Shown: in pieces, positions 1-64,000 of the stretch
Position numbering within the stretch: the first letter of the stretch is position 1
How the letters are laid out: each line of letters opens with the position of its first letter
Assembly: GCA_964604705.1 (NCBI GenBank)
Contig: CAZSAP010000001.1
Coordinates: 363,500-427,499 of the forward strand
Source: an uncultured bacterium
GTDB taxonomy: Bacteria; Oederibacteriota; JAAXVQ01
DNA: 64,000 nucleotides
Direction: 5' to 3'
Notes under the pieces: generated by a model
Told to the model about the DNA's origin: nothing
Databases searched by the model: none
Seen by the model: the letters and a program-made list of their open reading frames with translations, nothing else
Translations under genes and position numbers: made by a program

Positions 1-1728
1 TGTGACGGTTGCGGTTGGGGAGCATGTGGCCGAGGCCGTCAATGTCGCGGATACTGTGCGCGTGGGTGTGACCGAGGGGGTGAACGTAACCGTGGCCGAT
101 TGCGTTCTCGTGGGTGTAGCGGTCGAGGAAACAGAGGCGGTGGGTGTGGCCGTCACGGTCGGCGAGACCGTAGACGTCATGGTTCGTGTTGGCGTAGCCG
201 TGATCGTACCGGTCGGGGTAGGTGTTCGGGTTACGGTGGCCGTCACAGTGCCCGTCGCAGACACGGTCGACGTAGCCGTAGGCGCCCCGCTTTGGACCGT
301 GACATTGTAGGAAAACATGGAGGAATTGTTATCGGAGGTAGACGCCTGCGCACAAACAAAATCGCCAGCCACCAAACCCGACGTGGGCCAGGTCCAGTTC
401 CCACTGCCATCGGCCATGACCGCGCCTAAATACCCTACACTTCCCCCTCTAAATCCCTCGCCTTGTTCAGCACGAAAAAGTTCAATCCGATCTCCGGCTC
501 CGGCCGTTCCCCAGACAGCAGATAGATTGGCAAACGAAATCACAGGTGCGGTTTTGCTGTTGTTGGCACCCAGGAGGAGTTCAATACCCGAAGCTGCAAA
601 CCCACAGATGGTATTGCCGTAGATGCCGTTGTTATCCACCCCAGACCCATTAACCATTATGCCGTAATTGGCGCCTACAATAAGATTGCCCTGCCCGGTT
701 CCAGGCAAACCCAGCAAGTTGTGATGGGAGGAGATATAGATCTTGTTGTTCTGCCCTGCAACCACAAAAGGAGCCGTCCCAGCCACATTGGTGCCAATAT
801 AATTTCCCACCACAGTGTTCCCGCTGCACGCCAAGGAAACATCCGTGCTCGCATGTCCGGAAATGACATTGCGCTCAAGTGTACTGCTACTTCCGCCGAT
901 TAACCCCGGACCATTAAATATGATGCCCCCTCCGGTGTTTTGCCGTATAAGACTGGAGCTGTTTATTCCAATAAGATTGTTTTGTACATAGGTAAAACTG
1001 CTGTTGTAGTGTGTGTACACGCCGACGCCGAGATTTCCACCGATGAGGTTGCCCATGCCCGCAACCGGCAAGCCAATATGGTTGAGTGTACCCGCAGAGA
1101 TATACACCCCGTGACTTTGATTGACGCAGAGATTTTCATTGGCGGTCATGCCGATTATGTTTCCGCATACACTGTTGCCGGAAGAACTCAGGTAGAGACC
1201 ATACGAATTGCTGTTGGCAATGATATTCCCTTCACCGGCATTTCGATCACCGCCAATTTGATTGTATCCCGTACTGGTTACCACCACTCCATAAAAGTTA
1301 CGATTGGTAGGTGCGGTGTTATTCCAATAGACTCCGAAGGTATTCCCCATAATTTTATTCCAGCCGCTTTGCACTGAAATCGCCGCCGAACCCGTGGCAC
1401 CAATAAGACAAAAACCGCGTACCGTGCTCCCATCGCTGCCGGGGCTGAGCTGAATGATGCAAGGACCCACGGAACCAAGCGTGGTACCCATGCCTTCCAT
1501 CACCACCGGGTCTGTAACCGCAAGCGTGGTATAGACCGTAATGGAATTGGTCAGGGCAAAGGCAATGGTCTGAACGCCCGTGGTGGAGTTGGAGGCGGCC
1601 ACGGCCTCGCGCAGTGTGCCCACACCTGAATCCTGCCTACTGGTGACGAGAAACGTTTCAGCCCAGACACTGGACAAAGAAAAAACCAAACACATTCCGA
1701 ACATTAAAATCCGAAGACTTTTTTTCAT
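1..1728 (-). CDS. Secreted CSLREA-motif / parallel beta-helix (PbH1) repeat protein, paralog of 16082..18202. The N-terminus is in the window; the C-terminal part runs off the window edge.
   Basis: Manual minus-strand translation from ATG (rc of cat at 1726-1728) is stop-free for 576 codons down to position 1. N-terminus is MKKSLRILMFGMCLVFSLSSVWA (signal peptide) followed by ETFLVTSRQDSGVGTLREAVAAS. Repeated G-N-x-I-x-G-N beta-helix repeats follow, and a Thr/Pro-rich linker begins at the window edge. It is absent from the ORF track only because it runs off the window. Confidence 0.72.
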   Translation of the reverse strand, partial: MKKSLRILMFGMCLVFSLSSVWAETFLVTSRQDSGVGTLREAVAASNSTTGVQTIAFALTNSITVYTTLAVTDPVVMEGMGTTLGSVGPCIIQLSPGSDGSTVRGFCLIGATGSAAISVQSGWNKIMGNTFGVYWNNTAPTNRNFYGVVVTSTGYNQIGGDRNAGEGNIIANSNSYGLYLSSSGNSVCGNIIGMTANENLCVNQSHGVYISAGTLNHIGLPVAGMGNLIGGNLGVGVYTHYNSSFTYVQNNLIGINSSSLIRQNTGGGIIFNGPGLIGGSSSTLERNVISGHASTDVSLACSGNTVVGNYIGTNVAGTAPFVVAGQNNKIYISSHHNLLGLPGTGQGNLIVGANYGIMVNGSGVDNNGIYGNTICGFAASGIELLLGANNSKTAPVISFANLSAVWGTAGAGDRIELFRAEQGEGFRGGSVGYLGAVMADGSGNWTWPTSGLVAGDFVCAQASTSDNNSSMFSYNVTVQSGAPTATSTVSATGTVTATVTRTPTPTGTITATPTRTMTSTVSPTVTATPTASVSSTATPTRTQSATVTFTPSVTPTRTVSATLTASATCSPTATVT

Positions 1729-1920
1729 GCATCCCCCTTGAATGAAAAAACACCCTCAAATCAAATCGCAGATTGTAGGTTAACATGTTAAGTAGATCAG
1801 ACTAAGATTTACTGTGCATACCCGGTGACCTGTCCTAAACCCCCACATACCGCTTGGACCTTCACCGCATAGCTTGTAGGTATAACGAGATTATATAGTG
1901 AAACAGTAGAGTTCACCTAA

Positions 1921-1969
1921 CAAAAAAAGCCTGTCTCCGCATCTCATTCCGAGCTACAGAGACAGGCTT
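1921..1969 (-). terminator. Rho-independent terminator downstream of the aminotransferase gene (minus strand)
   Basis: Stem aagcctgtctc (1927-1937) pairs with gagacaggctt (1959-1969). On the minus strand it is followed by TTTTTTT (rc of caaaaaaa at 1921-1928). Confidence 0.6.
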
Positions 1970-1997
1970 GAATCAACACACCACTACGCGCCTTCGG

Positions 1998-3296
1998 TTA
2001 TTTTTTCTGCAGTCCAGCTATGGCTGCATGCAAGTTTTGAAACAGCGTCTCCAAATCTTTGAGCGCTACGGCTGAGAACGCGAGGCGAATCAAACCCGCC
2101 AGCATGATCACGCCCGTACTGTAGGTTTTGATCAATTCTTTGCGCACCTCTTCGGCATCCACGCCCACGGGCTTCACGCACATGAAGTAACCGGAGTTGA
2201 ACGGCATGGGCTCGAAGCTGGTCTTATACTCCGGATGCTTGGCAAAAATCTCCTTGATGGCCTCATACCGCTTGCGCAAGATGGTGTACTTGACTTCCTT
2301 TTGCTTGGCATAGTCCGGGTGCTTGTAGGCTTCTAAAAGCATCTTCTGACCAATGCTTGAGCTGTTGGAGATGGCGCCGCGCACCACGCCGCCGGCTTTG
2401 TTTTCCATGGCCTTGAGTTGATCCGCCGTAGCGCCCTTGATGCCGAAGGTGATGAACCCAACCCGGAAGCCCCAGACGTAATCCTCTTTGGTGGGACCGT
2501 CCAACTTGACGGCCAACACGTTCTTATGCAGATCCGCCAAGGGCGCAAAAATCGACTCAAGGAAAATCCCCTGCTCGTACACCAAACCAAAATACGCATC
2601 GTCAATCAGCGCCACGATCTTCTTCCCGGCCTGAGCCGCCTTCTCAATCACCGCCACAATGGCTTTGGCCTCGGCTTCCGTCACAGTGTAGCCGGTCGGA
2701 TTGTTGGGGAAGTTTAGGAGCACCAGTTTCTTTTCACCCGGCTCATTGAGCTTCTGTTCCAACCCCGCCACATTGAACCCGCCATTGACGAACGTGGCAA
2801 ACGTGCTGAACTTGGCGCCGTAGGCTTCGCCAAAAATAAGTTCATAGTTGTCCCAATTCATATCCGGCAAGATGATAGTGTCCCCGGGATTGACAAACAA
2901 ATAGCCGGCCACACTTAGCCCGTGGGTCAGGGCGTTGGTGACCACCGGTAGGCTGGTTTCTTTGCCCTTGAGCGAAGGATTCTTCACACTCAGCATTTCT
3001 TTCCACTTGGTGCGCAGATCCGGCATACCAAAGCTGGGCATGTACAGGAATGACTGCGAGGGCAAGGTGGTCATGGCTTCCAGACACTCCAGGCAGAGCG
3101 GCGATCCGTCCTCTTCAAAGGCCGTGCCAATGGTGGCGTTCAGCTTCACATCCTTGGCTTCGGCCGATTGTCCGAGAATACCCTTGGATGGGAAATAAAT
3201 GGTTTTCCCACGTTCTGACAACACACTCATCGCGGCATTGTCCACCGCGCTGATTTTTTGGTTCAAGTCCTGTGCCAATGCGTTCAAATCTGCCAT
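1998..3296 (-). CDS. PLP-dependent aminotransferase, class I/II fold (LNFPNNPTG motif; DapL/aspartate-aminotransferase-like)
   Basis: 432-aa ORF with a GGAGG RBS 5 nt before the ATG. It has the aminotransferase class I/II hallmarks NPTG, GLVYE and KLDGPTKEDY. Confidence 0.75.
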   Translation of the reverse strand: MADLNALAQDLNQKISAVDNAAMSVLSERGKTIYFPSKGILGQSAEAKDVKLNATIGTAFEEDGSPLCLECLEAMTTLPSQSFLYMPSFGMPDLRTKWKEMLSVKNPSLKGKETSLPVVTNALTHGLSVAGYLFVNPGDTIILPDMNWDNYELIFGEAYGAKFSTFATFVNGGFNVAGLEQKLNEPGEKKLVLLNFPNNPTGYTVTEAEAKAIVAVIEKAAQAGKKIVALIDDAYFGLVYEQGIFLESIFAPLADLHKNVLAVKLDGPTKEDYVWGFRVGFITFGIKGATADQLKAMENKAGGVVRGAISNSSSIGQKMLLEAYKHPDYAKQKEVKYTILRKRYEAIKEIFAKHPEYKTSFEPMPFNSGYFMCVKPVGVDAEEVRKELIKTYSTGVIMLAGLIRLAFSAVALKDLETLFQNLHAAIAGLQKK

Positions 3297-3329
3297 AGGG
3301 CCTCCACGGAGTATTTCCGTTCATAGTAA

Positions 3330-3381
3330 AGGCGCCTCCTGGACCCCGGGGCAAAAACACCCCGGATACCAACAGGCGCCT
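3330..3381 (-). promoter_or_regulatory. Nested GC-rich hairpin in the 5' leader of the aminotransferase gene
   Basis: Outer stem aggcgcctcctgg (3330-3342) pairs with ccaacaggcgcct (3369-3381), 13 bp with 1 mismatch. Inner hairpin ccgggg-caaaaaca-ccccgg is at 3346-3365. A putative sigma-70-like promoter TTGACG-17-TATTTT lies just upstream on the minus strand. Confidence 0.35.
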
Positions 3382-3590
3382 ATAAAATTCGATGAATAAA
3401 ATATGGGTTTTTGGGCGATTCGTCAAGTATGTTTGAAACTTTTTCTCAGTGAGATAACTTCAGTATTTCAAGCCGAGTAATAATTAGTAGATGTACATTG
3501 TAATAAAACGGAATTATATTGCCTCTAACCAATATTGCAACCTTCTTTCGTCTGTGTCCAACTAATACTTCTATTGCTGAAAGGAATGAC

Positions 3591-4715
3591 ATGTCCTTTA
3601 AACTAAACCACTCCAGCCTATTTTGCTTAGCGCTACTGACCACGGCGCTGCTTGCATCTACTGCAACCTCAGGCGCCTTGGCTGCAGATAATGGAGGGGG
3701 TACAGGAAATACTTCACTAGCGCAAGCACTCCCTGCGACAAGACCGACCCCGGTTTCGGTGATCTTGCGCGACATAGCTATTACCAAAACCAGTGCACGC
3801 ACGGACTGGTTATGTGGAACGCTGGTCAACGAAAGCGAATCCTTTGTAGACACTGTGTTGGCTCGAATCGTGTACTGCGATAGTGAAGGAAACACCCTGG
3901 CCTATGAATACAAAAAACTTCTAGACTCCGCGGTGTTCACCTACCATGTGCCGCTCCAGCCCGGATACGCTCGTGAATTCAAAGTACCTTTAAAAAACGC
4001 ACCTAATTTATACAACGAAACTGTCGTGGACATCGCACGCGTAAAAAGCAAAGGATATGATGAATATTTTGTGCCCCTTGAGCCCAAGCTCGGCGCAGGT
4101 GTAGGCTGGGCCTACGGCAGCTGTGGAACCAACCTCGAATTGCTCATTGCCAATTTCTATGCTATCAGTCTAGGTGTAGGTAATGCTGCCTGGTTTGCGA
4201 CCGAACACTGGTCGGATGACGCTTCTGTCTACTCCTCTTCAACTATCACACTTCCTGTTTGCTACCTGCCGGGCACGCGCCTGTATATCGGTGATCCAGC
4301 CTCGTCTATACGCGGACGAATCGGATTCTTTTACGGTCCAACCCACTTATACGCAAAGCCCTACACTACCAAATATGAATGGATCATGGGATACCATCCC
4401 AGCCTTGGATTCCAATGGCGAATCTTCGAAAACGTGAGCTTGGACGTGGATGCGGAATGGGTGATTCCGCAGGAACACAGCAGAGACTACACCTACACAG
4501 AGACCCATACAGGTTGGGATTGGCACTACTGGCCGAACCCACCGCGCTCCTACACCTATACGGACAACCATACCCTACACACGGATTTTAAAAACTATTT
4601 CTCGCCATCGGTGGGCATCACCGTGCATTTTGGGGACCACGGAAAAATTTACGACGACATCAAGACTTCGCGTACCATTCACGTGCGCCAGTCAGAACCC
4701 TCAACCCAGCGCTGA
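3591..4715 (+). CDS. Hypothetical secreted protein (signal peptide; Trp/Tyr-rich C-terminal region)
   Basis: ATG at 3591 preceded by aaagga. N-terminus MSFKLNHSSLFCLALLTTALLASTATSGALA is signal-peptide-like. No motif recognised. Confidence 0.55.
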   Translation: MSFKLNHSSLFCLALLTTALLASTATSGALAADNGGGTGNTSLAQALPATRPTPVSVILRDIAITKTSARTDWLCGTLVNESESFVDTVLARIVYCDSEGNTLAYEYKKLLDSAVFTYHVPLQPGYAREFKVPLKNAPNLYNETVVDIARVKSKGYDEYFVPLEPKLGAGVGWAYGSCGTNLELLIANFYAISLGVGNAAWFATEHWSDDASVYSSSTITLPVCYLPGTRLYIGDPASSIRGRIGFFYGPTHLYAKPYTTKYEWIMGYHPSLGFQWRIFENVSLDVDAEWVIPQEHSRDYTYTETHTGWDWHYWPNPPRSYTYTDNHTLHTDFKNYFSPSVGITVHFGDHGKIYDDIKTSRTIHVRQSEPSTQR

Positions 4716-4737
4716 AAGCCTTACCCAGCGCTGGGTT
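4703..4737. terminator. Hairpin between convergent genes (3591..4715 + and 4746..7421 -)
   Basis: aacccagcgctg (4703-4714) pairs with cagcgctgggtt (4726-4737), a 12-bp stem. It overlaps the perfect palindrome cccagcgctggg (4724-4735). Confidence 0.45.
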
Positions 4738-4745
4738 TCATCCCT

Positions 4746-7421
4746 TTATCGCACCACCGCCACCTTGCTTTTCCCAATCTCTTTCCCGTCTTGCAAGACA
4801 CGCGCCACATAAATGCCTGGGGCGGTTGCGCGACAATTCCAAGCAACCAGGGTAATCTCGCCTTCGGCACCTTGGGCACTAAGCAGCGCCACGCGTTCGC
4901 CATGGACATTGTACAGCTGCACTTTCAGTTCCCCCGCCCCCTTACTCTGAATGGCAAAGGTCATTTGGTCGCGACCCGGATTGGGATATGCCAAAAATGC
5001 GCGTCCATGCAGATCTACGTTTATGCACGTGGGCGTGGTGGTGGTTGTCGGTGTCGTGGTGGCCGTGGCCGAGAGCGTCGGCGTCACGGTCACGGTGGGG
5101 GAAGGGGTCACGGTTTGCGTAATGGTGGGTGTCGCTGAAACGGTCGGGGTTACGGTCGGGGTCGGTGCCGGAACCAAGACATTCGCTGAAAACTCTGACG
5201 TGTTGCGCAGCGCATTCGTACTCAGTGCCGTAATCGATTCGCCGGGGTTCACGCCCGAAAAATTCAAAGTCCAGTTCGTACCCGTGGCTGTGGTGTTCCC
5301 CAGATACCGCAAACTACCACCGTTCAAGCCAGCGCTACGGCTCGCCGTAAAAAGTTCAATCGCATCTCCACTCTCACATGTCCCAGAAGCCTGATTCCAA
5401 ATCACCGAAGTGATTACCGGAGCAGACTTGTTTTGATTCCCACTGCTGTTTAAATTAATCCCTTTGAAGCTAAAGGCCGTGATGGTATTTCCCCACACAC
5501 CATTACCATCCACCGTCGCCCCTTCAATTCGAATTCCTGAAAATCCGCCTACAATCAAATTTCCAACGCCCGTATTTTTTAATCCCACATCATTTCCAAA
5601 AGCATTAGAGAGTAGGTGAATCCCAGATAAGCTCATGTTGGCGGTAGAGGGGCGACCGTCTGCGTGCACACCCATCCAATTGCCTACAATGGTGTTTCCG
5701 GTGCTATCCGTAATGATGATACCCGTGCCTTCGCCACAAATGATATTTTTCTCACTTGGCAATATCCCTCCAAACCGAGTGTACTGAGTGCGCGTCATCT
5801 GAACAACACTGTTTGTCCCATTGAGCACAGCAGGAATGGTATTTCCCGTGGCATCGGTCTGAAAATAATTGCCGCAAACCGTATGCCGAGTACCCATAAT
5901 AATCATGCCCGTTTGTGCACCATAAATCACATTGCGATACGCCGCCACCGCACCGCCGACCAGGGTTTGACTGGAATTCAGGTTTAAATAAATTCCGACA
6001 TTGTTGGTCATGGGAACCGTTCCCGTAGCATCCAGCCCAATCGTATTGCCGGTGATGGAATTGCCCGTCCCCGCATTGAGCATAATGCCAAAGGCTCCGT
6101 TCCCGGAAATGAGATTGCCATAGACATGGCTGCTATCTGTATTGGCTCCCCCAAATAAATTGCCATTTGAGCTAGAATATATACCGTAGTTAGAATTGGC
6201 CATAATGGCTGTTCCCGTGAGATTAACGCCAATTAAATTCCCGGCAATGGTGTTGCCACTGGCGCCAGAATCCATGCTAAAACCAAACCCGTTATTGCCA
6301 GAAATCACATTCCCTTCCAGTGCGCCCGGCGCGCGATTCCCCCCAATCAGGTTGGAACAAGCCGGACCCATGAGCAAGATACCCCGGTCATTGGGCATAG
6401 CCGTGTTTAGATCCGTCACACCAATGCGATTGTTTTGAACGCGGTTAAAATTAGCAGATGATCCGGCCTGAAACAAAATTCCAAGACCGTTTGATCCATT
6501 GCTATTCCCTGCGATGACGTTTCCAAATCCAGCCTGCGGCAAGCCGATATAATTCCCATCAGCCCAATTTCCCAGCACCACACCATAGTGATTTGGAAGT
6601 GCCGCTGTCTGTGTGATGTTTGGGCCCAAGAGGTTCCCACAGATAGTATTGCCTTGAGTCCCGGCTCCATTGAGGTAAACGGCCATAGACACATTTCCCG
6701 AAATGAGGTTACCCTCATCTAGCCCACTGCTGCCACGGTGCCCGCCAATCAAACATTGCGAGCTGCCGGACAAATACACGCCCGTGTTGTTGGCCATAGC
6801 TACCGTTCCTGTGGGGTCAGTGCCAATATAATTATTTTGAACGATCATGCGGGTTGAACTCAACGCATAAATGCCATAGTTGATATTTCCGGATATAACA
6901 TTGCCACCTGCAGGGGTTCCCACCACTACGTCTGATGCTGAATTTGTATAAACGCCGGTGTTGTTCCCTTTGCCTGTAGCGCCAGCCCAATTGGTGCCGA
7001 TGTGGCAGTTTTGAATGCGTACCGCGGTCTGGGCAACAATCGCTTGATTGCCGTCAATTAGTGCCACACCGTCGAGCACCGATCCTTCTGACCCTGGCAG
7101 GAAACCAATCAGATCTCTGCGCACAGCACCACTGCCAATCACCACTGTGCCACCGCCATTGATGGCGACTTGCTCTGAAACCGTGAGCGTGCTGCCAATC
7201 ACGGTAATGGAGTTGCCACCGGCGAGGGCAAACGTGATGTTGTGCGGGCCGGTGAGCGTATTGGCTTCATCCAGCGCGCCCCGCAAGGTGTTTATGGACC
7301 CACTCGGATCGACCACACTGGTTACGACATAGTCTTTGGAAAAGCACGGAACCGTCAGCAAACCTAGACCCACACCCATTATACAAAGCACACGATAAAA
7401 CCCAAACTTAGTCATCAACAT
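4746..7421 (-). CDS. Secreted parallel beta-helix repeat protein with Thr/Pro linker and T9SS-type C-terminal sorting domain (cargo paralog B)
   Basis: 891 aa. Signal peptide, then KDYVVTSVVDPSGSINTLRGALDEAN motif and many GN.I.GN beta-helix repeats. Linker [24 protein letters not shown]-terminal domain ends ...[30 protein letters not shown] lies 6 nt before the second in-frame ATG, so the true start may be at 7415. Confidence 0.8.
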   Translation of the reverse strand: MLMTKFGFYRVLCIMGVGLGLLTVPCFSKDYVVTSVVDPSGSINTLRGALDEANTLTGPHNITFALAGGNSITVIGSTLTVSEQVAINGGGTVVIGSGAVRRDLIGFLPGSEGSVLDGVALIDGNQAIVAQTAVRIQNCHIGTNWAGATGKGNNTGVYTNSASDVVVGTPAGGNVISGNINYGIYALSSTRMIVQNNYIGTDPTGTVAMANNTGVYLSGSSQCLIGGHRGSSGLDEGNLISGNVSMAVYLNGAGTQGNTICGNLLGPNITQTAALPNHYGVVLGNWADGNYIGLPQAGFGNVIAGNSNGSNGLGILFQAGSSANFNRVQNNRIGVTDLNTAMPNDRGILLMGPACSNLIGGNRAPGALEGNVISGNNGFGFSMDSGASGNTIAGNLIGVNLTGTAIMANSNYGIYSSSNGNLFGGANTDSSHVYGNLISGNGAFGIMLNAGTGNSITGNTIGLDATGTVPMTNNVGIYLNLNSSQTLVGGAVAAYRNVIYGAQTGMIIMGTRHTVCGNYFQTDATGNTIPAVLNGTNSVVQMTRTQYTRFGGILPSEKNIICGEGTGIIITDSTGNTIVGNWMGVHADGRPSTANMSLSGIHLLSNAFGNDVGLKNTGVGNLIVGGFSGIRIEGATVDGNGVWGNTITAFSFKGINLNSSGNQNKSAPVITSVIWNQASGTCESGDAIELFTASRSAGLNGGSLRYLGNTTATGTNWTLNFSGVNPGESITALSTNALRNTSEFSANVLVPAPTPTVTPTVSATPTITQTVTPSPTVTVTPTLSATATTTPTTTTTPTCINVDLHGRAFLAYPNPGRDQMTFAIQSKGAGELKVQLYNVHGERVALLSAQGAEGEITLVAWNCRATAPGIYVARVLQDGKEIGKSKVAVVR

Positions 7422-7494
7422 CCTCCGGTAAAAGTAACAATCATGCTAAACGTGAGTTCAATTCTGAACTTCTCGCTATTATTTCGTGTCCACG

Positions 7495-7573
7495 TTTGTC
7501 ATTTCGAGAGGCGTGAGCCTCGAGAAACCTTGTTTTAAAAGCGAGATCTCTCGCTTCACTCGAGATGACAAAC
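7495..7573 (-). promoter_or_regulatory. Conserved structured element (copy 1) upstream of cargo gene B
   Basis: On the minus strand, TTTGTCATCTCGAG...CTCGAAATGACAAA forms a 13-bp closing helix. It encloses the gcgaga-tc-tctcgc hairpin and the GAGGC-UCAC-GCCUC hairpin. It shares the 12-mer TTGTCATCTCGA and helix geometry with 9601..9671. Confidence 0.4.
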
Positions 7574-7658
7574 ATGGTTATCAATTCCAAGAGAACCGCT
7601 AGGCATGCCCTTACGGATTTTCTTTTGCATTTTTTATTCACTTTCCTTTTATAATTGT

Positions 7659-9578
7659 CTATCTCACCACTGCAACTTTGGTCTTACCAACTTCCTTGCC
7701 ATCGAGACTTATGCGCGCGATATATAGCCCGGGTGCCACGCTAGAGCAATCCCAGACAACCACCCCACGCCCCGCAGGCAACGAGTCTGTCACCACACCC
7801 ACCGGCTCCCCGTTTAAATTGGTCATTTGGATTTTCACCTGTACGGCCCGATCCGGATCTACCAAAAACTTCACCTGTTCGCGACCCGGGTTGGGGTACG
7901 CTAGGAAAAGTTTGCCGGTTAAATCTACGTCAGAAAAAGCATTGCGCGGTGTCGGGGTTAAAGTCATAGTTGGCATCACAGTTGGTGTGATCGTGGCCGA
8001 GGGTGAAACCGTGCTTGTCGGGGTTACCGTGGGTGTGCCGTAACGGCCGCCATCGGTGATGGTCCAGTGGCTGCCGCTGGTTAATATCGCGCGGTGCATT
8101 TCCGCTGCCACTGAGTTAAAACGGCTGTGCCCGCCGTCAAACACAACATTGGGTTGTACGCTCTGGTCGGCCCAGCCGGTGAGCAGCGCATCGTAGTTGG
8201 CACTTGTCAGTGTTATTCCGCTGAACATCCCGGAGGCAGACGTCAACGCCCCCACATTCCAACTTCCCAAATTCTGATTAAACGCCACTGCTCCGTTGAA
8301 CATGGTTAACATATACAAGACCTTGCTTGTGTCCCAGGCAGCGATATCCTGATTGAAGGCCACGGCATTGGAGAACATGCTCGACATGTTCGTCACCTTG
8401 CTTGTATTCCAGGCGGCGAGATTTTGATTGAACGCCGCAGCACCGAAAAACATGCTGCTCATGTTCGTTACATTCGCCGTGTCCCAAGTTCCAATCGGCT
8501 GGTTAAACGCACTCGCATTATAAAACATCGAGTCAAACCTTGTTACCGCCCCCGTGTTCCAACCTCCAATCGGCTGGTTGAACGCAGTGGCGCCGGAAAA
8601 CATCGTATTCATGTTCGTCGCATTCACGGTATTCCAAGTTCCAATGAGCTGGTTAAACGCTGTCGCGTTGCGAAACATCGAGTCAAACCTAGTGACCGCC
8701 CCTGTGTTCCAAGCCCCAATCGGCTGGTTGAACGCACTCGCACCATAAAACATCGTACTCATGTCGGTCACCTTCGCCGTGTTCCACCCTGAGATATTCT
8801 GATTGAAAGCCGCAGCGTTTTGGAACATTCTCTGCATACTCGTCACATTGGCTGTGTTCCATCCACTGATATTTTGGTTAAATGCGCTGGCACCGGAAAA
8901 CATGGACGTCATGTATTTAACTGCACCCGTATTCCAGGCTCCAATTGGCTGGTTGAATGCAGCAGCACCGGAAAACATGCTGCTCATATTTTCCACACTT
9001 GCAGTATTCCATCCGCTGATATCCTGATTAAATGCACTGGCATTAGAAAACATCCCTTGCATGTTTATCACATGGCTGGTATCCCACCCAGTCATACTCT
9101 GATTGAGTGAACTGGCGTTCCAAAACATATAGCCCATATAGGTAACATTGGATAAATTGGGCGCGTCACTGGCCGCAAGGGTCAGGTTGGAACAGCCGGC
9201 AAACGCATTGAACATGGTGATCCAGGCTCCGGTGCCCCATTGTTCTATCGTAAGCAGCTTTTGCCGGTCCCCGTCGCCGTTAAAATATATTTGCGGGAAC
9301 GTATTGCGAATTCGCACGGTGTAAGTGCCGGGCGTTGCATAGACGCACGTGGTGTTTCCAGTAATGCCGGTGTATTCCCAGGTATCCAACCCCTGCAAAT
9401 CCACGTCGTAATTGTACCCACTGCCTGCGGTCGGGATGGTGAATTGGTTGGAAGCCGAGGACCCGGGGTTGTCGGTCTTCACCGTGATGATGAAGTAATC
9501 CGTGGTTGCAGCCTGAGTTGCAGCAGCAAGCAAGAGCCCCGCAAGACTTAAAAACAATTTCCTAAAAACATTTTTCAT
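7659..9578 (-). CDS. Secreted DUF285/BspA-type repeat protein with Thr/Pro linker and T9SS-type C-terminal sorting domain (cargo C)
   Basis: 639 aa. Signal peptide MKNVFRKLFLSLAGLLLAAATQA, then about 12 tandem ~22-aa repeats of the form SMF..A.AFNQ.I..WNT..VT.M. Linker TPTVTPTSTVSPSATITPT. The C-terminal domain is ~93% identical to that of gene D. Confidence 0.8.
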   Translation of the reverse strand: MKNVFRKLFLSLAGLLLAAATQAATTDYFIITVKTDNPGSSASNQFTIPTAGSGYNYDVDLQGLDTWEYTGITGNTTCVYATPGTYTVRIRNTFPQIYFNGDGDRQKLLTIEQWGTGAWITMFNAFAGCSNLTLAASDAPNLSNVTYMGYMFWNASSLNQSMTGWDTSHVINMQGMFSNASAFNQDISGWNTASVENMSSMFSGAAAFNQPIGAWNTGAVKYMTSMFSGASAFNQNISGWNTANVTSMQRMFQNAAAFNQNISGWNTAKVTDMSTMFYGASAFNQPIGAWNTGAVTRFDSMFRNATAFNQLIGTWNTVNATNMNTMFSGATAFNQPIGGWNTGAVTRFDSMFYNASAFNQPIGTWDTANVTNMSSMFFGAAAFNQNLAAWNTSKVTNMSSMFSNAVAFNQDIAAWDTSKVLYMLTMFNGAVAFNQNLGSWNVGALTSASGMFSGITLTSANYDALLTGWADQSVQPNVVFDGGHSRFNSVAAEMHRAILTSGSHWTITDGGRYGTPTVTPTSTVSPSATITPTVMPTMTLTPTPRNAFSDVDLTGKLFLAYPNPGREQVKFLVDPDRAVQVKIQMTNLNGEPVGVVTDSLPAGRGVVVWDCSSVAPGLYIARISLDGKEVGKTKVAVVR

Positions 9579-9600
9579 TTACATGCTCCTTATAATTGAC

Positions 9601-9671
9601 TGCCATGTCGAACAAAGTGAGAAATCTTGTTTGTCAAAGACAGCTCTCTCACCAGCGTTCGAGATGACAAC
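9601..9671 (-). promoter_or_regulatory. Conserved structured element (copy 2) upstream of cargo gene C
   Basis: On the minus strand, GTTGTCATCTCGAAC...GTTCGACATGGCAG forms a 13-bp closing helix with the bulge at the same position as copy 1. It has compensatory differences (GAG/CUC becomes AAC/GUU) and an internal GUGAGA...UCUCAC helix. Confidence 0.4.
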
Positions 9672-9708
9672 TCATTTTTTAAAAAACAACATAGCTGATA
9701 TTTTATCA

Positions 9709-9740
9709 TCGTAGGGGCGACCCGGTGGTCGCCCCTACGA
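9709..9740. terminator. Perfect 14-bp stem hairpin between cargo genes D and C
   Basis: tcgtaggggcgacc-cggt-ggtcgcccctacga, followed on the plus strand by attttcttttgtaattttt. On the minus strand it lies 57 nt after the D stop codon. Confidence 0.5.
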
Positions 9741-9796
9741 ATTTTCTTTTGTAATTTTTAATCACTTTCCATTTTCAATTTTCAATTCTCGATTTT

Positions 9797-11665
9797 CTAT
9801 TTAACCACCGCAACTTTACTCTTCCCAACCTCTTTGCCATCCAACAGAATACGTGCGATGTAAAGTCCGGGTGCCACGCTAGAGCAATCCCAGACAACCA
9901 CCCCACGCCCCGCAGGCAGTGAGTCTGTGACCACACCCACCCGCTCCCCGTTTAAATTGGTCATTTGGATTTTCACCTGTACGGCCCGATCCGGGTTCAG
10001 GAGAAACTTCACCTGCTCGCGCCCCGGGTTAGGATACGCTAGGAAAAGCTTACCCGTTAAATCGACGTCCTCCAAAGCACTGCGCGGTGTTGCGGTTAAG
10101 GTCGCGGCGGCTGCACCCGAGGTGGGTGTCGGAGTGGCTGTGGGTGTGCTGGTATGGGTCAGTGTCGCTGTCAAGGTAGGTGTAACTGTAGGCGAAGCTG
10201 TGCTTGTAGGTGTGACTGTACTTGTGGGCGTATACGCCAAGCTGCAGCCCATGGTGTTTGAGTGCCAGGTCTGGTACACACCGTTGCGGGCGCGTACGCG
10301 GTAATAATACGTCCCTTGACTGGTCAACCCCGTGACCGACCACGAGGTAGCGTTCCCCACCAGGCTATTTCCCCAGCCGCTGACCAGATTGATAAACATG
10401 TTATCCGTAGCCACGTCCAGGGCATAATCCGTGGCGCCAGCAACGGATTGCCAGTTGGCGGTAAACGCGGTTGGGCTTTGCACAGTAGGCGCCAGCGCCA
10501 CAGGCAAGGTGCCGTTATATTCCACGCTGCCTTTGTCTGCCGTGTTCACCCGCAGAAACCCGCGCGCATCCACAAAGGGTACACTTCCGCCGGTGACTGG
10601 ATCGACGGCGAAGCTGCTGCTTGCAGGCAAACATGTCTGCACATACCCGCCGTAATCAGCCAACGGTGCTAAATTCGCAGGCACCTTGCTCGCTTCCGTG
10701 CCCACCACGTCTCCGGAGGTCCAGGTGTACGTATATGCCCCAGTAGAACCCACCAGATTATTTCCCAAAGACGTAAAGACTCCGCTAATTAATAAAATGT
10801 CGGAATTGCCTCCGGTTTGCACTTGATTGCCAGCCACGATGCAAGATTGCATACTGGTTGTACACGTATCGAAAGCAATCCCCCCAATACCATTGGTCGT
10901 GTTGTTGCCGGTAATGGTACAGTGATTCATCGTCGCTGTACTAATCCCGAAAAGAATGGCGCCGTTACTCTGCGAGTTATTTCCATAGATCGTAACATTG
11001 CTGCAGATGATGCTCCCCATGCTTGTACAGATCGCGCCGTTATTTTGAGCAGAATTATTGCTGATCAAAGAATTGTAAAGCTCTGTTTGCGCATTGTAGG
11101 CAAACAGACCTCCTCCAGAGGTGTTCGAACTGCCACTTCGCGTGGCGTTGTTGTTTACCACCTGGCAGCGGTTTAGGGTCAACGTGCCTTGGTCATTGTA
11201 AATACCGGCCCCCGAAGCACTCACAATGCTGGCCACCGCGTTGTTATTGGCCACGCTACACTGATCCAGTGAAAGCGCCGCACCTGAGTTGATGCGGATG
11301 CCCGCGCCATTGCTGTCTGTGATTTTGCCATTGCAAACCGTCATTCCTGAAAGTACGCTCGCGCCCGAAGTAACATCGAATACCCGGAACAAATTGCCGC
11401 CACTCACATAGAGCCTGGATACACCAGGACCCACGATGGTCAAACTTTTGTTGATCGTCAGCGTGGACCCTAAGGTAATGGTAGCGCCGGCGGGTAGGTT
11501 AAAATCGATGGTTCCTCCGTTCGCAGAATCCGCTATGGCCTGACGCAATGTCCCAGCGCCGGAATTCGCATTGCTGGTAACCGTAATGGTCGCCGCCTGG
11601 GTAGAGACCACCGACAACACCCACACCCCTAAAAACCATCCTAATCCCACATGTCGCTTAATCAC
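9797..11665 (-). CDS. Secreted CSLREA-motif beta-helix protein with FN3-like domain, Thr/Pro linker and T9SS-type C-terminal domain (cargo D; tandem duplicate of E)
   Basis: 622 aa with a GTG start preceded by AAAAGGAG and a 6-nt spacer. The N-terminal ~90 aa are almost identical to E ([31 protein letters not shown]). Motif YALDVATDNMF...YYYRVRARNG is FN3-like. C-terminus ends ...KVAVVK. Confidence 0.8.
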   Translation of the reverse strand: MIKRHVGLGWFLGVWVLSVVSTQAATITVTSNANSGAGTLRQAIADSANGGTIDFNLPAGATITLGSTLTINKSLTIVGPGVSRLYVSGGNLFRVFDVTSGASVLSGMTVCNGKITDSNGAGIRINSGAALSLDQCSVANNNAVASIVSASGAGIYNDQGTLTLNRCQVVNNNATRSGSSNTSGGGLFAYNAQTELYNSLISNNSAQNNGAICTSMGSIICSNVTIYGNNSQSNGAILFGISTATMNHCTITGNNTTNGIGGIAFDTCTTSMQSCIVAGNQVQTGGNSDILLISGVFTSLGNNLVGSTGAYTYTWTSGDVVGTEASKVPANLAPLADYGGYVQTCLPASSSFAVDPVTGGSVPFVDARGFLRVNTADKGSVEYNGTLPVALAPTVQSPTAFTANWQSVAGATDYALDVATDNMFINLVSGWGNSLVGNATSWSVTGLTSQGTYYYRVRARNGVYQTWHSNTMGCSLAYTPTSTVTPTSTASPTVTPTLTATLTHTSTPTATPTPTSGAAAATLTATPRSALEDVDLTGKLFLAYPNPGREQVKFLLNPDRAVQVKIQMTNLNGERVGVVTDSLPAGRGVVVWDCSSVAPGLYIARILLDGKEVGKSKVAVVK

Positions 11666-11725
11666 TCGCTACTCCTTTTGGCTATGCCGATTTTCTATTC
11701 TCTTTTTTCTATTGTCTTTTAATGT

Positions 11726-13630
11726 CTAGCGTACGACCGCCACCTTGCTCTTCCCGATCTCTTTGCCGTCCATGGAGATGCGAGCCAGATAAAGTCCGGG
11801 TGCCACGCTACGGCAATCCCAGGTTATTGTCCCTTTGCCGGCTGGAATGTCACCCATAACCACGGCTACCTGTTCCCCATTTAGATTGAATAAAACAATT
11901 TGAATCTGCACCGCATGCTCTGGGTTAAACATAAACCGAATCTGCTCGCGCCCCGGGTTAGGATACGCTAGGAAAAGCTTACCCGTTAAATCGACGTCTT
12001 CCAAAGCACTGCGCGGTGTTGCGGTTAAGGTCGCGGTTGGCACCGGGGTCTGTGTGCTCGTAAACGTCGCAGCGGCTGCACCTGAGGTGGGTGTTGGAGT
12101 TGCTGAGGGTGTACAGGTTTGGGTCAGTATCGCGGTCAATGTCGATGTAACTGTAGGCGTCGCCGTGCTTGTGGGTGTCACGGTGCTCGTAGGCGTGTAG
12201 GCTAGGCTGCATCCCGTCGTGTTCGAGTGCCAGGTCTGGTACGCACCGTTGCGGGCGCGAACGCGGTAATAATACGTCCCTTGACTGGTCAACCCCGTGA
12301 CTGACCACGAGGTGGCATTGCCCACCAGGCTATTGCCCCAGCCACTGACCAGATTGATGAACATATTATCCGTGGCCACGTCCAGAGCATAATCCGTGGC
12401 CCCAGTCACCGCCTGCCAGTTGGCCGTAAACGCGGTTGGGTTTTGCACCGTGGCAGGTAGAGCCACGGGTAATGTGCCGTTGTATTCCACGCTGCCTTTG
12501 TCCGCGGTGTTCACCCGCAGAAACCCGCGCGCATCCACAAAGGGTACACTTCCACCGGTGACTGGATCGACGGCCAAACTACTGCTCGCGGGCATGCATG
12601 TCTGCACATACCCGCCGTAATCAGCCAACGGTGCTAAATTCGCAGGCACCTTGCTCGTTTCCGAGCCCACCACGTCTCCGGTGGTCCAGGTGTATGTATT
12701 TGCCCCAGTAGAACCCACCAAATTGTTTCCCAAGGACGTGAATGTTCCGTCAAAAAAAATGTCGGAATTGGCACCGGACTGCACTAGATTGCCGGCCACA
12801 CTGCAAGACTGCAGGGTGGTTGTGCAATTAAAGCAAGCAATTCCCCCAACACCATTTGCCGTATTGTTGCAAGTAATGGTGCTATGATCCAAGGTCACTG
12901 TGCTGCCCGCGCAATACACGGGGCTGTTAGTCTGCGAATTATTTCCGTAGATCGTGACATTGCTGAAGGTTAATGTCCCCGAATAACCATTAATCGCACC
13001 GCCAATTCGGGCAGAATTATTGATGATCGTAGAATTGTAAAGCGCTGTTTGCGCAAAATATGCAGACAGTCCTCCCCCAAACGTATTCGGACCGGAAGTG
13101 GTGCGCGTGACGTTGTTGTTCGCCACCTGGCAGCGGTTTAGGGTCAGCGTGCCTTGGTCATTATAAATGCCACCTGCTTCAGCGTCCATACCGCTGGCAA
13201 CCGTGTTGTTATTGGCAATCGTGCACTGGTCCAGGGAAAGCGCCGCGCCTGAATTGATACGGATGCCTGCACCATTGGTGTCAGTGACCTTGCCATTGCA
13301 CACTGTCATTCCGGAAATAAAGCTCGTACCCGAAGTAACGTCGAACACCCGGTACAAATCGTTTCCACTCACATAGAGCCTGGACACACCTGGGCCCACG
13401 ATCGTCAAACTTTTGTTGATGGTCAGTGTGGACCCTAAGGTAATGGTAGCGCCGGCGGGTAGGTTAAAATCGATGGTTCCTCCGTTCGCAGAATCCGCTA
13501 TGGCCTGACGCAATGTCCCAGCGCCGGAATTCGCATTGCTGGTAACCGTAATGGTGGCCGCCTGGGTAGAGACCACCGACAACACCCACACCCCTAAAAA
13601 CCACCCTAATCCCGCATGTCGCTTATTCAC
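11726..13630 (-). CDS. Secreted CSLREA-motif beta-helix protein with FN3-like domain, Thr/Pro linker and T9SS-type C-terminal domain (cargo E)
   Basis: 634 aa with a GTG start. The same AAAAGGAGTAGCGA-GTG upstream context as D. The C-terminal domain has diverged from D's. Confidence 0.8.
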   Translation of the reverse strand: MNKRHAGLGWFLGVWVLSVVSTQAATITVTSNANSGAGTLRQAIADSANGGTIDFNLPAGATITLGSTLTINKSLTIVGPGVSRLYVSGNDLYRVFDVTSGTSFISGMTVCNGKVTDTNGAGIRINSGAALSLDQCTIANNNTVASGMDAEAGGIYNDQGTLTLNRCQVANNNVTRTTSGPNTFGGGLSAYFAQTALYNSTIINNSARIGGAINGYSGTLTFSNVTIYGNNSQTNSPVYCAGSTVTLDHSTITCNNTANGVGGIACFNCTTTLQSCSVAGNLVQSGANSDIFFDGTFTSLGNNLVGSTGANTYTWTTGDVVGSETSKVPANLAPLADYGGYVQTCMPASSSLAVDPVTGGSVPFVDARGFLRVNTADKGSVEYNGTLPVALPATVQNPTAFTANWQAVTGATDYALDVATDNMFINLVSGWGNSLVGNATSWSVTGLTSQGTYYYRVRARNGAYQTWHSNTTGCSLAYTPTSTVTPTSTATPTVTSTLTAILTQTCTPSATPTPTSGAAAATFTSTQTPVPTATLTATPRSALEDVDLTGKLFLAYPNPGREQIRFMFNPEHAVQIQIVLFNLNGEQVAVVMGDIPAGKGTITWDCRSVAPGLYLARISMDGKEIGKSKVAVVR

Positions 13631-13681
13631 TCGCTACTCCTTTTGGCTACGCCGATTTTCTATTCTCTATTTTCTATTGTT

Positions 13682-15850
13682 CTAGCGAACAACCGCCACC
13701 TTACTCTTCCCAATCTCTTTCCCATCTTGCAGCACGCGCACCAGATACAAGCCTGGTGCAACTGTGGTACAGTTCCATATCACGCTGTTAACATTATCTC
13801 CCGTGACTTGAGCGCTTAAGGTGGCCACGCGTTCGCCGCTCATGTTGTATATCTGAATCTTCGCCTCACCCTCGCCTGTGGGCTGAAACGCCAAGGTTAT
13901 CTTGCCTTTACCCGGATTCGGATACGCCACAAGGGTTTTGCCTTTCAGATCAAGTCCACTGCGTTCCAAGGTCGCTGTCAGCGTGGGCGTGTTGGTGGGC
14001 GTCAGCGTTACAGTTGACGTAAGGGTAATGGTCGCCGAAACCGTCTGCGTGGCGGAGATCGTCGAAGTCGCTGAAATGGTCGGGGTAGATGTGAAGGTCA
14101 TCGTGGGCAAGACCGGCGAAACAGTCGAGCTGGGTGTCGCGGTCGGTGTGACCGAGGCCGTGGCCGACTGGGTCCGAGTAGGTGTGGCCGTAGAGGTCGG
14201 AGTGGCCGTAACCGAGGGTGTGGCCGTAGTGCTCGACGAGGGCGAGGTGGCCGTGGCGGTCGGTGTGGCCGTTATGGTCGCAGTCCGCGTGGCCGTATAG
14301 GTAGATGTGCTCGTGCGTGTCGGTGTGGAGGTACGGGTAGGGGTTTGTGTAATCGTGGGCGTAGCCGTAGGTGTATAGGTTACCGTTGACGTCAACGTCG
14401 GAGTCGCCGTGGTGGTGGGCGGCGTTCCGGTGGTTAAGCAAGAAATCGTGTTGGAGTGATAGGTCTGTTCCGTTCCATTGAGGGCGCGCACCCGGTAGTA
14501 ATAGGTCGTGCCGGAAAGTAAACCGGTCACGCTCCATGAGGTGGCATTGCCTACCAGACTGTTCCCCCAGCCACTGACCGGGCTGGTAAATCCACTGTCT
14601 CTGGCCACGTCCAAGGCATACCCTTGCGCGCCGATGACCGCGTTCCAGTTGGCCGTGAAGCCGTTGTCCCCCGTGCCCGTTGCCGCTGTGGCTACTGGCA
14701 GCGTGCCGCTGTATTCTGCCGAGCCCTTGTCCGCAGTGTTTACGCGGAGGTATCCGCGGGCATCCACCCACGAGGCGCTGCTGCTGGCTGGGTCAATGGT
14801 GGAACTACCAACGTTGGGCAGACACACGGGGACATACCCACCGTTGTCCGCGAGACTACCCAGCTGGGCATCCTGTGGGCTGCCCGAAGTACCGATTAGG
14901 TCACTGGCGTCCCAGGTGTAGAGATACGTTGCATTCCTGATCCCCACGATATTATTTCCCAGAGACGTGAGACTGCAGGACATAAATAAAGTGTCTTCGT
15001 TCCAACCGCCACCATTGAGGTGCAGATTTTGAGCCACCACTGTATTCTGGAGGAAAAGCATCGAACCAATCATGACCATTTCCGTCGAGTCGGCCCGGTT
15101 CCCGGTGATGGTGCAATTGATCGCCGCCAAGGTACACGACGAGTAGCCCAGCAAAGAACCGTATCCAGTGGCTGTATTGTTGGAGGCTGTTACATTGACC
15201 AGCGTAGCGGAACTGCCCGATTGGGCAATCCCCGACCCCCAAGACCCGGCATTCTCGGAGATAGTGCTGTTGTATACATACAAGGGGCCGGTGCTGTAAA
15301 TGGCACCGCCATAGGAATTGCCCGAACTAAACGGAATAGCATTGCTCCGTACCGTACAATGGTTCAAGGTCAATGTCCCACCCCGGTTGGCAATACCGCC
15401 TCCACATATCCCTGAAACCAGATCCACCGCGCGATTGTATTGGATCGAGCACTGTTCCAATGTCAGCGTGGCTGCACTGCTCATATAAATACCTGCACCG
15501 CCGTTGGTTGTGTCCGTGGTCCGCCCATGGGCAATGGCGAGTCCGACAAGGGTATTACTGCCACCGGTAACCGCCAAAACACGTACTGTGTCCTGCCCGC
15601 TGAGAATGAGCTGCGTTGCCCCCGGTCCGACCACGGTCACACTCTTGGTCAAGGCCAGTGTCGAACTCAGGTTAATGGTGGCAGGATATGAAAGACTAAA
15701 GGTAATGACATCACCATTGCTCGCATCAGCCAACGCTTGCCGCAGCGTGCCCGCCCCGCTGTCCGCCGAACTGGTAACCGTGATGGTGACCGCCTGGGCC
15801 GATGCTGTTAAATACAATCCCAAACTCAGACTTACCAGAATACGTTTCAT
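13682..15850 (-). CDS. Secreted CSLREA-motif beta-helix protein with long Thr/Pro/Ser linker and T9SS-type C-terminal domain (cargo F)
   Basis: 722 aa. Signal peptide [20 protein letters not shown], then [27 protein letters not shown] ~130-aa T/P/S linker follows. C-terminus ...[25 protein letters not shown]. Confidence 0.8.
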
Positions 15851-15954
15851 GATTACTCGCCTTTGTGTGAATTTCCCTGCAGAAGGGTGCCAGAGACGGC
15901 AGAGATCTTACCAAATCAACCTTCAGGGTACAACCTTTTGGTTCAATGACAATT

Positions 15955-15997
15955 GTAAAAAAAAAAACGCCCTTTTTGGAAATCCCAACGGGGCGTT
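15955..15997 (-). terminator. Rho-independent terminator downstream of cargo gene G
   Basis: aacgccc (15966-72) pairs with gggcgtt (15991-97). On the minus strand it is followed by an 11-T run (rc of the a-run at 15950-15965). Confidence 0.6.
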
Positions 15998-16081
15998 TTC
16001 CGAACGTTAAAACACTAGGCCGACCGCCGGTCGCCTCTACGTTTTTTTAAACTTCACTTTCCATTTTCGATTCTCGATTTT

Positions 16082-18202
16082 CTATCTTACCACCGCGACT
16101 TTGGTCTTCCCAATCTCTTTCCCATCCTGCACAACGCGCACCATGTACAAGCCCGGTGCGATGGACCCACAGTTCCATATCACACTGGCTGTGGTTTCAC
16201 CGCTTACCTGCGCGTTTAAGGTTGCCACACGTTCGCCGCTCATGTTGTATATCTGTATCTTCGCCTCGCCATTACTTGTAGGCAAAAAGGCGATGGTGAT
16301 TTTTTCTTTACCTGGATTGGGATACGCTAAAAGTTTTTTACCAAAAAGATTTAAGCTTGATCGCTCAGGTGATGCTGTGGGCGTGGGGGTCACAGTTGAA
16401 GTCGTTGTGGTAGTAGCAGTCTGAGTAATGGTTGCCGATACTGTGAGTGTGGGCGTGACTGTAGCAGTTATTGTGTGCGTAGCGGAATGAGTGTAGGTCG
16501 CTGACACAGTCAGCGTGGGCGTAACGGTTGCTGAGGCTGTGGCTGTAGGCGTACCCGTAGGTGTCATGGTCGTGGTACTGGTACGCGTGGCGGTTGGACT
16601 TGAGGTCCGGGTTGGTGTAGCAGTAGGCGTGGCCGTGGCACTGGGCGTGGGTGTGAATGTTGGCGTCACGACCATGACATTGGTCGAATAACACGATGTG
16701 CCATACTGGGATTGATTCGTGGAGAGCGCACACACATTGTTCCCAGCAGAAAGCCCGCCTGCCACATTTACCGCCCAGGTATAAGGCCCGGTTCCACTAC
16801 TTGAGGTGGTGTATCCAAGTAACCTCAATGCACCGCCTTGATCGCCCCCAGTGCGATTGGCTTCTGCTGCATACACTTCCACATACTCTCCAGGATAATA
16901 CGACGTCCCCTCCACCCGAGTCGGTTGTGCAAGCGTGATCACCGGACGCATGGATGAAGGACGGATATTTTCATTATAGACATAGGGGTTGGTGTTGCTG
17001 CCCGCAAACCCGCATTGCGTGTTGCCGTAAAACTGATACAACCCCGTGCTCGGCGGTGCATACAATTGGGTGTTGTAAAGCAAATTGCCCACACCGCCGT
17101 TGGGTGTTCCGATGATGTTGCCGGTCGTGGTATTGTAAAAAGTAATATAACTAAAATCGCCAATCCCTTGTGTCCCGGCTACGTTGGTGCCAAAGCAATT
17201 GCCAACAACTGTATTACTGCTCGCTCCCGTATAAAAAATGACATGAGTCATATTGCCGGTAAATATATTTTTATCAAGCACCGGGTTGCTTCCGCCCACC
17301 AAATTCCCGGTTCCCTTGTCGAAAACAACGCCGTATTGGAACGGATGGATACCATTCGTACTGCTGATGCCTATCAAATTGTTTTGGATATAATTGTTGT
17401 TGCTGGGGTTGTAGCCCCCGATTCGAATGGCAGTTCCACCAGTGTTGTCCGAGTGGCCAAAAACATTACCCCACCCAGAGAGCGCAATACCCACCCGGTT
17501 GTTCCCGGTTCCGTCCACCATAAGATCAGCGCTAGCCATGCTAAACGTGCCATTGTTGATGGCAACAGACTGGTCAGAACTTAATCCGAATATATTTCCC
17601 GCAATCACATGATTGCTTCCATAGGCCATTACACCATAATTGGAATTGCCTGAAATGACATTACCCTCGCCTGCCAAGCGATCGCCGCCAATGAAAATGC
17701 GGTTGCCATTACCAATGTTGATTCCAATATAATTGCCCTGCCCACTGGAGTTATTCCAATCGGTTCCAATGGCGCAACGCATGATGCGGACATCACTTAC
17801 TTCATTTTCGATATCTATGGCATATAAAGAATGCACCAAGGCCATACCCGTCAGCGTGCTGCCCGAAGAATCATAACCTCCAGATCCAGTGTATTTGTCC
17901 ATGAAAAATATCGCAACGCTCGAAGCGCTGCGGGAGCCTATGGTTACTCCATTGCCTTCAATAATGACTGTATTTGTAATGACGATTTGGCTATAAACCG
18001 TGATGGAGTTGGGCACCTGGCAGACAATGGTCTGCACGCCCGTGGTGGTGTTCGAGGCGGCAATGGCCTGACGCAATGTTCCTGGACCGCTGTTTTCCCG
18101 GCTGGTGACCACGAACGTCTCTCCCCAGGCAGCCTGAGTACATATCAACAGTACGAGCATGGCAATCCAACTCAAATTCATTTTCGCCTTCATCATCTTC
18201 AA
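16082..18202 (-). CDS. Secreted CSLREA-motif beta-helix protein with Thr/Pro linker and T9SS-type C-terminal domain (cargo G; paralog of the edge gene at 1..1728)
   Basis: 706 aa. MNLSWIAMLVLLICTQAAWGETFVVTSRENSGPGTLRQAIAASNTTTGVQTI. C-terminus ...[59 protein letters not shown]. Confidence 0.8.
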   Translation of the reverse strand: MKMMKAKMNLSWIAMLVLLICTQAAWGETFVVTSRENSGPGTLRQAIAASNTTTGVQTIVCQVPNSITVYSQIVITNTVIIEGNGVTIGSRSASSVAIFFMDKYTGSGGYDSSGSTLTGMALVHSLYAIDIENEVSDVRIMRCAIGTDWNNSSGQGNYIGINIGNGNRIFIGGDRLAGEGNVISGNSNYGVMAYGSNHVIAGNIFGLSSDQSVAINNGTFSMASADLMVDGTGNNRVGIALSGWGNVFGHSDNTGGTAIRIGGYNPSNNNYIQNNLIGISSTNGIHPFQYGVVFDKGTGNLVGGSNPVLDKNIFTGNMTHVIFYTGASSNTVVGNCFGTNVAGTQGIGDFSYITFYNTTTGNIIGTPNGGVGNLLYNTQLYAPPSTGLYQFYGNTQCGFAGSNTNPYVYNENIRPSSMRPVITLAQPTRVEGTSYYPGEYVEVYAAEANRTGGDQGGALRLLGYTTSSSGTGPYTWAVNVAGGLSAGNNVCALSTNQSQYGTSCYSTNVMVVTPTFTPTPSATATPTATPTRTSSPTATRTSTTTMTPTGTPTATASATVTPTLTVSATYTHSATHTITATVTPTLTVSATITQTATTTTTSTVTPTPTASPERSSLNLFGKKLLAYPNPGKEKITIAFLPTSNGEAKIQIYNMSGERVATLNAQVSGETTASVIWNCGSIAPGLYMVRVVQDGKEIGKTKVAVVR

Positions 18203-18336
18203 CTCTCCATGGTTTAGAAAATTAGGGTGTTACGGGCATGATTGCTACGCAAAAAACGTAGGCAAGCCTAATGCTCTTAAGTTTATCAAATGAACCATGA
18301 GTATGCAATCTCCACACCGTGGAATCGTTCCTTTTG

Positions 18337-18378
18337 TAAAAAAAAAAAGCGCCTCCGGCGTTACCACCAGAGGCGCTT
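18337..18378 (-). terminator. Rho-independent terminator of glnA
   Basis: agcgcctc (18348-55) pairs with gaggcgct (18370-77). On the minus strand it is followed by T10 (rc of the a-run at 18338-18347). Confidence 0.65.
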
Positions 18379-18397
18379 AATTCACTAACTTTACGGT

Positions 18398-19819
18398 TTA
18401 GATGTCGTAGTACATCTTGAATTCGTACGGATGCGGACGCAAGTCAATGGCTTCGACTTCGTTCTCCATCTTGTAATCAATCCAGGTATCGATAACATCC
18501 TTGGTGAACACGTCGCCTTTCAGCAAGAACGCGTGATCGGCCTTCAAGGCGTTCAAGGCTTCGCGCAAGGAACCCGGAGTCTTGGCAACCTTGGACGCTT
18601 CTTCGGCCGGCAAGTCATAGATGTTCTTATCCAGCGGCTTGCCTGGATCGATCTTGTTCTGGATACCATCGGCAGCAGCCATGGTCAAGGCCGAGAATGC
18701 CAAGTACGGATTGCAGGACGGATCGGGGCAGCGGAACTCGATGCGCTTGGCCTTGGGGCTGTTGCTGTACATCGGGATGCGCACCGCGGCGCTGCGGTTG
18801 CGGCTGGAGTACGCCAAGTTAACCGGAGCTTCGTAACCCGGGACCAAACGCTTGTAGCTGTTGGTGGTCGGGCTGGTCAAGGCCAACAAGGCCGGAGCAT
18901 GCTTCAGGATACCGCCAATGGCCCACAAGGCTGTCTGGGACAAGCCTGCATAACCGTCGCCGGCGAACAAATTCTTGCCGTCTTTCCACAATGAGAAGTG
19001 GCAGTGCATGCCGCTGCCGTTATCGCCGAAGAGCGGCTTGGGCATGAAGGTCACGGTCTTGCCGGCCTTGTGAGCGGTGTTGCGCACCACGTACTTGAAC
19101 ATCAACAGCTGATCGGCCATCTTCACCAGCGGATTAAACTTGATACCGATTTCGCACTGTCCGGCAGTCGCCACTTCGTGGTGGTGAACTTCCACTTCAA
19201 TGCCCATATCCTGCAGGTTCAGGGTCATCTGGCTGCGCAAATCAACCAAGGTATCGGTTGGGGGGACCGGGAAATATCCTTCTTTATGACGGATCTTGTA
19301 GCCCAAGTTCGGCTTCTCGTCGCGCCCGGTATTCCAAACACCTTCACTGCTGTCAATGTGGTGATACGATTCATGCGAGTTCGTGTCGTAGCGAATCTCG
19401 TCGAAAATGAAGAATTCGGCTTCCGGACCGAGATACGCGGTATCGGCCACACCCGAGCTCTTCAAGTAGTTCTCAGCCTTAATGGCAATGTGCCGGGGAT
19501 CGCGGTCATAATCCTTGCGGGTCACGGGATCCAGGATGTTGCAGATCATGACCAAGGTCTTGACGGTCATGAACGGATCAATGAACGCCGTTTCCGCAAC
19601 CGGTACAATCAACATGTCGGATTCGTTGATGGCCTGCCAGCCGCGAATCGAGGAGCCGTCAAACCCCTTCCCGTTGACAAACGTATCTTCATCAATTGCA
19701 GATACCGGAAAGGTCGTGTGCTGCCAAATCCCCGGAAAATCCATAAAGCGCAAATCCACCATCTGTACATTTTCTTTCTTGATCAGTTCGAGTACATCTT
19801 TGGGCGACTTAATATCCAT
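18398..19819 (-). CDS. glnA: Glutamine synthetase, type I
   Basis: 473 aa. [38 protein letters not shown] matches the GSI N-terminus. AGGAGG RBS. Confidence 0.9.
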
Positions 19820-19898
19820 TGCATTCCTCCTGGTAATGTTCAGCCGATGCGCCTAAACATCGGTGACTATATCTACAGCCAACGTCCAGCCCTTATAT

Positions 19899-19915
19899 AG
19901 CAACACCTATGCCAA
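19899..19915 (-). promoter_or_regulatory. Sigma-54 (-24/-12) promoter of glnA
   Basis: Minus-strand TTGGCAT-AGGTG-TTGCT, with GG-N10-GC spacing, about 85 nt upstream of the glnA ATG. Confidence 0.6.
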
Positions 19916-20037
19916 TTTATTTAGCGTCCTTGTTTTTTTTTATCCTTTAAAAACAAGCACTTTTACTCACTCTCAATCCAAGCCCAGTTTCTCAATCTTA
20001 CAAAAATACAAATGTGTATTAATGCTTTTAAAAATTA

Positions 20038-21612
20038 CTACTCATTTGTAGCCAGATTCTTTTTACTGGTCTTATACAGTTTGGGATCAATGTTGTATTT
20101 CTGAAGTCGATAATTGAAAATACGCTCAGTGAGACCGAGTTCGGCTGCGGCTCGTTTCTGAAACCCCCGATTTTTCTTGAGTGCATCAATAATCAACTCA
20201 CGCTCTTTATTACTGACAATCTCACTCAACGAACCGGCTTGTGTCACGGCTTCGTTGCTGGTAACCATCCGCAAAGAAGGCGGCAAATGCTCCGAACGAA
20301 TGACATCCCCATCGCAGAGCAACACGGCCCGTTCTAAGCAATTTTCCAATTCACGTACATTCCCCGGCCAATGATAGCTGGTCAACATTTCTATGGCCGG
20401 TGTGGAAATTCGCAAGATGTTTTTGTGGTTCCGCTTCCCATAGGTCTCCAGGAAAAAGTCCGCCATCAACATAATGTCATCCTTGCGATCACGCAAAGCC
20501 GGCAAATAGATGGGAAAAACATTAATCCGGTAGTACAAATCCTCACGGAAAGAACCGTGCTTAATGGCTTCTTCCAAGTTTTTATGCGTGGCCGCAACAA
20601 TACGCACATCCACCTTAATGGTTTCACGTCCGCCCAACCGCTCAAACTCGCGGGTTTGGAGCACGCGCAACAGCTTCACCTGTAAATTCGGTGGAAAGTC
20701 GCCGATTTCATCCAAGAATAAAGTACCACCGTCCGCCCATTCAAATCGTCCTATTTTGCGTTCCAGAGCACCGGTAAATGCACCCTTTTCATGGCCAAAA
20801 AGTTCACTCTCCAACAATGTCTCCGGGAACGCATTGCAATTTACTTTGATCAAGGGTTTGGAGGCGCGCGGACTGGCGTAGTGAATGGCGTTGGCCACCA
20901 ATTCCTTACCCGTACCACTCTCCCCGCGGATTAATACCGTAGAAGGGCTGTCTGCGACTTGCTCAATTAATTTATAGACTTCTTGCATGGCATTGGAATT
21001 CCCCACCATGTTTTGAATGCTAAACTTGCCTTTCAAGTCTTGCTTCAAGCGTAAATTTTCATCACGCAAGATTTGTCGATCCTGTTCAACCCTGCGGTTA
21101 AGCCGAATGGCTTGAGCAATCATAGGGGTCATGATTTTTAAAATCTTCAAATCGTCTTCCAGATCATGCGCGCCATCGTATTCCTTATCCACACTCAAGG
21201 CCCCGATGGTGTTCCCCTCAATCTTGATCGGGACACACAGAAACGCGATCTGGCGTGTGCTCTTTATGTCGCGTGCACCCGTACGGTTCAAAAAGCGGCT
21301 GTCTTTGCGAATATCCGGAATGGTCACCGAACGTCCGGTTTGCACCACCTTTCCGGTAATCCCTTCGCCCACACGATAGCGCCCTAGTTCCTGAGCTTTG
21401 GCAGATAAACCGTGGGCTATGGAAATATTCAACATGCTGGTCTTCTCGTCCAAAAGCGTGATGGTTCCGCGATCCAACTTGCGCTTGTCTGAGAGCAGCT
21501 GCAAAATCCCGCGCAACATGGCATTGAGATCAATGGTGTCGGCCACAATCCCTGCTGTTGCCAACAAGAGTTCTATTTGTTCTTCATTTACATTTTTGAC
21601 AGTTGAAGGCAT
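20038..21612 (-). CDS. Sigma-54-dependent transcriptional activator (GAF sensor + AAA+ GAFTGA domain + Fis-type HTH; NifA/NtrC-like, no receiver domain)
   Basis: 524 aa. ESGTGKELVANAIHYAS, GAFTGA, and C-terminal AAAELGLTERIFNYRLQKYNI. The N-terminal ~170 aa are GAF-like. Confidence 0.85.
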   Translation of the reverse strand: MPSTVKNVNEEQIELLLATAGIVADTIDLNAMLRGILQLLSDKRKLDRGTITLLDEKTSMLNISIAHGLSAKAQELGRYRVGEGITGKVVQTGRSVTIPDIRKDSRFLNRTGARDIKSTRQIAFLCVPIKIEGNTIGALSVDKEYDGAHDLEDDLKILKIMTPMIAQAIRLNRRVEQDRQILRDENLRLKQDLKGKFSIQNMVGNSNAMQEVYKLIEQVADSPSTVLIRGESGTGKELVANAIHYASPRASKPLIKVNCNAFPETLLESELFGHEKGAFTGALERKIGRFEWADGGTLFLDEIGDFPPNLQVKLLRVLQTREFERLGGRETIKVDVRIVAATHKNLEEAIKHGSFREDLYYRINVFPIYLPALRDRKDDIMLMADFFLETYGKRNHKNILRISTPAIEMLTSYHWPGNVRELENCLERAVLLCDGDVIRSEHLPPSLRMVTSNEAVTQAGSLSEIVSNKERELIIDALKKNRGFQKRAAAELGLTERIFNYRLQKYNIDPKLYKTSKKNLATNE

Positions 21613-21848
21613 ATCTCACTCTTCTATATTGAATTGACAAAATTCAGCGCGGGCCAATTTATAACATTTTTGTATTTATGTAAAGAATTTAAACTACTTT
21701 TTTGAAAAAAAACCATACTTCCAGACATACACTTCCCTAAACCCTGAACATCCGGATAAATTTTTCTTCGCAATAAAACACACATAAAAGAAGCTTTTCC
21801 AGAAATCACAACTACCAAAATGTAGTTAAAATACAAATTCCTACACCT

Positions 21849-21865
21849 TCGGCATATTAATTGCT
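21849..21865 (+). promoter_or_regulatory. Sigma-54 (-24/-12) promoter of amtB1-glnK1
   Basis: cGGCATattaaTTGCt: GG at 21851-52 and GC at 21863-64 (N10 spacing), about 60 nt upstream of the ATG at 21926. Confidence 0.55.
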
Positions 21866-21925
21866 TTTAACTACAACTTCGAAATTATGATAAAAATCAT
21901 TACGCGAATCAAAGGAGCTACACAA

Positions 21926-23248
21926 ATGAAGCGTTATTTTTCACGATGGCTTAAACACCCCAGCTGGGCATTCGTCATTCTAGGCGTATTGGGTTTACCT
22001 GCGTTGGCCGCCGCCGAAGGATTGGCCATCAGCGCTGGAGACACTGCCTTTATTTTCTTGACGACCGCCTTAGTCATGCTCATGACTCCGGGATTAGGCT
22101 TGTTTTACGGAGGCATGGTCCGTCAAAAAAACGTGCTCGGCACCATCATGCAAAGTTTTGTGGCCGTGGGCTTCATCAGTTTGCAATGGGCGCTGATTGG
22201 CTATTCCCTCTCGTTTGGCCATTCCCAGCACGGGCTCATTGGCGGTTTGGACTTTTTAGGCTTGCATAACGTCGGACAAGGGCCCAACGCCGATTACGCA
22301 GCCACCATTCCTCACATGTTGTTTATGCTCTTTCAATGTATGTTTGCCGTGATCACCCCCGCGCTCATCAGCGGTGCGTTTGCTGAGCGCTTTAAATTTT
22401 CGACCTTTGTCGTGTTTATCCTGCTTTGGGCCACCGTCGTCTACGATCCCATTGCCCATTGGATTTGGGGGAACGGAGGGTGGTTACGCCAATTGGGGGT
22501 GCTTGATTTTGCCGGAGGCATGGTTGTACATATTTCCGCAGGCATGGCCGCCTTGGTGGCCGCACTCCTGGTAGGCAAACGCAAAATGACCGCCAACGCC
22601 ACCATCCTGCCCCACAACATGACCATGGTTTTGCTCGGAACCGCCTTGCTTTGGTTCGGGTGGTTTGGGTTTAACGCCGGGTCCGCCCTGGCGGCCAATG
22701 GTGTGGCCATCTCGGCTTTTGTCTGCACCAATTTCGCCGGTGCCTCCGCCATGGTGGTCTGGATGCTGATTGAATGGTTGGTTCGCGGTAAAGCTACGGC
22801 CTTAGGTGCGGCTTCAGGCGCCATTGCCGGTTTGGCGGCCATTACCCCAGGGTCCGGATTTGTAAAACCGCATGACGCCATCATTATAGGCGCCATCGCC
22901 TCCCCACTTTGTTTTTACGCAATCCAATTAAAGAACAAGTACAACTACGACGATACGCTCGATGCGTTCGGCGTACACGGCATCAGCGGCATATGGGGTA
23001 CATTGGCCACCGGACTCTTCGCCACCACCTCGGTGAATCCGGCGGGAGCCAACGGATGGTTCTACGGCAACCCCAAACTTTTTTGGATTCAGAGCTTCGG
23101 CGCCTTGGTCGTCGCAGCTTTTGCGTTCGCAGCCACATTTATCATTATCAAAGTACTCGATCTAACCATGGGCATGCGCTTAAAGGATCACGAAGAAATG
23201 ATTGGAATGGATTTGACGCAACATGGCGAGGCAGGATATCATATGTAA
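21926..23248 (+). CDS. amtB: Ammonium transporter (Amt family), copy 1
   Basis: ATG at 21926 with AAGGAG 8 nt upstream (the track ORF starts at 21887). Signal-like N-terminus. Amt motifs DFAGG.VVHI and GAAS/GAIAG. Confidence 0.88.
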   Translation: MKRYFSRWLKHPSWAFVILGVLGLPALAAAEGLAISAGDTAFIFLTTALVMLMTPGLGLFYGGMVRQKNVLGTIMQSFVAVGFISLQWALIGYSLSFGHSQHGLIGGLDFLGLHNVGQGPNADYAATIPHMLFMLFQCMFAVITPALISGAFAERFKFSTFVVFILLWATVVYDPIAHWIWGNGGWLRQLGVLDFAGGMVVHISAGMAALVAALLVGKRKMTANATILPHNMTMVLLGTALLWFGWFGFNAGSALAANGVAISAFVCTNFAGASAMVVWMLIEWLVRGKATALGAASGAIAGLAAITPGSGFVKPHDAIIIGAIASPLCFYAIQLKNKYNYDDTLDAFGVHGISGIWGTLATGLFATTSVNPAGANGWFYGNPKLFWIQSFGALVVAAFAFAATFIIIKVLDLTMGMRLKDHEEMIGMDLTQHGEAGYHM

Positions 23249-23321
23249 CAACTCCCCCTCACTCCCCCTCTTTACCAAAAAGGGGGGACGGGGGGCGTTA
23301 TTCCACGAAAGGAATATTTCC

Positions 23322-23663
23322 ATGAAAAAGATTGAAGCCTTTATTCAACCCGAACAATTCGAGAGTGTTAAGAAAGAGCTTTTTGCCGCTCAGGTCTTTA
23401 AAATGAGCGTTTCCCAAGTGCGCGGATGTGGCCAACAAAAAGGCTATACCGAAAGTTTTCGGGGACAAATCGTAGAGATAAATCTCTTGCCCAAAACCAA
23501 GATCGAAATTGCCGTTAATGAAGATTTCGTACAACCCACCATTGACGCCATTATCCGAGGGGCGCGGACCGGTAATATCGGCGATGGCAAAATTTTCGTG
23601 ACGGAATTGCTGCAATGCATTCGCGTCCGCACCGGAGAGACCGGTCACGACGCCATTGGTTAA
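23322..23663 (+). CDS. glnK: Nitrogen regulatory protein P-II, copy 1
   Basis: MKKIEAFIQPEQFESVKKELF...RTGETGHDAIG. 113 aa, AAGGA RBS, immediately downstream of amtB1. Confidence 0.88.
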   Translation: MKKIEAFIQPEQFESVKKELFAAQVFKMSVSQVRGCGQQKGYTESFRGQIVEINLLPKTKIEIAVNEDFVQPTIDAIIRGARTGNIGDGKIFVTELLQCIRVRTGETGHDAIG

Positions 23664-23933
23664 TTGCTCCCCAAGAAAATCGCATCAACCTCCAACCTTC
23701 AAACAACAATGTCGCGATTCCCTTCTGAGGGATCGCCTAATTTAAAAAATACATTTATGAATTAATTATATAATTCGATACACAATTGAAATAATAACAA
23801 ATATGATTTTTGGTCTTTTTTAAAAAAAAAATTTCATCCCACAAAAAAACTCCCCGTGTCTATCCTTTAATTTCAAGACTTTACATCAAGATCCTTTACC
23901 CCGGCTTGTAATAAACACTACCATCCTTTTCCA

Positions 23934-23951
23934 TTGGCATCCATCTTGCAT
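23934..23951 (+). promoter_or_regulatory. Sigma-54 (-24/-12) promoter upstream of the porin gene
   Basis: TTGGCAT-CCATC-TTGCA: GG at 23936-37 and GC at 23948-49, about 140 nt upstream of the ATG at 24094. Confidence 0.55.
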
Positions 23952-24093
23952 TAGTCCTAGGCAAATGGAAATAACCCACGGTTAATGACTATTGGGTAGG
24001 AAAGGAGCTGGCTCGCTATGAAACCCACTAAGGCAAAGATTTAACGACAGATCTACCGAGTGCGTTCAAATAAAAAAACACAAGGAGAATATC

Positions 24094-25170
24094 ATGAAAA
24101 AAATCACGATTTTGAGTTTACTGAGCTTGAGTCTAATCGGAACTATGGCAGGAGCGGAAGAAGCAAAAAGCTTGAAGTGGTACGACAAAATTGCTGTAAG
24201 CGGTTACTTGGATGCCTATTACCAAGCTAATTTCAATGGTTTAAGCGGTAGCATCACCGGTCGGGCGTTCGACAGCCGGCAGAATGAATTTTCGTTCTCT
24301 GGTGCGAAGGTCTCCATGTCCACAACGGATCCTTCCACCGGTGTCGGTGGTGTGCTCGATTTGCTGTACGGCCCCACGTCCATGTTGGTAACAGGCGGAC
24401 CTGTCGAGCAGGCGTTCGCGACCTTCTCCTTAGGCCCCATCGGATTCAAGGCCGGTAAGTTCACCACGCATGTCGGCTACGAAGTTATTGAAACACCCCT
24501 AAACTTGAACTACAGCCGTTCGATTTTGTTCAACCAAGTTCCCTTCTACCATGTCGGCGCCCTGGCCACTTACACCCCGCTGGAAGGTGTTGCCATGATG
24601 GCTGGAGTGGTTAACTCGAATTCAGCTGAACAAGCCAATGACGAAGCCAAGGATTATGCAGCCCAAGTAACTTTCAGCAAGATTGCCGGACTTAGCTTGA
24701 TTGCCAATTATTATCTCGAATCCAATCGTGCGGCCACAGCCGATGCCCCTTTTGAAAACACCCACTATATGGAAGTCGTGGGCAATTACCAAGCCTTGCC
24801 TGTACTTGGATTAGGTTTGGACTATCTGTACAAAACCACGCTGCCATCTCCGGCCAAAGATGCTGACGGCAATCCGCTCGGCAGCGCCTCCAGCACCAAG
24901 TCGCAAGGGTATGCACTCTATGCAAACTACGTCACACCGATCAGCGGACTTTCGGTGCTTCCGCGCTTTGAACAGTGGTACGCCCCGGACGTGTACGCCT
25001 TGGCCTTCGACTATACGCTGACGCTTAAATACGCCATGGGGGCTCTTACCCATGCCCTCGAACTCCGCAAAGATATCGCCTACCCAGGCGTATACGCCCC
25101 CAAGGCCGGAGAAACTGAATTGCTTAGCGATCAAATGACTTTAACGTACGGAGTTATGTACAGTTTCTAG
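24094..25170 (+). CDS. Outer-membrane beta-barrel porin (signal peptide, C-terminal Phe)
   Basis: MKKITILSLLSLSLIGTMAGA signal peptide. Alternating amphipathic strands. Ends ...TLTYGVMYSF. Confidence 0.65.
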   Translation: MKKITILSLLSLSLIGTMAGAEEAKSLKWYDKIAVSGYLDAYYQANFNGLSGSITGRAFDSRQNEFSFSGAKVSMSTTDPSTGVGGVLDLLYGPTSMLVTGGPVEQAFATFSLGPIGFKAGKFTTHVGYEVIETPLNLNYSRSILFNQVPFYHVGALATYTPLEGVAMMAGVVNSNSAEQANDEAKDYAAQVTFSKIAGLSLIANYYLESNRAATADAPFENTHYMEVVGNYQALPVLGLGLDYLYKTTLPSPAKDADGNPLGSASSTKSQGYALYANYVTPISGLSVLPRFEQWYAPDVYALAFDYTLTLKYAMGALTHALELRKDIAYPGVYAPKAGETELLSDQMTLTYGVMYSF

Positions 25171-25245
25171 CAAACCGTTTCTTCGATTTAAGCACGAAAA
25201 CCACTTGAACGAATGGGCGTTTAAGCATACAATTATCCCTTCAAA

Positions 25246-25285
25246 CCCCTGTCCGTGATTGCTGCGGACAGGGGTTTAATTTTAA
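25246..25285 (+). terminator. Rho-independent terminator of the porin gene
   Basis: cccctgtccg-tgattgctg-cggacagggg, a perfect 10-bp stem, followed by tttaatttt. Confidence 0.7.
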
Positions 25286-25313
25286 ATCCGTAAAAGAAGG
25301 ATAGTAAACGTCC

Positions 25314-27287
25314 ATGTTTAAAAAGCTTAAACAATTGTTTCTCGGTAAAGCCATCAACCCCACCCAAGCCGGCATCTTTCATCAGCTCAGTCTGGTCGCC
25401 TTTATGGCTTGGGTCGGTTTGGGTGCCGACGGGCTTTCCTCGTCAAGTTACGGTCCCGAAGAACTCTTTCGGGCCTTAGGACCCGAACACACCCATTTGG
25501 CCTTATATTTGGCTGTGGCTACGGCCATTACCGTGTTTATCATTGCCGCCAGCTACATGCAAATCATTAAGCTCTTCCCAGCCGGTGGCGGCGGTTATGT
25601 GGTTGCCAGCAAGTTCCTGGGATCCAAAGCCGGGGTGGTTTCAGGTACCGCCCTTATCGTCGATTACATCTTAACCATCTCCCTATCTATTGCCGCCGGT
25701 GTGGACGCGATATTCAGCTTTTTGCCTCCGGAATGGATCGGCGCCAAAGTGACTACCGAGGCCGCACTATTGTTGATCCTTATTTGGATGAACATGCGCG
25801 GACTAAAAGAAAGCATCAAAGTATTAATGCCTATTTTTATTGCTTTTTTAGTCACCCATGTCATCTTACTCTCGGCCGGCATTTTCGGACACGCCCACGG
25901 TCTCCCCAACGCGGTACAGGCCACGTTCAGCGAAACGCAACAAACCATTTCCCAAATCGGCTGGTTTGGCCTGTTGGCGCTCCTCTTACGCGCCTACAGC
26001 TTGGGCGCCGGTACCTATACTGGAATCGAAGCCGTTTCCAATGGTATGTCCACCTTGCGTGAACCCCGGGTTCAAACCGGACATAGAACCATGTTGTACA
26101 TGGCGATTTCCTTGGCCATCACCGCCGGCGGCATCTTGCTCAGCTACATGTTGTGGGATGTTCGAATACTTCCCGGAAACACCCAAACGCTCAATGCCGT
26201 ACTCACAGAAAAAGTAATGGGTGGTTGGCAATGGGGGAACATCCCCATCGGTCAATGGCTTATCTACCTCACATTAATTTCCGAGGCGCTCCTTTTGTTC
26301 ATCGCTGCCCAAACTGGGTTCGTGGGAGGTCCCACCGTCCTGGCCAACATGGCAGTGGACTCCTGGGTCCCCCACCGTTTTGGCGATCTCTCCGATCGAC
26401 TGGTTCGTACCAACGGAATTATATTCATGGGCATCACATCCTTGGCCATCCTGATACTGGCCAAAGGAAGTGTGCATATTATGGTGGTGCTATACTCCAT
26501 TAACGTCTTCATCACCTTCTCCCTTTCCCAATTGGGTACCTGTCTGCACTGGTGGAAAATACGCAAGACCGACAAACAATGGTTTTCCGGATTTATGATC
26601 AACGGCATCGGACTCATTTTAACCACACTTATTTTAGTAGTGACCACCGTGCTCAAATTCACTCAAGGCGGTTGGATGACGTTGGTCATCACCGGCGGGT
26701 TGGTAATTCTGTGCGCGGTTATTAAGTTCCATTATTCCAACATACGCAAAGCCTTAGGTCGTTTGGATGAACTTTTGACCAACCTCACGGTTACTAATCC
26801 CCATCCGGTTACTGCCGAGTGCGATCCAACACTCCCGACCGCGATTCTGCTGGTCAGTGGCTACAACGGACTCGGGATTCACTCCATCTTCTCGATCCGA
26901 AAGCTTTTCCAAGATAAGTTCAAGAATTTCGTCTTCATTTCCGTGGGACGCGTGGATTCCAGTCGGTTTAAGGGGATTGAGGAAATCGAAAACTTAAAGC
27001 TCGCAACTGAAAAAAGCCTACAGCAATATGTAACCATGGCTCAGCATATGGGATACGCAGCCGAGTACCGATATGTGCTGGGTACCGACGTTATCGAAGA
27101 AATCGAAAAAATGTGTGATGAATTGGCTCGCAACTTCAGCGAACCGATTTTCTTTGCCGGGAAATTGATCTTTGCCAAGGAAAACTTTTTCTCGAAAATA
27201 TTGCACAATCAGACGGCCTTGGAAATCCAACGCCGCCTGCTTTTCAAAGGTAACAACATGGTCATCGTACCCATACGCGTTTTATAG
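25314..27287 (+). CDS. APC-superfamily permease with ~200-aa C-terminal cytoplasmic domain
   Basis: 657 aa. Twelve predicted TM segments with an APC-like GxG-rich TM1, plus a soluble C-terminal domain. Confidence 0.65.
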   Translation: MFKKLKQLFLGKAINPTQAGIFHQLSLVAFMAWVGLGADGLSSSSYGPEELFRALGPEHTHLALYLAVATAITVFIIAASYMQIIKLFPAGGGGYVVASKFLGSKAGVVSGTALIVDYILTISLSIAAGVDAIFSFLPPEWIGAKVTTEAALLLILIWMNMRGLKESIKVLMPIFIAFLVTHVILLSAGIFGHAHGLPNAVQATFSETQQTISQIGWFGLLALLLRAYSLGAGTYTGIEAVSNGMSTLREPRVQTGHRTMLYMAISLAITAGGILLSYMLWDVRILPGNTQTLNAVLTEKVMGGWQWGNIPIGQWLIYLTLISEALLLFIAAQTGFVGGPTVLANMAVDSWVPHRFGDLSDRLVRTNGIIFMGITSLAILILAKGSVHIMVVLYSINVFITFSLSQLGTCLHWWKIRKTDKQWFSGFMINGIGLILTTLILVVTTVLKFTQGGWMTLVITGGLVILCAVIKFHYSNIRKALGRLDELLTNLTVTNPHPVTAECDPTLPTAILLVSGYNGLGIHSIFSIRKLFQDKFKNFVFISVGRVDSSRFKGIEEIENLKLATEKSLQQYVTMAQHMGYAAEYRYVLGTDVIEEIEKMCDELARNFSEPIFFAGKLIFAKENFFSKILHNQTALEIQRRLLFKGNNMVIVPIRVL

Positions 27288-27353
27288 CATACCTTGGGGA
27301 CAAGGCATTCCTTGCCCTACCATTAACTAACGGTTTTCGCGGAGCTATACACC

Positions 27354-28724
27354 ATGACGTCCATAGCCGAGTATTGGTCCAGTTTAAGCGCCGGCAAGGT
27401 GCTATTAAACATTTTTCCCTTCGCCTTGTTGTTACTGCTTATCGCCGTTATGCCACTGTGGAACTCGGTCGCCCATTGGTGGGAAAAAAACACCAACAAA
27501 TTAATCGTCGCACTTGTTTGTGGAAGCGCCGGGGTTCTTTTGTATGTAATCCCAACCCACGACGGCGCCCATCTTCTAAATACCGTTTTGGAGTATGCGG
27601 CGTTTATCAGCCTCTTGGCCGCACTTTTCATTGTCAGCAGCGGCATCGTTATTTCCGGTGCGTTTGCAGGTTTCCCCTGGATCAATACACTGTTTCTAGG
27701 CATCGGCGCCTTGTTGGCCAGTTTACTGGGCACAACCGGCGCCAGCATGCTCTTGATTCGCCCCCTTATCCGAGCCAATCGCCTGCGCAAACATAAAACC
27801 CACATTATCGTTTTCTTTATTTTTATCGTTAGCAATTGCGGCGGACTCTTAACCCCCCTCGGCGACCCCCCTTTATATCTCGGTTTTTTGCGCGGAGTTC
27901 CTTTTTTCTGGACCCTCCAACTCTTCCCCGAGTGGTTGGTAACCAACTTTCTGTTGCTGGTGGTTTTCCATTTCCTGGATGAACGGTATTTTTTCAAGGA
28001 AGAACTCGCCACTAAAAACGAATTGGCTCAAGAAATCGCCAATGCTGAAAAACCACTGCATATTCGCGGAAAACGCAATTTCATTTATCTCGCCGCGGTT
28101 CTCGCCACTGTGCTTTTATCCGGTTCGGTGTTACCCTCTGTCTTGCACGCGTGGCTGACTCCCGAACACGCCGAACATTGGGCCAAGGTCGCCCAAATCA
28201 TCCTTTTGGGTAGCATTGCCTGGTTTTCTTTCCGCAACACACCGTCCTCCATTCATGAACACAATCATTTTAGTTCTGCCCCGATTGTCGAAGTCGCAGT
28301 CTTGTTCTTGGGTATTTTCGGAGCCATGCTCCCAGCCTTGGCCGTGTTGGAACATTCCGCCCCGCGACTTCCCATTGACCAAGCTTGGCACTATTTTTGG
28401 CTTACCGGACTCCTGAGCAGCTTTTTGGATAATGCCCCGACATATATGTCTTTTGCAGCCTTGGCTGCCGGTAAATCGAACCTCAATGCTGAGCACCTTG
28501 GAGCCTTGGCGGCCCAGGCACCCAATTTGTTAAAAGCCATTGCCACAGGCGCTGTGTTTATGGGCGCCAACACCTACATTGGCAACGGCCCCAATTTCAT
28601 GGTCAAATCCATTGCCGAACATGCGCACATTAAAATGCCCTCTTTTGGCGGTTACATGCTCTGGTCCTTCGCTGTACTTATTCCTATTTTCTTCATTAAC
28701 ACGCTTATTTTTTTCAAACCTTAA
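27354..28724 (+). CDS. ArsB/NhaD-superfamily ion transporter (NhaD/arsenite-permease-like)
   Basis: 456 aa polytopic membrane protein. Motifs GGLLTPLGDPPL and FLDNAPTYMSF are typical of the ArsB/NhaD/CitMHS permease fold. Confidence 0.6.
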   Translation: MTSIAEYWSSLSAGKVLLNIFPFALLLLLIAVMPLWNSVAHWWEKNTNKLIVALVCGSAGVLLYVIPTHDGAHLLNTVLEYAAFISLLAALFIVSSGIVISGAFAGFPWINTLFLGIGALLASLLGTTGASMLLIRPLIRANRLRKHKTHIIVFFIFIVSNCGGLLTPLGDPPLYLGFLRGVPFFWTLQLFPEWLVTNFLLLVVFHFLDERYFFKEELATKNELAQEIANAEKPLHIRGKRNFIYLAAVLATVLLSGSVLPSVLHAWLTPEHAEHWAKVAQIILLGSIAWFSFRNTPSSIHEHNHFSSAPIVEVAVLFLGIFGAMLPALAVLEHSAPRLPIDQAWHYFWLTGLLSSFLDNAPTYMSFAALAAGKSNLNAEHLGALAAQAPNLLKAIATGAVFMGANTYIGNGPNFMVKSIAEHAHIKMPSFGGYMLWSFAVLIPIFFINTLIFFKP

Positions 28725-28875
28725 TCCCCCGACCCTTCTTACTTTCGTTTACAAATTATAACCAAATTGTATTTATTTATATTTTTACTTCTTATTTGTA
28801 TTTTATTTCATAATTACAACTAAAATGTCATACCGCTTTTTCCTGTATTTAAAGGTTTTTCAGCCTTCTTGTGAC

Positions 28876-28893
28876 TTGGCACAGCCTTTGCTT
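28876..28893 (+). promoter_or_regulatory. Sigma-54 (-24/-12) promoter of amtB2-glnK2
   Basis: cTTGGCAC-AGCCT-TTGCTt: TGGCAC at 28877-82 and TTGC at 28888-91. This is a perfect consensus, about 85 nt upstream of the ATG at 28978. Confidence 0.7.
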
Positions 28894-28977
28894 TATATGG
28901 AGCAGTTGAATAGGCAAGGGTGTCAACCGTCAACGATGAGACGACACATCATCGTAAATACGAAAGGAGTGGTTCTC

Positions 28978-30306
28978 ATGTTTAAAGACATACTGGTACG
29001 TTGGTTCAAGAAGTGGGGATTGCAAGCAGGTGCACTAACGCTTTTGGGATTGCCTTCGGTGGTCTCAGCCGCCGAAGGGGTTCCGCTTAACACAGGGGAT
29101 ACAGCCTTTGTTATGGCGTCCTCGGGTTTGGTCATGCTCATGACGCCGGCCTTGGGATTGTTTTACGGAGGCATGGTGCGCCAAAAAAACGTCCTTGCCA
29201 CCATCATGCAAAGTTTCATTGTACTCGGCTTGATCAGTGTCCAATGGGCACTCTTTGGCTACTCGCTGGCTTTCGGTCCTGACCACGGACATCTCATTGG
29301 CGGACTCGACTTTCTCGGACTTAACGGAGTAGGTCAAACACCCAACGCCGACTATGCGGCGACCATACCCCATCAAGTATTCATGGTATTCCAAGCTATG
29401 TTCGCGGTTATCACGCCGGCGCTCATCAGCGGAGCCTTTGCCGAACGCGTTAAGTTTTCCAGTTTTCTAGTCTTTATTCTGCTTTGGTCAACGTTCATCT
29501 ACGACCCCTTGGCACATTGGGTATGGGGTGTGGGTGGCTGGTTGCGCAACTTAGGTGCCTTGGATTTTGCCGGCGGTACGGTAGTGCACATCGCCTCCGG
29601 GTCGGCAGCTTTGGTGATGGCATTGTATCTCGGCAAGCGTCGGGGTTACCCCAAAGCCTCGATCATGCCACATAACATGACCATGGTCTTGATCGGAACA
29701 GCCTTGCTTTGGTTTGGTTGGTTCGGTTTCAATGCGGGTTCCGCCCTCTCGGCCAATGGTTTGGCGGGTACGGCGTTTATTGTGACGAACTTAGCCGCGG
29801 CCGCAGCAATGCTGTCCTGGGCGTTTGTGGAGTGGATTGTGCGCAAGAAACCCACCGCATTGGGCGCCGCTTCAGGTGCCGTCGCCGGTTTGGTTGCCAT
29901 CACACCGGCATCGGGTTTTGTTGGTCCCATGGATGCCATTATCATCGGTTTGCTGGTATCCCCCATCTGTTTTGGGGCCATTCAGATCAAGAACAAGCTC
30001 GGGTACGATGATTCATTGGATGCCTTCGGCGTGCACGGCGTAGGTGGAACCTGGGGCGCCATTGCCACCGGATTGTTTGCCAATGTTTCAATCAACTCAG
30101 CAGGCGCCAACGGTTTGTTCTACGGCAACCCCAAGCTTCTTGGGATTCAAGCGGTTGCGGTTGTGGCCACCGCCGTCTTCTCGATGTTGGGAACATACAT
30201 TTTGGTGTTCTTGGTGGATAAGGTCATGGGCATGCGGGTAGCAGAACACGAGGAACAAATCGGTCTGGATTTAACCCAACACGGTGAAGCCGGATATCAC
30301 ATGTAA
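28978..30306 (+). CDS. amtB: Ammonium transporter (Amt family), copy 2
   Basis: ATG at 28978 with AAGGAG 8 nt upstream (the track ORF starts at 28825). Paralog of 21926..23248 with the same C-terminal ...[12 protein letters not shown]. Confidence 0.88.
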
Positions 30307-30377
30307 GACTGTTGGATCACAATTATCGTAGGGACGGACGAAAATACGTACCCTACATTAAAAGGAGGATTAACATC

Positions 30378-30719
30378 ATGAAAAAAATCGAAGCGTACAT
30401 TCAACCCGAGCAATTTGAAAATGTAAAAAAAGAATTATTTGCAGCCGAGGTATTTAAAATGACCGTCTCCCATGTTCGTGGCTGCGGACAGCAAATGGGC
30501 TACACCGAAAGTTTCCGGGGACAAGTGGTCGAAATCAATTTGTTGCCCAAGATCAAGCTCGAGATCGCCGTGAACGACAACTTTGTGCAACCCACCATCG
30601 ACGCCATCATCAAAGGAGCGCGTACCGGGAACATAGGTGATGGGAAAATTTTCGTATTGGATTTGCCGCAGTGCATTCGTGTGCGCACGGGTGAAACCGG
30701 AAAAGACGCCATCGGCTGA
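30378..30719 (+). CDS. glnK: Nitrogen regulatory protein P-II, copy 2
   Basis: [21 protein letters not shown]...[22 protein letters not shown]. Confidence 0.88.
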
Positions 30720-30739
30720 TTCAAGCCGTAGGCACACCA

Positions 30740-30780
30740 CGCGAGGGCGGCCCTCCCCCGGCTGCTCTCGCGTTTTTTTT
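30740..30780 (+). terminator. Rho-independent terminator after glnK2 (also faces the convergent GNAT gene)
   Basis: GC-rich hairpin cgcgagggcggccctcccccggctgctctcgcg followed by T8. Confidence 0.65.
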
Positions 30781-31270
30781 AGGTATTTAATTTCAGGGCC
30801 AGAAAAATCCCCGCATGCTGATGTTCGTTGTAACGGGCCACGGGTTTGAAGCCATAGCGTTCAAACATAACAAGCGCGGATTTCTGTTCGTGGTGGAGCG
30901 CCACCAAAACTTCAAAATACTCCGCCTTACGGGCAAAGGTCAGAGCTTGATCAACCAACGCTTTCCCCCACTTACGTTTGCGAAATTCCGGCATGACGTA
31001 AAGCCTGCGTAACTCACATGTTTTTTTGGCCAAGGGCATGACCCCAACCATCCCAACCGCATGCGGTTGGCCCAAGGTTCGCACCAACCAGATCGATCCT
31101 CGCGGCGGCGCATAGATGTTCAGGGGCTGGGTGATGTCCTGATCCAGGGCATGAAACTCCGGAACCATATCCAATTCCTGAAAATACGTTTTCGTGAGTT
31201 TTATAAATTCCGACAGATTCTCGGGCGAAAGCACTTCCAATTTAAATTCCGGATTTTGCATGTTAGGCAT
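30779..31270 (-). CDS. GNAT-family N-acetyltransferase
   Basis: 163 aa. Acetyl-CoA-binding motif RRLYVMPEFRKRKWGKALV (the R/Q-x-x-G-x-G/A region). Confidence 0.75.
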   Translation of the reverse strand: MPNMQNPEFKLEVLSPENLSEFIKLTKTYFQELDMVPEFHALDQDITQPLNIYAPPRGSIWLVRTLGQPHAVGMVGVMPLAKKTCELRRLYVMPEFRKRKWGKALVDQALTFARKAEYFEVLVALHHEQKSALVMFERYGFKPVARYNEHQHAGIFLALKLNT

Positions 31271-32531
31271 TTCCCTTCTGTCGTGACATAAATGTGCGTA
31301 GGGTGCGAATCCGTTCCACCAGGGGTGGATGCGAGTAATGAAAGGCCGCGTACCAGGGATGTGGGTGCAAATTACTGAGGTTGTCTTTAAACAAACGAAT
31401 CAGCGCATCGGCCAGGGCGTCCGGGTCCCGGGTTATCTCTGCGGCAAACGCATCGGCTTCCCGTTCGTGCTTCCGGCTAAAATAGCAGCTTATGGGTTCG
31501 AAAAAAAAGGCGAGCACCGACCCGATGAAGAGCAGCCCCACCACATGGGCATAAAACGATCCGTGGTGCAGATGAAAGATGTCCGAGATCCAAGATGCAC
31601 GCAAGCCCCAGAAAGCGGCGTAGCACACACCCAAGGCTACGATTTCAGTAATCACCAAACGCTGCAAAATATGTTTCTTTTTCCAATGCCCCACTTCGTG
31701 CGCCAAGACTGCCAAGAGTTCGCGGGGAGCGGTTTGTTGGAGCAAGGTATCGAATAAGACAATGCGTTTCACCGGGCCAATGCCCGTAAAATAGGCATTG
31801 GTATGCTTGCTACGTTTGGAGGCATCGCTTTCAAACACACGGCTGACGCGCAAACCCGCCTTGGCCATCAAATCACGAATCGCCTCCACCAGTTCCGGTT
31901 GTTCCACAGGTTTAAATTTATTAAACAGCGGCTCAATAACATACGGTGATAGCAGCAGCATAATCAGCGAAAAAACAAAGAAGAAAACCCACACCCAGAG
32001 CCACCAGGTCTCAGGGAAACGTTGGATCAGGATCAAGCCGCCACCCAGCAGCACACCCATCAGTACCGAAGACAACACCAATGACTTTATGGTATCGGTT
32101 ACCCAAAGCCACGGTGTCATGGTGTTGAAACCAAAGCGTTGTTCAAGCCGGAAGGTCTGATACCACCCCAACGGAAGCCCAATCATGGTTGTCAAGATCA
32201 CCAGCCCCAGAAAATAAAAGATCCCTTGAACGACAAACGGCAACGCAGGAAAAGACATCCAGACATTGTACGCATCCCAAAGTCCACTGTAAAAAAAGAC
32301 GACGACACTGGCTGCGTTGAAAAGCGCAACCACGTTGGCAAACTTCATTTTGGCCAGAGTATAGGCTTGTGTCTTGGCCAAAAGCTCTGTCTGAACCACG
32401 GCCTCAAACCCTTCTGGAACGACCATCCCATAGCGTTCAAGATGCTTCCGGTTGAGATATTCCAGGACATACTCCACGGCCACCGTCAGAAGAAAGAACC
32501 CAAGTATCCACCACCGCCACGTTTCCAGCAT
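31263..32531 (-). CDS. M48-family zinc metalloprotease (Ste24/HtpX-like), membrane-embedded
   Basis: 422 aa. N-terminal TM helices. HEXXH in LAHEVGHWKKKH. Confidence 0.8.
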   Translation of the reverse strand: MLETWRWWILGFFLLTVAVEYVLEYLNRKHLERYGMVVPEGFEAVVQTELLAKTQAYTLAKMKFANVVALFNAASVVVFFYSGLWDAYNVWMSFPALPFVVQGIFYFLGLVILTTMIGLPLGWYQTFRLEQRFGFNTMTPWLWVTDTIKSLVLSSVLMGVLLGGGLILIQRFPETWWLWVWVFFFVFSLIMLLLSPYVIEPLFNKFKPVEQPELVEAIRDLMAKAGLRVSRVFESDASKRSKHTNAYFTGIGPVKRIVLFDTLLQQTAPRELLAVLAHEVGHWKKKHILQRLVITEIVALGVCYAAFWGLRASWISDIFHLHHGSFYAHVVGLLFIGSVLAFFFEPISCYFSRKHEREADAFAAEITRDPDALADALIRLFKDNLSNLHPHPWYAAFHYSHPPLVERIRTLRTFMSRQKGNA

Positions 32532-32616
32532 ACCACCTCAGAATCGAATCGTTTGCACGGGGTGGATCTCACCCACATGTTTCAGACTTATGTTTACGCT
32601 TGCCTAGGATCAAACG

Positions 32617-33399
32617 CTACCGGTCCTTTTTGGTCGGAGCCGGCGGAATGCTCTCACGCCCCAACTTCCTAAACCCTAAGTACCAATCCAAATTATAGTA
32701 GTCCTTCCCAGCGTTGTCTTGACGTTCTTTGGCAGACGAAAGCGTGTTCGGTACGGGAACAATCACATCTTCGCCCGGTTGCCAATCCGAAGGGGTGGAT
32801 ACCGAGTACGCATCGGCGGTTTGCAGCGCCACAATCATACGTTTTATTTCCATGAAATTCCTGCCCATGGAGGCCGGGTAAAACAACATGCTCCGGATAC
32901 GGCCTTTGGGATCCACAATAAAGAGCGCACTGTAAGTTCGCCCCTCGTCGGCCACACTGGGAAACAGGCCGTATTTTTTCAGAATCTCTATTTTGGGATC
33001 GGCCACCAACGGCATGGCGACATTGACCCCCTTCATGTTCTTATACACGATTTTCTCTTGCAAGGAACGCAGCCACGAGATGTGACTGGTCAAGCTGTCT
33101 CCGGAAATGCCCACCCAATCACAGTTAATGGATTTGAATTCCGGAGCCATGGCCGCAATGGTCAGCACTTCCGTGGTCGCCACCGGAGTAAAATCCGCCG
33201 AGTAGCTGAACAGAACGACCCATTTATTTTTGTAATCCTTAGGAAATGTAATCTTACCCTGTGTGGTATCGGCCGTAAACGCCGGGGCATCTTCCCCAAT
33301 CATCGGTGCGCGCAGCAGTTCTTCAGCCCAAAGACTCGAAGCGCCAAGGCCTAAAAACACACTCGCCAAGATTAAACGTCGGATACTTAATTTCAGCAT
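32617..33399 (-). CDS. Secreted peroxiredoxin-6-like (1-Cys Prx fold) protein with Ala in place of the peroxidatic Cys
   Basis: Start ATG at 33399 (GGGGGAG RBS). Signal peptide MLKLSIRRLILASVFLGLGASSLWA. Motif WVVLFSYSADFTPVATTEVLTIAAMAPEF corresponds to Prx6 DFTPVCTTE. The Ala codon is GCG at 33178-33180. Confidence 0.7.
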   Translation of the reverse strand: MLKLSIRRLILASVFLGLGASSLWAEELLRAPMIGEDAPAFTADTTQGKITFPKDYKNKWVVLFSYSADFTPVATTEVLTIAAMAPEFKSINCDWVGISGDSLTSHISWLRSLQEKIVYKNMKGVNVAMPLVADPKIEILKKYGLFPSVADEGRTYSALFIVDPKGRIRSMLFYPASMGRNFMEIKRMIVALQTADAYSVSTPSDWQPGEDVIVPVPNTLSSAKERQDNAGKDYYNLDWYLGFRKLGRESIPPAPTKKDR

Positions 33400-33518
33400 A
33401 CTCCCCCCCAAAAAGCCCTTTCGCACAAATGCGATGATTAGTTTAATTATCGGCACAGGTTTTGTCAAGCTGTGCTACAAAAACGATTTTACTGTTGCTT
33501 TGACCAAATACCACTCCT

Positions 33519-34724
33519 TTATTCCTCCAGCCGTGCTTCTTGGCATTTGGCATCCAAACACCGAACCACCTGGGGAATAAAAACCACAATCCCAACCAAC
33601 GAAAGCGCCGCCGAGGCCGCAAACGCCATGGAGAGCCCGTAATGCTTCCCCAGCCAGCCAATGCCCGGCCCTACAATAAAATACGCAAGGCGGAAGAGCC
33701 AGCTTTGGATGGACATAACCGTGGCGCGTTTGTCGCTGAAGGTTTCTTCATGAATATGCTTTCCCAAAATGGGAAAGGTTAAGCCTCTTAGCAAAGTGAC
33801 GCTGTAGGCACCCGCCAAGGCCCAGAACCCCGGCGCCCAGGCCAAAAAGAGATACCCCAACACCACGGGAATCGGCAACAGCCAGAGTATCCGGGTAGGT
33901 CCCACTTTGGCTTCCCATTTGTAGGCATAATGGCTGCCCAGCGCGGCGGGCAACGACAATGCGGCCCACAAGGCTCCGAAGAGCCAAACGGGCACATGTT
34001 TTTCTTGCCACAGGGGCTGGTACAGCCACACCCCCAACATGGTGCTTAGGCCACAGGCCGCCATGAGGGGAATCACCCAGCGCACAACCTTGCTTTTCAC
34101 AAACACAAACCGGGCGATTTTATACAAGCCGTACCAGGTCCCGCGCGGGTGACCGTTAAATACGCGATGCGGCTCATGAATGTTTAAGCATAAAACAAAG
34201 GCCACAAGCGCAGCCACTCCCGTGAGAAAAAAGGTCACCTCCAGCGGCAGCCACCCGGCCAGGAACCCTCCTGCCAGGGCCGAGACGCCTTCCCCCCAAT
34301 GATTGCCGGCGTATTGTTTGCCCTCCACCTGGGTGAACCGTTCGGTTTCCTTAAGTTCAATGAGGCTTTCGTACACCAAGGCCGTATCGGTTCCCGAGAG
34401 AAACCCAAAGGCCAAACCCAAATAAATTTCAGCAAAGACAAACTGGCCAAATGTATGCGCAAACGTGTAGAACATCCAGCCCGTGGCCGCAATGCCCGTA
34501 CTTAGCAACAGGGTTTTCTTCCGACCCAAACGGTCGCCAATGAACCCGGTGGGAACTTCAAACAGGAGCACCGAAACCGAAAAGATGGCCTGCAACCAAA
34601 AAACATCCAAAAGATCCAAGCCGTATTTGTTCCAATACAGCGTGATGATCGGAATGCAAAACATCATGGCAAAGAGAATGCGCACCCAGGCGATGATGGT
34701 TATGTTTTTTCGGTATAAATTCAT
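33519..34724 (-). CDS. MFS transporter
   Basis: 401 aa, 12 TM segments. MFS motif GDRLGRKKTLL after TM2. Confidence 0.8.
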   Translation of the reverse strand: MNLYRKNITIIAWVRILFAMMFCIPIITLYWNKYGLDLLDVFWLQAIFSVSVLLFEVPTGFIGDRLGRKKTLLLSTGIAATGWMFYTFAHTFGQFVFAEIYLGLAFGFLSGTDTALVYESLIELKETERFTQVEGKQYAGNHWGEGVSALAGGFLAGWLPLEVTFFLTGVAALVAFVLCLNIHEPHRVFNGHPRGTWYGLYKIARFVFVKSKVVRWVIPLMAACGLSTMLGVWLYQPLWQEKHVPVWLFGALWAALSLPAALGSHYAYKWEAKVGPTRILWLLPIPVVLGYLFLAWAPGFWALAGAYSVTLLRGLTFPILGKHIHEETFSDKRATVMSIQSWLFRLAYFIVGPGIGWLGKHYGLSMAFAASAALSLVGIVVFIPQVVRCLDAKCQEARLEE

Positions 34725-34785
34725 GTTATCACTCCTTCCTGACTGATTTGAGTATAGACGTACTGTGTCTCCTCGTGTGTACGGC

Positions 34786-35003
34786 CTCGGGCGGGCAAAT
34801 CTTTTCTTTTTTTACAAAATGCGTCGCTTATGCTTCGTCCCCGAAGGTCATCAACAATTTGACGCGTAACGTCCTCAAACGCGTTTTCGAACCAGGATGC
34901 GTCGGTAAAACGCTTTATGGTTATTATGGGTGGCCCTGGCATAGCCGCTGTCAGCGAGACATGAAGACGCATTTTGTAAAAAAAGAAAAGATTTGCCCGC
35001 CCG
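34786..35003. repeat. 39-bp perfect terminal inverted repeat flanking a 140-bp core (MITE-like or giant hairpin)
   Basis: Left arm tcgggcgggcaaatcttttctttttttacaaaatgcgtc (34786-34824) is the exact reverse complement of the right arm 34965-35003. It lies between the MFS and GH130 genes. Confidence 0.6.
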
Positions 35004-35129
35004 AAACCTCATTGCCGAATTCACCAGGTCTTACTCCAAGTCATCGGTCGTAAAAATAAAGAAGCGGAGCCCCGCTTACGCGAAACTCCGCCTGCCCCAC
35101 TGTTTCAGGTCCGCTGTGATTACCGCATG

Positions 35130-36353
35130 CTAGCGTTTCTGTCCTTGGGCATCAAAGGTCCGCACAAAATCAATCAGCGCCTGGTACCGCATGCGCGCCA
35201 CACCTACGCGTTCATCGGCGGCACCGTAACTGATCAACAAATCATCCCCGACTTTAATCAAGCCCGTGACAAAGACACACGGGGTTTTAAACTTGTTGGG
35301 CATCTCCCAGGGGTCCTGGGCAAACATCACACGTTCCGAGCAGCGGTGGGTGATTTTTGGGAAACCCTTCGCTTGTTCTTCCAAAATCATAAACGACTGG
35401 GTATACCCGACCACTGCATCTTGCTTGCCGTGGTAACACAAGAGCCATTCCTTCGCCGAGATCCGGATGGGCGGAGTGGAGGCCCCAATGCGGTCCCCTT
35501 CCCAAGGAAAGACCGGCGAGGCCACCAAGGTTTGGCTCTTGGTCTCGCTCCAAAGGGTCTTGAGACTCTCCGAGGCACAGATAAACATCGAGGGCAATTT
35601 TTCCGTAACCCCGGGATAGTTCGTGGGCACAAACGGACGGTGGAGGCTGACGTACTGCGGGCGTCCGTTGATCGTCAATTTTTCCGGAAACAACACCACA
35701 TCGCGGTCCTCACCGTATTGCGGATCGGTCAGGTGAATCACATATTGAAAGGCACGTTCGTATTCGCCCTTGGCCAAGAGCGCCAAATCCACTTTGTACA
35801 AGACATTAACCGTGACATTCTCCGAAGCGGCTTTGCCAAAGGGATTTTCCGCGGTCTTGATCCACAGCGGCGCACACTGCGAGGGTTCGTCATGAATCCA
35901 GTACGGACCCGGAGGCATCAAACGGCAGGCCACAATGACGTAGCACTGACCTTCCAAGAAAAACAAACGCGGGTCCTCAATGCAGCCGTTGGCATGATTG
36001 GTAACCGCTTCCCCGTCGCAGTTGCGAATGGTGACATCCTTGATCTCATACGCCAAGGCCGGGGCCAAGGCCGGTCGGGAAAAATCCGGAGTCCAGGTCC
36101 GGCCTTTATCCTCACTGTAGGCGTAGCCCAGGAAGATAGGATACGGCAGCGGCCGTCCGGGAATTTGCTTCTGCGGCCATGGACCTGTGGCGCGAAACAA
36201 CATATGGATGCGTCCGGTGTTCGGATCTTCGATCACCGCGGGGTTAAGCACCATCTCATCGGCCCAAGGTGAGCCTTTTTGCGGTTCCAACACCAGGGTG
36301 CGTGAGTGAATAAAGTCAATGGTCATGGGATTAAAGCTCCTTGAAAAAGTCAA
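35130..36353 (-). CDS. Glycoside hydrolase family 130-like (beta-mannoside phosphorylase/glycosidase family)
   Basis: 407 aa. VLNPAVIEDPNTGRIHMLFRATG, EDPRLFFLEGQCY and LFPEKLTINGRPQYVSLHRP match GH130 conserved blocks from memory. Confidence 0.6.
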   Translation of the reverse strand: MTFSRSFNPMTIDFIHSRTLVLEPQKGSPWADEMVLNPAVIEDPNTGRIHMLFRATGPWPQKQIPGRPLPYPIFLGYAYSEDKGRTWTPDFSRPALAPALAYEIKDVTIRNCDGEAVTNHANGCIEDPRLFFLEGQCYVIVACRLMPPGPYWIHDEPSQCAPLWIKTAENPFGKAASENVTVNVLYKVDLALLAKGEYERAFQYVIHLTDPQYGEDRDVVLFPEKLTINGRPQYVSLHRPFVPTNYPGVTEKLPSMFICASESLKTLWSETKSQTLVASPVFPWEGDRIGASTPPIRISAKEWLLCYHGKQDAVVGYTQSFMILEEQAKGFPKITHRCSERVMFAQDPWEMPNKFKTPCVFVTGLIKVGDDLLISYGAADERVGVARMRYQALIDFVRTFDAQGQKR

Positions 36354-36553
36354 AAGAATTGAGACAGATTAAGGGATTTGTCGGGTTTCGTCAAGCCTGG
36401 TTTTAGGCACCGCCTTTTTGCTTTGAAAACCTGTGCTTAGGGGCACCGATCGCATCCATGTATTCTAATAAAAGCATTCACTTCTGCCTTCTTAAGCCGA
36501 GACTTAAAGTATATCTTCACACACCCTGACTTTATTACCACCGGAGGCCATCC

Positions 36554-39493
36554 ATGTTTCACTTCGTACATAAAATCCTGCGTCTGTTTTCCCTTTTATG
36601 TCTGCTCGTCTTCACATCCGCCGTATCTCAGGCGACGACTTATACGGTCACCTCCGATGCCGACAGCGGCGCCGGTTCCTTACGTGATCAGTTGACCTTG
36701 GCCAACACCAACCCCGGAGCGGATATCATTGATTTTTCCGGTCCCATGTACATTACCGTAACCAGCGGGGCCTTGGCCGTCACCGACCGGGTCCGCCTCG
36801 ACGGCGGTGGCCAGGTGGTGCTTGCCAGTAACGGAAGCCTCATTGCACTGCGTCTGGTGGGAAGCAGCCAAGGCAGCACGATTACCGGCATGGCGTTTGT
36901 CAAGGCCACGGCCATGTACACGCCGGCGTTGGAAATCGCCACCAACAACAACCGTCTTTACGGCTGCCGCATCGGCACCGACTGGAACGACTCCCCAGGC
37001 TTGGGCAGCTATTATGGCTGCAGCGTCTATGGGTCGTTCAATGACATCGGCGGCTCCACTCCGGCCGAACGCAATGTTTTTGCGAACAACAGCATTGGCC
37101 TGCAAACCATGAACACCTGGTGTTGCCGCGTTCGCGGGAATTATTTCGGCCTAAATTCCTCAGGCACAGGTGCCCTGGCCAACATCTATGGGATTGTCGC
37201 CGATTACAATACCCGAGCAACATTGTTTGGAGGCGATCGCCTGGCCGGTGAGGGCAACGTGATAAGCGGCAACAGCGCCTACGGTGTTTATATGGACTCC
37301 ACGGCGTTTGGAAACACACTGTGCGGAAACATTGTTGGACTTACACCTGCCATGGACGCCCGCATAGCCAACCAGTTCGGCATTAGCGTCTACGGAGCCC
37401 GGGGCAACGCCTTCGGTTTGCCGGGCAGCGGTTATGAAAACATTATTTGCGGGAGCTCGGCAAATGGGTTGGAGCTCACGGGAAATGTAGGTTCCGAACC
37501 CGTTCCGCGCTACAACACCATCCGCAACAACTATATCGGTATCACCCCCAACGGAACCGTTTTCGCCAACGATCGCGGAATCTATTTAAACCACGTGGAA
37601 TACACCCTGATCGGAGGCGATTACCTGCTGCAACAGGGCAACCTTATCTCCGGCAATTACAACGAGGGGATTTACTTGTGCGACGGCAACAACAATTCCG
37701 TATGCGGCAATTCCATTGGCACCGATCCTACGGGCAACAACAGCGTACCCAATTCCTACGGGATCTATCTGGGCGGAGGCAGCGGCAACATCCTGGGCAA
37801 CACCTCCACCGGCAGCAGCGTGCTCGGCAACTTAATCTCAGGCAACAATTATCATGGTATATATCTGGATAAATACGTTTTCTCAGCGCCGTTGGTCAAC
37901 AACAGCATAGCCGGCAACCTCATAGGCATCAACCTGGCCAACAACGCGGCCCTGCCCAACGGACGTTCGGGCATCTATGTCAACAATGCAAGTTTTACCC
38001 GTATCGGTGGTCCGGGTGGAGATTTGCAAAACACCATTGCCGGCAATACCCATTACGGCATTGCCGTGGCCAACAGTTCGGATACAACCATCCAAAGCAA
38101 CTACCTTGGAACCGACACTACCGGCACACTGCAAATCAGCAACCAGTTAAACGCAATTCAAATCTCATCGTCCCCACGCACCTTGATCGGCGGCGTGGGC
38201 GGCAACCTCGGGAATCTCATTTGCGGTACCGGAGCCGCAGGCGTGGCCGGCATTTCCCTCAACAACAGCAGCGGCAACACCCTTGCAGGCAATGCCATCG
38301 GCGTGCTTTCCACGGGCGTTCCGGCCTCGCCCAGTTTTACCCATGCTGTTTTTCTGACCAACACCTGCACCGACTCCCTGATCGGCCAACCCACAGGCGG
38401 CCTCGGCAACCTGATGGCCGGCACCACGTACGGCATCACCCTTGGCAACCATACCTGCATTCGAAACTCGTTTTACTCCAACACCGTTTGTGCCTTCGGC
38501 ACCCAGGGTATCCAACTGCTCAGCGGAGCCAATGCCAGTAAAACCGCACCTGTGATTTCCACGGTCGGATTAAGCCTCGCGCAAGGCACGTCCGGCGCCA
38601 ACGACCACATCCAATTGTTCCTCTCCGATCGTGGCGCTGGGGTCAACGGAGGCAGCTTGCGCCTGGTGGGTGAAGGCTCGGCAGACGGCAGCGGCAATTG
38701 GTCCATTGGCGTTTCGGGCCTTCAATACGGCGACTATGTTTCAGCCCTAGCCACGAATGCATCCGGCAGCACTTCCGGCTTTAGCCTGAATTCGGTGGTC
38801 GCCTTGCCTCCGTCTCCCACGCCAAGCCGGACAACCACTTCCACAACCACCCCCACCCCCACGCTCACGGCGACGGTCACACCAACGCCCACAGCCTCCG
38901 CCAGTGCCTCTCCGTCTCCCACAGAAACCCTTACGGCCACAGCCACACCTACGGGCACAGCATCCCCCACGATCACCCCAACCCAAACCCCAACGTCCAC
39001 AGCGACCTTGACCCCAACCATTACCACCACCTACACGGTTTCCTGCACAGCCACGCCCACAAGCACCGTAACCTTCACCTGCACTCCCTCCTCCACCTTC
39101 ACGATCACCCTTACGCTCCCGCCAAGTTTCACGGCCACACATACAACAACACCTTATCCGACTGAAACGGCAACCCCTACGTCTTCCCTCACACCCACCA
39201 TCACCTCCACGCTCACGGCGCAAACTGTAGTACTCTCTCCCTGGGTAGGTACTGCTTTCCCCAATCCCGCACGAGGGCAAGTTAAATTTATTTTACCCGC
39301 GGCCTTGGCCAGCGAAATAACGGTTTACAATCTTTCCGGCGAGCGGATTGCAAGCGTGCGTGAAAACCAAGCTTATACCGAACCCCATATCATCGTCTGG
39401 GATTGTACCGGCATAGCCCCAGGCATCTATGTGGCTGAAGTGAAGGTGGATGGAAAATGCGTCAAACGCATTAAATTTGCATTAGTCAAATAG
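36554..39493 (+). CDS. Secreted CSLREA-motif beta-helix protein with long Thr/Pro linker and T9SS-type C-terminal domain (cargo H; the only plus-strand member)
   Basis: 979 aa. MFHFVHKILRLFSLLCLLVFTSAVSQATTYTVTSDADSGAGSLRDQLTLAN. More than 25 GN..G beta-helix turns. A ~180-aa T/P/S linker. C-terminus ...GIAPGIYVAEVKVDGKCVKRIKFALVK. Confidence 0.8.
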   Translation: MFHFVHKILRLFSLLCLLVFTSAVSQATTYTVTSDADSGAGSLRDQLTLANTNPGADIIDFSGPMYITVTSGALAVTDRVRLDGGGQVVLASNGSLIALRLVGSSQGSTITGMAFVKATAMYTPALEIATNNNRLYGCRIGTDWNDSPGLGSYYGCSVYGSFNDIGGSTPAERNVFANNSIGLQTMNTWCCRVRGNYFGLNSSGTGALANIYGIVADYNTRATLFGGDRLAGEGNVISGNSAYGVYMDSTAFGNTLCGNIVGLTPAMDARIANQFGISVYGARGNAFGLPGSGYENIICGSSANGLELTGNVGSEPVPRYNTIRNNYIGITPNGTVFANDRGIYLNHVEYTLIGGDYLLQQGNLISGNYNEGIYLCDGNNNSVCGNSIGTDPTGNNSVPNSYGIYLGGGSGNILGNTSTGSSVLGNLISGNNYHGIYLDKYVFSAPLVNNSIAGNLIGINLANNAALPNGRSGIYVNNASFTRIGGPGGDLQNTIAGNTHYGIAVANSSDTTIQSNYLGTDTTGTLQISNQLNAIQISSSPRTLIGGVGGNLGNLICGTGAAGVAGISLNNSSGNTLAGNAIGVLSTGVPASPSFTHAVFLTNTCTDSLIGQPTGGLGNLMAGTTYGITLGNHTCIRNSFYSNTVCAFGTQGIQLLSGANASKTAPVISTVGLSLAQGTSGANDHIQLFLSDRGAGVNGGSLRLVGEGSADGSGNWSIGVSGLQYGDYVSALATNASGSTSGFSLNSVVALPPSPTPSRTTTSTTTPTPTLTATVTPTPTASASASPSPTETLTATATPTGTASPTITPTQTPTSTATLTPTITTTYTVSCTATPTSTVTFTCTPSSTFTITLTLPPSFTATHTTTPYPTETATPTSSLTPTITSTLTAQTVVLSPWVGTAFPNPARGQVKFILPAALASEITVYNLSGERIASVRENQAYTEPHIIVWDCTGIAPGIYVAEVKVDGKCVKRIKFALVK

Positions 39494-39569
39494 CAAAATA
39501 CAAATGCAGCCGACGTCTCCAAGCTTTGCTTTACCAATGGCCTAAACCCGGTTACAATGGGCGCACGTA

Positions 39570-41432
39570 TTGCCCATCTTTGCATCTGGCGGGTTCATGC
39601 TCATCCCTTGGTTCGGCTTGGCCATCTTCGTCCTGGAATTGTTGGTTCGCGTCTTTCAATTCCTTTGGTTGCATCAACACCATCAACTGCCCCAAGGGGT
39701 CTGGGCCCAACTCCCATGGATCCTAGGCGCCGACCTCGGTGCCGCCCTGCTGGTCAGCTTGGTGCTCGATACCCTGCTTCCCTGGCTGCGCCAAAAAACC
39801 GCCCCCGTGTTTCAACGAGTATGGACCTTTCTCCAGTGGAGTGGCTTTGTTCTGCTCTTGATCTTTCTCGGTTTCACCTTTAAGTTCTACGCCTTATTTG
39901 AACGTTTTTTTAATTACGGGCATTGGACCCAAGTGGATCGTCTGTCCGCCTATTGGCGCAACATCTTATCCGAGGCCGATGTTTGGGCGCTGGTGGGAGC
40001 CGTTTTCCTCCTGGGCCTGATGGGACTGACGCACGTGTGCCGGAAGCATATCCCAAAACTCGCTGTCACTCAGCGTACCCGCATCTTGCTGGTGACCGGT
40101 CTCGGCACGTGCCTTTTGCTCACGAACCTTCCTGGGCACCACTGGCCGCAACACCAAGACTGGCGCTCCTTGGACGAAAATCCACTCCTTATTTTAAGCA
40201 CCTTTCTTCGTCCCGACACCGCACCGCAAGCCCCTATCCGGCACTGGACCAAAGCGCCAGCCGCTCCGGGGGTGGCATCAAAACACCTTGCCCCACTTCC
40301 CATGGCGCAGCGCCAAAACCTCAATGTCGTGATCCTCTTGCTCGAATCCATGACACCGGAATACGCCGGACTCACACGCCCCGAGAACCGCGCGTATTTG
40401 CCCAACCTCACACAATTGGCAAGTGAATCCTTGGTCTTCCCCAATCACTATTGCCAAGAGCCGGCGTCTCTAAAAAGCTTGTACACCCTCCTTACCGGGC
40501 GGTATTCGTATCAAACCCGGAACTGGAAAGCCTTCATTGCCCAGGCACAATCGGATCCATCTTTGGCCGAACGCCTTAAAACCCATGGCTACGCCACCGC
40601 CTTTTTGACCTCGGCCAATGGGCGCACTTATTCCCAAAACAATTTCCTGCGCCCGCGTTTCGATGTGCTCCAAGACATGACCGTACTCAAGCAACAGCAA
40701 CCCAAGCTCCAGCTCTTCTCCGATTGTGTGGATGATCGCGCCCTGATCGGGGCTTTGGATCAATACGTAAAGGACCAGGCCGGCCGAAAATTCTTTGTCC
40801 TGCTCAGCCCCTACTTCCCCCACCACCCCTATCCCATTCCCGACCTGAAATTCAAAGTCACTCCGGGTAAAACACCGTATCAACGATACCAAAATTCCCT
40901 GCATTTCACCGACGATCTCGTTGGAAAACTCATCGCGGTTTTAAACCGGCAAGGCGTCTTGGACAATACTTTGTTGGTGGTGGTTTCGGATCATGGAGAA
41001 GCGTTTCATCAACATCCCGGAAATTATCTGCATTCTATCTTTTTATATGAAGAAAACGTGCGGACGGTTTTCATGGTACGCCAACCAAGATTGCTTCGAC
41101 CCGGAATTGACCCAAGGCTCACGTCGCATACTGACATAGCCCCCACCCTTCTTGATCTGCTGGGTTTTCCGGATTCGGATTTTGATGGTATGAGTCTTTT
41201 GGACTCTGCGACTGCACTTCGTCCGGTCTTTTTTTATACGGCGTTTAACGACACCCGCTTGGGATTGCGCGAGCAAGCCTGGAAATACATCCTCACCCGG
41301 GAGCACGGTTTGGAAGAACTCTACGACCTTAGCACCGATCCGGGTGAACGCACCAACCTGGCGCCTCGTTATCCTGAGCGTTGCGCGCGTTACCGTAAAG
41401 AACTGGATGCACTCGAGGAAAAAATCCGCTAA
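39570..41432 (+). CDS. Membrane-anchored sulfatase-family protein (LTA-synthase/phosphoglycerol-transferase-like)
   Basis: 620 aa. N-terminal multi-TM region and a C-terminal alkaline-phosphatase-superfamily domain with VVVSDHGEAF. Confidence 0.7.
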   Translation: MPIFASGGFMLIPWFGLAIFVLELLVRVFQFLWLHQHHQLPQGVWAQLPWILGADLGAALLVSLVLDTLLPWLRQKTAPVFQRVWTFLQWSGFVLLLIFLGFTFKFYALFERFFNYGHWTQVDRLSAYWRNILSEADVWALVGAVFLLGLMGLTHVCRKHIPKLAVTQRTRILLVTGLGTCLLLTNLPGHHWPQHQDWRSLDENPLLILSTFLRPDTAPQAPIRHWTKAPAAPGVASKHLAPLPMAQRQNLNVVILLLESMTPEYAGLTRPENRAYLPNLTQLASESLVFPNHYCQEPASLKSLYTLLTGRYSYQTRNWKAFIAQAQSDPSLAERLKTHGYATAFLTSANGRTYSQNNFLRPRFDVLQDMTVLKQQQPKLQLFSDCVDDRALIGALDQYVKDQAGRKFFVLLSPYFPHHPYPIPDLKFKVTPGKTPYQRYQNSLHFTDDLVGKLIAVLNRQGVLDNTLLVVVSDHGEAFHQHPGNYLHSIFLYEENVRTVFMVRQPRLLRPGIDPRLTSHTDIAPTLLDLLGFPDSDFDGMSLLDSATALRPVFFYTAFNDTRLGLREQAWKYILTREHGLEELYDLSTDPGERTNLAPRYPERCARYRKELDALEEKIR

Positions 41433-41515
41433 CAACCTCACCATTTTCTTATGCTTTTCAAATCCGAATTGGCTTATTGCTAACACAATCCTAACACTTC
41501 CTGCGATATGTGGGA

Positions 41516-41544
41516 TTGACGCCCGGTTTTAAACGGAGTATAAT
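41516..41544 (+). promoter_or_regulatory. Consensus sigma-70-type promoter for the DUF47-pitA operon
   Basis: TTGACG (41516-21), then a 17-nt spacer, then TATAAT (41539-44). It predicts a ~160-nt leader. Confidence 0.5.
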
Positions 41545-41712
41545 CCGCCCCATGCTTTTCTAGGACACAATCATTAACTCTCGAAAATTAAAGCTTAGTA
41601 CGAAGGTTAGATCGCAGGGTTTGTTGTGTCTTGTTTATTTCGTTTTCATTCTAAATAGTAACCGCGAGTGCACCCTTCCCGGGTGACGTTCCGGAAGGTC
41701 AGGGAGGATGAC

Positions 41713-42345
41713 ATGTTCGAAAAATTCTTTAAGCCCGAGAACAATTTCCAAAATTTTATGCTGTGCTACGCCGACAACATTGAAAAATCCGGAGAACAAT
41801 TCGCGGCCTTTTTCCGAGCCTTCGACCCTAAAAAAGTAGATGAATGGATCAAACAGATAAAGGATTTGGAACACACCTGCGACATCAACACCCACCAGAC
41901 CATGAACTGGCTGGAAAGCACCTTCATCGTCAACTACGACCGCGAGGACATTCACCGCTTGGCTTCGGACCTGGACGACATTGTGGATTTCATGGATGCC
42001 GCAGCCACGCGTATTTCGCTCTACAACCTCACTGAAGTTCTACCCGACATTGCCAAATTGGCCGAAGTCCTAAATCTGGCCTGCAAGGAAACCGCCAAGG
42101 CCATCCGTGCGATTTCCGGTCCCAAGCTCAACCGTAAGATACTCGACATTTGCAAAAACATTAAAAACTACGAAGAAGAAGGCGACACCATCTATCACCG
42201 CGTCTTGGCTTCGTTGTTCAAGGGCGATAAAGCACCCCTGGACGTCATCAAGTTTAAAGAGATCATTGAAGAAATCGAACGTTCCTTGGATAAGTGCAAC
42301 CAAACCGCTATGAACGTGGAATCCATTATTTTCAAATACTGTTAA
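41713..42345 (+). CDS. DUF47/TIGR00153-family protein (PhoU-like; Pit accessory protein)
   Basis: ATG at 41713 with GGGAGG upstream. MFEKFFKPENNFQNFMLCYADNIEKSGEQ is typical of the DUF47 N-terminus. It directly precedes pitA. Confidence 0.75.
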   Translation: MFEKFFKPENNFQNFMLCYADNIEKSGEQFAAFFRAFDPKKVDEWIKQIKDLEHTCDINTHQTMNWLESTFIVNYDREDIHRLASDLDDIVDFMDAAATRISLYNLTEVLPDIAKLAEVLNLACKETAKAIRAISGPKLNRKILDICKNIKNYEEEGDTIYHRVLASLFKGDKAPLDVIKFKEIIEEIERSLDKCNQTAMNVESIIFKYC

Positions 42346-42357
42346 TGAGGGCGGATC

Positions 42358-43392
42358 ATGTTTGAACAGATCGCACACATTCCTTTGTATTTTTGGGTCG
42401 TCATCTTCGCAGCTTTGGCCTTTGATTTTGCCAACGGCTGGCACGACACGGCCAATGCCGTGGCCACGGCTATCTCCACCCGCGTCTTGCGTCCTTCCAC
42501 CGCCATTATCCTCTCAGCGGTTCTAAACTTCGCCGGCGCCATGCTTTCCACCAAGGTCGCCAAAACCATCGGTGGCGGTATTATTAACCCCGCCGTGGTG
42601 AGCAATGTCAACGGGGCTCATGTTATCTTGGCAGCCATGCTCGCAGCTATTGGCTGGGAAATCTATACGGTGTTCAAAGGGCTGCCTGTCTCGGGTTCAC
42701 ACGCGCTCATCGGCGGTTTGATCGGCGCCGCCATGGCCCTATACGGTCCCAGCGTGGTCATTCTTTCAGGTATTGTGAAAATACTGCTCGCCATGCTCAT
42801 CTCCCCCATCCTAGGATTTGGCCTGGGGTTTGTCATTCTTAAGATCAGCTACTTTTTCGCGTCACGCTCCAAACCCTTGCGTGTGAATAAATTTTTTGCT
42901 GGGTTGCAGATACTTACCGCTTCCGCCATGTCCCTTATGCACGGCCAAAACGACGCCCAAAAAGTCATGGGCGTGATCACCTTGCTCCTCTTTACCGGCG
43001 GCTATTTTGGGCCGGGTGAATTCAAAAACGTACAGGTACCGGTCTGGGTTATGCTTGCCTGCGCCACCTCCATGGCGTTGGGTACCGCAGTGGGTGGGCG
43101 GGCTGTCATTAAAACCCTCGGACGGGGTTTATCGCACCTTCGCCCTATCGAAGGCGCTTCGGCCGAAGCTTCCGCCTCCTTGGTCTTAGAAGGAGCGGCG
43201 GCCCTGGGTGTCCCGGTTTCCACCACGCACACCATCACGGGTTGCATCGTGGGTGTCGGCAGCGCCAAGCGCATGAAAGCCGTCAAATGGTCTGTAGGCG
43301 TACGCATTCTCTACGCGTGGGTACTGACCCTGCCCGTTACGGCAATAGCGGGTGCGTTGTTGGCGTTTTTGGCAGCCAAGCTCTTCAGCTAA
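42358..43392 (+). CDS. pitA: Inorganic phosphate transporter, PiT family
   Basis: 344 aa. GWHDTANAVATAISTRVL and GQNDAQKVMGVI are PiT signature motifs. Confidence 0.88.
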   Translation: MFEQIAHIPLYFWVVIFAALAFDFANGWHDTANAVATAISTRVLRPSTAIILSAVLNFAGAMLSTKVAKTIGGGIINPAVVSNVNGAHVILAAMLAAIGWEIYTVFKGLPVSGSHALIGGLIGAAMALYGPSVVILSGIVKILLAMLISPILGFGLGFVILKISYFFASRSKPLRVNKFFAGLQILTASAMSLMHGQNDAQKVMGVITLLLFTGGYFGPGEFKNVQVPVWVMLACATSMALGTAVGGRAVIKTLGRGLSHLRPIEGASAEASASLVLEGAAALGVPVSTTHTITGCIVGVGSAKRMKAVKWSVGVRILYAWVLTLPVTAIAGALLAFLAAKLFS

Positions 43393-43444
43393 CCTGTCGC
43401 CCTATGTGGGTCTGGCATTCATTTTCCACTGAGGTCCTGCGTCC

Positions 43445-43933
43445 ATGACGTTGTCCGATCCACTTGAGGCCCCTATTCGTCATGCGCTCGCCCCACTTCC
43501 GTCCGGTGTGACCTTGCTGGTAACCGTAGGCAATTCCCTGCGTTCCGACGATGCGGTGGGGCCTTACCTTGCCGATCGTCTAGCACTGCGTCATCCGGGA
43601 TACCGCCTGCTCCATGTCGGCCATCAACCCGAATCCATGCTCGAAGATGCACCCCCACTCAACCCTAAAAAAATCATTATTCTGGATGCGGCCGAATTCC
43701 AGGGGGTGCCTGGCGAGATCCGCCTCCTCCCGCCCGAAGCGATTCCCCAAAACGCACTTGGCACCCATTCACTTTCCTTAAGCACCCTGGCGCTTACGCT
43801 GCGCCAAACGCTCGGCGCCGAGGTCCACTTTGTAGGCATTCAACCCGTATGTTTTGCTTGGGGTGAAACGCTTTCCCCAGCCGTCCAAGCCAGTGCCGAT
43901 CGCTTGTTGCGCTTTTTCAACGACCTTGTCTAA
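43445..43933 (+). CDS. Hydrogenase maturation endopeptidase (HyaD/HybD/HycI family)
   Basis: 162 aa. LLVTVGNSLRSDDAVGPYLADRL matches the GN-x-L-x-x-DDG-x-G family motif. No hydrogenase gene is in the window. Confidence 0.7.
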   Translation: MTLSDPLEAPIRHALAPLPSGVTLLVTVGNSLRSDDAVGPYLADRLALRHPGYRLLHVGHQPESMLEDAPPLNPKKIIILDAAEFQGVPGEIRLLPPEAIPQNALGTHSLSLSTLALTLRQTLGAEVHFVGIQPVCFAWGETLSPAVQASADRLLRFFNDLV

Positions 43934-43969
43934 CACCCCACTTCCCCGCCCTGTCCGGATGTTTAAATG

Positions 43970-43998
43970 CTTGACAGGCAGCCGACTTCTACGCTAGA
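43970..43998 (+). promoter_or_regulatory. Sigma-70-type promoter for the ilv leader
   Basis: TTGACA (43970-75), then an 18-nt spacer, then TAGACT (43994-99). The leader ATG is 30 nt downstream. Confidence 0.45.
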
Positions 43999-44030
43999 CT
44001 ACGTCCAATTCTTTGGATCGAGGATCCCTA

Positions 44031-44117
44031 ATGCAGCGCAAACTTACGGCGACAACTCAAGTAGTATCCTGCTTACTGGTAGTAGTAAGCGTAGCCGTAG
44101 TAGCGTACGCGCCATAG
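44031..44117 (+). CDS. ilvBN leader peptide (28 aa, Val/Leu-rich) for transcription attenuation
   Basis: AGGAT RBS then ATG. MQRKLTATTQVVSCLLVVVSVAVVAYAP with 9 Val among 17 consecutive residues. It is followed by a terminator hairpin and ilvB. Confidence 0.7.
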   Translation: MQRKLTATTQVVSCLLVVVSVAVVAYAP

Positions 44118-44148
44118 GGGATACTGAAGAGACCAAAATTTCTCAAAA

Positions 44149-44185
44149 CCCCTGCTGGTGCGAACCGGCGGGGGTTTTGCTTTTT
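44149..44185 (+). terminator. Attenuator terminator between the ilv leader and ilvB
   Basis: cccctgctgg-tgcgaa-ccggcggggg (10-bp stem with 2 G-U pairs) then ttttgcttttt. Alternative pairing of gccatagggg (44111-20, overlapping the leader stop) with the 5' arm gives a plausible antiterminator. Confidence 0.65.
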
Positions 44186-44237
44186 CCACCCCTTTTCCGG
44201 TTCCAGTGGTTTAGGGGTATCTGAAAGGAGTTTGACC

Positions 44238-45917
44238 ATGTTTCAAGAAACAGGTGCCAATCTTATTGTCCGTCTGCTCGAACGCCAAGGAATCCGGATC
44301 GTCACCGGCATTCCCGGCGGCATGAACCTTCCGCTTTATGACGCGTTTTCCAAAAGTACGGTCATCAAACATGTCTTGGCCCGGCATGAACAAGGGGCGG
44401 GATTCATGGCCCAAGGCATGACCCGTTCCACGGGCAAACCCGCAGTCTGCCTGGCCACTTCCGGCCCTGGGGCTACGAACATTCTCACGGCCATTGCCGA
44501 TGCCAAATTGGATTCCATTCCGATCATCTGCATCACCGGCCAAGTGCCAGTGCCTTTGATCGGTACGGACGCGTTTCAAGAAGTCGACACCTACGGCATG
44601 ACGCTTCCCATTACCAAACACAATTTCCTGGTGCGCAATGCCTCCGAGTTGCTCACGGTCATTCCCGACGCCTTCCGCATCGCCCTCTCCGGCCGTCCGG
44701 GACCTGTGCTTATCGATGTGCCGAAGGATGTACAGAATCAAACGGTCTCCTTTGACGCCTGGCCTGAACCCGGGGTTGCGGTCCCCACACCCCAAACCAC
44801 GACCAATGATTTGGCCTTGGCCGCCAAACTGATCAACGAAGCGCAACGCCCCATGTTCTACTTGGGCGGCGGCGTGGTGCATGCCGAAGCCTGGGAGCTG
44901 ATGCGCACCATCGTGGACAAAACCAACATCCCCTCGGTCATGTCGTTGTTGGGTTTGGGCATCTTGCCTTCGGATCACCCGCGTTCGCTGGGCATGCTGG
45001 GCATGCACGGCGCCCGCTACGCCAACTGGGCGTTGGAAGAATGCGACGTGCTGGTGGCCATCGGCAGCCGCTTTGGCGACCGTGCCACGGGCAAAGTCGC
45101 CCAATTTTGTCCTCAGGCCAAAATCATCCACTTTGACATTGACCCGAGCGAGATGGACAAGATCAAGAAAGTCGACCTCTCGATCCTCGGCGATGTGCGC
45201 GACACGTTGAGTGCGTTGCTCCCCAAACTGGAGGCCAATGACCGCACAGCTTGGCTGGCGCGGGTGGCGGCTTTGAAAAAAGAACATCCTTTGTATCCTG
45301 AGGCTGAGAATCTGGATCCGGCAGGCTTGATCCGCACCGTAGGACGTCTGCTCCCGGAAAACGCCATTATCTCCACCGACGTGGGGCAGCATCAAATGTG
45401 GACCGCCCAAAATTATCCCCACCGCCAACCGCGCTGCTGGATGACCTCCGCCGGTTTGGGAACCATGGGGTTCGGCGTGCCCGCGGCCATTGGGGCGGCT
45501 TTGGCTCATCCCGATCGTACGGTGGTAAGCTTTTCAGGGGATGGAAGCTTGTTGATGAACATTCAGGAAATGGCCACCATGGTGGAGGAAGACTTGAATG
45601 TGAAAATCATTCTTTTCGACAATCAAGCCTTAGGCTTGGTCCACCAACAGCAGGACTTGTTTTTTGGCAAACGGTACTTCGCGTCCAACTTTAAATTTAA
45701 GACCGATTTCATTCGCATTGCGCAAGGATTTGGACTGCGCGCCTTGACCTTGAACGGTTCAACCGAACCCGAATTCCTGCTGGAAGAAGCCTTGCGCATG
45801 AAAGGCCCCTTCTTGATTCACGTGCCCATGGATGTGCACGACAAGGTTTTCCCCATGGTTCCACCCGGGGCTGCGAATAAAGACATGATGGGAGGTGACA
45901 CCCATGACCGCGCCTAA
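44238..45917 (+). CDS. ilvB: Acetolactate synthase large subunit
   Basis: ATG at 44238 with AAAGGAG 7 nt upstream. TPP enzyme motifs GIPGG, GPGATN and GSRFGDRATG. Confidence 0.9.
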   Translation: MFQETGANLIVRLLERQGIRIVTGIPGGMNLPLYDAFSKSTVIKHVLARHEQGAGFMAQGMTRSTGKPAVCLATSGPGATNILTAIADAKLDSIPIICITGQVPVPLIGTDAFQEVDTYGMTLPITKHNFLVRNASELLTVIPDAFRIALSGRPGPVLIDVPKDVQNQTVSFDAWPEPGVAVPTPQTTTNDLALAAKLINEAQRPMFYLGGGVVHAEAWELMRTIVDKTNIPSVMSLLGLGILPSDHPRSLGMLGMHGARYANWALEECDVLVAIGSRFGDRATGKVAQFCPQAKIIHFDIDPSEMDKIKKVDLSILGDVRDTLSALLPKLEANDRTAWLARVAALKKEHPLYPEAENLDPAGLIRTVGRLLPENAIISTDVGQHQMWTAQNYPHRQPRCWMTSAGLGTMGFGVPAAIGAALAHPDRTVVSFSGDGSLLMNIQEMATMVEEDLNVKIILFDNQALGLVHQQQDLFFGKRYFASNFKFKTDFIRIAQGFGLRALTLNGSTEPEFLLEEALRMKGPFLIHVPMDVHDKVFPMVPPGAANKDMMGGDTHDRA

Positions 45918-46197
45918 ATCCCAACAAACGGTTTTGGAACTCACAGTCAACAATCATCCGGGCGTTATGTCCCACGTGGTTGGCCTGTTTTCGCGGCGGG
46001 CGTTTAATGTCGAAGGAATCTTATGCATGCCGGTTACGGACACCGACACCAGCCGGATTTGGCTGCTGGTAAACAACGACGAGCGCTTGGAACAATTGAT
46101 CAAGCAATTGGAAAAACTACAGGATGTCAAAGAGGTACGCCCCAGCGGCGCCTCGCATGATGTCTTTGTACGCTTAGAAAACTTGTTTAACCCTTAA
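45895..46197 (+). CDS. ilvN: Acetolactate synthase small (regulatory) subunit, short ACT-domain form
   Basis: QQTVLELTVNNHPGVMSHVVGLFSRRAFNVEGI ACT domain. It overlaps the ilvB stop. The start is GTG at 45895 or ATG at 45904. Confidence 0.8.
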   Translation: MTPMTAPKSQQTVLELTVNNHPGVMSHVVGLFSRRAFNVEGILCMPVTDTDTSRIWLLVNNDERLEQLIKQLEKLQDVKEVRPSGASHDVFVRLENLFNP

Positions 46198-46214
46198 GAC
46201 AAGATCACACGTTT

Positions 46215-46350
46215 GCGTGGAGGTAGGACTGTGTGGTTGGAAAAGCCTCAGAGGAAATCCTTATCAACAGAGGATTTCCGATGCGGAACGAACCTCTCCG
46301 AGGTGAGTACCTTTTCCAACCACACAGTCCTACCTCCACGCATTTTTTCA
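46215..46350 (+). terminator. Giant palindromic hairpin (31-bp perfect stem) plus T-tract downstream of ilvN
   Basis: gcgtggaggtaggactgtgtggttggaaaag (46215-45) is the exact reverse complement of 46311-41. A nested 9-bp hairpin ggaaatcct/aggatttcc sits at 46253-79. It is followed by cattttttc. Confidence 0.6.
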
Positions 46351-46467
46351 ACAAACCTGTTAGACAGCCCCCTTTTTTTCAGCTACAATTCATGAGTTTT
46401 TTAAAATTTCAACCACTGCCTTACGCCGGCTGCACGCGCCTGGCGTAGGCCCGGAGAGGATTCGATC

Positions 46468-48372
46468 ATGAGCCTGTTAAAGAAAATCGGTTGGGGGTTA
46501 CTTTGCCTACTGGGCGCGGGTGCGTTTGCCATGGTCGCCGGGTGGCTCCATCCGGCCGAGAAAGTCAATGCCCTCTGGATCGTCACAGCCGCCGCTTGTT
46601 TTTATGTCATTTCCTACCGATTTTACGCAGCGTTTGTAATGTCCAAGGTGCTTTCCATAGACGACACCCGCATCACTCCGGCCTATCGACTCAACGACGG
46701 CATCGACTACCATCCCACCAACCGCTGGGTCCTTTTCGGACACCACTTCGCGGCCATCGCCGGTGCCGGTCCGTTGATCGGCCCCATGTTGGCGGCCCAA
46801 TTTGGCTATCTTCCCGGCTTCCTCTGGATCCTCATCGGTTCGGTCTTTGCCGGGGCCGTGCACGACACGGTCATCCTGGCCGCGTCGGTTAAGCGCGATG
46901 GGCAGTCACTGGCCCAAATCGCCAAAGCCGAGATCGGCCCGATTGGGGGCGCGGCTGCCTCCCTGGCGGTTATTTTCATCATCATCGTGGCCTTGGCGGG
47001 TTTAGGTCTGGCCGTGGTCAACGCTCTTTCTGAAAGCCCCTGGGGTACGTTCACCATCGCCATCACCATCCCGATTGCTTTTTGCATGGGCATCTATCTA
47101 AAATACCTGCGCCCCGGAAAAGTAGGCGAAGTAAGTGTGATCGGAGTCTTCCTACTTACGGGTGCCGTCATTGCCGGCCATTGGATCCCCGGATCGCCGC
47201 TCGAACCCTACTTCACGCTCTCCCGCAACAGCATGGTCTTGGCCATGGCACTCTATGGACTTTTGGCTTCCATTCTTCCCGTCTGGATGCTGCTCTGCCC
47301 TCGCGACTATCTCTCCACCTATATGAAAATAGGCACGATTGTCCTCTTGGCCATCGGCATTGTGTTCATGGCCCCCCAGGTGCAGATGCCGGCCTTCACA
47401 ACGTTCATTCATGGCGGAGGACCCATCATCCCCGGAAAGCTCTTTCCGTTTATGTTTATCACCATCGCCTGTGGCGCCATATCCGGATTTCACTCACTCA
47501 TCTCTTCAGGCACCACACCCAAGATGATCATGCATGAACGCGAAATTAAGATGATCGGGTTTGGCGCCATGCTGACCGAAGGGTTCGTGGGCATGATGGC
47601 GTTGATCGCAGCCACGATCCTTATTCCCGGCGATTACTTTGCCATCAACACCAAGCTGACGTTCGAACAATTGGCGGCCATGGGATTCCCGGTCAAAGAG
47701 ATCATGCAGCTCTCACAAGAAATCGGAGTCAATGTCGTAGGACGCCCGGGCGGGGCGGTCTCGCTGGCGGTGGGCATGGCCACCATCTTGGACGACATCC
47801 CCGGCATGAAAGGACTCATCGCCTACTGGTACAATTTCGCCCTTATGTTTGAAGCCCTGTTTATTCTAACCACCGTGGACACCGGCACCCGGGTCGCACG
47901 GTTTCTACTCCAGGATATGGGTGGTTATGTATTCAAACCTTTGCGCCAACGTTCCTGGATGCCAGGCATCATTGTCACCAGTCTCATGGTCGTAGTTTCT
48001 TGGGCGTATCTTATTTATTCTGGCAGTGTATCAACCATATGGCCCATGTTTGGAGTAAGCAACCAACTTTTGGCGGCGGTCGCGCTGGGAATCGGCTCGG
48101 TGATCATCATTAAGGAAGGCAAAGGCAAGTATGTCTGGGTCACGTTGCTGCCCATGGCATTTATGTTCGTGACGACCCTTACGGCGTCTTGGGAACTATG
48201 GGGTTTGTTCTTAGGCAAAGCAGCGGCCGCCACGGATCCGAGCGCCGCCCGAACCTTTAAAATCGATGCAGGCTTGGTTGCCCTGATGGCGCTTTTGGCC
48301 ATTGTGGTGCTCATTGATTTGCTGATCAAAGGCATACAAGCATGGAAGACCAAACCCGCCATGCAAGCGTAA
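46468..48372 (+). CDS. cstA: Carbon starvation protein A (peptide/pyruvate transporter family)
   Basis: 634 aa. MSLLKKIGWGLLCLLGAGAFAM...YRFYAAFV is a CstA-typical N-terminus. Confidence 0.88.
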   Translation: MSLLKKIGWGLLCLLGAGAFAMVAGWLHPAEKVNALWIVTAAACFYVISYRFYAAFVMSKVLSIDDTRITPAYRLNDGIDYHPTNRWVLFGHHFAAIAGAGPLIGPMLAAQFGYLPGFLWILIGSVFAGAVHDTVILAASVKRDGQSLAQIAKAEIGPIGGAAASLAVIFIIIVALAGLGLAVVNALSESPWGTFTIAITIPIAFCMGIYLKYLRPGKVGEVSVIGVFLLTGAVIAGHWIPGSPLEPYFTLSRNSMVLAMALYGLLASILPVWMLLCPRDYLSTYMKIGTIVLLAIGIVFMAPQVQMPAFTTFIHGGGPIIPGKLFPFMFITIACGAISGFHSLISSGTTPKMIMHEREIKMIGFGAMLTEGFVGMMALIAATILIPGDYFAINTKLTFEQLAAMGFPVKEIMQLSQEIGVNVVGRPGGAVSLAVGMATILDDIPGMKGLIAYWYNFALMFEALFILTTVDTGTRVARFLLQDMGGYVFKPLRQRSWMPGIIVTSLMVVVSWAYLIYSGSVSTIWPMFGVSNQLLAAVALGIGSVIIIKEGKGKYVWVTLLPMAFMFVTTLTASWELWGLFLGKAAAATDPSAARTFKIDAGLVALMALLAIVVLIDLLIKGIQAWKTKPAMQA

Positions 48373-48412
48373 CGTGACATCAACCGTGGGTTAGCCTCCC
48401 TCTTGAAACCAG

Positions 48413-48820
48413 TCAGTGCAATCCGTTTTGGTTAAAAAACGCGACATACTCCTGATCGGTTTTCAGTATATGGTTCTGCAACCAGTCTCGGAGAAACGTC
48501 AAGATCTCAAACGAAAGCACAAACCCGGCTTTCGCCACGCGTTTTTTTAAATCCAAGGCCTTGGCCTCAAAACGGCGGTGTTCTTCCTTATGCGTCGAAT
48601 ATCCCGAATAGTTGAATTGTTTCATGTATTTTTCTTCGGTCGCAAAATGCACCATGGCGTAACTCACCATGCCGTCAATAATAAACTTCTGAACTTCCCG
48701 CCCCCGGTTATTCTTCATGGCTTCATCCAACAAGTTTATCCGTTCAATTAAAATTTTATGCTGACTATCCAATTCCTCCACCTTTACACTGAACGACTCA
48801 GTCCACTCAATGATTGACAT
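48413..48820 (-). CDS. Hemerythrin-like (bacteriohemerythrin) protein
   Basis: 135 aa. H...HF..EE...H...H...D metal-ligand pattern (HFATEE, HKEEHRRF). Confidence 0.75.
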   Translation of the reverse strand: MSIIEWTESFSVKVEELDSQHKILIERINLLDEAMKNNRGREVQKFIIDGMVSYAMVHFATEEKYMKQFNYSGYSTHKEEHRRFEAKALDLKKRVAKAGFVLSFEILTFLRDWLQNHILKTDQEYVAFFNQNGLH

Positions 48821-48890
48821 GTCCCCTCCCCCTAGTCGTAATAACCACGCCGTCTTCCTTTTAACACTGCCCCATCCTATTTCGTAACCA

Positions 48891-49424
48891 CTATTGAAAC
48901 ACCTTGATCACCGTGTTCCAATTCCGCGTGGTGCCCCAGGTACCGCATTCGCGTTCCACCAGCGTATTGGGAAATCCAAATCGCCCATGTTTATCCGGCA
49001 GCCCTAAGCTGAAGACCTGCATACCTTCCAAGGCCAAGAGGTGCAGGTCTTGATTGGGTGTGACCAAAGGGAAGGTGGGTTGAAAACGTGCAGGTTCGGT
49101 TAAAAACGTGACATACCGTTTGGCCTTGGGCGGAACCTTAAATCGAGCAAACGGATCACGCTGCACCAACGCGTCCAACTCGGCCCGTGCGCATACAGCC
49201 ACCATGGTCTCACTGCCAAAGGTTTCACTTAAACGTTTCTCAATCTTGGCTTTTAGTTTTCCAGCATCTTGAAGGGCTGAAGCAAAGGTTACATTCCCGG
49301 ATTGTATTGTGGTTTGTACCTGTTCCAATCCCATGGATGCAAATAATTGTGTCAGTTCCTCCATGGTGATGATCCGGTGCCCGCCAACGTTAATGCCCCG
49401 CAACCAAACCACCCACTGCTTCAT
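48891..49424 (-). CDS. DUF1697-family protein
   Basis: Start ATG at 49424 with a GGGGAG RBS. The track's upstream extension overlaps the neighbouring gene. MKQWVVWLRGINVGGHRIITMEEL matches the DUF1697 N-terminus. Confidence 0.65.
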   Translation of the reverse strand: MKQWVVWLRGINVGGHRIITMEELTQLFASMGLEQVQTTIQSGNVTFASALQDAGKLKAKIEKRLSETFGSETMVAVCARAELDALVQRDPFARFKVPPKAKRYVTFLTEPARFQPTFPLVTPNQDLHLLALEGMQVFSLGLPDKHGRFGFPNTLVERECGTWGTTRNWNTVIKVFQ

Positions 49425-49443
49425 CCGCGACTCCCCGGGCCAC

Positions 49444-51012
49444 TTACCCTTGCCGTTTGTGCAGCTCGCTGTTGCGGAAGCTGTAAAGAAAATAAACCAC
49501 CAAGCCGATCCCCATCCAAACATAAAACCGCACCCAGGTGATGCGAGGCAACCCACTCATAAGAAAGATGCAGCTCCCAGCGCCAATCAACGGTACGATG
49601 GGATTAAACGGCACTTTGAAGGCGCGCGGCTTGTTCGGCTCTTTGATACGCAGGATAACCACCCCCAGACAAACCAGCACAAACGCAAAGAGCGTTCCAA
49701 TATTGGTCAGGTCGGCCATTTCATCAATATTGGAGAAACCGGCCAAGAGCGCGGCAAAGCCTCCGCAGAGGATGGTGTTGATGTGGGGTGTCTTGAATTT
49801 GGCGTGCACTTTCGAAAAAACTTTGGGCAAGAGCCCGTCGCGGGACATGGCGTAAAAAATGCGCGGTTGTCCCAATTGCAGGACTAATAAAACTGCGGTT
49901 TGAGCCACGATCGCGCCAAAGGCAATAATCCCGGCGGCCCAATCCAAATGATTGTACTGCATGGCCATGGCCAAGGGTTCGGCCTTTTGATGGGCCAACG
50001 AGGTTTTCATCAGTTCCACCGGAACCATGCCGGTAAATACAGCGGTAACCGCCATGTAAATCAAGGTGCATACAACCAGGGACCCTATGATTCCCATCGG
50101 CAAATCCCGTTTGGGTTGTTTGGTTTCCTCGGCCATGGTGGATACGACATCGAAACCAATGAAGGCAAAAAACGCAATCGCCGCGCCGGCTTTGATCCCG
50201 GCAAACCCATTGGGTGCAAACGGCACCCAGTTCTGAGGCTTCACGTAAAACGCCCCCAGCACCACAAAGAACATCACCACCAACAGTTTCACAGCGACGA
50301 TCACCGTGTTAAAACGCGAACTCTCCTTGATTCCGATCACCAGAATCACCGTCAGCAGCATGATGATCAGTGAAGCCGCCAGATTGAACACAATGGGCAT
50401 GCCCAAGAAATGGGGTGCTTGTGAGATCGCGAGCATGGCATGTTGCAGGGGGGCGGTGAGTTGTTCGAAGGATGTGCCGTGCTGCATCAAGGAGGTGGCT
50501 TGTTGAAAGCCGTGCAGGGCGGAGCGGTAATCCATGGAGGCCCAGGGTGGAAGCGCGAGACCAAATCCGCCGAGGAAGTTGTTGAAATAGCCGGACCAAC
50601 TGACCGCTACGGCGATGGTCCCCACCCCGTATTCCAAAATCAAATCCCAGCCTATGATCCAGGCGATTAACTCCCCAAAGGAAGCATAGGCATAGGTGTA
50701 GGCACTTCCGGCAATAGGTACCAAGGTGGCCAATTCCGCATAGCATAAAGCCGCAAACCCGCAGACCACCGCGGTAATGGCAAACGAGACCATCAGGGCC
50801 GGGCCTGCACCGGGACGTAAGGCATCTCCCGCCGCCGCGGTTCCCACCGTAGCAAAAATGCCGGCACCGATAATGACGCCAATGCCAAAAAGGATCAGAT
50901 CAAAGGATCCCAAAGCCTTTTTGAGCTTTGCGCCTACTTCTTGCGGTTCCGACAAGATACTGCCCAAATCTTTTAAGCGAAACAACTGTTTGGTGAGTTT
51001 GTTTTCCGCCAC
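49444..51012 (-). CDS. APC-family amino acid permease (cationic amino acid transporter-like)
   Basis: 522 aa, 12-14 TM segments. N-terminal GAGIF and the FAFIGFD motif. Confidence 0.8.
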   Translation of the reverse strand: MAENKLTKQLFRLKDLGSILSEPQEVGAKLKKALGSFDLILFGIGVIIGAGIFATVGTAAAGDALRPGAGPALMVSFAITAVVCGFAALCYAELATLVPIAGSAYTYAYASFGELIAWIIGWDLILEYGVGTIAVAVSWSGYFNNFLGGFGLALPPWASMDYRSALHGFQQATSLMQHGTSFEQLTAPLQHAMLAISQAPHFLGMPIVFNLAASLIIMLLTVILVIGIKESSRFNTVIVAVKLLVVMFFVVLGAFYVKPQNWVPFAPNGFAGIKAGAAIAFFAFIGFDVVSTMAEETKQPKRDLPMGIIGSLVVCTLIYMAVTAVFTGMVPVELMKTSLAHQKAEPLAMAMQYNHLDWAAGIIAFGAIVAQTAVLLVLQLGQPRIFYAMSRDGLLPKVFSKVHAKFKTPHINTILCGGFAALLAGFSNIDEMADLTNIGTLFAFVLVCLGVVILRIKEPNKPRAFKVPFNPIVPLIGAGSCIFLMSGLPRITWVRFYVWMGIGLVVYFLYSFRNSELHKRQG

Positions 51013-51136
51013 GCGTCTCTCCCCCTTGAGGCTTCGTGACCGAGGGGTGCACCGCGTCCCCCTCCGGTTCTTTAGTTTTTAGCACATCTGGTTTCCCGGG
51101 TCAACCAGATGAAATCCAGGCAGAGGTTAGGGTGGA

Positions 51137-52045
51137 TTAAGTCTTCGGCTTAGTATCCTTATCCAAAACCACATTCAAACTGCCGGAACGAAAACCCGCC
51201 AAGTCAATGGTCACAAAATGGAAGCCAAACTCTTTAAACGCTTTTACTATGGCTTCACGTTGTTTGGGTTCAACCAGTTTGGGAATATCGGGCTCCGGCA
51301 CCTCAAGTCGGGCCACATCCCCATGATGCCGAACCCGGCACTGGGACAACCCAAGTTCATGCAAATACCGTTCACCTCGCTCAACCTGTTTCAACTTTTC
51401 CCGTGTCACGGTTTCACCGTAAGGGATTCGGCTGGCCAAGCATGGGGACGAAGGACGATCCCAGGTTTCCAAACCCAACGCCTCAGAAAATTCACGAATC
51501 TCAGCCTTGTACAAGTCCGCTTCCAGCAAAGGTGAAAGTGCATTGCTCTCAGCCACGGCCCTGCGTCCCGGACGATAGTCCTCCACATCATCGGCGGTGG
51601 TGCCTTCCAAAAGGTAAGGGATGCTTTCGGCAATGGCGCGTTGTCGGAGCTTCTTAAACAAATCAAGTTTGCAATGGTAGCAGCGGTCAGCGGGGTTGCT
51701 GACGAATTCCGGGATATCCAACTCCGAGCGTTCCAGCACCCAATGCCGAAACCCGTAGGTTTCAGCCACCCGCAGCGCCCGTTCCCGTTCCCAAGGTGCA
51801 TAAGTCTCTGAAAACGCTGTAACCATCAAGGCCTGGGTACCCAAAACCAAGTGTGCCACAGCGGCCAAAAAAGAACTGTCCACTCCACCCGAAAAGGCCA
51901 CCACCACACGCCCCAACGAGCGCAACCGCATTTCCAACTGGCGATATTTTTTTTGTGTACTCTCCGGCATGCGCTGCAGGACGTCGTTCAGCTGTTTTTC
52001 GTTTAAGGCTTTCCCAGGTTCTGGCTGTACTGCTTTTTCCTTCAT
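51137..52045 (-). CDS. PP-loop ATP pyrophosphatase (TIGR00268 / LarE-like sulfur-insertion family)
   Basis: 302 aa. SGGVDSS PP-loop after ~45 aa. CYHCK motif. Confidence 0.65.
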   Translation of the reverse strand: MKEKAVQPEPGKALNEKQLNDVLQRMPESTQKKYRQLEMRLRSLGRVVVAFSGGVDSSFLAAVAHLVLGTQALMVTAFSETYAPWERERALRVAETYGFRHWVLERSELDIPEFVSNPADRCYHCKLDLFKKLRQRAIAESIPYLLEGTTADDVEDYRPGRRAVAESNALSPLLEADLYKAEIREFSEALGLETWDRPSSPCLASRIPYGETVTREKLKQVERGERYLHELGLSQCRVRHHGDVARLEVPEPDIPKLVEPKQREAIVKAFKEFGFHFVTIDLAGFRSGSLNVVLDKDTKPKT

Positions 52046-52074
52046 GTCAAAACTCCTTCAGGCCTCGAACTGTG

Positions 52075-53037
52075 TTAGGCCACTATACCATCGTATAAAA
52101 TACTGGATAAATAGCGTTCGCCGGAATCCGGCAGTATAACCACAATGGACTTTCCTGAATTTTCCGGCTGGGCAGCCAGACGCAAGGCGGCAACCATGGC
52201 GGCGCCACTGGAAATGCCACAGGAAATACCTTCTTCCAGATGCAACCGCCTCGCCATTTCAACGGATTCATCGGTGCTGACCGTGGCAATTTCATCCACC
52301 AGGCTCAAATCCAATACCTCCGGCTTAAACCCGGCTCCGATGCCTAAAATTTTATGCGGGCCCGACTGTGGTTTTTCGCCTCGGCGTAGTGCGGTTAGCA
52401 CGGCCGATTGAGTGGGCTCAACCGCCACGGACCAAACATTCTTTTTCCCTTTAAGGTATCGGGATATACCAGTAATGGTTCCTCCGGTCCCCACACCTGC
52501 CACGATCATATCCACTTTGCCGTCGGTGTCATCCCAAATCTCAGGTCCTGTGGTGTTGAAATGAATCTCCGGATTGGCGGGATTTTTAAATTGCTGCGGC
52601 ATGAAATATTTGTCAGGGGCACTCGCAACCAGTTCTTCGGCTTTTTCGATGGCTCCTGCCATGCCCTTCTCATCTTCGGTTAGAATCAGCTTCGCCCCAA
52701 ACGCAGCCAACAACTTCCTACGTTCATTGGACATGGTGTCGGGCATGGTCAGGATCAAGGGATACTTACGTGCCGCGGCCACAAACGCCAGAGCAATACC
52801 CGTATTCCCACTGGTGGGTTCAATGATGGTGACATCGTGTCGGCCCGGCGTTACTTTCCCTTCTCGCTCCGCAGCCCAAATCATGGCCGCACCAATGCGG
52901 CACTTAACCGAATACGCAGGATTGCGCCCCTCAATTTTTGCCAATACCACTCCGGGCAAGCCTTGCGTCAATCGATTGATTTTCACCAAAGGGGTGTGGC
53001 CAATACTCAAGCTGTTGTCTTCGTAGATACGTCCCAT
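52075..53037 (-). CDS. cysK: Cysteine synthase (O-acetylserine sulfhydrylase)
   Basis: Start ATG at 53037 ([23 protein letters not shown]). PLP fold-II motifs [10 protein letters not shown] and GTGGTITG. Confidence 0.88.
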
Positions 53038-53201
53038 ATTGCTTCCCGCCTTTTGAGAAGTTCTCTTGCGCAAGCATTTTATCTTAAGCCTTTTTATGCA
53101 TAATTCAAGTGCAAATGCAAGTGTTACCCCTGTGTGCAACCATACACGCTTCACCCCAACCGTAGCGTCTTTCTCATGTATGAATTGAAATCCGACTCGG
53201 A

Positions 53202-54194
53202 TTATTTAAAATCTTCCGACTTGAGTTCCAGATGTTCCACCACTTCCGGGGATTGATCCAAAAACCGATTGACTGTACTGTGATAGTCATCCATGGACGT
53301 CAACTTTTTCAAACGCCGGTATACATCCGATCCATCGATAAAGAAATGGTGTGCATAAAACCAAAACTCTTTTAATTTATCGAGCAGATGTCTCGGTCCG
53401 AACAAAACGACTTCGTACTGCCTTACATACTCGGCATGGAAGTGTCTAAACACGCTTACTTTATCCCGCGGTATTGAGTTCAACTGTTTAATCTGGGCAG
53501 GTAAAAATGGATTCACCAAAACTCCCCGCCCCAGCATCCAGTGCTGCACCTGAGGAAATTGAGTTTGCAGCCGGGTCCAGGTCTGGGCGTTAAACACATC
53601 ACCGTTGTACACCACCGGGATGCGACTGAGCTGCACGCACTTGGCAAAGGCTGCCAGATCCACGTGCCCGGCATACATCTGTCGCCCCAGGCGCGGATGA
53701 ATGATTAGTTCATGAATCGGATATTGGTTCAATATGGGCATCAAGGCCAGCAATTCATCGGGTGAGGATAAGCCCAAGCGGGTTTTAATGGACAGGCGGC
53801 ACTTGAGTTTGCCCATGACCTGCTCCAAAATGCGCTGAATTCTTTCCGAATCGGGCAACAAACCCGATCCGCGCTTCTTGGTGGTAACCATGGGTACCGG
53901 GCAGCCTAAATTCCAATTAAACTCCTGGTACCCCAACGACTGGACATACTCATCAAACACAAAAAATTCATCGCCTTCATTGGAAAGAATTTGCGGAACC
54001 AGCGGAATTTTCGGATCCCAGGTAGGAAGAATGGAACGCGTGCGCTTCCGGGTCAAATCGCCCTTCAACTGCACTTTGATAAACGGAGCAAAATATTTGT
54101 CAATTCCAGGAAAGAGCGTATGGTACGTAGTGCGATACAGCTCATTGGTCACACCTTGGAAAGGGGCCAAATACAATTGCGGTTTGGATGGCAT
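53202..54194 (-). CDS. tRNA-dihydrouridine synthase
   Basis: Likely start ATG at 54194 ([21 protein letters not shown] matches Dus M..L..APMAG.TD). The track ORF extends to the GTG at 54341. Confidence 0.7.
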
Positions 54195-54352
54195 ACCGAC
54201 GCACGTCTCCGACACATAAAGATGGAACCGCTGAGCACTATAAGTCATTTCGCCCGAAGGAGCAAGCGCCTTTGTCTTTGGACCAAAAATCCATTGATCC
54301 GAGGCAGTGGCCATTGTATAGTATCCCGACTTAATCAACACTTACCACGACC

Positions 54353-54817
54353 ATGTTCAACGCTCCTGGAGCCGCCATGACCTTGCACAAACATCAGGGA
54401 CAATTCACCTGGGACCAAGTAAGCGTACTCAAATATAAAGAAGAAGGCACTCACTTCAAGGACATTACGCGGCAGATTCTTTTCCAAGGCATGCCGGACC
54501 TGCCTTGCCAATGGCGCTATTTTGAGATCGCCCCGGGTGGGCACTCCACCTTGGAACGACACCACCACCTGCATGTCGTCATGCCCATTCGCGGTGCCGG
54601 GCATGCTTTGGTCGGAGATGCAATTTTCGATTTAAACCTGTTTGACGTTGTGCACATCCCGGCTTTAACGTGGCATCAGTTCCAAGCCACCGGGACGGAA
54701 CCTTTTGGTTTTTTATGTTTGGTCAATATCGACCGCGACCGACCTGAGCGCCCCAGTGGCGAACAGCTCGAGGCTTTGCGCTCAAACCCGACGGTGGCTG
54801 ATTTTATTCGAACGTAA
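54353..54817 (+). CDS. Cupin-domain protein
   Basis: 154 aa. G.HSTLERHHHLHVVMPIRGAGHALVGD is a cupin motif pair. Confidence 0.65.
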   Translation: MFNAPGAAMTLHKHQGQFTWDQVSVLKYKEEGTHFKDITRQILFQGMPDLPCQWRYFEIAPGGHSTLERHHHLHVVMPIRGAGHALVGDAIFDLNLFDVVHIPALTWHQFQATGTEPFGFLCLVNIDRDRPERPSGEQLEALRSNPTVADFIRT

Positions 54818-54854
54818 TTTTTACCTACAGTGCAAACAAAGTGATGCATGCATT

Positions 54855-54968
54855 GGGCGCAAATGTAAAGATGTGAAAGCATAGAGGCCATCCGTCTCGT
54901 AAAAAGGATGGCCGATCTGAGCGAGGCTCTCTGAACCGAGCGTCTTTCACAGTTTTACATCTGCGCCC
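54855..54968 (+). promoter_or_regulatory. Long imperfect inverted repeat with internal hairpins in the metY leader (candidate riboswitch/attenuator or IR element)
   Basis: gggcgcaaatgtaaagatgtgaaag (54855-79) pairs with ctttcacagttttacatctgcgccc (54944-68), 25 bp with 2 mismatches. It encloses the GGCCAUCC...GGAUGGCC hairpin. It ends 45 nt before the metY ATG. Confidence 0.4.
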
Positions 54969-55013
54969 ACTCAAACATTACTCTACTACTACGCTGTTGA
55001 AAGGGCTATTTCC

Positions 55014-56303
55014 ATGACAGAAAAACGTTCTTTTGGTTTTGATACCCGCATGCTCCACGCCGGGCACATACCGGACTCAGTGGTGGGGGCGCGTGCCGTA
55101 CCCATTTACCAGACCACGTCGTACGTGTTTAACGACGCCGACCAAGCCGCCCAGCTCTTCGAACTCAAGCAATACGGAAACATATATACCCGCATCAGCA
55201 ATCCCACGACCGCGGTCTTCGAGGAACGCATGGCGTCTCTGGAAAACGGGACCGGGGCCGTGGCCGTGGCCAGTGGCATGGCGGCCCAGTTCTCGGTCAT
55301 CATGACCCTGCTTGCTCCGGGTGATGAAATCGTGGCCTCGGCGCACTTGTACGGTGGAACCATGACCCAGCTGGTGCATACATTAAAAAAACTTTCCATC
55401 ACCGTTCATTTTGTGGATCCAGGCAACTTAGAGGCATGGGAAAAAGCCATTACCCCTAAAACTCGCGCCCTCTACGGCGAAATTATCGGCAATCCCGGGG
55501 GGACCATCTTGGACCTGGAAGCCTTGGCGGCGCTGGCCAAGAGCCGCTGCATCCCGCTGATCGTGGACAGCACCTTTGCCACGCCTTATTTGTGCCGCCC
55601 CATTGACTGGGGCGCCACCATCGTCGTGCACTCGGCCACAAAATTCATCGGTGGGCACGGCAGCAGCATCGGCGGTGTGGTGGTGGAATCCGGAACCTTC
55701 AACTACGCGCGTTATCCCACCATTGCTGACCCCTCGCCGTCGTACCATGGACTGCGTTTCTTTGATACCTTTGGGCATTACGGTTTTCTCATGAAACTGC
55801 GCTGCGAGACTGTCCGCGATACCGGAGCGTGCATCTCACCCATGAACTCGTTCTTGCTTATCCAGGGTCTGGAAACGCTCTCCTTGCGTATGGATCGTCA
55901 TGTGGCCAACGCACAAGCTGTGGCTGAGTTTCTCGCCCAGCATCCACGTGTCTCCGAAGTCCGTTATGCCGGGCTGCCTTCGCATCCCCATCATGCCCGC
56001 GCTAAAAAATATTTGCCCAAAGGCCCAGGTGCTGTATTTTCCTTCAACATCAAGCCCACCTCCGGCGACGCACGCGCGGCAGGCAAAAAATTTATAGAAT
56101 CGCTCCAACTCTTCTCGCATCTGGCCAACATCGGCGATGCACGCAGTTTGGTGATTCACCCCGCGTCCACCACGCATCAACAACTCTCGGACGCAGAACT
56201 GATCATGGGCGGCATTGGCCCTGACACGATTCGTTTGTCCATCGGACTCGAAACTTTGGAGGACTTGTTATGGGATCTGGATCAAGCACTGCGTGCAGTT
56301 TAA
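55014..56303 (+). CDS. metY: O-acetylhomoserine aminocarboxypropyltransferase (sulfhydrylase)
   Basis: 429 aa. [42 protein letters not shown]-lysine region [10 protein letters not shown]. Confidence 0.88.
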
Positions 56304-56803
56304 GCCTCAACACCGTACTCACGGCCGATGAACAGGCACGCTATCAAAACGAAGAGATCATTTGCGACCTTCTGGCGACGGCAAAAACCATTGCCATAGT
56401 CGGGCTCTCGAGCGAGAAACAAAAAGCCAGTAACTTTGTGGCCTCGTATCTTTTATACGAAGGGTATCGCGTGATTCCCGTTACCCCGCGCGGCGGAGAG
56501 ATACTGGGGCAACGTGCCTATCCGGATCTTAAAAGCATCCCGGAAAAGGTGGATATTGTAGATGTCTTCCGCCCTTCCTCAGAGGTCATGGGGTTGGTGG
56601 ACGAGGCCATTGCCATTGGCGCCAAGGCCATCTGGACCCAACTGCGCATCATTGACTTTGCCGCTGCCGACAAGGCCCTGGCCTCAGGGCTGCAGGTGGT
56701 TATGGACAAATGCGTGAAAATGGAACACGGACGCTACCACGGCAGCCTGCACTGGGCCGGCATGAACACGCAGATCGTCACCGCTCGTCGCGCCCGGCGC
56801 TAG
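56270..56803 (+). CDS. CoA-binding domain protein (YccU-like)
   Basis: KTIAIVGLSSEKQKASNFVASYLLYEGYRVIPVTP. It overlaps the metY 3' end by 34 nt. Confidence 0.7.
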   Translation: MGSGSSTACSLSLNTVLTADEQARYQNEEIICDLLATAKTIAIVGLSSEKQKASNFVASYLLYEGYRVIPVTPRGGEILGQRAYPDLKSIPEKVDIVDVFRPSSEVMGLVDEAIAIGAKAIWTQLRIIDFAAADKALASGLQVVMDKCVKMEHGRYHGSLHWAGMNTQIVTARRARR

Positions 56804-56842
56804 CCAAAGCTTGCGCCGAACGACGGCAGAACAGGACCGCTT

Positions 56843-57631
56843 ATGTCAGCCTTGGCCGATGCTCACTGCCATCTCCAATCCCCATCCCTTTTTGAACGCA
56901 CGGTGGAAATCCTGGAGCGCGCACACGTAAACCACGTACGCCGTTTTCTCTGTTGCGGGACCTCCCCAGACGATTGGTCCCGTGTAAAGGAATTGGCCGA
57001 GGCGCATGCTGAAATCATCCCGTTTTTCGGTGTCCACCCCTGGTATCTGGATCAAGCCGGACCGAACTGGCAGCTTGAACTTGCAACCCTGTTGGAAACC
57101 CTGCCTTCCGGGGTCGGTGAAATAGGCTTGGACCACGCGGTTGATCCGAGAGACGATGCCCGCCAAGAAGAGACTTTCCTGGTGCAACTCAACCTTGCAC
57201 GTGAACGCGCACTTCCGCTCAACCTGCATTGCCGCAAAGCCTTCGACCGACTAAGCTTTTTCTTAGAGTCGTATCCGCTCACGGCTCCTGCCATAGTGCA
57301 TTCCTATTCGGGTCCTGCTGAACTCATTTCGCGTCTGGCTTCGTCCGGCGTGTACTTTTCGTTTTCGGGTAGTGTCACTCGTTCTGGTAACAAACGTGTA
57401 CACCGGGCACTGGCCGCCACGCCTTTGGAGCGCTTGCTGATCGAAACCGATTCTCCGGACATCCCACCGGTCATCAACCACACCCTGAATTACAACCACC
57501 CCAATGAACCGGCCAACCTTACGCATGTGCTCCAAGCCGTCGCAGAGATCAAGGGAGTCTCGGTTGAACGCCTGGCCGAGATCACATGGGAAAACACCAA
57601 GACTGTGGTGCAATCATTGCACCCTCGTTAG
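56843..57631 (+). CDS. tatD: TatD-family metal-dependent hydrolase
   Basis: MSALADAHCHLQSP. Conserved His/Glu/Asp positions. Confidence 0.85.
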   Translation: MSALADAHCHLQSPSLFERTVEILERAHVNHVRRFLCCGTSPDDWSRVKELAEAHAEIIPFFGVHPWYLDQAGPNWQLELATLLETLPSGVGEIGLDHAVDPRDDARQEETFLVQLNLARERALPLNLHCRKAFDRLSFFLESYPLTAPAIVHSYSGPAELISRLASSGVYFSFSGSVTRSGNKRVHRALAATPLERLLIETDSPDIPPVINHTLNYNHPNEPANLTHVLQAVAEIKGVSVERLAEITWENTKTVVQSLHPR

Positions 57632-58413
57632 AAAGGAATAAACTGTTGGACTCCGAACGATTTCAGCGAACCGAACTCTTTATTGGCCCTGAGGGCATGC
57701 AAAAGCTCACTCAGGCGCATGTCACCATCGTCGGCCTGGGTGCCGTAGGGTCGTATGCGTTGGAAGCCATTGCGCGGTTGGGTGTAGGACATTTACGCTT
57801 GGTGGATTTCGACGTGGTCAAGCCCAGCAACTTTAACCGTCAGCTCCTGGCCATCGAGCCAAATTTGGATAGAAAAAAAATCGACGTGGCCCGCGAACGC
57901 GTGCTCTCAATCAATCCCAACTGTCGGGTGGAAACCTTTGAACGGTTTATGGCCGAAGATACATTCGGAGAGGTTTTTGCATCACCCACCGATATCGTTG
58001 TCGATGCCGTTGACAGCCTCAACGCCAAGGTTAATTTTTTGGTGGAATTGCATAAGCATAAACTACCGGTTGTATCGAGCATGGGCGCGGGCTGGAAACA
58101 GGATCCTATGCTAATCCGCAGTCGCGATATTTCCCATACGGAAATGTGTCCTCTGGCTTGCCGCATTCGCCGACGTTTACGCAAGCGTGGGATCCAAAGT
58201 GGGGTTCAATGCATCTTCTCGCTTGAAGCTCCGCACACGCCAAAAACAGAAATCCCGGAGGAACCCAACTTTTTACCTCGCGGACGTGACCGCAAACCCC
58301 TCGGCAGCCTTTCCTTTCTTACAGGCATGTTTGGTCTCTGGGTTGCTCGCGAAGTTTTCACGCACCTAATAAGCGGACAATTCTCAACAGGTTTACAGAA
58401 AACCCAAGAATAA
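57586..58413 (+). CDS. tcdA: tRNA threonylcarbamoyladenosine dehydratase (ThiF/E1-like)
   Basis: VTIVGLGAVGSYALEAIARLGVGHLRLVDFDVVKPSNFNRQ. The real start may be TTG at 57646 (AAAGGA 8 nt upstream) rather than the ATG at 57586, which overlaps tatD. Confidence 0.75.
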   Translation: MGKHQDCGAIIAPSLERNKLLDSERFQRTELFIGPEGMQKLTQAHVTIVGLGAVGSYALEAIARLGVGHLRLVDFDVVKPSNFNRQLLAIEPNLDRKKIDVARERVLSINPNCRVETFERFMAEDTFGEVFASPTDIVVDAVDSLNAKVNFLVELHKHKLPVVSSMGAGWKQDPMLIRSRDISHTEMCPLACRIRRRLRKRGIQSGVQCIFSLEAPHTPKTEIPEEPNFLPRGRDRKPLGSLSFLTGMFGLWVAREVFTHLISGQFSTGLQKTQE

Positions 58414-58480
58414 AATCGGCCGTTTCTTCTCTCTTTGAGCGTTCAAGAGAAAAACGGCCGATCGACATTCAACTACTTAT

Positions 58481-58891
58481 TTATGCATTTGAACTTAGTT
58501 CGGTTTTATCTTCCACGCCCTGTTGTTTAAACCGCTTACTGCGAACCACACGTTCAAACATTTTAACTTGTTCCGGCATAAACACATCGCTGGCATGTAG
58601 ATTGGCCGCCTGAATTTCCTCAAAGAGCGCTTCTTTATTTTTCAAAATCATATAACCGTGCAAAACCAACCCACCAAACGATCCATCTCCATAAAGATAA
58701 TATACTTTCGGTTTCTTGACCCGAACAACTTTGGTACTGGCAATCGCTTTTTTTCTAGCCCGCTTCTTGGCTTTTGCCTCCACCGCTGCGCTCCCAAACT
58801 CAAATAGAGTTGGAAGACGGATCGTGAGTTTCTTAATATAATGCTGAATGAAGCGTTTGTGGTCTTTGGTAAGCATAACAAGTGTGACCAT
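58481..58891 (-). CDS. Hypothetical basic protein
   Basis: 136 aa, Lys/Arg-rich centre (KAKKRARKKAIASTKVVRVKKPK). No motif recognised. Confidence 0.4.
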   Translation of the reverse strand: MVTLVMLTKDHKRFIQHYIKKLTIRLPTLFEFGSAAVEAKAKKRARKKAIASTKVVRVKKPKVYYLYGDGSFGGLVLHGYMILKNKEALFEEIQAANLHASDVFMPEQVKMFERVVRSKRFKQQGVEDKTELSSNA

Positions 58892-59325
58892 GATGTTTTA
58901 GCCTCCCAATCCGTCAGAATAGTGTTCGCTCACTCTATATGCCTTGCATATATCGTGCCTCTTTTCGCAACCTTACTTTTCAAGCCTTTTCTATATCATC
59001 GGCACGTTTAAGCGTTTCATTAAAACACAAGTATGTTTCATTTTGACCCCAAACAAGAAAACCACTCTATGATTCAAGTATTCTGTTACACAGATGTAAT
59101 CTTCGCATCGTGGTTTTCTGTCACTTGTGTATCTTTTTTCTTATCGAGTTAATTTTCATTAGGCTGGCAACCGAAAAATGGTTACAATAATCAATAATGT
59201 ATGATTCGAAGGTTTGACTACCCTTAGGTGTTAATAGTTCTTATTTATTTAAACGTGGGCTTTGTTTTAAAGCAGCTTTCTCGTTCTGCTCCAGCCACGC
59301 TACCTACATCTTAAAAGGAACCCCG

Positions 59326-60003
59326 ATGGACAATGATTCCGCACATTCAGCACAAGACTACGATGCCCAGATACGAAAAACCATTCCGTTTTATGACCGT
59401 TTCCATTTCGAGACTCTGGATTTGATTGAAACCTATTCACCGCAATGCACCTCTTGGCTGGACACAGGTTGTGGAACCGGCCATTTTTTGGATCTGGCGC
59501 ATGATGTTTTTCCCCAATGCCGCTTTTTTGCCGCCGACCCATCGGCCGCAATGCTGGAATGCGCAAAAAAACGTTTGCACGACTATCCCGAAATTACGTT
59601 TCTACCGCCGTCTCCCACTGAGTCTTTGCCCGAAGGAATACTGCCCCAACTTCAAGTCATTACCGCCATTCAATCTCATCATTATTTGCAACCCGATGGG
59701 CGACGTTTGGCCACCCAGCGCTGCTATGATCTTTTACAAGCCGGTGGCATCTTGGTTGCCTTTGAAAACTCACATCCTGAGACAGACGCCGGTACCCAAC
59801 TGGGCTTAAAACGCTGGGGCCGCTTCCAGAAAGCCCACGGGCATGATACCGATGCTGTAAGCCAACATGCCGAGCGCTTTGGAACGCATTACTTCCCCAT
59901 TGGCTTGGATGAACAGCGGATTAATTTAACTGCCGCAGGATTTAAAACCGTGGAATTATTTTGGCATTCCTATATGCAAACCGGTTGGTACGCGATTAAG
60001 TAG
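59326..60003 (+). CDS. Class I SAM-dependent methyltransferase, CmoA-like
   Basis: WLDTGCGTGHFLDL SAM motif I. N- and C-terminal blocks resemble carboxy-SAM synthase CmoA from memory. Confidence 0.55.
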   Translation: MDNDSAHSAQDYDAQIRKTIPFYDRFHFETLDLIETYSPQCTSWLDTGCGTGHFLDLAHDVFPQCRFFAADPSAAMLECAKKRLHDYPEITFLPPSPTESLPEGILPQLQVITAIQSHHYLQPDGRRLATQRCYDLLQAGGILVAFENSHPETDAGTQLGLKRWGRFQKAHGHDTDAVSQHAERFGTHYFPIGLDEQRINLTAAGFKTVELFWHSYMQTGWYAIK

Positions 60004-60015
60004 CCAGGAATGATT

Positions 60016-61200
60016 TTAGCCTGCCAGAATGCGCAGCAGAGGCAGCGAAGGTGAAATTCGTTCTACCTTCGATCCGGAACTCAATTCAATCCGATCATGA
60101 CTTGCAAGTTGGGATGGTACGCGAAGGATCTCGCCTGGTTTTACTTTAAACAAAAACCGTTGTTCTTCTGTGGCTTCCCGGGGTGAAAGGGCCAATTCAA
60201 TTCGCCCTTGTGCTCCGCAAACAGACACTGCAATTTTCTTGGTCTTCTCGCGGCGTGGTTCATCCACCACCAACACCTCCAGCAAATCCTGCCGGACTGC
60301 TTTCGAGGCCCGCTTCATCACCAAGGTCGTCATCTTCAACCACGTTTTATGCAAACCCGCCCTGCGTAAAAGATCGTGCACCAATTCAGGTGGTTGCCAC
60401 AGACCTTCTGCATGGCAGCTGTCATCGGCCTTCAAAGCAGGGCATGGTTGGGCATGGGTGCAAGGGTAAACGGGAATCATCCCAGAGGTGATGAGCGCAT
60501 CCCGCAAAGCCAAGGTCGCTTGCGAAGTTGCTTTCAACGCAGGTTCAAGCATCAAGAGCTGACCTTCGGGCTCCAAACAGGCTGATGCGTTCTGCAACAG
60601 CGTCAAGCGCCGCGCATGCGCTTCAGGCTGGTCTTGCCAAAGCTCATTGAGCACATGTTGAAACGAAATCAAGGAATACGTACTTCCACCGGCAGGTATG
60701 TCCGACTGGCGAATCGGGTCCCATGGCATGCTGGTAAGCCTAACCGGCATTCCCTTGAATAAATCCTCAGCCCATTGCAACGCTTTGCGGCTTCGATCCG
60801 CAAGGCGCAATTCCCGAATTCCACAGTCGCAAGCAGCTGCAACCAAGGGACCGGCACCTCCACCCAGATCCAACACGGACGTGGGTCGGTTCGGCAATGC
60901 CGCGAATGCCAACCTGGCCTGCACATACGAAACGGGCCAAAAATATAAAAGATACGCTCCAAACATGACCGGATCAGAAAAATAAAACTCCCCCGCCAAT
61001 TCGCGTCCCCGCGTGAGCCCGTGCGAGAGGCGTTGAATCCCGGCCGCCACACTTTTGGCTTCCGCGGGTGCCAAACGCCCATCCGGCGCATCTTGCCACT
61101 GGCTTTTCGCCTGCTTCCGCCAAAGTTGAATCAAGCGCGGAAGCCAGACTTCCAAATCCCCTGAAATACTTGCGTGATCTACAATCCCTGAACAGGTCAC
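60016..61200 (-). CDS. SAM-dependent methyltransferase with C-terminal Cys cluster (Rsm22-like, putative)
   Basis: VLDLGGGAGPLVAAA motif I. CTHAQPCPALKADDSCHAEG Cys cluster. It overlaps the HD gene by 4 nt. Confidence 0.45.
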   Translation of the reverse strand: MTCSGIVDHASISGDLEVWLPRLIQLWRKQAKSQWQDAPDGRLAPAEAKSVAAGIQRLSHGLTRGRELAGEFYFSDPVMFGAYLLYFWPVSYVQARLAFAALPNRPTSVLDLGGGAGPLVAAACDCGIRELRLADRSRKALQWAEDLFKGMPVRLTSMPWDPIRQSDIPAGGSTYSLISFQHVLNELWQDQPEAHARRLTLLQNASACLEPEGQLLMLEPALKATSQATLALRDALITSGMIPVYPCTHAQPCPALKADDSCHAEGLWQPPELVHDLLRRAGLHKTWLKMTTLVMKRASKAVRQDLLEVLVVDEPRREKTKKIAVSVCGAQGRIELALSPREATEEQRFLFKVKPGEILRVPSQLASHDRIELSSGSKVERISPSLPLLRILAG

Positions 61201-61835
61201 AGCACCCCTTCGGTTTCACGAGTCAAGCGTTCAAAAAAAGCGACCATAAAATCATGACGCTCTTGGGCCAAGCGTTTTCCTTCCGGCGTTAGAATCCGGT
61301 CCTTTACGTTTCGTAGTTTAACCATATATTCGCGATAGGCCGTATCTTCGCTGGTATAGGGTTGCGTTTGCTCAATATCGACTTTCGGATTATGCAACTT
61401 GGCTCCGACTTCCCCAGCAAATAAAAAAGCCCGCCCAATGCCCACCGCGCCAATGGAATCAAGCTTGTCCGCATCGAACAACACTTTGGCTTCAAGGGTC
61501 TGAGGCTCCAATTGGTTACGAAACCGGTGTGTTTCAATGCAATGCGCAATTTGGGAAATCAAGGTTTCTGAAACCTGCATTTCCCGCAACAACACCTGTG
61601 CTTTTTTGGCACCCAGCAGGGCATGATCAAATTTCCCGCTGTTTTGATCCTCTTCACTTCGGGCAATGTCATGCAAAACCGCCGCACACTTCACCAATTC
61701 AACATCCGCACCTTCGACACGAGCAAGATGCTCCGCCATAGCCAAAACCCGTTCGGTGTGCTCCCAGTCATGGGAGCCCCGCGAATCATGAAAAAAGGAC
61801 CTGGCCCGTTCTTGAATGCATTTGAAATCAAGCAT
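61197..61835 (-). CDS. HD-domain phosphohydrolase
   Basis: H..HTERV...A, AAVLHDIAR and DADKLD are the HD motif set. Confidence 0.75.
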   Translation of the reverse strand: MLDFKCIQERARSFFHDSRGSHDWEHTERVLAMAEHLARVEGADVELVKCAAVLHDIARSEEDQNSGKFDHALLGAKKAQVLLREMQVSETLISQIAHCIETHRFRNQLEPQTLEAKVLFDADKLDSIGAVGIGRAFLFAGEVGAKLHNPKVDIEQTQPYTSEDTAYREYMVKLRNVKDRILTPEGKRLAQERHDFMVAFFERLTRETEGVL

Positions 61836-62044
61836 GCATCACCTTCAATAAAACGTATTTTGCCGTACTCTTCCGCATTGTTTTTTACACAGACCCACTC
61901 ATTTGTCAACGTACATGTGCGCCCTTTCACAAGCAATTTTGTGTTTACACTTTTTTAACAACTTCAGCCTGCATTTTAATTATGCACACTCGCCCTTACG
62001 TTCTAGACTCTGAAAGGTTACTGAACACTCAGGAGGTAGCGGCT

Positions 62045-63733
62045 ATGCGTTCGCACGATTTACTTCAATTCGCCATTTATTTCGGAAGCCTGTTGTTGCT
62101 CACGCCGTTGTTGGGACACTTTATGGCTAAGGTCTACGCGAACCAAAAGCACCCATTGCACTTCCTAAAACCATTTGAGAATCTAACCTACACCTTCAGC
62201 GGGATTGATCCGAAACAGGAAATGCGCTGGACTCAGTATCTATCCGGGCTGCTGATTTTCAATGTACTGGGTGTTTTCGCCTTGTTGGGGGTGCAATTGC
62301 TTCAGGCCTATTTGCCGTTCAATCCCCAGAAGCTGCCCAACGTCCCCTTCTGGCTGGCGTTGAACACAGCGGTAAGCTTTGTCACCAATACCAATTGGCA
62401 AAACTATACAGGCGAAACCACGATGAGCTATCTCACACAAATGCTTGGTCTGACAACACAAAACTTCCTGAGTGCGGCTACCGGCATGAGCGTCCTCCTG
62501 GCCCTTGTGCGCGGCATCACCCGTCGCACCTCGGACACCTTGGGAAATGTCTGGGTGGACATCACACGCACCACACTTTACATACTTTTGCCGCTCTCCG
62601 TGCTCTGGGCGTTCTTATTAACCAGCCAAGGGGTGATACAAAACCTCAAACCAAATGTTCATGTGCACACCTTGGAAAAACAAGAACAACTGATTCCCAT
62701 GGGACCCGTGGCCTCGCAAATGGCAATCAAGCACTTGGGTACCAACGGGGGCGGATTCATGAGCCAAAACGCGGCGCACCCGTTTGAGAACCCGACGCCG
62801 TTCTCCAATTATTTGCTCCTATTGGGGCAGATGCTGATTGCCGCAGCCTCCACCTACATGTTCGGGGTCATGGTCAAGGACACCAAACACGCCTGGAGTC
62901 TTTTTGCAGCTATGGCCCTCATATTTATTGTCGCTGTGAGCCTGGCCTGGTTTGCCGAGACACGCTTCAATCCGGTTCTCGGCTCCTCATCCTGGATGGA
63001 AGGTAAAGAAGTGCGCTTCGGAGTGTTTAACAGTATCTACTTCGCCATATCAACCACAGTCACGTCATGCGGTGCGGTCAACGCCATGCACAGCAGCTTC
63101 TCACCCTTGGCCGGGTTGGTGACCTTGGTCAACATACACCTTGGTGAAGTTATTTTTGGTGGCGTGGGTTCAGGGCTGGCGGGCATGATCTTATTTGTTA
63201 TTTTAACCGTCTTTCTGGCCGGGCTCATGGTGGGGCGAACCCCGGAATATTTGGGTAAGAAAATCGAGGCCCAGGAAATGATCTGGACCATCACCGGGTT
63301 ATTGCTCCCGGGATTTGTCATTCTGATTGGAACCGGAGTCGCCTCTGTCACGCCGGCGGCCTTGTCCAGTCTCAGTCATGCCGGCCCCCATGGCCTCTCC
63401 GAATTGCTCTATGCGTACAGTTCGGCTGCCGGCAACAACGGCAGTGCCTTTGCCGGTCTGAGCGGCAATACTTTTTTTTACAATACCACACTGGCCCTGG
63501 CCATGCTCTTGGGGCGGTTTGGCGTCATTATCCCAGCACTGGCCGTGGCCGGCAGCTTGGTGAAGAAAAAATTGGCTCCACCGAACCCCGGCACCTTTCC
63601 GACGAACAACCTTACGTTTGTATTCACGCTTATGGCGGTCATCATCATTGTGGGTGCTTTGACATTTTTTCCAGTCCTGACGTTAGGACCGGTGGTTGAA
63701 CATTTTTTAATGTTGCAAGGCCGAACATTTTAA
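62045..63733 (+). CDS. kdpA: Potassium-transporting ATPase subunit A
   Basis: ATG at 62045 with AGGAGG 8 nt upstream (the track ORF starts at 61982). KdpA selectivity-filter-like G-rich loops. Followed by kdpB. Confidence 0.85.
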   Translation: MRSHDLLQFAIYFGSLLLLTPLLGHFMAKVYANQKHPLHFLKPFENLTYTFSGIDPKQEMRWTQYLSGLLIFNVLGVFALLGVQLLQAYLPFNPQKLPNVPFWLALNTAVSFVTNTNWQNYTGETTMSYLTQMLGLTTQNFLSAATGMSVLLALVRGITRRTSDTLGNVWVDITRTTLYILLPLSVLWAFLLTSQGVIQNLKPNVHVHTLEKQEQLIPMGPVASQMAIKHLGTNGGGFMSQNAAHPFENPTPFSNYLLLLGQMLIAAASTYMFGVMVKDTKHAWSLFAAMALIFIVAVSLAWFAETRFNPVLGSSSWMEGKEVRFGVFNSIYFAISTTVTSCGAVNAMHSSFSPLAGLVTLVNIHLGEVIFGGVGSGLAGMILFVILTVFLAGLMVGRTPEYLGKKIEAQEMIWTITGLLLPGFVILIGTGVASVTPAALSSLSHAGPHGLSELLYAYSSAAGNNGSAFAGLSGNTFFYNTTLALAMLLGRFGVIIPALAVAGSLVKKKLAPPNPGTFPTNNLTFVFTLMAVIIIVGALTFFPVLTLGPVVEHFLMLQGRTF

Positions 63734-63745
63734 TATCTTTTTGTA

Positions 63746-63766
63746 GGGGCGTATTGCATACGCCCC
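63746..63766 (+). other. Perfect 9-bp stem hairpin in the kdpA-kdpB spacer
   Basis: ggggcgtat-tgc-atacgcccc. No U-tract. It lies 5 nt upstream of the GGAGG RBS of kdpB. Confidence 0.4.
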
Positions 63767-63785
63767 ATCCGGAGGTAAATAATTC

Positions 63786-64000
63786 ATGACATCCTTATCC
63801 CCCGCTAAACCAAGCGCCATCTTGGGTGACCCCGTGCTGCTGAAACAAGCGGCTTGGGATGCCTTGATCAAATTTGATCCGCGTGAACAATGGAAAAATC
63901 CGGTTATGTTTGTGGTTTTGCTAGGCGCTCTCTGGGTAACTGGACTGATTTGTTTTGGGAGCTTTTCTTCATTCAATATCCAAATCGCACTGTGGCTTTT
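63786..64000 (+). CDS. kdpB: Potassium-transporting ATPase subunit B (N-terminal fragment; continues beyond the window)
   Basis: ATG at 63786. MTSLSPAKPSAILGDPVLLKQAAWDALIKFDPREQWKNPVMFVV matches the KdpB N-terminus. The ORF is open to the window end. Confidence 0.8.
   Translation, partial: MTSLSPAKPSAILGDPVLLKQAAWDALIKFDPREQWKNPVMFVVLLGALWVTGLICFGSFSSFNIQIALWL

Follow-up and report, generated by a model that had tools for sequence, protein, structure and literature searches.

Gene identity and the surrounding locus

We analysed a window of 64 kb (the whole stretch of DNA under study), in which a minus-strand gene for a protein related to peroxiredoxins (Prx) is followed by the genes of a zinc metalloprotease and an acetyltransferase. 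The locus comprises the following features, given with their coordinates and strand and, where it applies, the evidence used to define them.

33440..33468, minus strand: candidate promoter upstream of the Prx-like gene, sigma-70-like TTGACA-17-TAAACT (consensus match only)
32617..33399, minus strand: gene of a putative exported pseudo-peroxiredoxin, 260 amino acids including the signal peptide, stop codon included in the coordinates (ORF and translation, Pfam, NCBIfam, AF2/Foldseek)
33325..33399, minus strand: predicted signal peptide, residues 1–25, with a predicted SPase I site after SLWA and before EELL (n-, h-, and c-regions of the sequence, from which the cleavage site is deduced)
31263..32531, minus strand: Ste24-type M48 zinc metalloprotease gene, downstream (ORF; Peptidase_M48_N and Peptidase_M48 domains, HEVGH motif)
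30779..31270, minus strand: GNAT acetyltransferase gene, sharing 8 nt with the M48 gene (ORF and domains)
30739..30773, no strand assigned: strong GC-rich hairpin in the gap where the GNAT and P-II genes converge, 14 pairs of which 10 are G-C, then a run of T

The ORF of 260 codons runs from an ATG at 33399 to a stop at 32617, and this ATG, not the TTG at 33468, is the start matched by the orthologues and by the database copy of the protein. The TTG would open an alternative, longer ORF and overlaps the promoter-like TTGACA. An exact copy of the protein is present in a public protein collection (P0001). The protein matches the Pfam profiles AhpC-TSA (E 2.6e-27, 95.6 bits against a cut-off of 26) and 1-cysPrx_C (E 2.5e-9, 37.4 bits against a cut-off of 21.1), as well as the NCBIfam model PRK13189, "peroxiredoxin" (235 bits against a cut-off of 211). 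These matches bear out the view, put forward in an earlier note on this DNA, that the gene encodes a Prx6-type homologue, and we take it on this sequence evidence that the protein is a member of the peroxiredoxin superfamily by descent.

The earlier note had also given the protein a signal peptide, and three observations agree with it. The N-terminus (MLKLSIRRLILASVFLGLGASSLWA, cut before EE) has a basic n-region, a hydrophobic h-region, and a c-region in which WA precedes E; cytoplasmic relatives begin ~25–30 residues later than the window protein; and the AF2 model has low confidence over this stretch (pLDDT ~47–60 in blocks of 10 residues, with several segments below 50). Sites of the same WA-before-E type recur in several members of the clade of relatives described below. 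Export by Tat was considered and set aside: the RR pair (SIRRL) is found only in the window protein and is absent from its orthologues, so that the Sec pathway is the more likely route.

Loss of the catalytic residues in one clade

The residues that bear on catalysis, and the C-terminal segments discussed with them, lie at the following positions.

33202..33204, minus strand: codon TAC of Tyr66, in place of the His of FSHP that marks the Prx6 subfamily (alignment)
33178..33180, minus strand: codon GCG of Ala74, at the column of the peroxidatic Cys (Cp), where the sister proteins have TGC (codon read and alignments)
32929..32931, minus strand: codon AGT of Ser157, in place of the active-site Arg (VRAVF replaced by YSALF; alignment)
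32674..32742, minus strand: arm segment, residues 220–242, with three Cys replaced by Leu220, Asn236, and Gly242 (alignment)
32620..32652, minus strand: C-terminal tail SIPPAPTKKDR (clade alignment)

On the minus strand, Ala74 is embedded in GAT TTT ACT CCG GTG GCG ACC ACG GAA, i.e., DFTPVATTE. A phmmer search of the PDB places this segment column for column on the DFTPVCTTE of Aquifex AhpC2 (5ovq), of a Sulfolobus 1-Cys Prx (6q5v), and of Aeropyrum ApPrx. An alignment of 205 relatives gathered by two database searches, 197 of them outside an eight-member clade to which the window protein belongs, leads to the same assignment, so the earlier placement of an Ala exactly at the Cp column holds. 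Outside the clade, 196 of the 197 relatives have Cys here; the eight members all have Ala, Pro, or Gly.

The losses go beyond the one that the earlier note had described. It did not register that the active-site Arg, the His of the Prx6 subfamily, and three Cys near the C-terminus have gone as well, as has the Thr in four members. The Prx6 His is present in 197/197 relatives and replaced by Tyr in 8/8 clade members; the active-site Arg, equally ubiquitous (197/197), is Ser or Asn in all eight. The Thr that activates Cp is likewise found in every one of the 197 and is replaced in five members (by Leu or Met in four and by Ser in one); the window protein retains it as T71. In the arm, the Cys of the "SCG" motif (190/197 relatives) has become Leu220 in the window protein, the column of ApPrx C207 (Cys in 157/197) is Asn236 and either Asn or Ser across the clade, and that of C213 (Cys in 158/197) is Gly242 and either Gly or Ser across the clade. 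Among the features by which Prx enzymes are recognised, the window protein has neither the Cp of PxxxTxxC nor the Arg of the Arg and Thr pair nor the FSHP His, and it also has no equivalent of the redox-active arm Cys of the archaeal and Aquifex type (CxDWWFC-like motif). With Cp, Arg, His, and the arm Cys gone, thiol-based reduction of peroxides should not be possible, and the protein is almost certainly not a peroxidase.

A residual peroxidase activity would have to involve Cys93, the only Cys remaining in the window protein and one that is invariant within the clade, or else a mechanism without a thiol. We consider this very improbable. The Cys93 column is also Cys in 176 of the 197 catalytic relatives, which identifies it as a family-wide residue and rules it out as a relocated catalytic Cys; the alignment does not shift to this Cys of the KSINCDW segment, an outcome for which the earlier note had allowed. 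In the AF2 model, moreover, Cys93 opens a beta strand (residues 93–99), and the residues that would have to assist it, the Arg in all members and the Thr in most, have been replaced as described. A PRDX6-like phospholipase motif (GxSxG) was weakly rejected: the PRDX6 Ser column would presumably fall in the KNKW of the window protein, which has no Ser.

The clade devoid of Cp amounts to eight clusters at 90% identity out of ~5.8 billion. Ala occupies the Cp column in the window protein (P0001) and in an orthologue 85% identical to it (P0002), Pro occupies it in P0003, P0004, P0005, P0007, and P0008, and Gly in P0016, so that no orthologue has kept the Cys, which counts against the isolated variant for which the earlier note had allowed. 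A profile of the clade separates its eight members (434–505 bits) from the next protein (371 bits). The members are monophyletic in 100 of 100 bootstraps of a neighbour-joining tree, with the Gly form of P0016 basal in 69 of 100, and their nearest neighbours in the tree are catalytic proteins that carry signal peptides (P0121 and P0122). The codons at the Cp column are TGC in the sisters, GGC in P0016, GCC in P0002, GCG in P0001, and CCC or CCG in the Pro group. Because the clade is monophyletic and the series TGC, GGC, GCN, CCN proceeds by single-base steps that match the order of the tree, a single ancient loss event is suggested. In five of the eight members, moreover, the loop preceding the lost Arg is shorter by a deletion of 9 residues.

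Two members lie on NCBI metagenome-assembled genomes, one labelled in its record as Candidatus Goldiibacteriota (JAGVPM010000121) and the other as Candidatus Firestonebacteria (JAAXVQ010000183); a genome scan for further members returned these two contigs only. In a profile search of a library of representatives at 50% identity, the clade was not separately represented and the best match, at 277 bits, was catalytic. Signal-peptide-like N-termini, scored with a hydropathy heuristic, are found in seven of the eight clade members, the eighth being apparently truncated at its N-terminus, and with the same heuristic in 78 of the 197 closest catalytic relatives. Since so many of these relatives also look exported, the ancestor of the clade was probably an exported and active Prx.

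Could the gene be decaying, an assembly or sequencing artefact, or a variant of an isolated strain? Nothing speaks for this beyond the unusual residue itself, and we give it next to no weight. An identical protein is encoded on an independent Logan assembly; eight intact homologues come from different samples, at 54–85% identity to the window protein; and two base changes separate the Ala codon from one for Cys. The earlier judgement that a sequencing error was unlikely can thus stand, given that the seven other clade members also have no Cys at this position. Synonymous sites are saturated between clade members (pS ~0.7), pN stays at 0.11–0.14 within subgroups (omega ~0.04–0.12 or less), no member has a broken reading frame, and mean column identity is 73%. 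Saturation of pS alongside such low values of pN argues that the clade proteins are under strong purifying selection, with non-synonymous change strongly depressed, contrary to what a pseudogene would display.

Constraint, fold, and candidate functions

The distribution of this constraint along the protein differs from that in the catalytic relatives. Entropy over residues 66–75 is 0.53 in the clade versus 0.03 in the relatives, a comparison of 8 sequences with 197, of unequal depth, in which only the relative pattern is meaningful. The Cp loop, the most conserved segment of the catalytic relatives, is merely average in the clade. Pocket positions 65, 71, 74, 155, and 156 vary among members, which have either Ser or Asn at position 157. 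The changes that are specific to the clade and invariant within it are mostly conservative (F to V, M to L, F to L, V to L, K to R, F to Y), and a comparison of the 8 clade sequences with the relatives did not reveal among them any newly conserved cluster of polar or metal-binding residues. Our reading is that the former active-site pocket was released from constraint and not rebuilt, which would place the retained function in the fold and its surfaces.

These observations weigh directly on the idea that the protein binds or senses a small molecule (a lipid, a hydroperoxide, or heme) through its former pocket. Heme or lipid binding that does not depend on catalysis occurs in some Prx, and Tyr66, Asp69, Phe70, Pro72, Val73, and Glu77 of the pocket are invariant in the clade. 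Yet the positions lining the pocket are the most relaxed ones, the deletion before the former Arg affects five of the eight members, and no new cluster of polar or metal-binding residues has arisen, all of which makes this explanation improbable.

The fold itself seems to have been preserved. The best match among solved structures is Aquifex aeolicus AhpC2 (5ovq; E 2.6e-51, ~42% identity over residues 27–245 of the query), which is aligned nearly end to end, from residue 2 to 221 of its 223. The ~60-residue C-terminal extension of the earlier note is therefore the ordinary arm domain, made up of 1-cysPrx_C and the arm of the archaeal and Aquifex type. Beyond the usual end of the family there are only ~15 residues (LGRESIPPAPTKKDR), which are common to catalytic sister proteins; every clade member has the tail motif SIPPAPxKK, which also occurs in the catalytic sisters P0006, P0121, and P0122. 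The segment VYKNMKG was examined as a clade-specific insertion and rejected, as catalytic relatives have it too and it counts as extra only when 5ovq and ApPrx are the reference.

An AF2 model built from a 90-sequence alignment has a mean pLDDT of 87, with at least 90 over most of residues ~30–250; confidence is low in the signal peptide, the loop 141–160, and residues 255–260 (pLDDT below 50; the block 251–260 averages 52). Foldseek superposes the model on ApPrx structures, including the engineered 0-Cys ApPrx, with an rmsd of mostly 2.1–2.5 Å over ~233 columns and TM scores of 0.77–0.84. The model thus predicts that the thioredoxin-fold core and the C-terminal arm domain are retained. At the positions of ApPrx F46 and W210 the window protein still has the same residues, F70 and W239. 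The column of ApPrx F80 (T104 in the window protein) is Tyr or Phe in 188 of the 197 relatives and Thr, Ala, Ser, or Pro in the clade; we take F80 to be a position of the ring-building interface. As the clade has neither the arm Cys nor this interface aromatic, assembly into a ring (decamer) is doubtful, and so is a holdase of the ring type.

Conservation at another interface has to be considered together with the possibility that the protein is a non-catalytic subunit, which would form mixed dimers or rings with a catalytic Prx exported by the same cell and tune its activity or assembly. The strand 167–175, the WQPGEDV motif, and DW239Y, which we take from general Prx structure to form the dimer interface, are conserved in the clade. 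Its closest relatives are catalytic proteins of the Prx6 type, many of them with the signal-peptide-like N-termini counted above, and the P0016 contig carries, immediately upstream, a gene for an exported BCP/PrxQ-type peroxiredoxin with a CxxxxC motif. However, BCP belongs to a different subfamily from the Prx6 type and is not known to pair with Prx6-type subunits. A tblastn search detected no second Prx gene within the 64-kb window, nor does a catalytic Prx gene adjoin the other clade members. Mixed assemblies of this kind are thus unlikely.

What remains is a protein that has shed the peroxidatic Cys, the Arg, the His, and the resolving Cys and is still strongly constrained, from which it would follow that selection can act on a role of the Prx scaffold other than redox chemistry, exercised here outside the cytoplasm. 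We favour, with a probability of about 0.6, an exported pseudo-peroxiredoxin of the Sec pathway whose role would be to bind other proteins as a holdase or an adaptor; the earlier note had likewise proposed, as probable, a binding or chaperone-like role. Sequence comparison and structure prediction support descent from exported, catalytically intact Prx6/ApPrx-type peroxiredoxins and the inheritance of their thioredoxin-fold core and arm domain. A single ancestor within a small uncultured lineage (records labelled Firestonebacteria and Goldiibacteriota) would have lost Cp, Arg, His, and the arm Cys; the Thr would have been lost later, in four members; and strong purifying selection would have maintained the protein since. 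Cleavage at about Ala25 would give a mature protein of ~235 residues, expected to form at least the usual Prx dimer and to bind proteins in the cell envelope without redox chemistry.

Experiments on other Prx provide some grounds for such an activity. The C46S mutant of the Thermococcus kodakarensis 1-Cys Prx (TkPrx) keeps high chaperone activity (PMC4416765), and chaperone activity is likewise retained by the C56S mutant of Anabaena Alr4641 (PMC4349727). The chaperone activity of TkPrx is tied to dodecamers that depend on arm Cys (PMC4416765); the precedent is weakened by the absence of these Cys from the clade.

The gene neighbourhood offers a candidate partner. The M48 gene starts 85 nt past the stop of the pseudo-peroxiredoxin gene, no terminator-like site was seen in this gap, and the GNAT gene is probably the last of the unit. 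The hairpin at its end was called as a plus-strand terminator, on the P-II side, and from its position may also terminate the minus-strand unit. An M48 gene is the downstream neighbour on the same strand in all six clade loci that reach that far (P0001, P0002, P0003, P0004, P0005, and P0008), at distances of 41–187 nt. GNAT comes next in four of them (P0001, P0004, P0005, and P0008); the P0002 locus, the fifth that extends past M48, has a short cut-off ORF there, and the P0003 contig breaks off within M48. The three products are probably co-expressed, and the pseudo-peroxiredoxin may be functionally tied to the other two.

Several observations temper this suggestion. The convergent P-II/Amt genes downstream of GNAT are also conserved in clade loci, so that the M48 linkage may be mere synteny of the lineage. 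As a general module it was rejected: none of 80 metagenomic loci of M48 homologues from other bacteria (43–54% identity) contains a Prx or GNAT gene, which makes the linkage specific to the lineage. The two loci of catalytic relatives that were examined (P0122 and P0125) have different gene neighbours. The active site of Ste24-type proteases faces the cytoplasmic side, and an exported protein would, on general grounds, not obviously meet it. We infer that the protein acts by binding, most plausibly as a redox-independent envelope holdase or adaptor, perhaps with the M48 protease as its partner.

Losses of Cp are not confined to this clade. About 27 full-length proteins without Cys at the Cp column occur among the best 150 representatives of a search with the clade profile, a sample biased by the Cys-less query. 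The same best 150 include a 47-member cluster in Staphylococcus shinii/xylosus/pseudoxylosus that has no Cp Cys and is annotated "peroxiredoxin". Natural loss of Cp is, on these alignments, not unique to the clade. The genes around P0269, another exported Prx without Cp, are unrelated and gave no clue. In the searchable literature, which leaves most subscription journals uncovered, we found no description of natural Cp-less proteins of the Prx6 type; the matches were engineered mutants. We rate the clade as a pseudoenzyme branch of the Prx6 family. A bolder proposal combines two claims: that the holdase or adaptor and the co-transcribed M48 (and GNAT) form an undescribed protein quality-control module, and that Prx6-type proteins naturally devoid of Cp recur as a class of bacterial pseudoenzymes that has gone unrecognised. 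In this combined form it is speculative and unlikely to hold. Peroxiredoxins are defined by their peroxidatic Cys, and yet databases and annotation pipelines call the window protein a "peroxiredoxin", a mis-annotation that inflates the antioxidant capacity inferred for these uncultured bacteria.

Comparison with known systems

Like Aquifex AhpC2, the window protein combines a thioredoxin-fold core with a C-terminal arm. Aquifex AhpC2 has the Cp (DFTPVCTTE), the FSHP His, the Arg of VRALF, and the arm Cys of ECADWYIC, none of which is present in the window protein; conversely, it has no signal peptide, whereas one is predicted for the window protein, which also has the PPAP tail.

A structural parallel to the loss of thiols is provided by Aeropyrum pernix ApPrx (ApTPx), including its "0Cys" mutants (6krk and others), with which the window protein shares a superposable predicted fold and the equivalents of F46 and W210. 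Since structures of the engineered C50S/C207S/C213S ApPrx have been solved, the fold evidently survives without any of these Cys. In the 0Cys protein, which was made in the laboratory, the Arg, Thr, and His are still in place, whereas the loss in the window protein is natural and includes the Arg and His; it has also lost the aromatic that ApPrx has at the ring interface (F80).

Functionally, the precedents are TkPrx C46S and Alr4641 C56S, which have the Prx fold and suppress aggregation without a peroxidatic Cys (PMC4416765, PMC4349727). TkPrx and Alr4641 are cytoplasmic bifunctional enzymes, in contrast to the predicted export of the window protein, and the chaperone form of TkPrx is a dodecamer dependent on arm Cys that the window protein does not have. 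The clade would nonetheless be a natural counterpart of the Cys-to-Ser mutants that separate chaperone from peroxidase activity, and a clean test case for what a Prx fold does without its thiol.

In location, the window protein resembles Caulobacter PprX: PprX is a peroxiredoxin of the cell envelope that is reduced through ScsB/TlpA (PMC3322552), and the window protein is a member of the same family with a predicted place in the envelope. The difference is one of chemistry. No DsbD/ScsB-like gene was seen among the scanned ORFs, which cover part of the window, and the window protein has no redox Cys, whereas PprX is described as an active enzyme fed by a membrane electron transporter (PMC3322552).

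Genes upstream of the pseudo-peroxiredoxin

The genes preceding the pseudo-Prx, the exported Prx6-type homologue with Ala in the column of the peroxidatic cysteine (Cp), differ across its clade of eight Cp-less protein clusters. Both the window and the 85%-identical locus L002 carry, upstream of the pseudo-Prx, a GH130-family phosphorylase-like gene together with an MFS transporter. Neither gene is present in the more remote members of the clade, where a methyltransferase or sulfatase takes up the upstream position. On the contig carrying the Gly variant (cluster P0016), the gene directly upstream encodes an exported peroxiredoxin of the BCP/PrxQ type, whose motif is intact (YFYPKDNTPGCTKEAC).

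35130..36353 (minus) and 33519..34724 (minus), GH130-family phosphorylase-like gene and MFS transporter
L013:1-561, exported BCP/PrxQ-type peroxiredoxin

Nitrogen-assimilation and secretion-tail genes in the window

The pseudo-Prx and the M48 protease and GNAT acetyltransferase genes that follow it form a unit convergent with a nitrogen-assimilation neighbourhood at 18398..30719, which also contains an OmpL-like porin, an amino-acid permease and a CitMHS_2 transporter:

18398..19819, glutamine synthetase
20038..21612, GAF/sigma-54 activator
21887..23248 and 28825..30306, two ammonium transporters
inside ORF 30312..30719, P-II gene

Precomputed Pfam annotations list AA_permease together with P-II for one product of 612–628 aa (L003:16529-16677 and L004:8894-9042, genes that extend past the ends of their loci), and this pairing suggests that a permease is fused to a P-II domain in relatives of the window organism.

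Six large predicted proteins (622–979 aa) terminate in a Por_Secre_tail domain, the C-terminal sorting domain of type IX secretion, and three of the six include a NosD or beta-helix region. The product of 36554..39493 has a long linker rich in Thr, Pro and Ser, and its Por_Secre_tail match (26.3 bits) is slightly below the cut-off of 27.

4746..18202 (minus) and 36554..39493 (plus), Por_Secre_tail proteins
7659..9578, DUF285 repeat protein, among the Por_Secre_tail genes

Fusion, export and Cp loss among Prx6-type proteins

Among Prx6-type proteins, some carry fusions to other modules. Cluster P0202 (373 aa, 20 member sequences) has an additional PF01592 domain, and P0209, P0219, P0221, P0246 and P0271 are 479–1233 aa long. 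In several long proteins, two stretches match the Prx profile, and the Cp column is degenerate in some.

A simple hydropathy test identifies signal-peptide-like N-termini in 78 of the 197 catalytically intact close relatives of the pseudo-Prx (P0006, P0009–P0019, P0121–P0133 and similar clusters, from Omnitrophota, Elusimicrobiota and other MAGs). Because of this, exported Prx6/ApPrx-type peroxiredoxins with arm cysteines seem common among uncultured, mostly anaerobic lineages.

The best profile matches include Prx6-like proteins unrelated to the pseudo-Prx clade that also lack Cys in the Cp column (P0263, P0234, P0285, P0290, P0297, P0329, P0237, P0275, P0256 and P0269). Most have Ser at this position, and some Ala, Gly, Thr or Val; the His column is often Tyr, the active-site Arg is usually kept, and most lack a signal peptide. 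One of them, P0263, groups 47 sequences from Staphylococcus shinii/xylosus/pseudoxylosus (e.g., WP_107529951.1), annotated as plain 'peroxiredoxin'. Natural loss of Cp seems to be recurrent within the Prx6 subfamily, in a sample biased by a query profile that is itself Cys-less.

Follow-up and report, generated by a model that had tools for sequence, protein, structure and literature searches.

Two bacterial genes separated by a long, perfectly self-complementary stretch of DNA raise the question of what that stretch is: a mobile element, a switch, a regulatory or processing signal in RNA, a terminator, or an accident of copying. This question is posed here by a 218-bp inverted-repeat element located in a 64,000-nt stretch of DNA from an uncultured bacterium (the window), between a gene for an MFS transporter and a gene of the GH130 (mannoside phosphorylase) family. 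A sequence-only reading had assigned the element the geometry of a MITE or a giant stem-loop and had named a simple bidirectional terminator as the fallback. The flanking genes are as that reading described them, and both lie on the minus strand. The geometry is also supported, and the element constitutes extra DNA in comparison with the nearest relative.

The inverted repeat, its spacer and their signals

The element consists of two 39-nt arms, 100% complementary to each other (39/39) and 140 nt apart (Table 1). The perfect arms and the A/T tract within them are thus confirmed, with positions shifted by +1 relative to the sequence-only reading. The chance expectation for such an arm pair in 64 kb is about 6e-17, and the arm was contained in 0 of 100 shuffles. 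At the two ends of the element the sequence reads GGCC/TCGG and CCGA/AACC (the slash marks the boundary), and the outward extension of the inverted repeat into the flanks is not significant (P=0.06-0.11). The GC content is 41% in the arms, 50.7% in the core and 47% in the element overall. The core, previously described as GC-richer, is therefore so with respect to the arms but not with respect to the window, whose average of 51.7% it equals.

Independent support for the repeat comes from the Logan assembly of run ERR3839026, in which contig L005 matches the window exactly over the GH130 gene, the sequence downstream of it, the GH130-side junction and the first 30 nt of the arm. Because both the junction and 30 nt of the arm are matched, the repeat is not an artefact of one assembly. 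In this k=31 short-read assembly, which represents the same strain, the contig ends after 30 of the arm's 39 nt (L005:4198-4352). A k=31 graph stops at any repeat longer than 31 nt. The break inside the arm confirms the junction and carries no information on inversion. Repeats of 39-nt size will fragment k=31 assemblies, in which an element of this kind would be invisible. The exact GH130 protein is also present in a Logan assembly, and no exact-protein record was found for the MFS product.

Table 1. Coordinates of the features discussed (positions in the window unless a contig is named)
Feature	Position	Strand	Remarks
MFS transporter gene	33519..34724	-	downstream of the element, intact
GH130-MFS spacer	34725..35129	-	405 nt; about 390 nt without counterpart in the relative's 14-nt spacer
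MFS Shine-Dalgarno AAGGAG	34732..34737	-	left without a partner in the predicted spacer fold; the hairpin base is about 50 nt upstream
MFS-proximal arm	34787..34825		TCGGGCGGGCAAATCTTTTCTTTTTTTACAAAATGCGTC on the plus strand; 100% complementary to 34966-35004
Core	34826..34965		140 nt, without coding potential or structure; neither orientation has a recognisable promoter or terminator
GH130-proximal arm	34966..35004		outer junction reproduced in Logan contig L005
Intrinsic terminator of GH130	35052..35093	-	from the terminator scan; 14-pair GC-rich hairpin 35093-35062, then CTTTATTTTT
GH130 (mannoside phosphorylase family) gene	35130..36326	-	upstream of the element
Sigma70-type promoter upstream of GH130	36366..36394	-	TTGACG-17-TAATCT, 12.7 bits, best there
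Hairpin b	46214-46342	+ (fold)	arms 32/32 nt, core 65 nt
Hairpin c	54854-54969	+ (fold)	arms 26 nt at 88%, core 64 nt
Relatives' cupin-metY spacers	L041:1574-1612 and L042:9951-10000		hairpin c absent

On the coding strand, the spacer begins with 36 nt after the GH130 stop codon and continues with the GH130 terminator (-27.5 kcal/mol), 57 nt, the 218-bp element, and 62 nt that include AAGGAG and lead to the MFS ATG. The terminator is separate from the inverted-repeat element. The hairpin formed by the element has an energy of about -114 kcal/mol. In the predicted fold of the 438-nt intercistronic RNA the full 39-bp stem is kept, while the MFS Shine-Dalgarno sequence remains free. The putative GH130 promoter is the only recognisable promoter able to transcribe the MFS gene.

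Two open reading frames traverse the element, one of 83 aa on the minus strand (34972->34721) and one of 101 aa on the plus strand (34748-35053). The codon usage of both scores like that of out-of-frame sequence, and neither has a match in Pfam. The 83-aa frame has no Shine-Dalgarno sequence, a signal present in 28 of the 39 genes, and is rejected as a gene on the basis of codon usage, the missing Shine-Dalgarno sequence and the lack of a Pfam match. The earlier claim that no ORF of substance exists in the core holds in effect. The start and stop of this 83-codon frame (34721-34972, minus strand) are nevertheless placed in a way that resembles translational coupling, with the ATG inside the distal arm and the TGA overlapping the MFS ATG (ATGA). 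The possibility that the spacer is a gene remnant was also rejected, as tblastx gave only chance-level matches.

Searches for known RNAs were likewise negative. No tRNA genes were found, and Rfam 15 returned nothing at the gathering threshold across the window. When the three hairpin regions were searched at E<=1, only chance matches appeared (histone stem-loop, plant miRNA hairpins), the only one for the element being a histone stem-loop at E=0.26. The fold of the core was compared with that of shuffled sequence and shows no excess structure, with z values of +0.45 and +0.48 on the two strands.

Promoters were scored with an approximate sigma70 matrix. With this matrix, the first genes of operons in the window score 9-17 bits, the best site in the whole spacer reaches 6.4-6.7 bits on either strand, and random 250-nt windows have a mean of 7.6. 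No sigma70 promoter is recognisable in the core or at either end of the element. A candidate sigma54 promoter in the core (TGGCCCTGGCATAGC) was discarded as being at chance level, with 98 matches in the window against about 90 expected; the core site also lacks the TTGC that is kept in the one-mismatch matches upstream of glnA and of a porin gene. Inspection by eye also showed an ECF-like motif in the core on its minus strand, GAAAAC-N16-CGCGTC; the motif is both short and degenerate, and the window contains no ECF sigma gene. The stretch from the element to the MFS start includes a -10-like TATACT that has no -35. As for termination, the stem is not followed by a U-tract on either strand, and the terminator scan gives no call inside the element, native or flipped.

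Comparison with relatives and with two other hairpins

The best match of the GH130 gene is found in a Candidatus Goldiibacteriota MAG (90%), followed by FCPU426 MAGs at 65-68%. Judged by these similarities, the source bacterium is to be placed in the Goldbacteria/FCPU426 neighbourhood. The Goldiibacteriota contig (L001/L014) is syntenic with the window over the sulfatase, GH130, MFS, AhpC and M48 genes, and its gap between GH130 and MFS measures 14 nt, compared with 405 nt in the window. In more distant relatives, the MFS gene lies 11 nt behind its upstream gene or overlaps it by 4 nt. Since the gap before MFS is short in near and distant relatives alike, the arrangement in the window is probably derived. 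Among GH130 relatives in 32 genomes, MFS is located downstream only in the Goldiibacteriota MAG, which is thus the one comparator for this spacer.

Compared with its counterpart in that relative, the MFS gene has a dN/dS of 0.05 at a dS of about 2. The low ratio indicates a working gene under purifying selection, which must still be expressed. At a comparator dS of about 2, gain in the window and loss in the relative are not formally separable, and the event is not datable. The extra DNA at the site amounts to about 390 nt. It is larger than the 218-bp element and includes the unrelated GH130 terminator, which is also absent from the relative; consequently, the difference is not that between an empty site and one cleanly filled by the element. 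No inverted repeat of comparable size is present in the relative's syntenic contigs. A comparison of core orientation between near-identical strains found no such strains, all flanking proteins being singletons at 90% identity.

The same locus differs in a further respect. Between the GH130 and sulfatase genes, the window carries a gene for a beta-helix protein of 979 aa whose C-terminus bears a T9SS sorting domain (36554-39493, plus strand). In the Goldiibacteriota relative, GH130 and the sulfatase are divergent neighbours only 33 nt apart, and the 979-aa gene is consequently another lineage-specific difference at this locus.

The sequence-only reading proposed looking for additional copies of the arm and core and for target-site duplications, and neither was found in the sequences searched. 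The 39-nt arm has no other match in the window at <=3 mismatches or with blastn at word size 7, and no second copy exists in 403 kb of related loci. A 31-mer from the arm gave 0 matches in 185,579 species genomes. A 20-mer gave 0 matches in viral contigs and one in JGI metagenome contigs (L008), a chance match inside an unrelated CDS; the genome and metagenome contig collections were scanned with the arm only. The whole spacer had no match among plasmids and phages in a distant blastn search, and no IS with matching ends occurs in the sequences searched. Target-site duplications were sought with boundary shifts of +/-4 nt and lengths of 2-12 nt, giving 81 boundary combinations. These yielded one asymmetric candidate, the 4-nt CCTC; a match of this kind would be expected from chance alone among 81 combinations, and no target-site duplication is accepted.

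The window contains two other long hairpins, designated b and c (Table 1), whose existence had been noted in the sequence-only reading together with the statement that the sequences are unrelated. This statement is correct for the element: alignments of its core and arm to b and c are non-significant (P>0.1), and its membership of the b/c family was rejected because covariance model R1 gave no match at E<=10. It is not correct for b and c themselves. Their cores are significantly similar (P=0.0025). The arms of b show no sequence relationship to those of c, although within each hairpin they pair with one another. On the plus strand the two adopt a common three-way junction, composed of a long P1, a P2 of 8-10 bp and a P3 of 4-5 bp. 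Between b and c, 16 predicted pairs change on both sides yet remain paired, and the G-U pairs in both hairpins favour the plus (gene) strand. The two correspond to no Rfam family, and their covariance model identified no further member in the window or in the related loci searched.

Hairpin b occupies the gap between ilvN and cstA, which measures 270 nt in the window (46198-46467) and 132 nt in the relative (L044:5961-6092). In the relative, ilvN is followed by a simple terminator, a perfect palindrome of 17 bp (L044:5970-6003), whereas the window has the 129-nt hairpin b followed by TTTTTT. Hairpin c is located between the cupin and metY genes, in a gap of 196 nt (54818-55013) compared with 39 or 50 nt in relatives. 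All three long-stem elements are therefore absent from the relative's orthologous spacers, and each lies between co-directional genes. On this comparison the three are to be regarded as lineage-specific gains, and three gains in co-directional spacers make long-stem insertion a recurring event in the lineage. The pattern favours a common insertional origin over a one-off regulatory switch. It also supports the earlier suggestion that the genome is rich in long-stem elements, and three gained hairpins in 64 kb mark it as a promising genome in which to search for an active mechanism that inserts hairpins or keeps their arms perfect. The related pair b and c and the apparently recent gain of all three elements are more interesting leads than the 218-bp element itself.

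Further inverted repeats were recorded that are imperfect. Two are intergenic in the window, at 7490-7577 and 21805-21891 (28 nt at 79% and 27 nt at 78%, with spacers of 32-33 nt). Two long ones lie near GH130 in more distant relatives, an FCPU426 MAG and an uncultured bacterium: L012:5765-5880 (42 nt at 81%, 32-nt spacer) and L010:3414-3550 (23 nt at 96%, 91-nt spacer). The latter two are unmatched by the covariance model built from the two related hairpins of the window.

Candidate explanations and known systems

The explanation preferred here, at a probability of roughly 0.45, is that the element is an orphan foldback insertion with MITE-like geometry which acts, if at all, through an RNA duplex. 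Together with the strong terminator located 57 nt upstream of it, the element now separates GH130 from MFS, and the two would have split a GH130->MFS pair that is tightly coupled in the nearest relative. Since the scan detects no promoter from the GH130 terminator to the MFS start, and MFS is under selection, transcription of MFS probably depends on read-through that begins at the GH130 promoter. In a read-through transcript, the arms would fold into a perfect 39-bp RNA duplex 62 nt before the MFS start codon. Perfect RNA duplexes longer than about 20 bp are substrates of RNase III. The predicted 39-bp duplex is a likely substrate of this enzyme in any transcript that reaches MFS, and cleavage would separate the MFS message from the GH130 message, after which the two would be expressed and degraded separately. 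Passage through the strong terminator, RNase III cleavage and an effect on MFS are all inferred. The modelled duplex is the element's only predictable activity. If this explanation is true, the locus offers a small natural example, from a candidate phylum in which hardly any genetics has been done, of how a hairpin insertion and a terminator can uncouple two genes that a sister lineage keeps translationally adjacent.

The closest known systems are intergenic hairpin repeats of the MITE, Correia and REP type, which the element resembles in kind, with a function that is only predicted. Like prokaryotic MITEs such as QMITE2, it is shorter than 500 bp, has no coding capacity and carries terminal inverted repeats around a core of roughly 140 nt. 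QMITE2 of Coxiella burnetii has terminal inverted repeats of 23-29 bp, a core of 113-145 bp and a folding energy of about -113 kcal/mol (PMC10969869). The transcript of each is predicted to form one very stable hairpin, and, in the manner of MITEs, the element occurs in one lineage where another lacks it at the orthologous site. Its 218 bp, its through-ORFs that do not code and its 39-nt terminal repeats at 100% complementarity all agree with a MITE. However, the flanking direct repeats expected in young elements are missing, and no second copy or parent IS occurs in the sequences searched. The arms are 39 bp long and perfect, in contrast to the 4-30 bp or so that is typical of MITE terminal repeats (PMC10969869); the extra DNA exceeds the element; and at the GC content given above the element is not AT-rich overall. 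Perfect arms without a target-site duplication are an odd combination for a transposon. The MITE interpretation is thus upheld in geometry and in the extra DNA relative to the relative but not in target-site duplication or, within the sequences searched, copy number, and the element is not established as a MITE in the strict sense.

Correia repeat-enclosed elements of Neisseria are similar in being small inverted-repeat elements between co-transcribed genes, and the cleavage of paired ends by RNase III proposed here for the element would extend the analogy. Paired Correia ends are RNase III substrates in mRNA and alter the expression of neighbouring genes, and the cleavage of their TIR hairpins in mRNAs is documented (PMC2649163, PMC10969869). 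Genomes that harbour Correia elements contain numerous copies, each with an IHF site; insertion takes place at a TA, which becomes duplicated, and new promoters can arise at the element ends (PMC2649163; PMC10969869). None of these features is seen in the 218-bp element, which also has no sequence similarity to Correia elements. It also shares with the REP/BIME and ERIC repeats of enterobacteria (ERIC is covered in PMC10969869) the property of a hairpin-forming intergenic repeat between genes of one operon; unlike them, its stem is long and perfect, and it is single-copy in the sequences searched. The hairpins of the 218-bp element and of these enterobacterial repeats also differ in the scale of their families. 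REP/BIME and ERIC are high-copy families with conserved sequence and with stems that are much shorter and imperfect. They act on mRNA stability or processing, and the cistrons flanking them are differentially expressed.

Several other explanations have to be weighed against a foldback insertion. An unlikely one is a functionless local inverted duplication, in which template switching during replication copied 39 nt in inverted orientation within a spacer that had expanded before, and the arms are perfect through recency or quasipalindrome correction. This would account for perfect arms, the missing target-site duplication, the single copy, a core and arms devoid of signals, and extra DNA larger than the element. 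On the other hand, template-switch duplications usually have short spacers, and three long-stem gains in co-directional spacers within 64 kb, two of them with a common core, point to recurrent insertion. Inversion is less probable still: a recombinase encoded elsewhere would flip the 140-nt core between the 39-bp repeats and turn MFS ON or OFF. Like the invertons upstream of cwpV and flgB, the element is a short segment bounded by inverted repeats directly upstream of a gene, 62 nt from the MFS ATG and just past a terminator, and perfect arms without a target-site duplication would be natural for a pair of recombination sites. More than 75% of known invertons are shorter than 300 nt (PMC11602134), and the recombinase need not be nearby nor the promoter inside (PMC2784873, PMC7446863, PMC11602134), as in the promoter-less switches with a distant recombinase at cwpV and flgB of C. 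difficile (PMC2784873, PMC7446863). Nevertheless, neither strand of the core carries a promoter of the sigma70 or sigma54 type, in an organism whose real promoters are easily recognised, and flipping it in silico changes no predicted terminator, promoter or Shine-Dalgarno pairing. A cwpV-type orientation-dependent terminator was sought and is absent from the native and the flipped core. Among the 39 ORFs of at least 150 aa across the 64-kb window, none encodes a recombinase, integrase or transposase. Hairpins b and c are clearly not invertons, having structured cores of 64-65 nt, and one of them being a terminator; as long-stem insertions that do not invert, they raise the prior for a common foldback-insertion origin.

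The remaining explanations assign a specific function to the repeat. If the 39-bp stem were a processing stem of the rRNA type, RNase III would free the core of roughly 140 nt as a trans-acting sRNA. The long perfect stem around a discrete segment fits such a precursor, and the core is not random low-complexity sequence, its GC content being at the window average; but a core that folds no better than shuffles, matches nothing in Rfam, has no promoter of its own and has no homologue in any relative makes an sRNA improbable. It is more improbable again that the arms are paired operators bound by a regulator that would control MFS through DNA looping. The arms offer identical sites whose centres are 179 bp apart, about 17 helical turns and thus in phase, and the TATACT without a -35 before MFS is of the kind found at activator-dependent promoters. 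Yet 39 identical bases go far beyond what an operator needs or selection would keep up, no regulator gene lies nearby, and the relative expresses the same gene pair without such sites. A bidirectional intrinsic terminator deserves almost no credence. The hairpin is intergenic and very stable, but the neighbouring genes are co-directional rather than convergent, the stem lacks a U-tract on both strands, and GH130 has its own canonical terminator upstream (hairpin at 35062-35093). This fallback of the sequence-only reading was wrong. With no function demonstrated for the element and its likeness to a known type of intergenic repeat, the practical use of these results is chiefly in annotation: the element should not be annotated as a gene, an inverton or a terminator.

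Going beyond the orphan foldback insertion, a bolder proposal, which must be considered a long shot, covers two variants. The element, the terminator and hairpins b and c may represent an undescribed Goldbacteria class of hairpin-inserting elements that keep the core, have locus-specific and perfectly self-complementary arms, and remodel operons via co-directional spacers. Alternatively, the element may be a promoter-less, Rho-dependent invertible switch, which would be the first in the phylum.

Other features of the window

Some additional differences and gene arrangements were recorded outside the spacer. Between PHO4 and ilvB, the window contains a gene for a HycI-like hydrogenase maturation protease (43445-43933, plus strand), whereas the relative's gap there measures only 299 nt and has no gene called in it (L044:3702-4000). 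Six large genes form a run on the minus strand (4746-18202); five carry Por_Secre_tail (T9SS) sorting domains, and one encodes a DUF285 protein. The ribosome-binding regions of the adjacent genes at 9797-11665 and 11726-13630 are identical over 18 nt, suggesting that a tandem duplication took place recently. Finally, sigma54-type -24/-12 sites (TGGCAT-N5-TTGC and a variant) are located at 19900-19914 (minus strand), 21850-21864 (plus strand) and 23935-23949 (plus strand). They precede glnA, an ammonium transporter gene and a porin gene, and they adjoin a gene for a GAF-sigma54 activator (20038-21612). Together, the putative sites and the activator gene look like a nitrogen regulon.

Follow-up and report, generated by a model that had tools for sequence, protein, structure and literature searches.

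A probable ivbL-type leader-peptide attenuator upstream of the AHAS-I-type ilvBN genes of an uncultured bacterium

Between hycI and the acetolactate synthase genes ilvBN of this uncultured bacterium, a short Val-rich open reading frame (ORF) is followed by an intrinsic terminator. The question raised by this locus is whether such an arrangement allows the expression of ilvBN to follow the supply of amino acids. A previous interpretation made from the letters of the DNA (the sequence-only reading) had described the region as an ilvBN attenuator leader in which the position of the translating ribosome decides between termination and read-through. In the present analysis, which covers the whole stretch of 64,000 nucleotides (the window, to which all coordinates refer), every element described in that reading has been found, with small corrections. 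As judged from sequence comparison and RNA folding, the element is very probably a ribosome-mediated leader-peptide transcription attenuator of AHAS-I-type ilvBN, homologous at the RNA level to ivbL of Escherichia coli. The leader attenuator is, in other words, a real but ordinary regulatory element.

The leader ORF and its genetic context

The structural genes are the following:

44238–45917, forward strand: ilvB, acetolactate synthase large subunit, AHAS I type (NCBIfam NF006016, 909 bits versus a cut-off of 870)
45895–46197, forward strand: ilvN, short (97–100 aa) AHAS I regulatory subunit (NCBIfam NF006036, 153 bits versus a cut-off of 128)

The ATG of ilvB is preceded by AAAGGAG at a distance of 7 nt, and the start of ilvN overlaps the end of ilvB. 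The E. coli-type IlvB and IlvN proteins match the same NCBIfam equivalogs as those of the window. The gene upstream of the leader is hycI; two relatives (L082 and L083) do not carry hycI at that position and have nevertheless kept the leader. With regard to the host, the proposal of a lineage bearing a T9SS is in accordance with the T9SS sorting tails found on several window proteins, and three neighbouring genes are syntenic (49–61% identity) with a metagenome-assembled genome labelled Candidatus Firestonebacteria. A search for GlnA homologues was uninformative for taxonomy, the named matches coming from many phyla and all showing 73–78% identity. The host is probably related to Firestonebacteria.

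Upstream of ilvB, the leader ORF is located between a promoter-like site and this first structural gene, and has a ribosome-binding site of its own:

43971–44000, forward strand: sigma-70-type promoter-like site, TTGACA (43971–43976), an 18-nt spacer and TAGACT (43995–44000)
44020–44025, forward strand: Shine-Dalgarno-like GAGGAU of the leader ORF, 5 nt upstream of its ATG (direct reading)
44031–44117, forward strand: leader peptide ORF, 28 codons and a UAG stop (44115–44117), translation MQRKLTATTQVVSCLLVVVSVAVVAYAP
44061–44102, forward strand: regulatory codon run, with Val codons 11, 12, 17, 18, 19, 21, 23 and 24 and Leu codons 15 and 16
44071–44090, forward strand: local 8-bp hairpin in the Val run, GCUUACUG-GUAG-UAGUAAGC (minimum-free-energy folds)

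Both upstream signals had been noticed from the sequence, and both have been found where they were described. In a consensus scan, the promoter-like site agrees with the consensus at 10 of 12 positions, and transcription would start near 44007, a few bases downstream of the TAGACT −10 element. Three relatives (L082, L083 and L165) have TTGACA together with TAAACT or TAAGAT at the same spacing to the leader ATG. The AGGAT motif proposed as ribosome-binding site belongs to GAGGAU, whose counterpart in relatives, at the same place, is GAGGUU or AAAGGC. The peptide is 28 residues long and Val-rich as described; its count of Val residues had been given as nine and is eight, to which three Leu are added. 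Six of these Val fall within eight consecutive codons (17–24), and the peptide is hydrophobic enough to look like a transmembrane segment. All eight Val codons are GUA, a codon that accounts for 13.8% of the Val codons in 35 window genes.

Val-rich small ORFs are uncommon in the window: among 899 ATG ORFs of 15–60 aa, seven, the leader included, contain at least six Val within 14 residues. Judging by coordinates, the other six appear to fall within repetitive coding sequence or on its opposite strand, less surely so for the one at 179–310; with the same reserve, the leader is the sole intergenic example seen. The CUUACU/AGUAAG hairpin described inside the Val run is present in the folds at 44071–44090, and could act as a pause hairpin; it is kept in a single relative, L082, the closest one. 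From the end of the leader ORF to the start of ilvB there are 120 nt, and a promoter scan has found no second promoter-like site between the terminator and ilvB.

Alternative pairings and the position of the ribosome

The arrangement exceeds what is expected by chance: the region 44000–44240 folds with a z-score of −4.3, and none of 200 shuffled sequences gave an equally good fold. Its alternative structures are built from these segments:

44144–44185, forward strand: intrinsic terminator, 16-bp stem with a 4-nt loop (44144–44179) and then CUUUUU (terminator scan)
44108–44120, forward strand: antiterminator 5' strand CGCGCCAUAGGGG, comprising the Ala and Pro codons at the end of the ORF, its UAG stop and GGG
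44149–44162, forward strand: antiterminator 3' strand CCCCUG(C)UGGUGCG, part of the terminator 5' arm and the loop
44022–44040, forward strand: 5' strand of a predicted protector helix, in which the ribosome-binding site, the AUG and the first codons pair with 44104–44124

The terminator starts 26 nt after the leader ORF. A hairpin followed by a U-tract had been correctly recognized in the sequence-only reading, but its bounds (44149–44174) were too narrow for the full 16-bp stem at 44144–44179. The pairing of the stop codon region with the terminator 5' arm has proved to be real and longer than claimed: in the fold of 44031–44163, 44108–44120 pairs with 44149–44154 and 44156–44162, giving a 13-bp helix that has a single bulged C and a 3' strand taking in the terminator loop. 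The stop codon is thus embedded in an antiterminator strand motif, GCGCC-N-UAR-GGG, whose version in the window is GCGCCAUAGGGG. The predicted energies of both structures are comparable, −28.7 kcal/mol for the terminator and −24.1 kcal/mol for the antiterminator module.

Folding had been suggested as a way of detecting mutually exclusive structures, and it has indicated that the antiterminator forms unless a ribosome covers the stop codon. With a 28-nt ribosome footprint on the Val or Leu codons, between 8 and all 13 of the antiterminator pairs remain, although at the last two Val codons the footprint masks 2–5 nt of the antiterminator strand. On the stop codon, the same footprint leaves 0 of the 13 pairs, and this is the sole placement that abolishes the antiterminator. 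At equilibrium, the full-length leader always adopts the terminator fold, whatever the position of the ribosome, so read-through in the model would rest on a kinetic argument. The protector helix appears in single-sequence folds of transcripts ending between 44122 and 44148, and folds of single sequences predict that the leader ORF is closed in a similar way in about 10 of 14 lineages.

These pairings suggest the following mechanism. Transcription would start a few bases after TAGACT, and a ribosome would begin to translate the 28 codons of the leader. With Val-tRNA, and probably also Leu-tRNA, in ample supply, the ribosome would reach the UAG at 44115–44117 and its footprint would cover 44108–44120; once masked, this strand could not pair with the terminator 5' arm, the 16-bp terminator would form, and the polymerase would halt at the U-tract before ilvB. 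Under scarcity of Val or Leu, the ribosome would stall in the GUA/Leu run (44061–44102) and leave 44108–44120 free to pair with 44149–44162 as soon as the latter is made. The resulting 13-bp antiterminator would consume the 5' arm and the loop of the terminator, and the polymerase would read into ilvBN. In the absence of translation, 44104–44124 is predicted to fold back and pair with the region of the ribosome-binding site and AUG, again favouring termination. The observations concern the sequence elements, both alternative pairings with their conservation and covariation, and the association with AHAS-I genes; the transcription start, ribosome stalling, a kinetic contest of both structures and responsiveness to amino acids are inferred.

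Conservation and homology at the RNA level

Among the 600 matches listed in each of two scans with IlvB, of genome contigs and of metagenome contigs, the nearest relatives were not present; the loci of close relatives were found through exact-protein look-ups. Val-rich ORFs at the position of the leader are present in L082, L083, L164, L165 and L084, and the Val/Leu-rich ORF together with the terminator stem has been kept in L082 (87% IlvB identity), L083 and L164 (70%), L165 (67%) and L084 (62%). The conservation in relatives that had been expected of a true leader is thus observed from 87 down to 62% IlvB identity. The peptide sequence itself is weakly conserved outside the Val/Leu run and the ends constrained by the RNA. 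L164 has the terminator stem and lacks the U-tract. A simple terminator scan missed the leaders of Myxococcales and Binatia, and in L164 it reported an unrelated weaker hairpin; in these three cases the conserved stem is there, with a U-tract that is weak or absent.

The same layout is found 5' of AHAS-I ilvB in Enterobacteria (the annotated ivbL), Betaproteobacteria, Myxococcales, Binatia, Verrucomicrobiota, Spirochaetota and Fibrobacteres. Runs of Val codons, often with Leu, recur across phyla in unrelated nucleotide sequences (GUG, GUC or GUA). Upstream ORFs with a Val run were detected at 35 of 41 AHAS-I-like loci versus 21 of 116 other loci (Fisher p = 2e-14), and most of these 21 are known ilvGMEDA leaders. 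In view of this distribution, the suggestion that the logic is essentially proteobacterial was too strong, since the same attenuator occurs in Verrucomicrobiota, Spirochaetota, Fibrobacteres, Binatia and Myxococcales.

Covariation has been analysed in an alignment of 27 leaders from several phyla. The terminator is paired at 86.6% across them, with compensatory changes in 13 of its 16 pairs; its covariation score was reached by none of 500 shuffles, and RNAalifold on its own predicts the same helix. For the antiterminator, pairing amounts to 76.5% versus 33–53% when the structure is slid along the alignment, a control that is biased because the antiterminator structure tested was derived from the window sequence. 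This helix also contains double changes (GC-to-AU and CG-to-UA), and after removal of the terminator 3' arm RNAalifold independently recovered a GCGCC:GGCGC antiterminator helix. Read by eye, the stop codon is aligned with that of the window in most of the 27 rows and stands elsewhere in a few, including L083, L165, Opitutaceae, Fibrobacteres and m54b.

Further evidence comes from a covariance model (R1) built with 21 leaders of other lineages, E. coli-type included, from which the window and its clade had been left out. The best R1 match in the 64 kb is at 44100–44184 (65.2 bits, E 1e-14), other terminators of the window reaching at most 23 bits. Relatives outside the training set (L082, L083, L165, L084 and L164) score 42–63 bits, and across 164 loci the R1 matches fall just 5' of AHAS-I-type ilvB. 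Locus L099 is 100% identical to the annotated E. coli ivbL-ilvB. The footprint folds, the conservation, the compensatory changes and the R1 match of 65 bits all speak for the control by ribosome position that had been proposed.

General databases do not recognize the element. An Rfam scan of the whole window at gathering thresholds gave no match, and the region 43900–44300 at E ≤ 10 gave sub-threshold matches, the local scores of His_leader (23.9 bits versus 49) and rnk_pseudo (23.6 versus 55) being driven by the terminator. The peptide models Pfam PF08049 and NCBIfam NF007579 yielded no match at E ≤ 10 with the window peptide or with three other non-enterobacterial leader peptides (two close relatives and Binatia); the same models give 72.6 and 78.7 bits to IvbL of E. 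coli. Likewise, a blastn comparison of the leader region with all complete genomes of E. coli yielded no match.

Known systems, rival explanations and significance

In E. coli, ivbL is an established Val/Leu attenuator, and control of ilvB by cAMP-CRP is also known. The window leader resembles the ivbL-ilvBN system in its position directly 5' of AHAS-I-type ilvB and ilvN, in the size of the leader, about 30 codons, and its run of Val together with Leu codons, in the distance of about four codons from the last Val to the stop, and in the Ala-Pro end of the peptide followed by UAG. The resemblance extends to the pairing of GCGCC-N-UAG-GG(G) with CCCC...GGCGC of the terminator and to a terminator of the form AAACCCC..GCCGG.GC...CCGGCGGGGUUU. 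On the other hand, the window peptide has no match with PF08049 or NF007579 and no blastn similarity, its Val codons are all GUA whereas E. coli has a mixture of GUG and GUC, and its host is a probable relative of Firestonebacteria and no enterobacterium. The attenuation of E. coli ivbL depends on whether a ribosome occupies the UAG stop (PMC5373646).

Other leaders of branched-chain amino acid genes are less similar. The enterobacterial ilvGMEDA leader (peptide IlvL) follows the same logic, combining a terminator with 32 codons in which Val, Ile and Leu are abundant, and leaders of this type were seen 5' of AHAS-II-type loci in the control set; in contrast with the window, it is Ile-rich and belongs to a different AHAS isozyme and operon. 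At E ≤ 0.001, R1 found no match in the IlvL-type loci L025, L033, L034, L043, L066, L111, L113, L119 and L153. In Corynebacterium glutamicum, Streptomyces and Mycobacterium, short ORFs with runs of Ile, Val and Leu overlap or precede terminators 5' of ilvB (PMC1262725; PMC11857589). These actinobacterial leaders share with the window a short ORF of branched-chain residues and a terminator before ilvB, but they precede another AHAS subtype, in ilvBNC or ilvBHC operons, they have been described by a three-hairpin model, and the one of Streptomyces coelicolor did not act like a classical attenuator. In that bacterium, mutation of candidate regulatory codons in a similar ilvB leader had no effect (PMC1262725), so that an attenuator-like layout is no guarantee of classical attenuation. 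In Firmicutes, T-box or CodY control of ilv genes serves the same goal, a premature termination responsive to the supply of branched-chain amino acids, but the sensor is an uncharged tRNA or a protein instead of a translating ribosome. The Rfam scan detected no T-box in the window. The earlier statement that most other lineages use T-boxes or other mechanisms instead is overstated. Attenuators have reportedly been found in some Bacteroidetes/Chlorobi and Thermotogales by Vitreschak et al. in 2004, and Lopatovskaya et al. are said to have made a further survey in 2010. In the literature, leader-peptide attenuation has been described mainly in Proteobacteria, Actinobacteria and a few Firmicutes (PMC2965389).

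Three other explanations of the locus have been considered. It is unlikely that the leader ORF and the terminator are real and yet sense no amino acid, with Val codons arising as a by-product of RNA-structure constraints and with ilvBN subject to constitutive partial termination or coupled to general translation capacity or to Rho. This explanation would account for the fact that the Val run GUAGUAGUAAGC is also part of a hairpin and for peptide termini (MQR... and ...AP-stop) that follow from RNA pairing instead of peptide function, and it is consistent with the missing U-tract of L164 and with the ineffective codon mutations in the S. coelicolor ilvB leader (PMC1262725). However, the hairpin of the run is not conserved, Val/Leu runs recur across phyla in unrelated nucleotide sequence, the enriched residues are the products of the pathway itself, and its homologue in E. 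coli is an established attenuator for Val and Leu (PMC5373646).

A coincidental position next to ilvB, with the ORF coding for a small hydrophobic membrane peptide and the hairpin terminating its own transcript or that of hycI, is much less plausible still. The resemblance of the peptide to a transmembrane segment and a terminator located 26 nt after the ORF would agree with it, but the peptide is poorly conserved outside its Val/Leu run and the ends constrained by the RNA, the leader accompanies ilvB and not hycI (L082 and L083), and the stop codon lies within an antiterminator strand that covaries. Moreover, a strong terminator before an essential biosynthetic operon that has no second promoter-like site would otherwise silence it. 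The least probable explanation, by a small step further, is a switch binding a ligand, a tRNA or a protein (T-box, riboswitch or CodY/Lrp-type) in which the ORF is incidental. Many non-proteobacterial lineages do use T-boxes or protein repressors for their branched-chain amino acid genes (PMC2965389; PMC5794164), but no Rfam family reaches threshold in the window and the sub-threshold matches at 43900–44300 owe their scores to the terminator; conservation extends to the ORF, the place of its stop codon and two alternative helices, and includes no structured aptamer-like domain.

Returning to the ivbL-type attenuator, a broader interpretation, which we favour with some reservation, joins three proposals: a single RNA family attached to AHAS I genes, peptide ends set by pairing, and tuning by GUA. 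The ivbL attenuator may be one structured RNA family, ancient or horizontally mobile, composed of a leader ORF closed by the protector helix, an antiterminator with the stop codon inside it, and the terminator. Such a family may be present in at least seven major groups, by label: Gamma- and Betaproteobacteria, Myxococcales and delta-type lineages, Binatia, Verrucomicrobiota, Spirochaetota, Fibrobacteres and the Firestonebacteria-like lineage of the window. The MQR... beginning and the ...Ala-Pro-stop end of the peptide may then be dictated by RNA pairing and not by peptide function, and the consistent use of GUA, the rarest Val codon, in this clade might tune the sensitivity of the response. 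At present, no Rfam family captures the ivbL-type element and no peptide model does so outside enterics.

The result leaves the understanding of how attenuation works unchanged. For this genome, it supplies a missing annotation, a leader peptide gene and an attenuator, which automated pipelines would miss, since matches to the curated IvbL models are restricted to enterobacterial peptides, and ilvBN is predicted to be switched on by Val/Leu limitation. The leader is also a clean example of peptide termini shaped by RNA structure. Finally, the comparative set places a recognisably homologous attenuator RNA 5' of AHAS-I genes in several phyla beyond Proteobacteria, Actinobacteria and Firmicutes, and could seed an Rfam family.

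Leader region and downstream genes

The elements found between hycI and ilvB are the following, with the basis of each in brackets.

43445-43933, hycI, the upstream border of the intergenic region
43971-44000, promoter-like TTGACA-18-TAGACT (consensus scan)
44020-44025, ribosome-binding site GAGGAU of the leader ORF (read from the sequence)
44031-44117, leader ORF of 28 codons, product MQRKLTATTQVVSCLLVVVSVAVVAYAP (translation)
44144-44179, GC-rich 16-bp hairpin followed by CUUUUU, the terminator (terminator scan)
44238-45917, ilvB (AAAGGAG site 7 nt 5' of its ATG)

Sequence reading, scanning and translation have recovered every element proposed by an earlier sequence-only reading (promoter, RBS, Val-rich leader ORF, and terminator before ilvB), although translation gives eight Val residues, together with three Leu, instead of the nine counted there. 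GUA serves for all eight Val residues (44061-44102); over 35 window genes it is the least used codon for Val (13.8% of 1220). This choice could reflect either a tuning of sensitivity or the demands of the local hairpin. By eye, GUA is also preferred in the leaders of three relatives (L082, L083, and L165); E. coli ivbL, the leader of its ilvB operon, uses GUG and GUC. Of 899 small ORFs with an ATG start across the window, 7 are Val-dense (at least 6 Val in 14 residues), and by their coordinates the remaining six apparently lie within or antisense to repetitive coding sequence (five were compared, that at 179-310 being excepted). The predicted fold of 44000-44240 has a z score of -4.3, with 0/200 shuffled copies as stable.

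Downstream, ilvB matches the NCBIfam equivalog NF006016 (909 bits vs a cut-off of 870), and the overlapping ilvN, of 97-100 aa, matches NF006036 (153 bits vs 128). E. coli-type ilvB and ilvN match these models too, and therefore the operon is of the acetolactate synthase I (AHAS I, ilvBN) type. In the relative L083 (3001-5735), no ilvN is called after ilvB and a convergent Usp-family gene comes next; the gene for its AHAS small subunit may lie at another place or be absent. Located 3' of ilvBN is a gene for a cstA-like pyruvate/peptide transporter (46361-48372), with its own promoter-like TAGACA-17-TACAAT. Because pyruvate is a substrate of AHAS, this adjacency may be functional.

Competing RNA structures

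Folding for mutually exclusive terminator and antiterminator structures has yielded both. The transcript 44031-44163, ending in the terminator loop, folds into a 13-bp antiterminator helix with one bulged C, in which 44108-44120 (CGCGCCAUAGGGG) pairs with 44149-44154 and 44156-44162; this bears out the proposed pairing between the stop-codon region and the terminator 5' arm. The last two sense codons (GCG CCA) together with the UAG stop and GGG make up the 5' strand, and the loop and most of the 5' arm of the terminator make up the 3' strand. The predicted stability is -28.7 kcal/mol for the terminator vs -24.1 kcal/mol for the antiterminator module. When ribosome position was modelled by 28-nt footprints along the leader, all 13 antiterminator pairs were kept with the A site at Val11 to Val21, 11/13 at Val23, 8/13 at Val24, and none with the footprint on the stop codon. 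In equilibrium folds, the full-length leader formed the terminator in every case, and therefore the decision must be kinetic, as in classical attenuators.

Without a ribosome, and before the terminator 5' arm is made, 44104-44124 is predicted to pair with 44022-44040 (RBS, AUG, and first codons), which would serve as a protector helix; comparable closure of the leader ORF is predicted by single-sequence folding in about 10 of 14 lineages. The N-terminal MQR (AUGCAGCGC, 44031-44039), common to L082 and L084, takes part in this predicted pairing with the GCGCC...GGGGAU region (44104-44124), and the whole leader ORF would thereby be enclosed in one large stem-loop. The CUUACU/AGUAAG hairpin of the sequence-only reading, a putative pause hairpin, does fold, at 44071-44090, and is kept in the closest relative only. 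Another feature is the reappearance of AGGGGAUACUGAAGAG, right after the leader stop (44116-44131), as AGGGGUAUCUGAAAGGAG right before the ilvB start (44213-44230). In the minimum-free-energy fold, the latter copy is paired to ACCCCU (44188-44193); the repeat was not seen in the L082 sequence, read by eye.

Covariation was counted in a MAFFT alignment of 27 sequences. The terminator, also predicted independently by RNAalifold, is 86.6% paired, with 13/16 pairs changed on both sides and 0/500 shuffles reaching the observed score. The antiterminator is 76.5% paired vs 33-53% after sliding by 1-3 columns, a control that favours it because the full structure was derived from the window sequence. 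Among its double changes are GC to AU and CG to UA, the helix being ACGCC:GGCGU in Leptospira and CACCG:CGGUG in Spirochaetia. With the terminator 3' arm removed, RNAalifold alone predicts the GCGCC:GGCGC helix, with compensatory changes in 4/5 pairs.

Host lineage and close relatives

The host had been described as T9SS-bearing and perhaps non-proteobacterial, and both parts agree with the T9SS type A sorting domains on several window proteins and with synteny, the placement being tentative. The GlnA homologue search was uninformative for host placement. The syntenic sulfatase-like membrane protein has few homologues, the nearest named one (49% identity) being from a Candidatus Firestonebacteria MAG. 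A contig of this MAG (GCA_013335425.1, JAAXVQ010000183.1; L166), syntenic with window 31263-33468 and 39570-41432, carries an M48 peptidase, AhpC, and the sulfatase-like gene; in the window, the M48–AhpC pair is also adjacent, and the sulfatase-like gene lies further on, on the same strand, with three other genes between it and AhpC. The M48 peptidase and the AhpC-like peroxiredoxin are each 61% identical between window and MAG. This synteny and these identities, the strongest indication of the lineage, suggest that the host is probably, if tentatively, related to Firestonebacteria rather than a proteobacterium.

Large secreted proteins are encoded in a series at 4746-18202 (-) and 36554-39493, with T9SS type A sorting tails on three (7659-9578, 16082-18202, and 36554-39493). 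PARCEL repeats are also present in the protein of 7659-9578, and a long Thr/Pro-rich linker in that of 36554-39493. Antisense frames of such linkers give rise to spurious Val-rich small ORFs. The stretch 18398-30306 is a nitrogen-assimilation neighbourhood with glnA, a NifA-like sigma-54 activator, and two ammonium transporter genes, together with an OmpL-like porin and a CitMHS_2 transporter.

Five relatives were retrieved by exact-protein look-ups, and the search for conserved Val-rich uORFs before ilvB found them at 87-62% IlvB identity.

Leader peptides of the close relatives (locus, IlvB identity to the window, peptide)
L082, 87%, MQREDTTNLLVSVPRLLAVVSVVVVIFAP
L083, 70%, MFLKSSTHRQNLSLLLVAGVVLVCPARRRED
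L164, 70%, MRRDLTTDSRLWSSHRLLVVVVVRVVDAFAP
L165, 67%, MMRIQYGIAALANVCLALVGVVVVRPSAPVRLKGM
L084, 62%, MQRQQRHNQNSETRPFILNVVVVVRMLAP

The Val/Leu-rich ORF and a near-identical terminator stem are kept in 5/5, and L082, L083, and L165 have a -35 TTGACA and a TAAACT/TAAGAT-type -10 at unchanged distance from the leader ATG. In L164 (419-450), the stem GACCCCUGCUGG...CUGGCGGGGGUC is followed by AUGCAUUAAAACC, without a U-tract; U-tracts are weak or absent also in Myxococcales and Binatia leaders. L082 and L083 share the upstream synteny (sulfatase-like gene, PhoU_div, and PHO4) but lack hycI while keeping the leader, and therefore the leader is tied to ilvB rather than to the upstream gene.

Family membership and spread across phyla

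A covariance model of the leader RNA (R1), trained on 21 leaders with the window and its five close relatives excluded, matches the window at 44100-44184 (65.2 bits, E 1e-14), whereas ordinary window terminators reach at most 23 bits. On 164 loci, its matches lie on the + strand just 5' of AHAS-I-type ilvB, with no more than two marginal matches among the other loci. By these matches, the window element belongs, as an RNA and in its operon context, to the family of ivbL attenuators. Weak R1 matches (22-23 bits), just 3' of the porin gene (25208-25284, +) and just 3' of glnA (18339-18392, -), are taken to be ordinary intrinsic terminators of AAACCCC...GGGGUUU shape. The leader peptide matches neither Pfam PF08049 nor NCBIfam NF007579, which both match enterobacterial IvbL only; no Rfam family matches the leader element, and blastn found no similarity of the leader region to E. 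coli.

The loci retrieved from named genomes show leaders with a Val run 90-150 nt 5' of AHAS-I-type ilvB in numerous lineages: enterobacteria, in which this peptide is annotated as IvbL (...VVVVRVVVVVGNAP; one locus, L099, shares 100% identity with E. coli ivbL-ilvB), Accumulibacter and Zoogloea, a delta-type proteobacterium and Myxococcales, Binatia, Verrucomicrobiota and Opitutaceae, Spirochaetia, Leptospiraceae and Treponema, and Fibrobacteres. A Val-run ORF precedes 35/41 of the fetched AHAS-I-like loci vs 21/116 for AHAS loci of other kinds (Fisher p = 2e-14); the known ilvGMEDA leader accounts for the majority of the 21. The terminators are recognisably one sequence across lineages (E. 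coli AAACCCCGCCGGCGCAAACCGGGCGGGGUUU, window AAAACCCCUGCUGGUGCGAACCGGCGGGGGUUUU). The earlier statement that most other lineages use other mechanisms, a common view, is contradicted by the loci examined across phyla. Vitreschak et al. 2004 and Lopatovskaya et al. 2010 are said to be broader surveys. A 2010 paper described leader-peptide systems as known from Proteobacteria and Actinobacteria alone, with new finds in Firmicutes (PMC2965389). Leader peptides of ilvB are known in Actinobacteria, their function being ambiguous in S. coelicolor (PMC1262725), and one upstream of ilvB has been reported in Staphylococcus (PMC5794164). Attenuation is well established for E. coli ivbL, in which a ribosome on the UAG stop tips the balance to termination (PMC5373646). 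A similar ribosome-stalling logic, as first proposed for the window, is supported by modelled folding, covariation, and the R1 match, and the attenuator assignment is well supported by comparative evidence.

By eye, in the printed alignment, the stop codon lies within a GCGCC-N-UAR-GGG motif in most of 27 leaders, and Ala-Pro-stop endings recur (GNAP in E. coli, AYAP in the window at 44109-44117, AVAP in Binatia, AIAP in the delta-type, and VDAP in Myxococcales). This peptide ending looks dictated by RNA pairing, because the covarying antiterminator helix GCGCC:GGCGC has the GCG-CCN codons (columns 12-19 of leader alignment A2) as its 5' strand. That the attenuator RNA is conserved across phyla, and that the Ala-Pro-stop ending can be explained at the RNA level, are modestly interesting by-products.

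Follow-up and report, generated by a model that had tools for sequence, protein, structure and literature searches.

What is the long palindrome that separates ilvN, the last gene of the ilvBN operon, from cstA, and how did it come to stand in that place? The original prediction was that a REP/MITE-like insertion had been co-opted as the ilvBN terminator, with a stable structured small RNA as the alternative. We approached the question within the window, by which we mean the whole stretch of DNA analysed (64,000 nucleotides), and in public sequence collections. The reading that we favour, with a probability of about 0.6, is that the palindrome is a copy of a small non-coding, hairpin-forming intergenic repeat, lineage-specific and MITE/REP-like, which was gained in the slot of the ilvBN terminator.

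The palindrome between ilvN and cstA

The palindrome predicted beside ilvN is real, and only its size needed correction: it had been given as a 31-bp stem in an element of 127 nt, while the actual element, el1, covers 129 nt of the forward strand, with arms of 32 nt each that are 100% complementary and enclose 65 nt. The features of el1, of its neighbours and of a second element, el2, are as follows.

45904–46197, + strand: ilvN, 97 aa, ACT-domain small subunit of acetolactate synthase, last gene of ilvBN (exact protein on a Logan contig; Pfam ACT/ACT_AHAS_ss; ilvB upstream).
46214–46342, + strand: el1, complete palindromic element; perfect 32-nt arms, 65 nt between them; fold z = −12.2; covariance model 145.6 bits (+) versus 67.5 (−).
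46214–46245, + strand: left arm of el1; the outer 18 nt (46214–46231) may be the 5′ half of a resident terminator, the inner 14 nt (46232–46245) lie in the conserved unit.
46246–46310, + strand: core of el1, 65 nt, a three-way junction with hairpins H1 and H2 in the predicted fold; motif AGAGGnnATCC...GGATnnCCGAT; 62% identical to the el2 core.
46311–46342, + strand: right arm of el1, complementary to the left arm.
46232–46324, + strand: inner conserved unit of el1, 93 nt, TGTGGTTGGAAAAG + core + CTTTTCCAACCACA; the part demonstrably homologous to el2 54872–54951 (segment identities, permutation tests).
46343–46348, + strand: T6 tract, orthologous to the T-tract of the terminator in the relative L125; region 3′ of the hairpin 62/88 identical.
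46361–46389, + strand: cstA promoter-like site TAGACA-17-TACAAT; −10 hexamer kept in the relative.
46468–48372, + strand: cstA, 634 aa (Pfam CstA match; 89% identical to the downstream gene of the relative).
54854–54969, + strand: el2, second family member, 116 nt (nhmmer match; inverted repeat; fold z = −7.7; covariance model 98.3 bits (+) versus 30.8 (−); identical copy in Logan contig L123).
54872–54951, + strand: inner conserved unit of el2, 80 nt, TGTGAAAG + core + CTTTCACA (segment identities, permutation tests).

The calculated RNA fold of positions 46205–46360 has a free energy of −89.4 kcal/mol, as against −38.8 ± 4.1 kcal/mol for dinucleotide shuffles (z = −12.2), and none of 200 shuffled sequences was equally stable. 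In this fold the 32-bp stem closes a three-way junction with two small hairpins: H1 (46253–46262 with 46270–46279; eight Watson–Crick pairs plus U-A and U.G) and H2 (46292–46296 with 46300–46304).

The stop codon of ilvN ends at 46197, and el1 starts 16 nt downstream. As the original prediction had it, a T6 tract stands directly 3′ of the stem and the promoter region of cstA comes right after the palindrome: the sigma-70-like site TAGACA-17-TACAAT has its −35 element 18 nt downstream of the stem, and the ATG of cstA is at 46468. The immediate flanks of el1 are ...CGTT on the left and TTTTTT on the right. The window has just one occurrence of the arm sequence.

An independent short-read assembly (Logan ERR3839026) bears on whether so long a palindrome is genuine. 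One of its contigs ends in the left arm of el1 and another begins in the right arm; since an assembler with k = 31 breaks in this way at a perfect inverted repeat of at least 31 bp, the palindrome is no artefact of one assembly. The contigs of the source organism in this set (end of L001/L126, start of L124, end of L131) break at perfect or near-perfect palindromes, namely both el1 arms and a terminator hairpin at 1927–1969.

It should be noted that the region upstream of ilvB (43971–44179) has the form of a classical attenuation leader: a promoter-like site at 43971–44000 is followed by an open reading frame for a Val/Leu-rich leader peptide of 28 aa (MQRKLTATTQVVSCLLVVVSVAVVAYAP, 44031–44117) and then by a 16-bp hairpin with a T-run (44144–44179).

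A second copy and its distribution

If el1 is a repeat, related copies should exist, and the original prediction was made dependent on them. A diverged copy, el2, was found by a sensitive nhmmer search in the window itself, 8.6 kb from el1, in the spacer that follows a cupin gene (end at 54817) and precedes a metY-type O-acetylhomoserine sulfhydrylase gene (start at 55014). Its arms (54854–54879 and 54944–54969) are 26 nt long and pair with two mismatches and one G.T (88%), and its core of 64 nt contains H1 (54886–54893 with 54906–54913) and H2 (54925–54929 with 54933–54937). The predicted fold (z = −7.7) consists of the same long stem and two hairpins as in el1. The flanks of el2 are ...GCAT on the left and CTCA on the right; inspection of the flanking sequence revealed no T-tract after it. 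Thus, the two elements have the same architecture, nearly equal interiors (65 and 64 nt) and the same orientation, and each lies in a spacer between co-directional genes; the GC content is 52%.

The two copies, about 60% identical, were aligned by hand on the basis of their structure. Their cores share 62% identity, a likeness that is significant (local score 43, reached by 0/500 shuffles), and the motif AGAGGnnATCC-loop-GGATnnCCGAT has exactly two occurrences in the window, one in each element and both on the same strand, where 0 would be expected by chance. The four innermost arm bases are identical as well. Conservation falls off outwards: the outer 22 nt of the arms share 11/22 positions (50%; p = 0.026, with a shared TGTG included), and the outer 18 nt share 7/18 (p = 0.21). 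Each copy has TG at its start and CA at its end, and in both there are exactly 22 nt from the terminus to the point of the indel in the arm. Among 39 comparable base pairs, three are broken, all of them in el2, and 13 have changed on both sides with pairing kept; of these 13, nine belong to the outer stem and two each to H1 and H2.

A covariance model run with filters off recovered only el1 and el2 in the window, and the + strand scored far better than the − strand for both (145.6 versus 67.5 bits and 98.3 versus 30.8 bits), indicating that the core is asymmetric and that both copies are oriented like their flanking genes.

The source organism is poorly sampled: its proteins form singleton clusters, known from only one NCBI assembly and one sequencing run. 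Among 185,579 species-representative genomes the best IlvN matches are 70–75% identical and spread over several phyla. The nearest relative that we found, a JGI metagenome contig (L125) with IlvN 80% and CstA 89% identical, keeps the order ilvB-ilvN-cstA with an ilvN-cstA spacer of 132 nt, versus 270 nt in the source organism. At the position of el1 this relative has a perfect palindrome of 34 nt (TTTGCAGGGAACAGGCA|TGCCTGTTCCCTGCAAA) followed by ATTTTT, that is, an ordinary terminator. The sequence 3′ of the hairpin, comprising the T-tract and the cstA promoter region with TACAAT, is identical at 62/88 positions (70%) between the two, and the T-tract 3′ of el1 is therefore ancestral. The outer arm of el1 and the arm of the L125 terminator agree at 5/12 positions excluding the TGC anchor, which is not significant (p = 0.40). 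The 5′ leader of cstA (about 46400–46460) is longer than that of L125 by about 36 GC-rich nucleotides, among them a short hairpin (CTTACGCC...GGCGTAGG).

The picture at the second locus is similar. Two relatives with MetY 91% and 86% identical keep the cupin-metY order, with spacers of 39–50 nt versus 196 nt; el2 is missing from these spacers, and they contain no hairpin. Hence, neither element is present in the syntenic orthologous spacers of the nearest relatives, all of them different species. When an nhmmer profile and the covariance model were run over about 50 kb from the closest relatives (filters off) and over 1.26 Mb from diverse phyla, neither set contained a member with the core. 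Because two homologous elements at unrelated loci cannot each have formed where they stand, and because both are missing from the syntenic sites of relatives, we regard el1 and el2 as copies of a repeat gained in this lineage; judging by their absence from other species, both would have entered it once it had separated from the nearest relatives sampled.

Wider searches returned nothing that resembles the family. An exact 18-mer from the middle of the el1 arm had 0 matches in the 185,579 species-representative genomes, and only chance matches of 15–19 nt in metagenome and viral contigs. The structured core motif matched viral contigs 11 times, 0 times with the full architecture, and it occurred in none of the loci fetched. 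Low-stringency blastn of el1, el2 and an element at 34.8 kb (described below) against plasmids, phages and E. coli genomes gave chance matches only, and with el1 as query a word-11 blastn at E ≤ 1 matched none of 5,426 complete E. coli genomes, so that el1 cannot be ERIC, a repeat of about 127 bp that E. coli genomes carry. No homologue of the six-frame pseudo-protein of el1 and el2 was found among 5.8 billion protein clusters. Rfam yielded nothing at the gathering threshold over the whole window and, on el1 and el2, only sub-threshold matches to microRNA precursors (at most 34 bits against thresholds of 60–195), which are typical of any long hairpin. There were no Rfam matches to known ribozymes, riboswitches (including the SAM classes upstream of metY), Y RNA, SRP RNA or tRNA-like RNAs. 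By inspection, an integron attC site or a retron is unlikely, given that housekeeping genes flank the elements and that the domain search gave neither an integrase nor a reverse transcriptase. A Pfam scan of 30 ORFs of the window detected neither a transposase nor a RAYT domain, and no other ORF of the window resembles one. As far as these searches reach, the el1/el2 family is uncatalogued.

The window contains other palindromes, none of which belongs to the family. That at 15509–15641 lies inside an ORF of 722 aa and lacks the core. An imperfect one at 7486–7581, with 28-nt arms that are 79% complementary and a branched interior, is the best match of the covariance model outside the family (19 bits), with no significant likeness to the core; it lies between two minus-strand genes for secreted proteins. 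A third, unrelated one is a palindromic insertion of 218 nt at 34787–35004, with perfect AT-rich arms of 39 nt (TCGGGCGGGCAAATCTTTTCTTTTTTTACAAAATGCGTC), an interior of 140 nt and a fold z of −10.4. The MFS-GH130 spacer that holds it measures about 405 nt, as against only 14 nt in L125, which is collinear. The interior of this insertion shows no likeness to the el1/el2 core, and its plasmid matches are not meaningful. It may be a further MITE or else an invertible stretch of DNA.

With regard to genes, large paralogous secreted proteins with near-identical N-termini (...QAATITVTSNANSGAGTL...) are encoded at 4746–18202 and 36554–39493; one of them has NosD-like and T9SS C-terminal sorting domains, another DUF285 repeats. 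The 979-aa copy at 36554–39493 and hycI (43445–43933) are absent from L125, which is otherwise collinear. A nitrogen-regulation cluster occupies 18398–30719, with glnA, a sigma-54 activator with a GAF domain and two ammonium-transporter/P-II pairs (21887–23663 and 28825–30719).

Nature of the repeat and of the part that may have moved

Bacterial MITEs are small elements with terminal inverted repeats around a core and without a transposase of their own; they are expected to have flanking target-site duplications, several dispersed copies in the genome and a cognate insertion sequence or transposase that has matching ends and acts in trans (PMC3184786). Both copies here are far below the usual limit of about 400 bp, have arms of 32 and 26 nt (perfect and 88% paired, respectively) around cores of 64–65 nt and encode no transposase, and the presence/absence pattern at orthologous sites that is expected of MITEs holds for el1 and el2 alike. 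In these respects they resemble ERIC, Correia/CREE and RUP (PMC3184786), which are about 105–160 bp long, have arms around a core, form long stable stem-loops, lie in intergenic DNA, are often co-transcribed at the 3′ ends of genes, vary in presence between relatives and encode no transposase. Unlike them, el1 and el2 have no consistent target-site duplication (TT/TT at el1, trivial in a T-run, and nothing shared at el2), no TA flanks and no known cognate insertion sequence, and their termini are the least conserved part and their interior the most conserved, the reverse of classical MITEs. Two copies were counted in the 64-kb window; two copies that are only about 60% identical are unlike a recently active MITE family.

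REPINs, the RAYT-mobilised REP doublets (Bertels and Rainey 2011, PMC3116915), offer another comparison. They are symmetric extragenic hairpins of about 70–110 nt in which compensatory changes are common, they lack target-site duplications, and they are thought to act as single-stranded-DNA hairpins. Compensatory changes that keep the hairpin are plain in our pair of sequences as well (13 pairs compensated and 3 broken of 39). REPIN ends are invariant (REP 16-mers) and the spacer is looser, whereas in el1 and el2 the order is the opposite (outer arms 7/18, core 62%, inner arm ends 100%), and no RAYT gene lies in the window. Overall, the elements are an ordinary kind of small bacterial repeat, and the family itself is uncatalogued; their mobility would be provided by an enzyme acting in trans.

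Two explanations dispense with mobility or make it incidental. That el1 is an ordinary terminator grown long in place, or a product of faulty assembly, we regard as very improbable. Its position with a T-tract suits growth in place, and the terminators of this organism already have unusually long stems, yet there is a homologous second copy at an unrelated locus, and the extra 93 nt of el1 include the core common to el2; as for faulty assembly, the independent read set reproduces the el1 arms and all of el2. A functional structured RNA, either cis-regulatory or an sRNA derived from the 3′UTR, with an active core and a stem that acts as an RNase III or stability determinant, has a little more in its favour, and we still consider it improbable. 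Compensatory changes in H1 (A-U,A-U to C-G,C-G) and H2 fall within well-aligned motifs, both copies are oriented as their flanking genes with the + strand scoring far better, and both regions are probably transcribed. Against this, Rfam gave no match beyond the spurious sub-threshold microRNA-precursor ones, ilvBN/cstA and cupin/metY share no functional theme, and covariation between two sequences only cannot separate selection on an RNA from the upkeep of single-stranded DNA or of a palindrome. The elements are also absent at orthologous sites whose flanking genes are 80–91% identical, so that these genes do not need them. The original prediction of a REP/MITE-like insertion thus remains the favoured one: a related copy lies 8.6 kb away, the orthologous spacers lack the elements and the T-tract is ancestral, with a terminator activity that the sequence suggests.

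The question of which part would have moved is more delicate. The ordinary terminators of the source organism have near-perfect stems of 13–16 bp, loops of 4 nt and a T-run (e.g., 9708–9741, 18348–18377 and 30738–30774), and the ilvB attenuator hairpin at 44144–44179 has the same form of stem, tetraloop and T-run. When the inner unit (46232–46324) is removed from el1, a 16-bp stem with a tetraloop remains, TGCGTGGAGGTAGGAC-TG|CA-GTCCTACCTCCACGCA, with T6 behind it. Removal of the inner unit thus leaves a terminator of the local form at the position where L125 has its 34-nt palindrome, which suggests that the inner unit of 80–93 nt is the real repeat. No separate ancestral hairpin is left at the el1 site. 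Of the three non-Watson–Crick positions of el2, two (G.T and A.G) fall exactly where the outer arm meets the inner unit, and they would make up the two halves of a GA|GT tetraloop. We therefore favour, at roughly even odds, an inner unit that is the true repeat and was inserted in the tetraloop of the resident ilvBN terminator. In such an event the host stem would extend the stem of the inner unit itself and the terminator would keep working, and the conserved, covarying core could be the recognition structure for an enzyme. More tentative, with the odds against it, is the stronger proposal that the inner unit (TGTG...AAAG + three-way-junction core + CTTT...CACA) is a non-autonomous element that seeks the apex of long terminator-type hairpins and makes no target-site duplication.

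Insertion into a loop has to be weighed against transposition of the whole palindrome of 116–129 nt (TG...CA) as a classical MITE, which would have displaced the ilvBN hairpin and whose arms would since have diverged, their pairing being kept by selection or by self-correction of the palindrome. We think this less likely than not, though about level with insertion into the loop. The TG and CA ends common to both copies, the equal distance of 22 nt from terminus to arm indel, the likeness of the outer 22 nt at p = 0.026 (TGTG included) and the relatives that have no resident hairpin at the el2 site all count for movement of the whole element, and compensated arm changes are known in REPINs (PMC3116915). 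The ends and the hairpin-free cupin-metY spacers of the relatives speak directly against insertion into a loop, as does the fact that both presumed resident stems would be exactly 16 bp. Movement of the whole palindrome, for its part, needs a clean loss of the ancestral hairpin with the T-tract still adjacent; beyond TGTG the likeness of the arms is not significant (7/18, p = 0.21); the termini are least conserved, the reverse of MITEs and REPINs, whose ends are recognition sites; and there is no target-site duplication.

Elements that target hairpins are not without parallel, and group IIC introns sit next to terminators. Such a safe-harbour strategy is known for some autonomous insertion sequences and group II introns and is not known for a miniature non-coding element. 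If the inner unit did enter a loop, it would sit at the exact apex of a resident terminator-type hairpin, comparable to the insertion of IS1397 and ISKpn1 into REP loops and of IS621 into REP (cited in PMC3184786). Those are either autonomous and at least 1 kb long or introns with known enzymes, whereas the inner unit is a non-coding sequence of 80–93 nt whose targeting is read from two sites.

Probable termination at ilvBN and wider meaning

From its sequence and position, el1 with its T6 tract probably terminates ilvBN transcription ahead of the cstA promoter. A GC-rich stem with an immediate U-tract at the end of an operon is found at el1, the base of the stem being UGCGUGG/CCACGCA with 0 nt to U6, and not at el2. 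The geometry is not the simple one usual for terminators, the stem having 32 bp and a branched interior of 65 nt, and a scan with a terminator consensus did not call el1. We suppose that during transcription of ilvBN the interior would fold first into its two small hairpins; the 3′ arm, on leaving RNA polymerase, would then zip onto the free 5′ arm from the inside outwards and end at the U-tract, and the zipped stem with U6 would release the transcript before the cstA promoter is reached. Since the opposite strand has no T-run after the stem, any such termination would be one-directional only; and since el2 has no U-tract, termination would be a feature of the context of el1, not of the family. 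The perfect 32-bp RNA duplex is also a likely substrate of RNase III.

Co-transcription of MITEs at the 3′ ends of genes has precedent (PMC3184786), and a further precedent is SPRITE of S. pneumoniae (PMC3049150, 2011), an interspersed repeat of about 105 bp with an 18-bp duplex, much longer than in normal terminators, and a U-rich tract. It too lies near the 3′ ends of genes, where it is enriched, is a proposed co-opted terminator, has no established target-site duplication and is confined to one species group. SPRITE is unrelated in sequence to el1 and el2, AT-rich and present in about 30 similar copies, and it lacks a branched conserved core; it brings its own T-rich tract, whereas el1 makes use of a resident one and el2 has none.

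Taken together, these results make el1 and el2 an uncatalogued addition to the small palindromic repeats that colonise the spacers between bacterial genes, in a lineage of which hardly any relatives have been sequenced. They have a practical side as well: palindromic repeats like el1 fragment k-mer assemblies of the source genome, and at this very locus assemblies with k = 31 are broken by the perfect 32-bp arms, which matters for the binning and annotation of such genomes. For the ilvBN operon, el1 is a clean comparative example of a repeat in a terminator slot that reuses the ancestral T-tract. Should insertion into the loop hold genome-wide, the family would represent a miniature element that uses the apices of terminator hairpins as neutral landing sites, and its conserved structured core would be a handle by which to look for the enzyme responsible.
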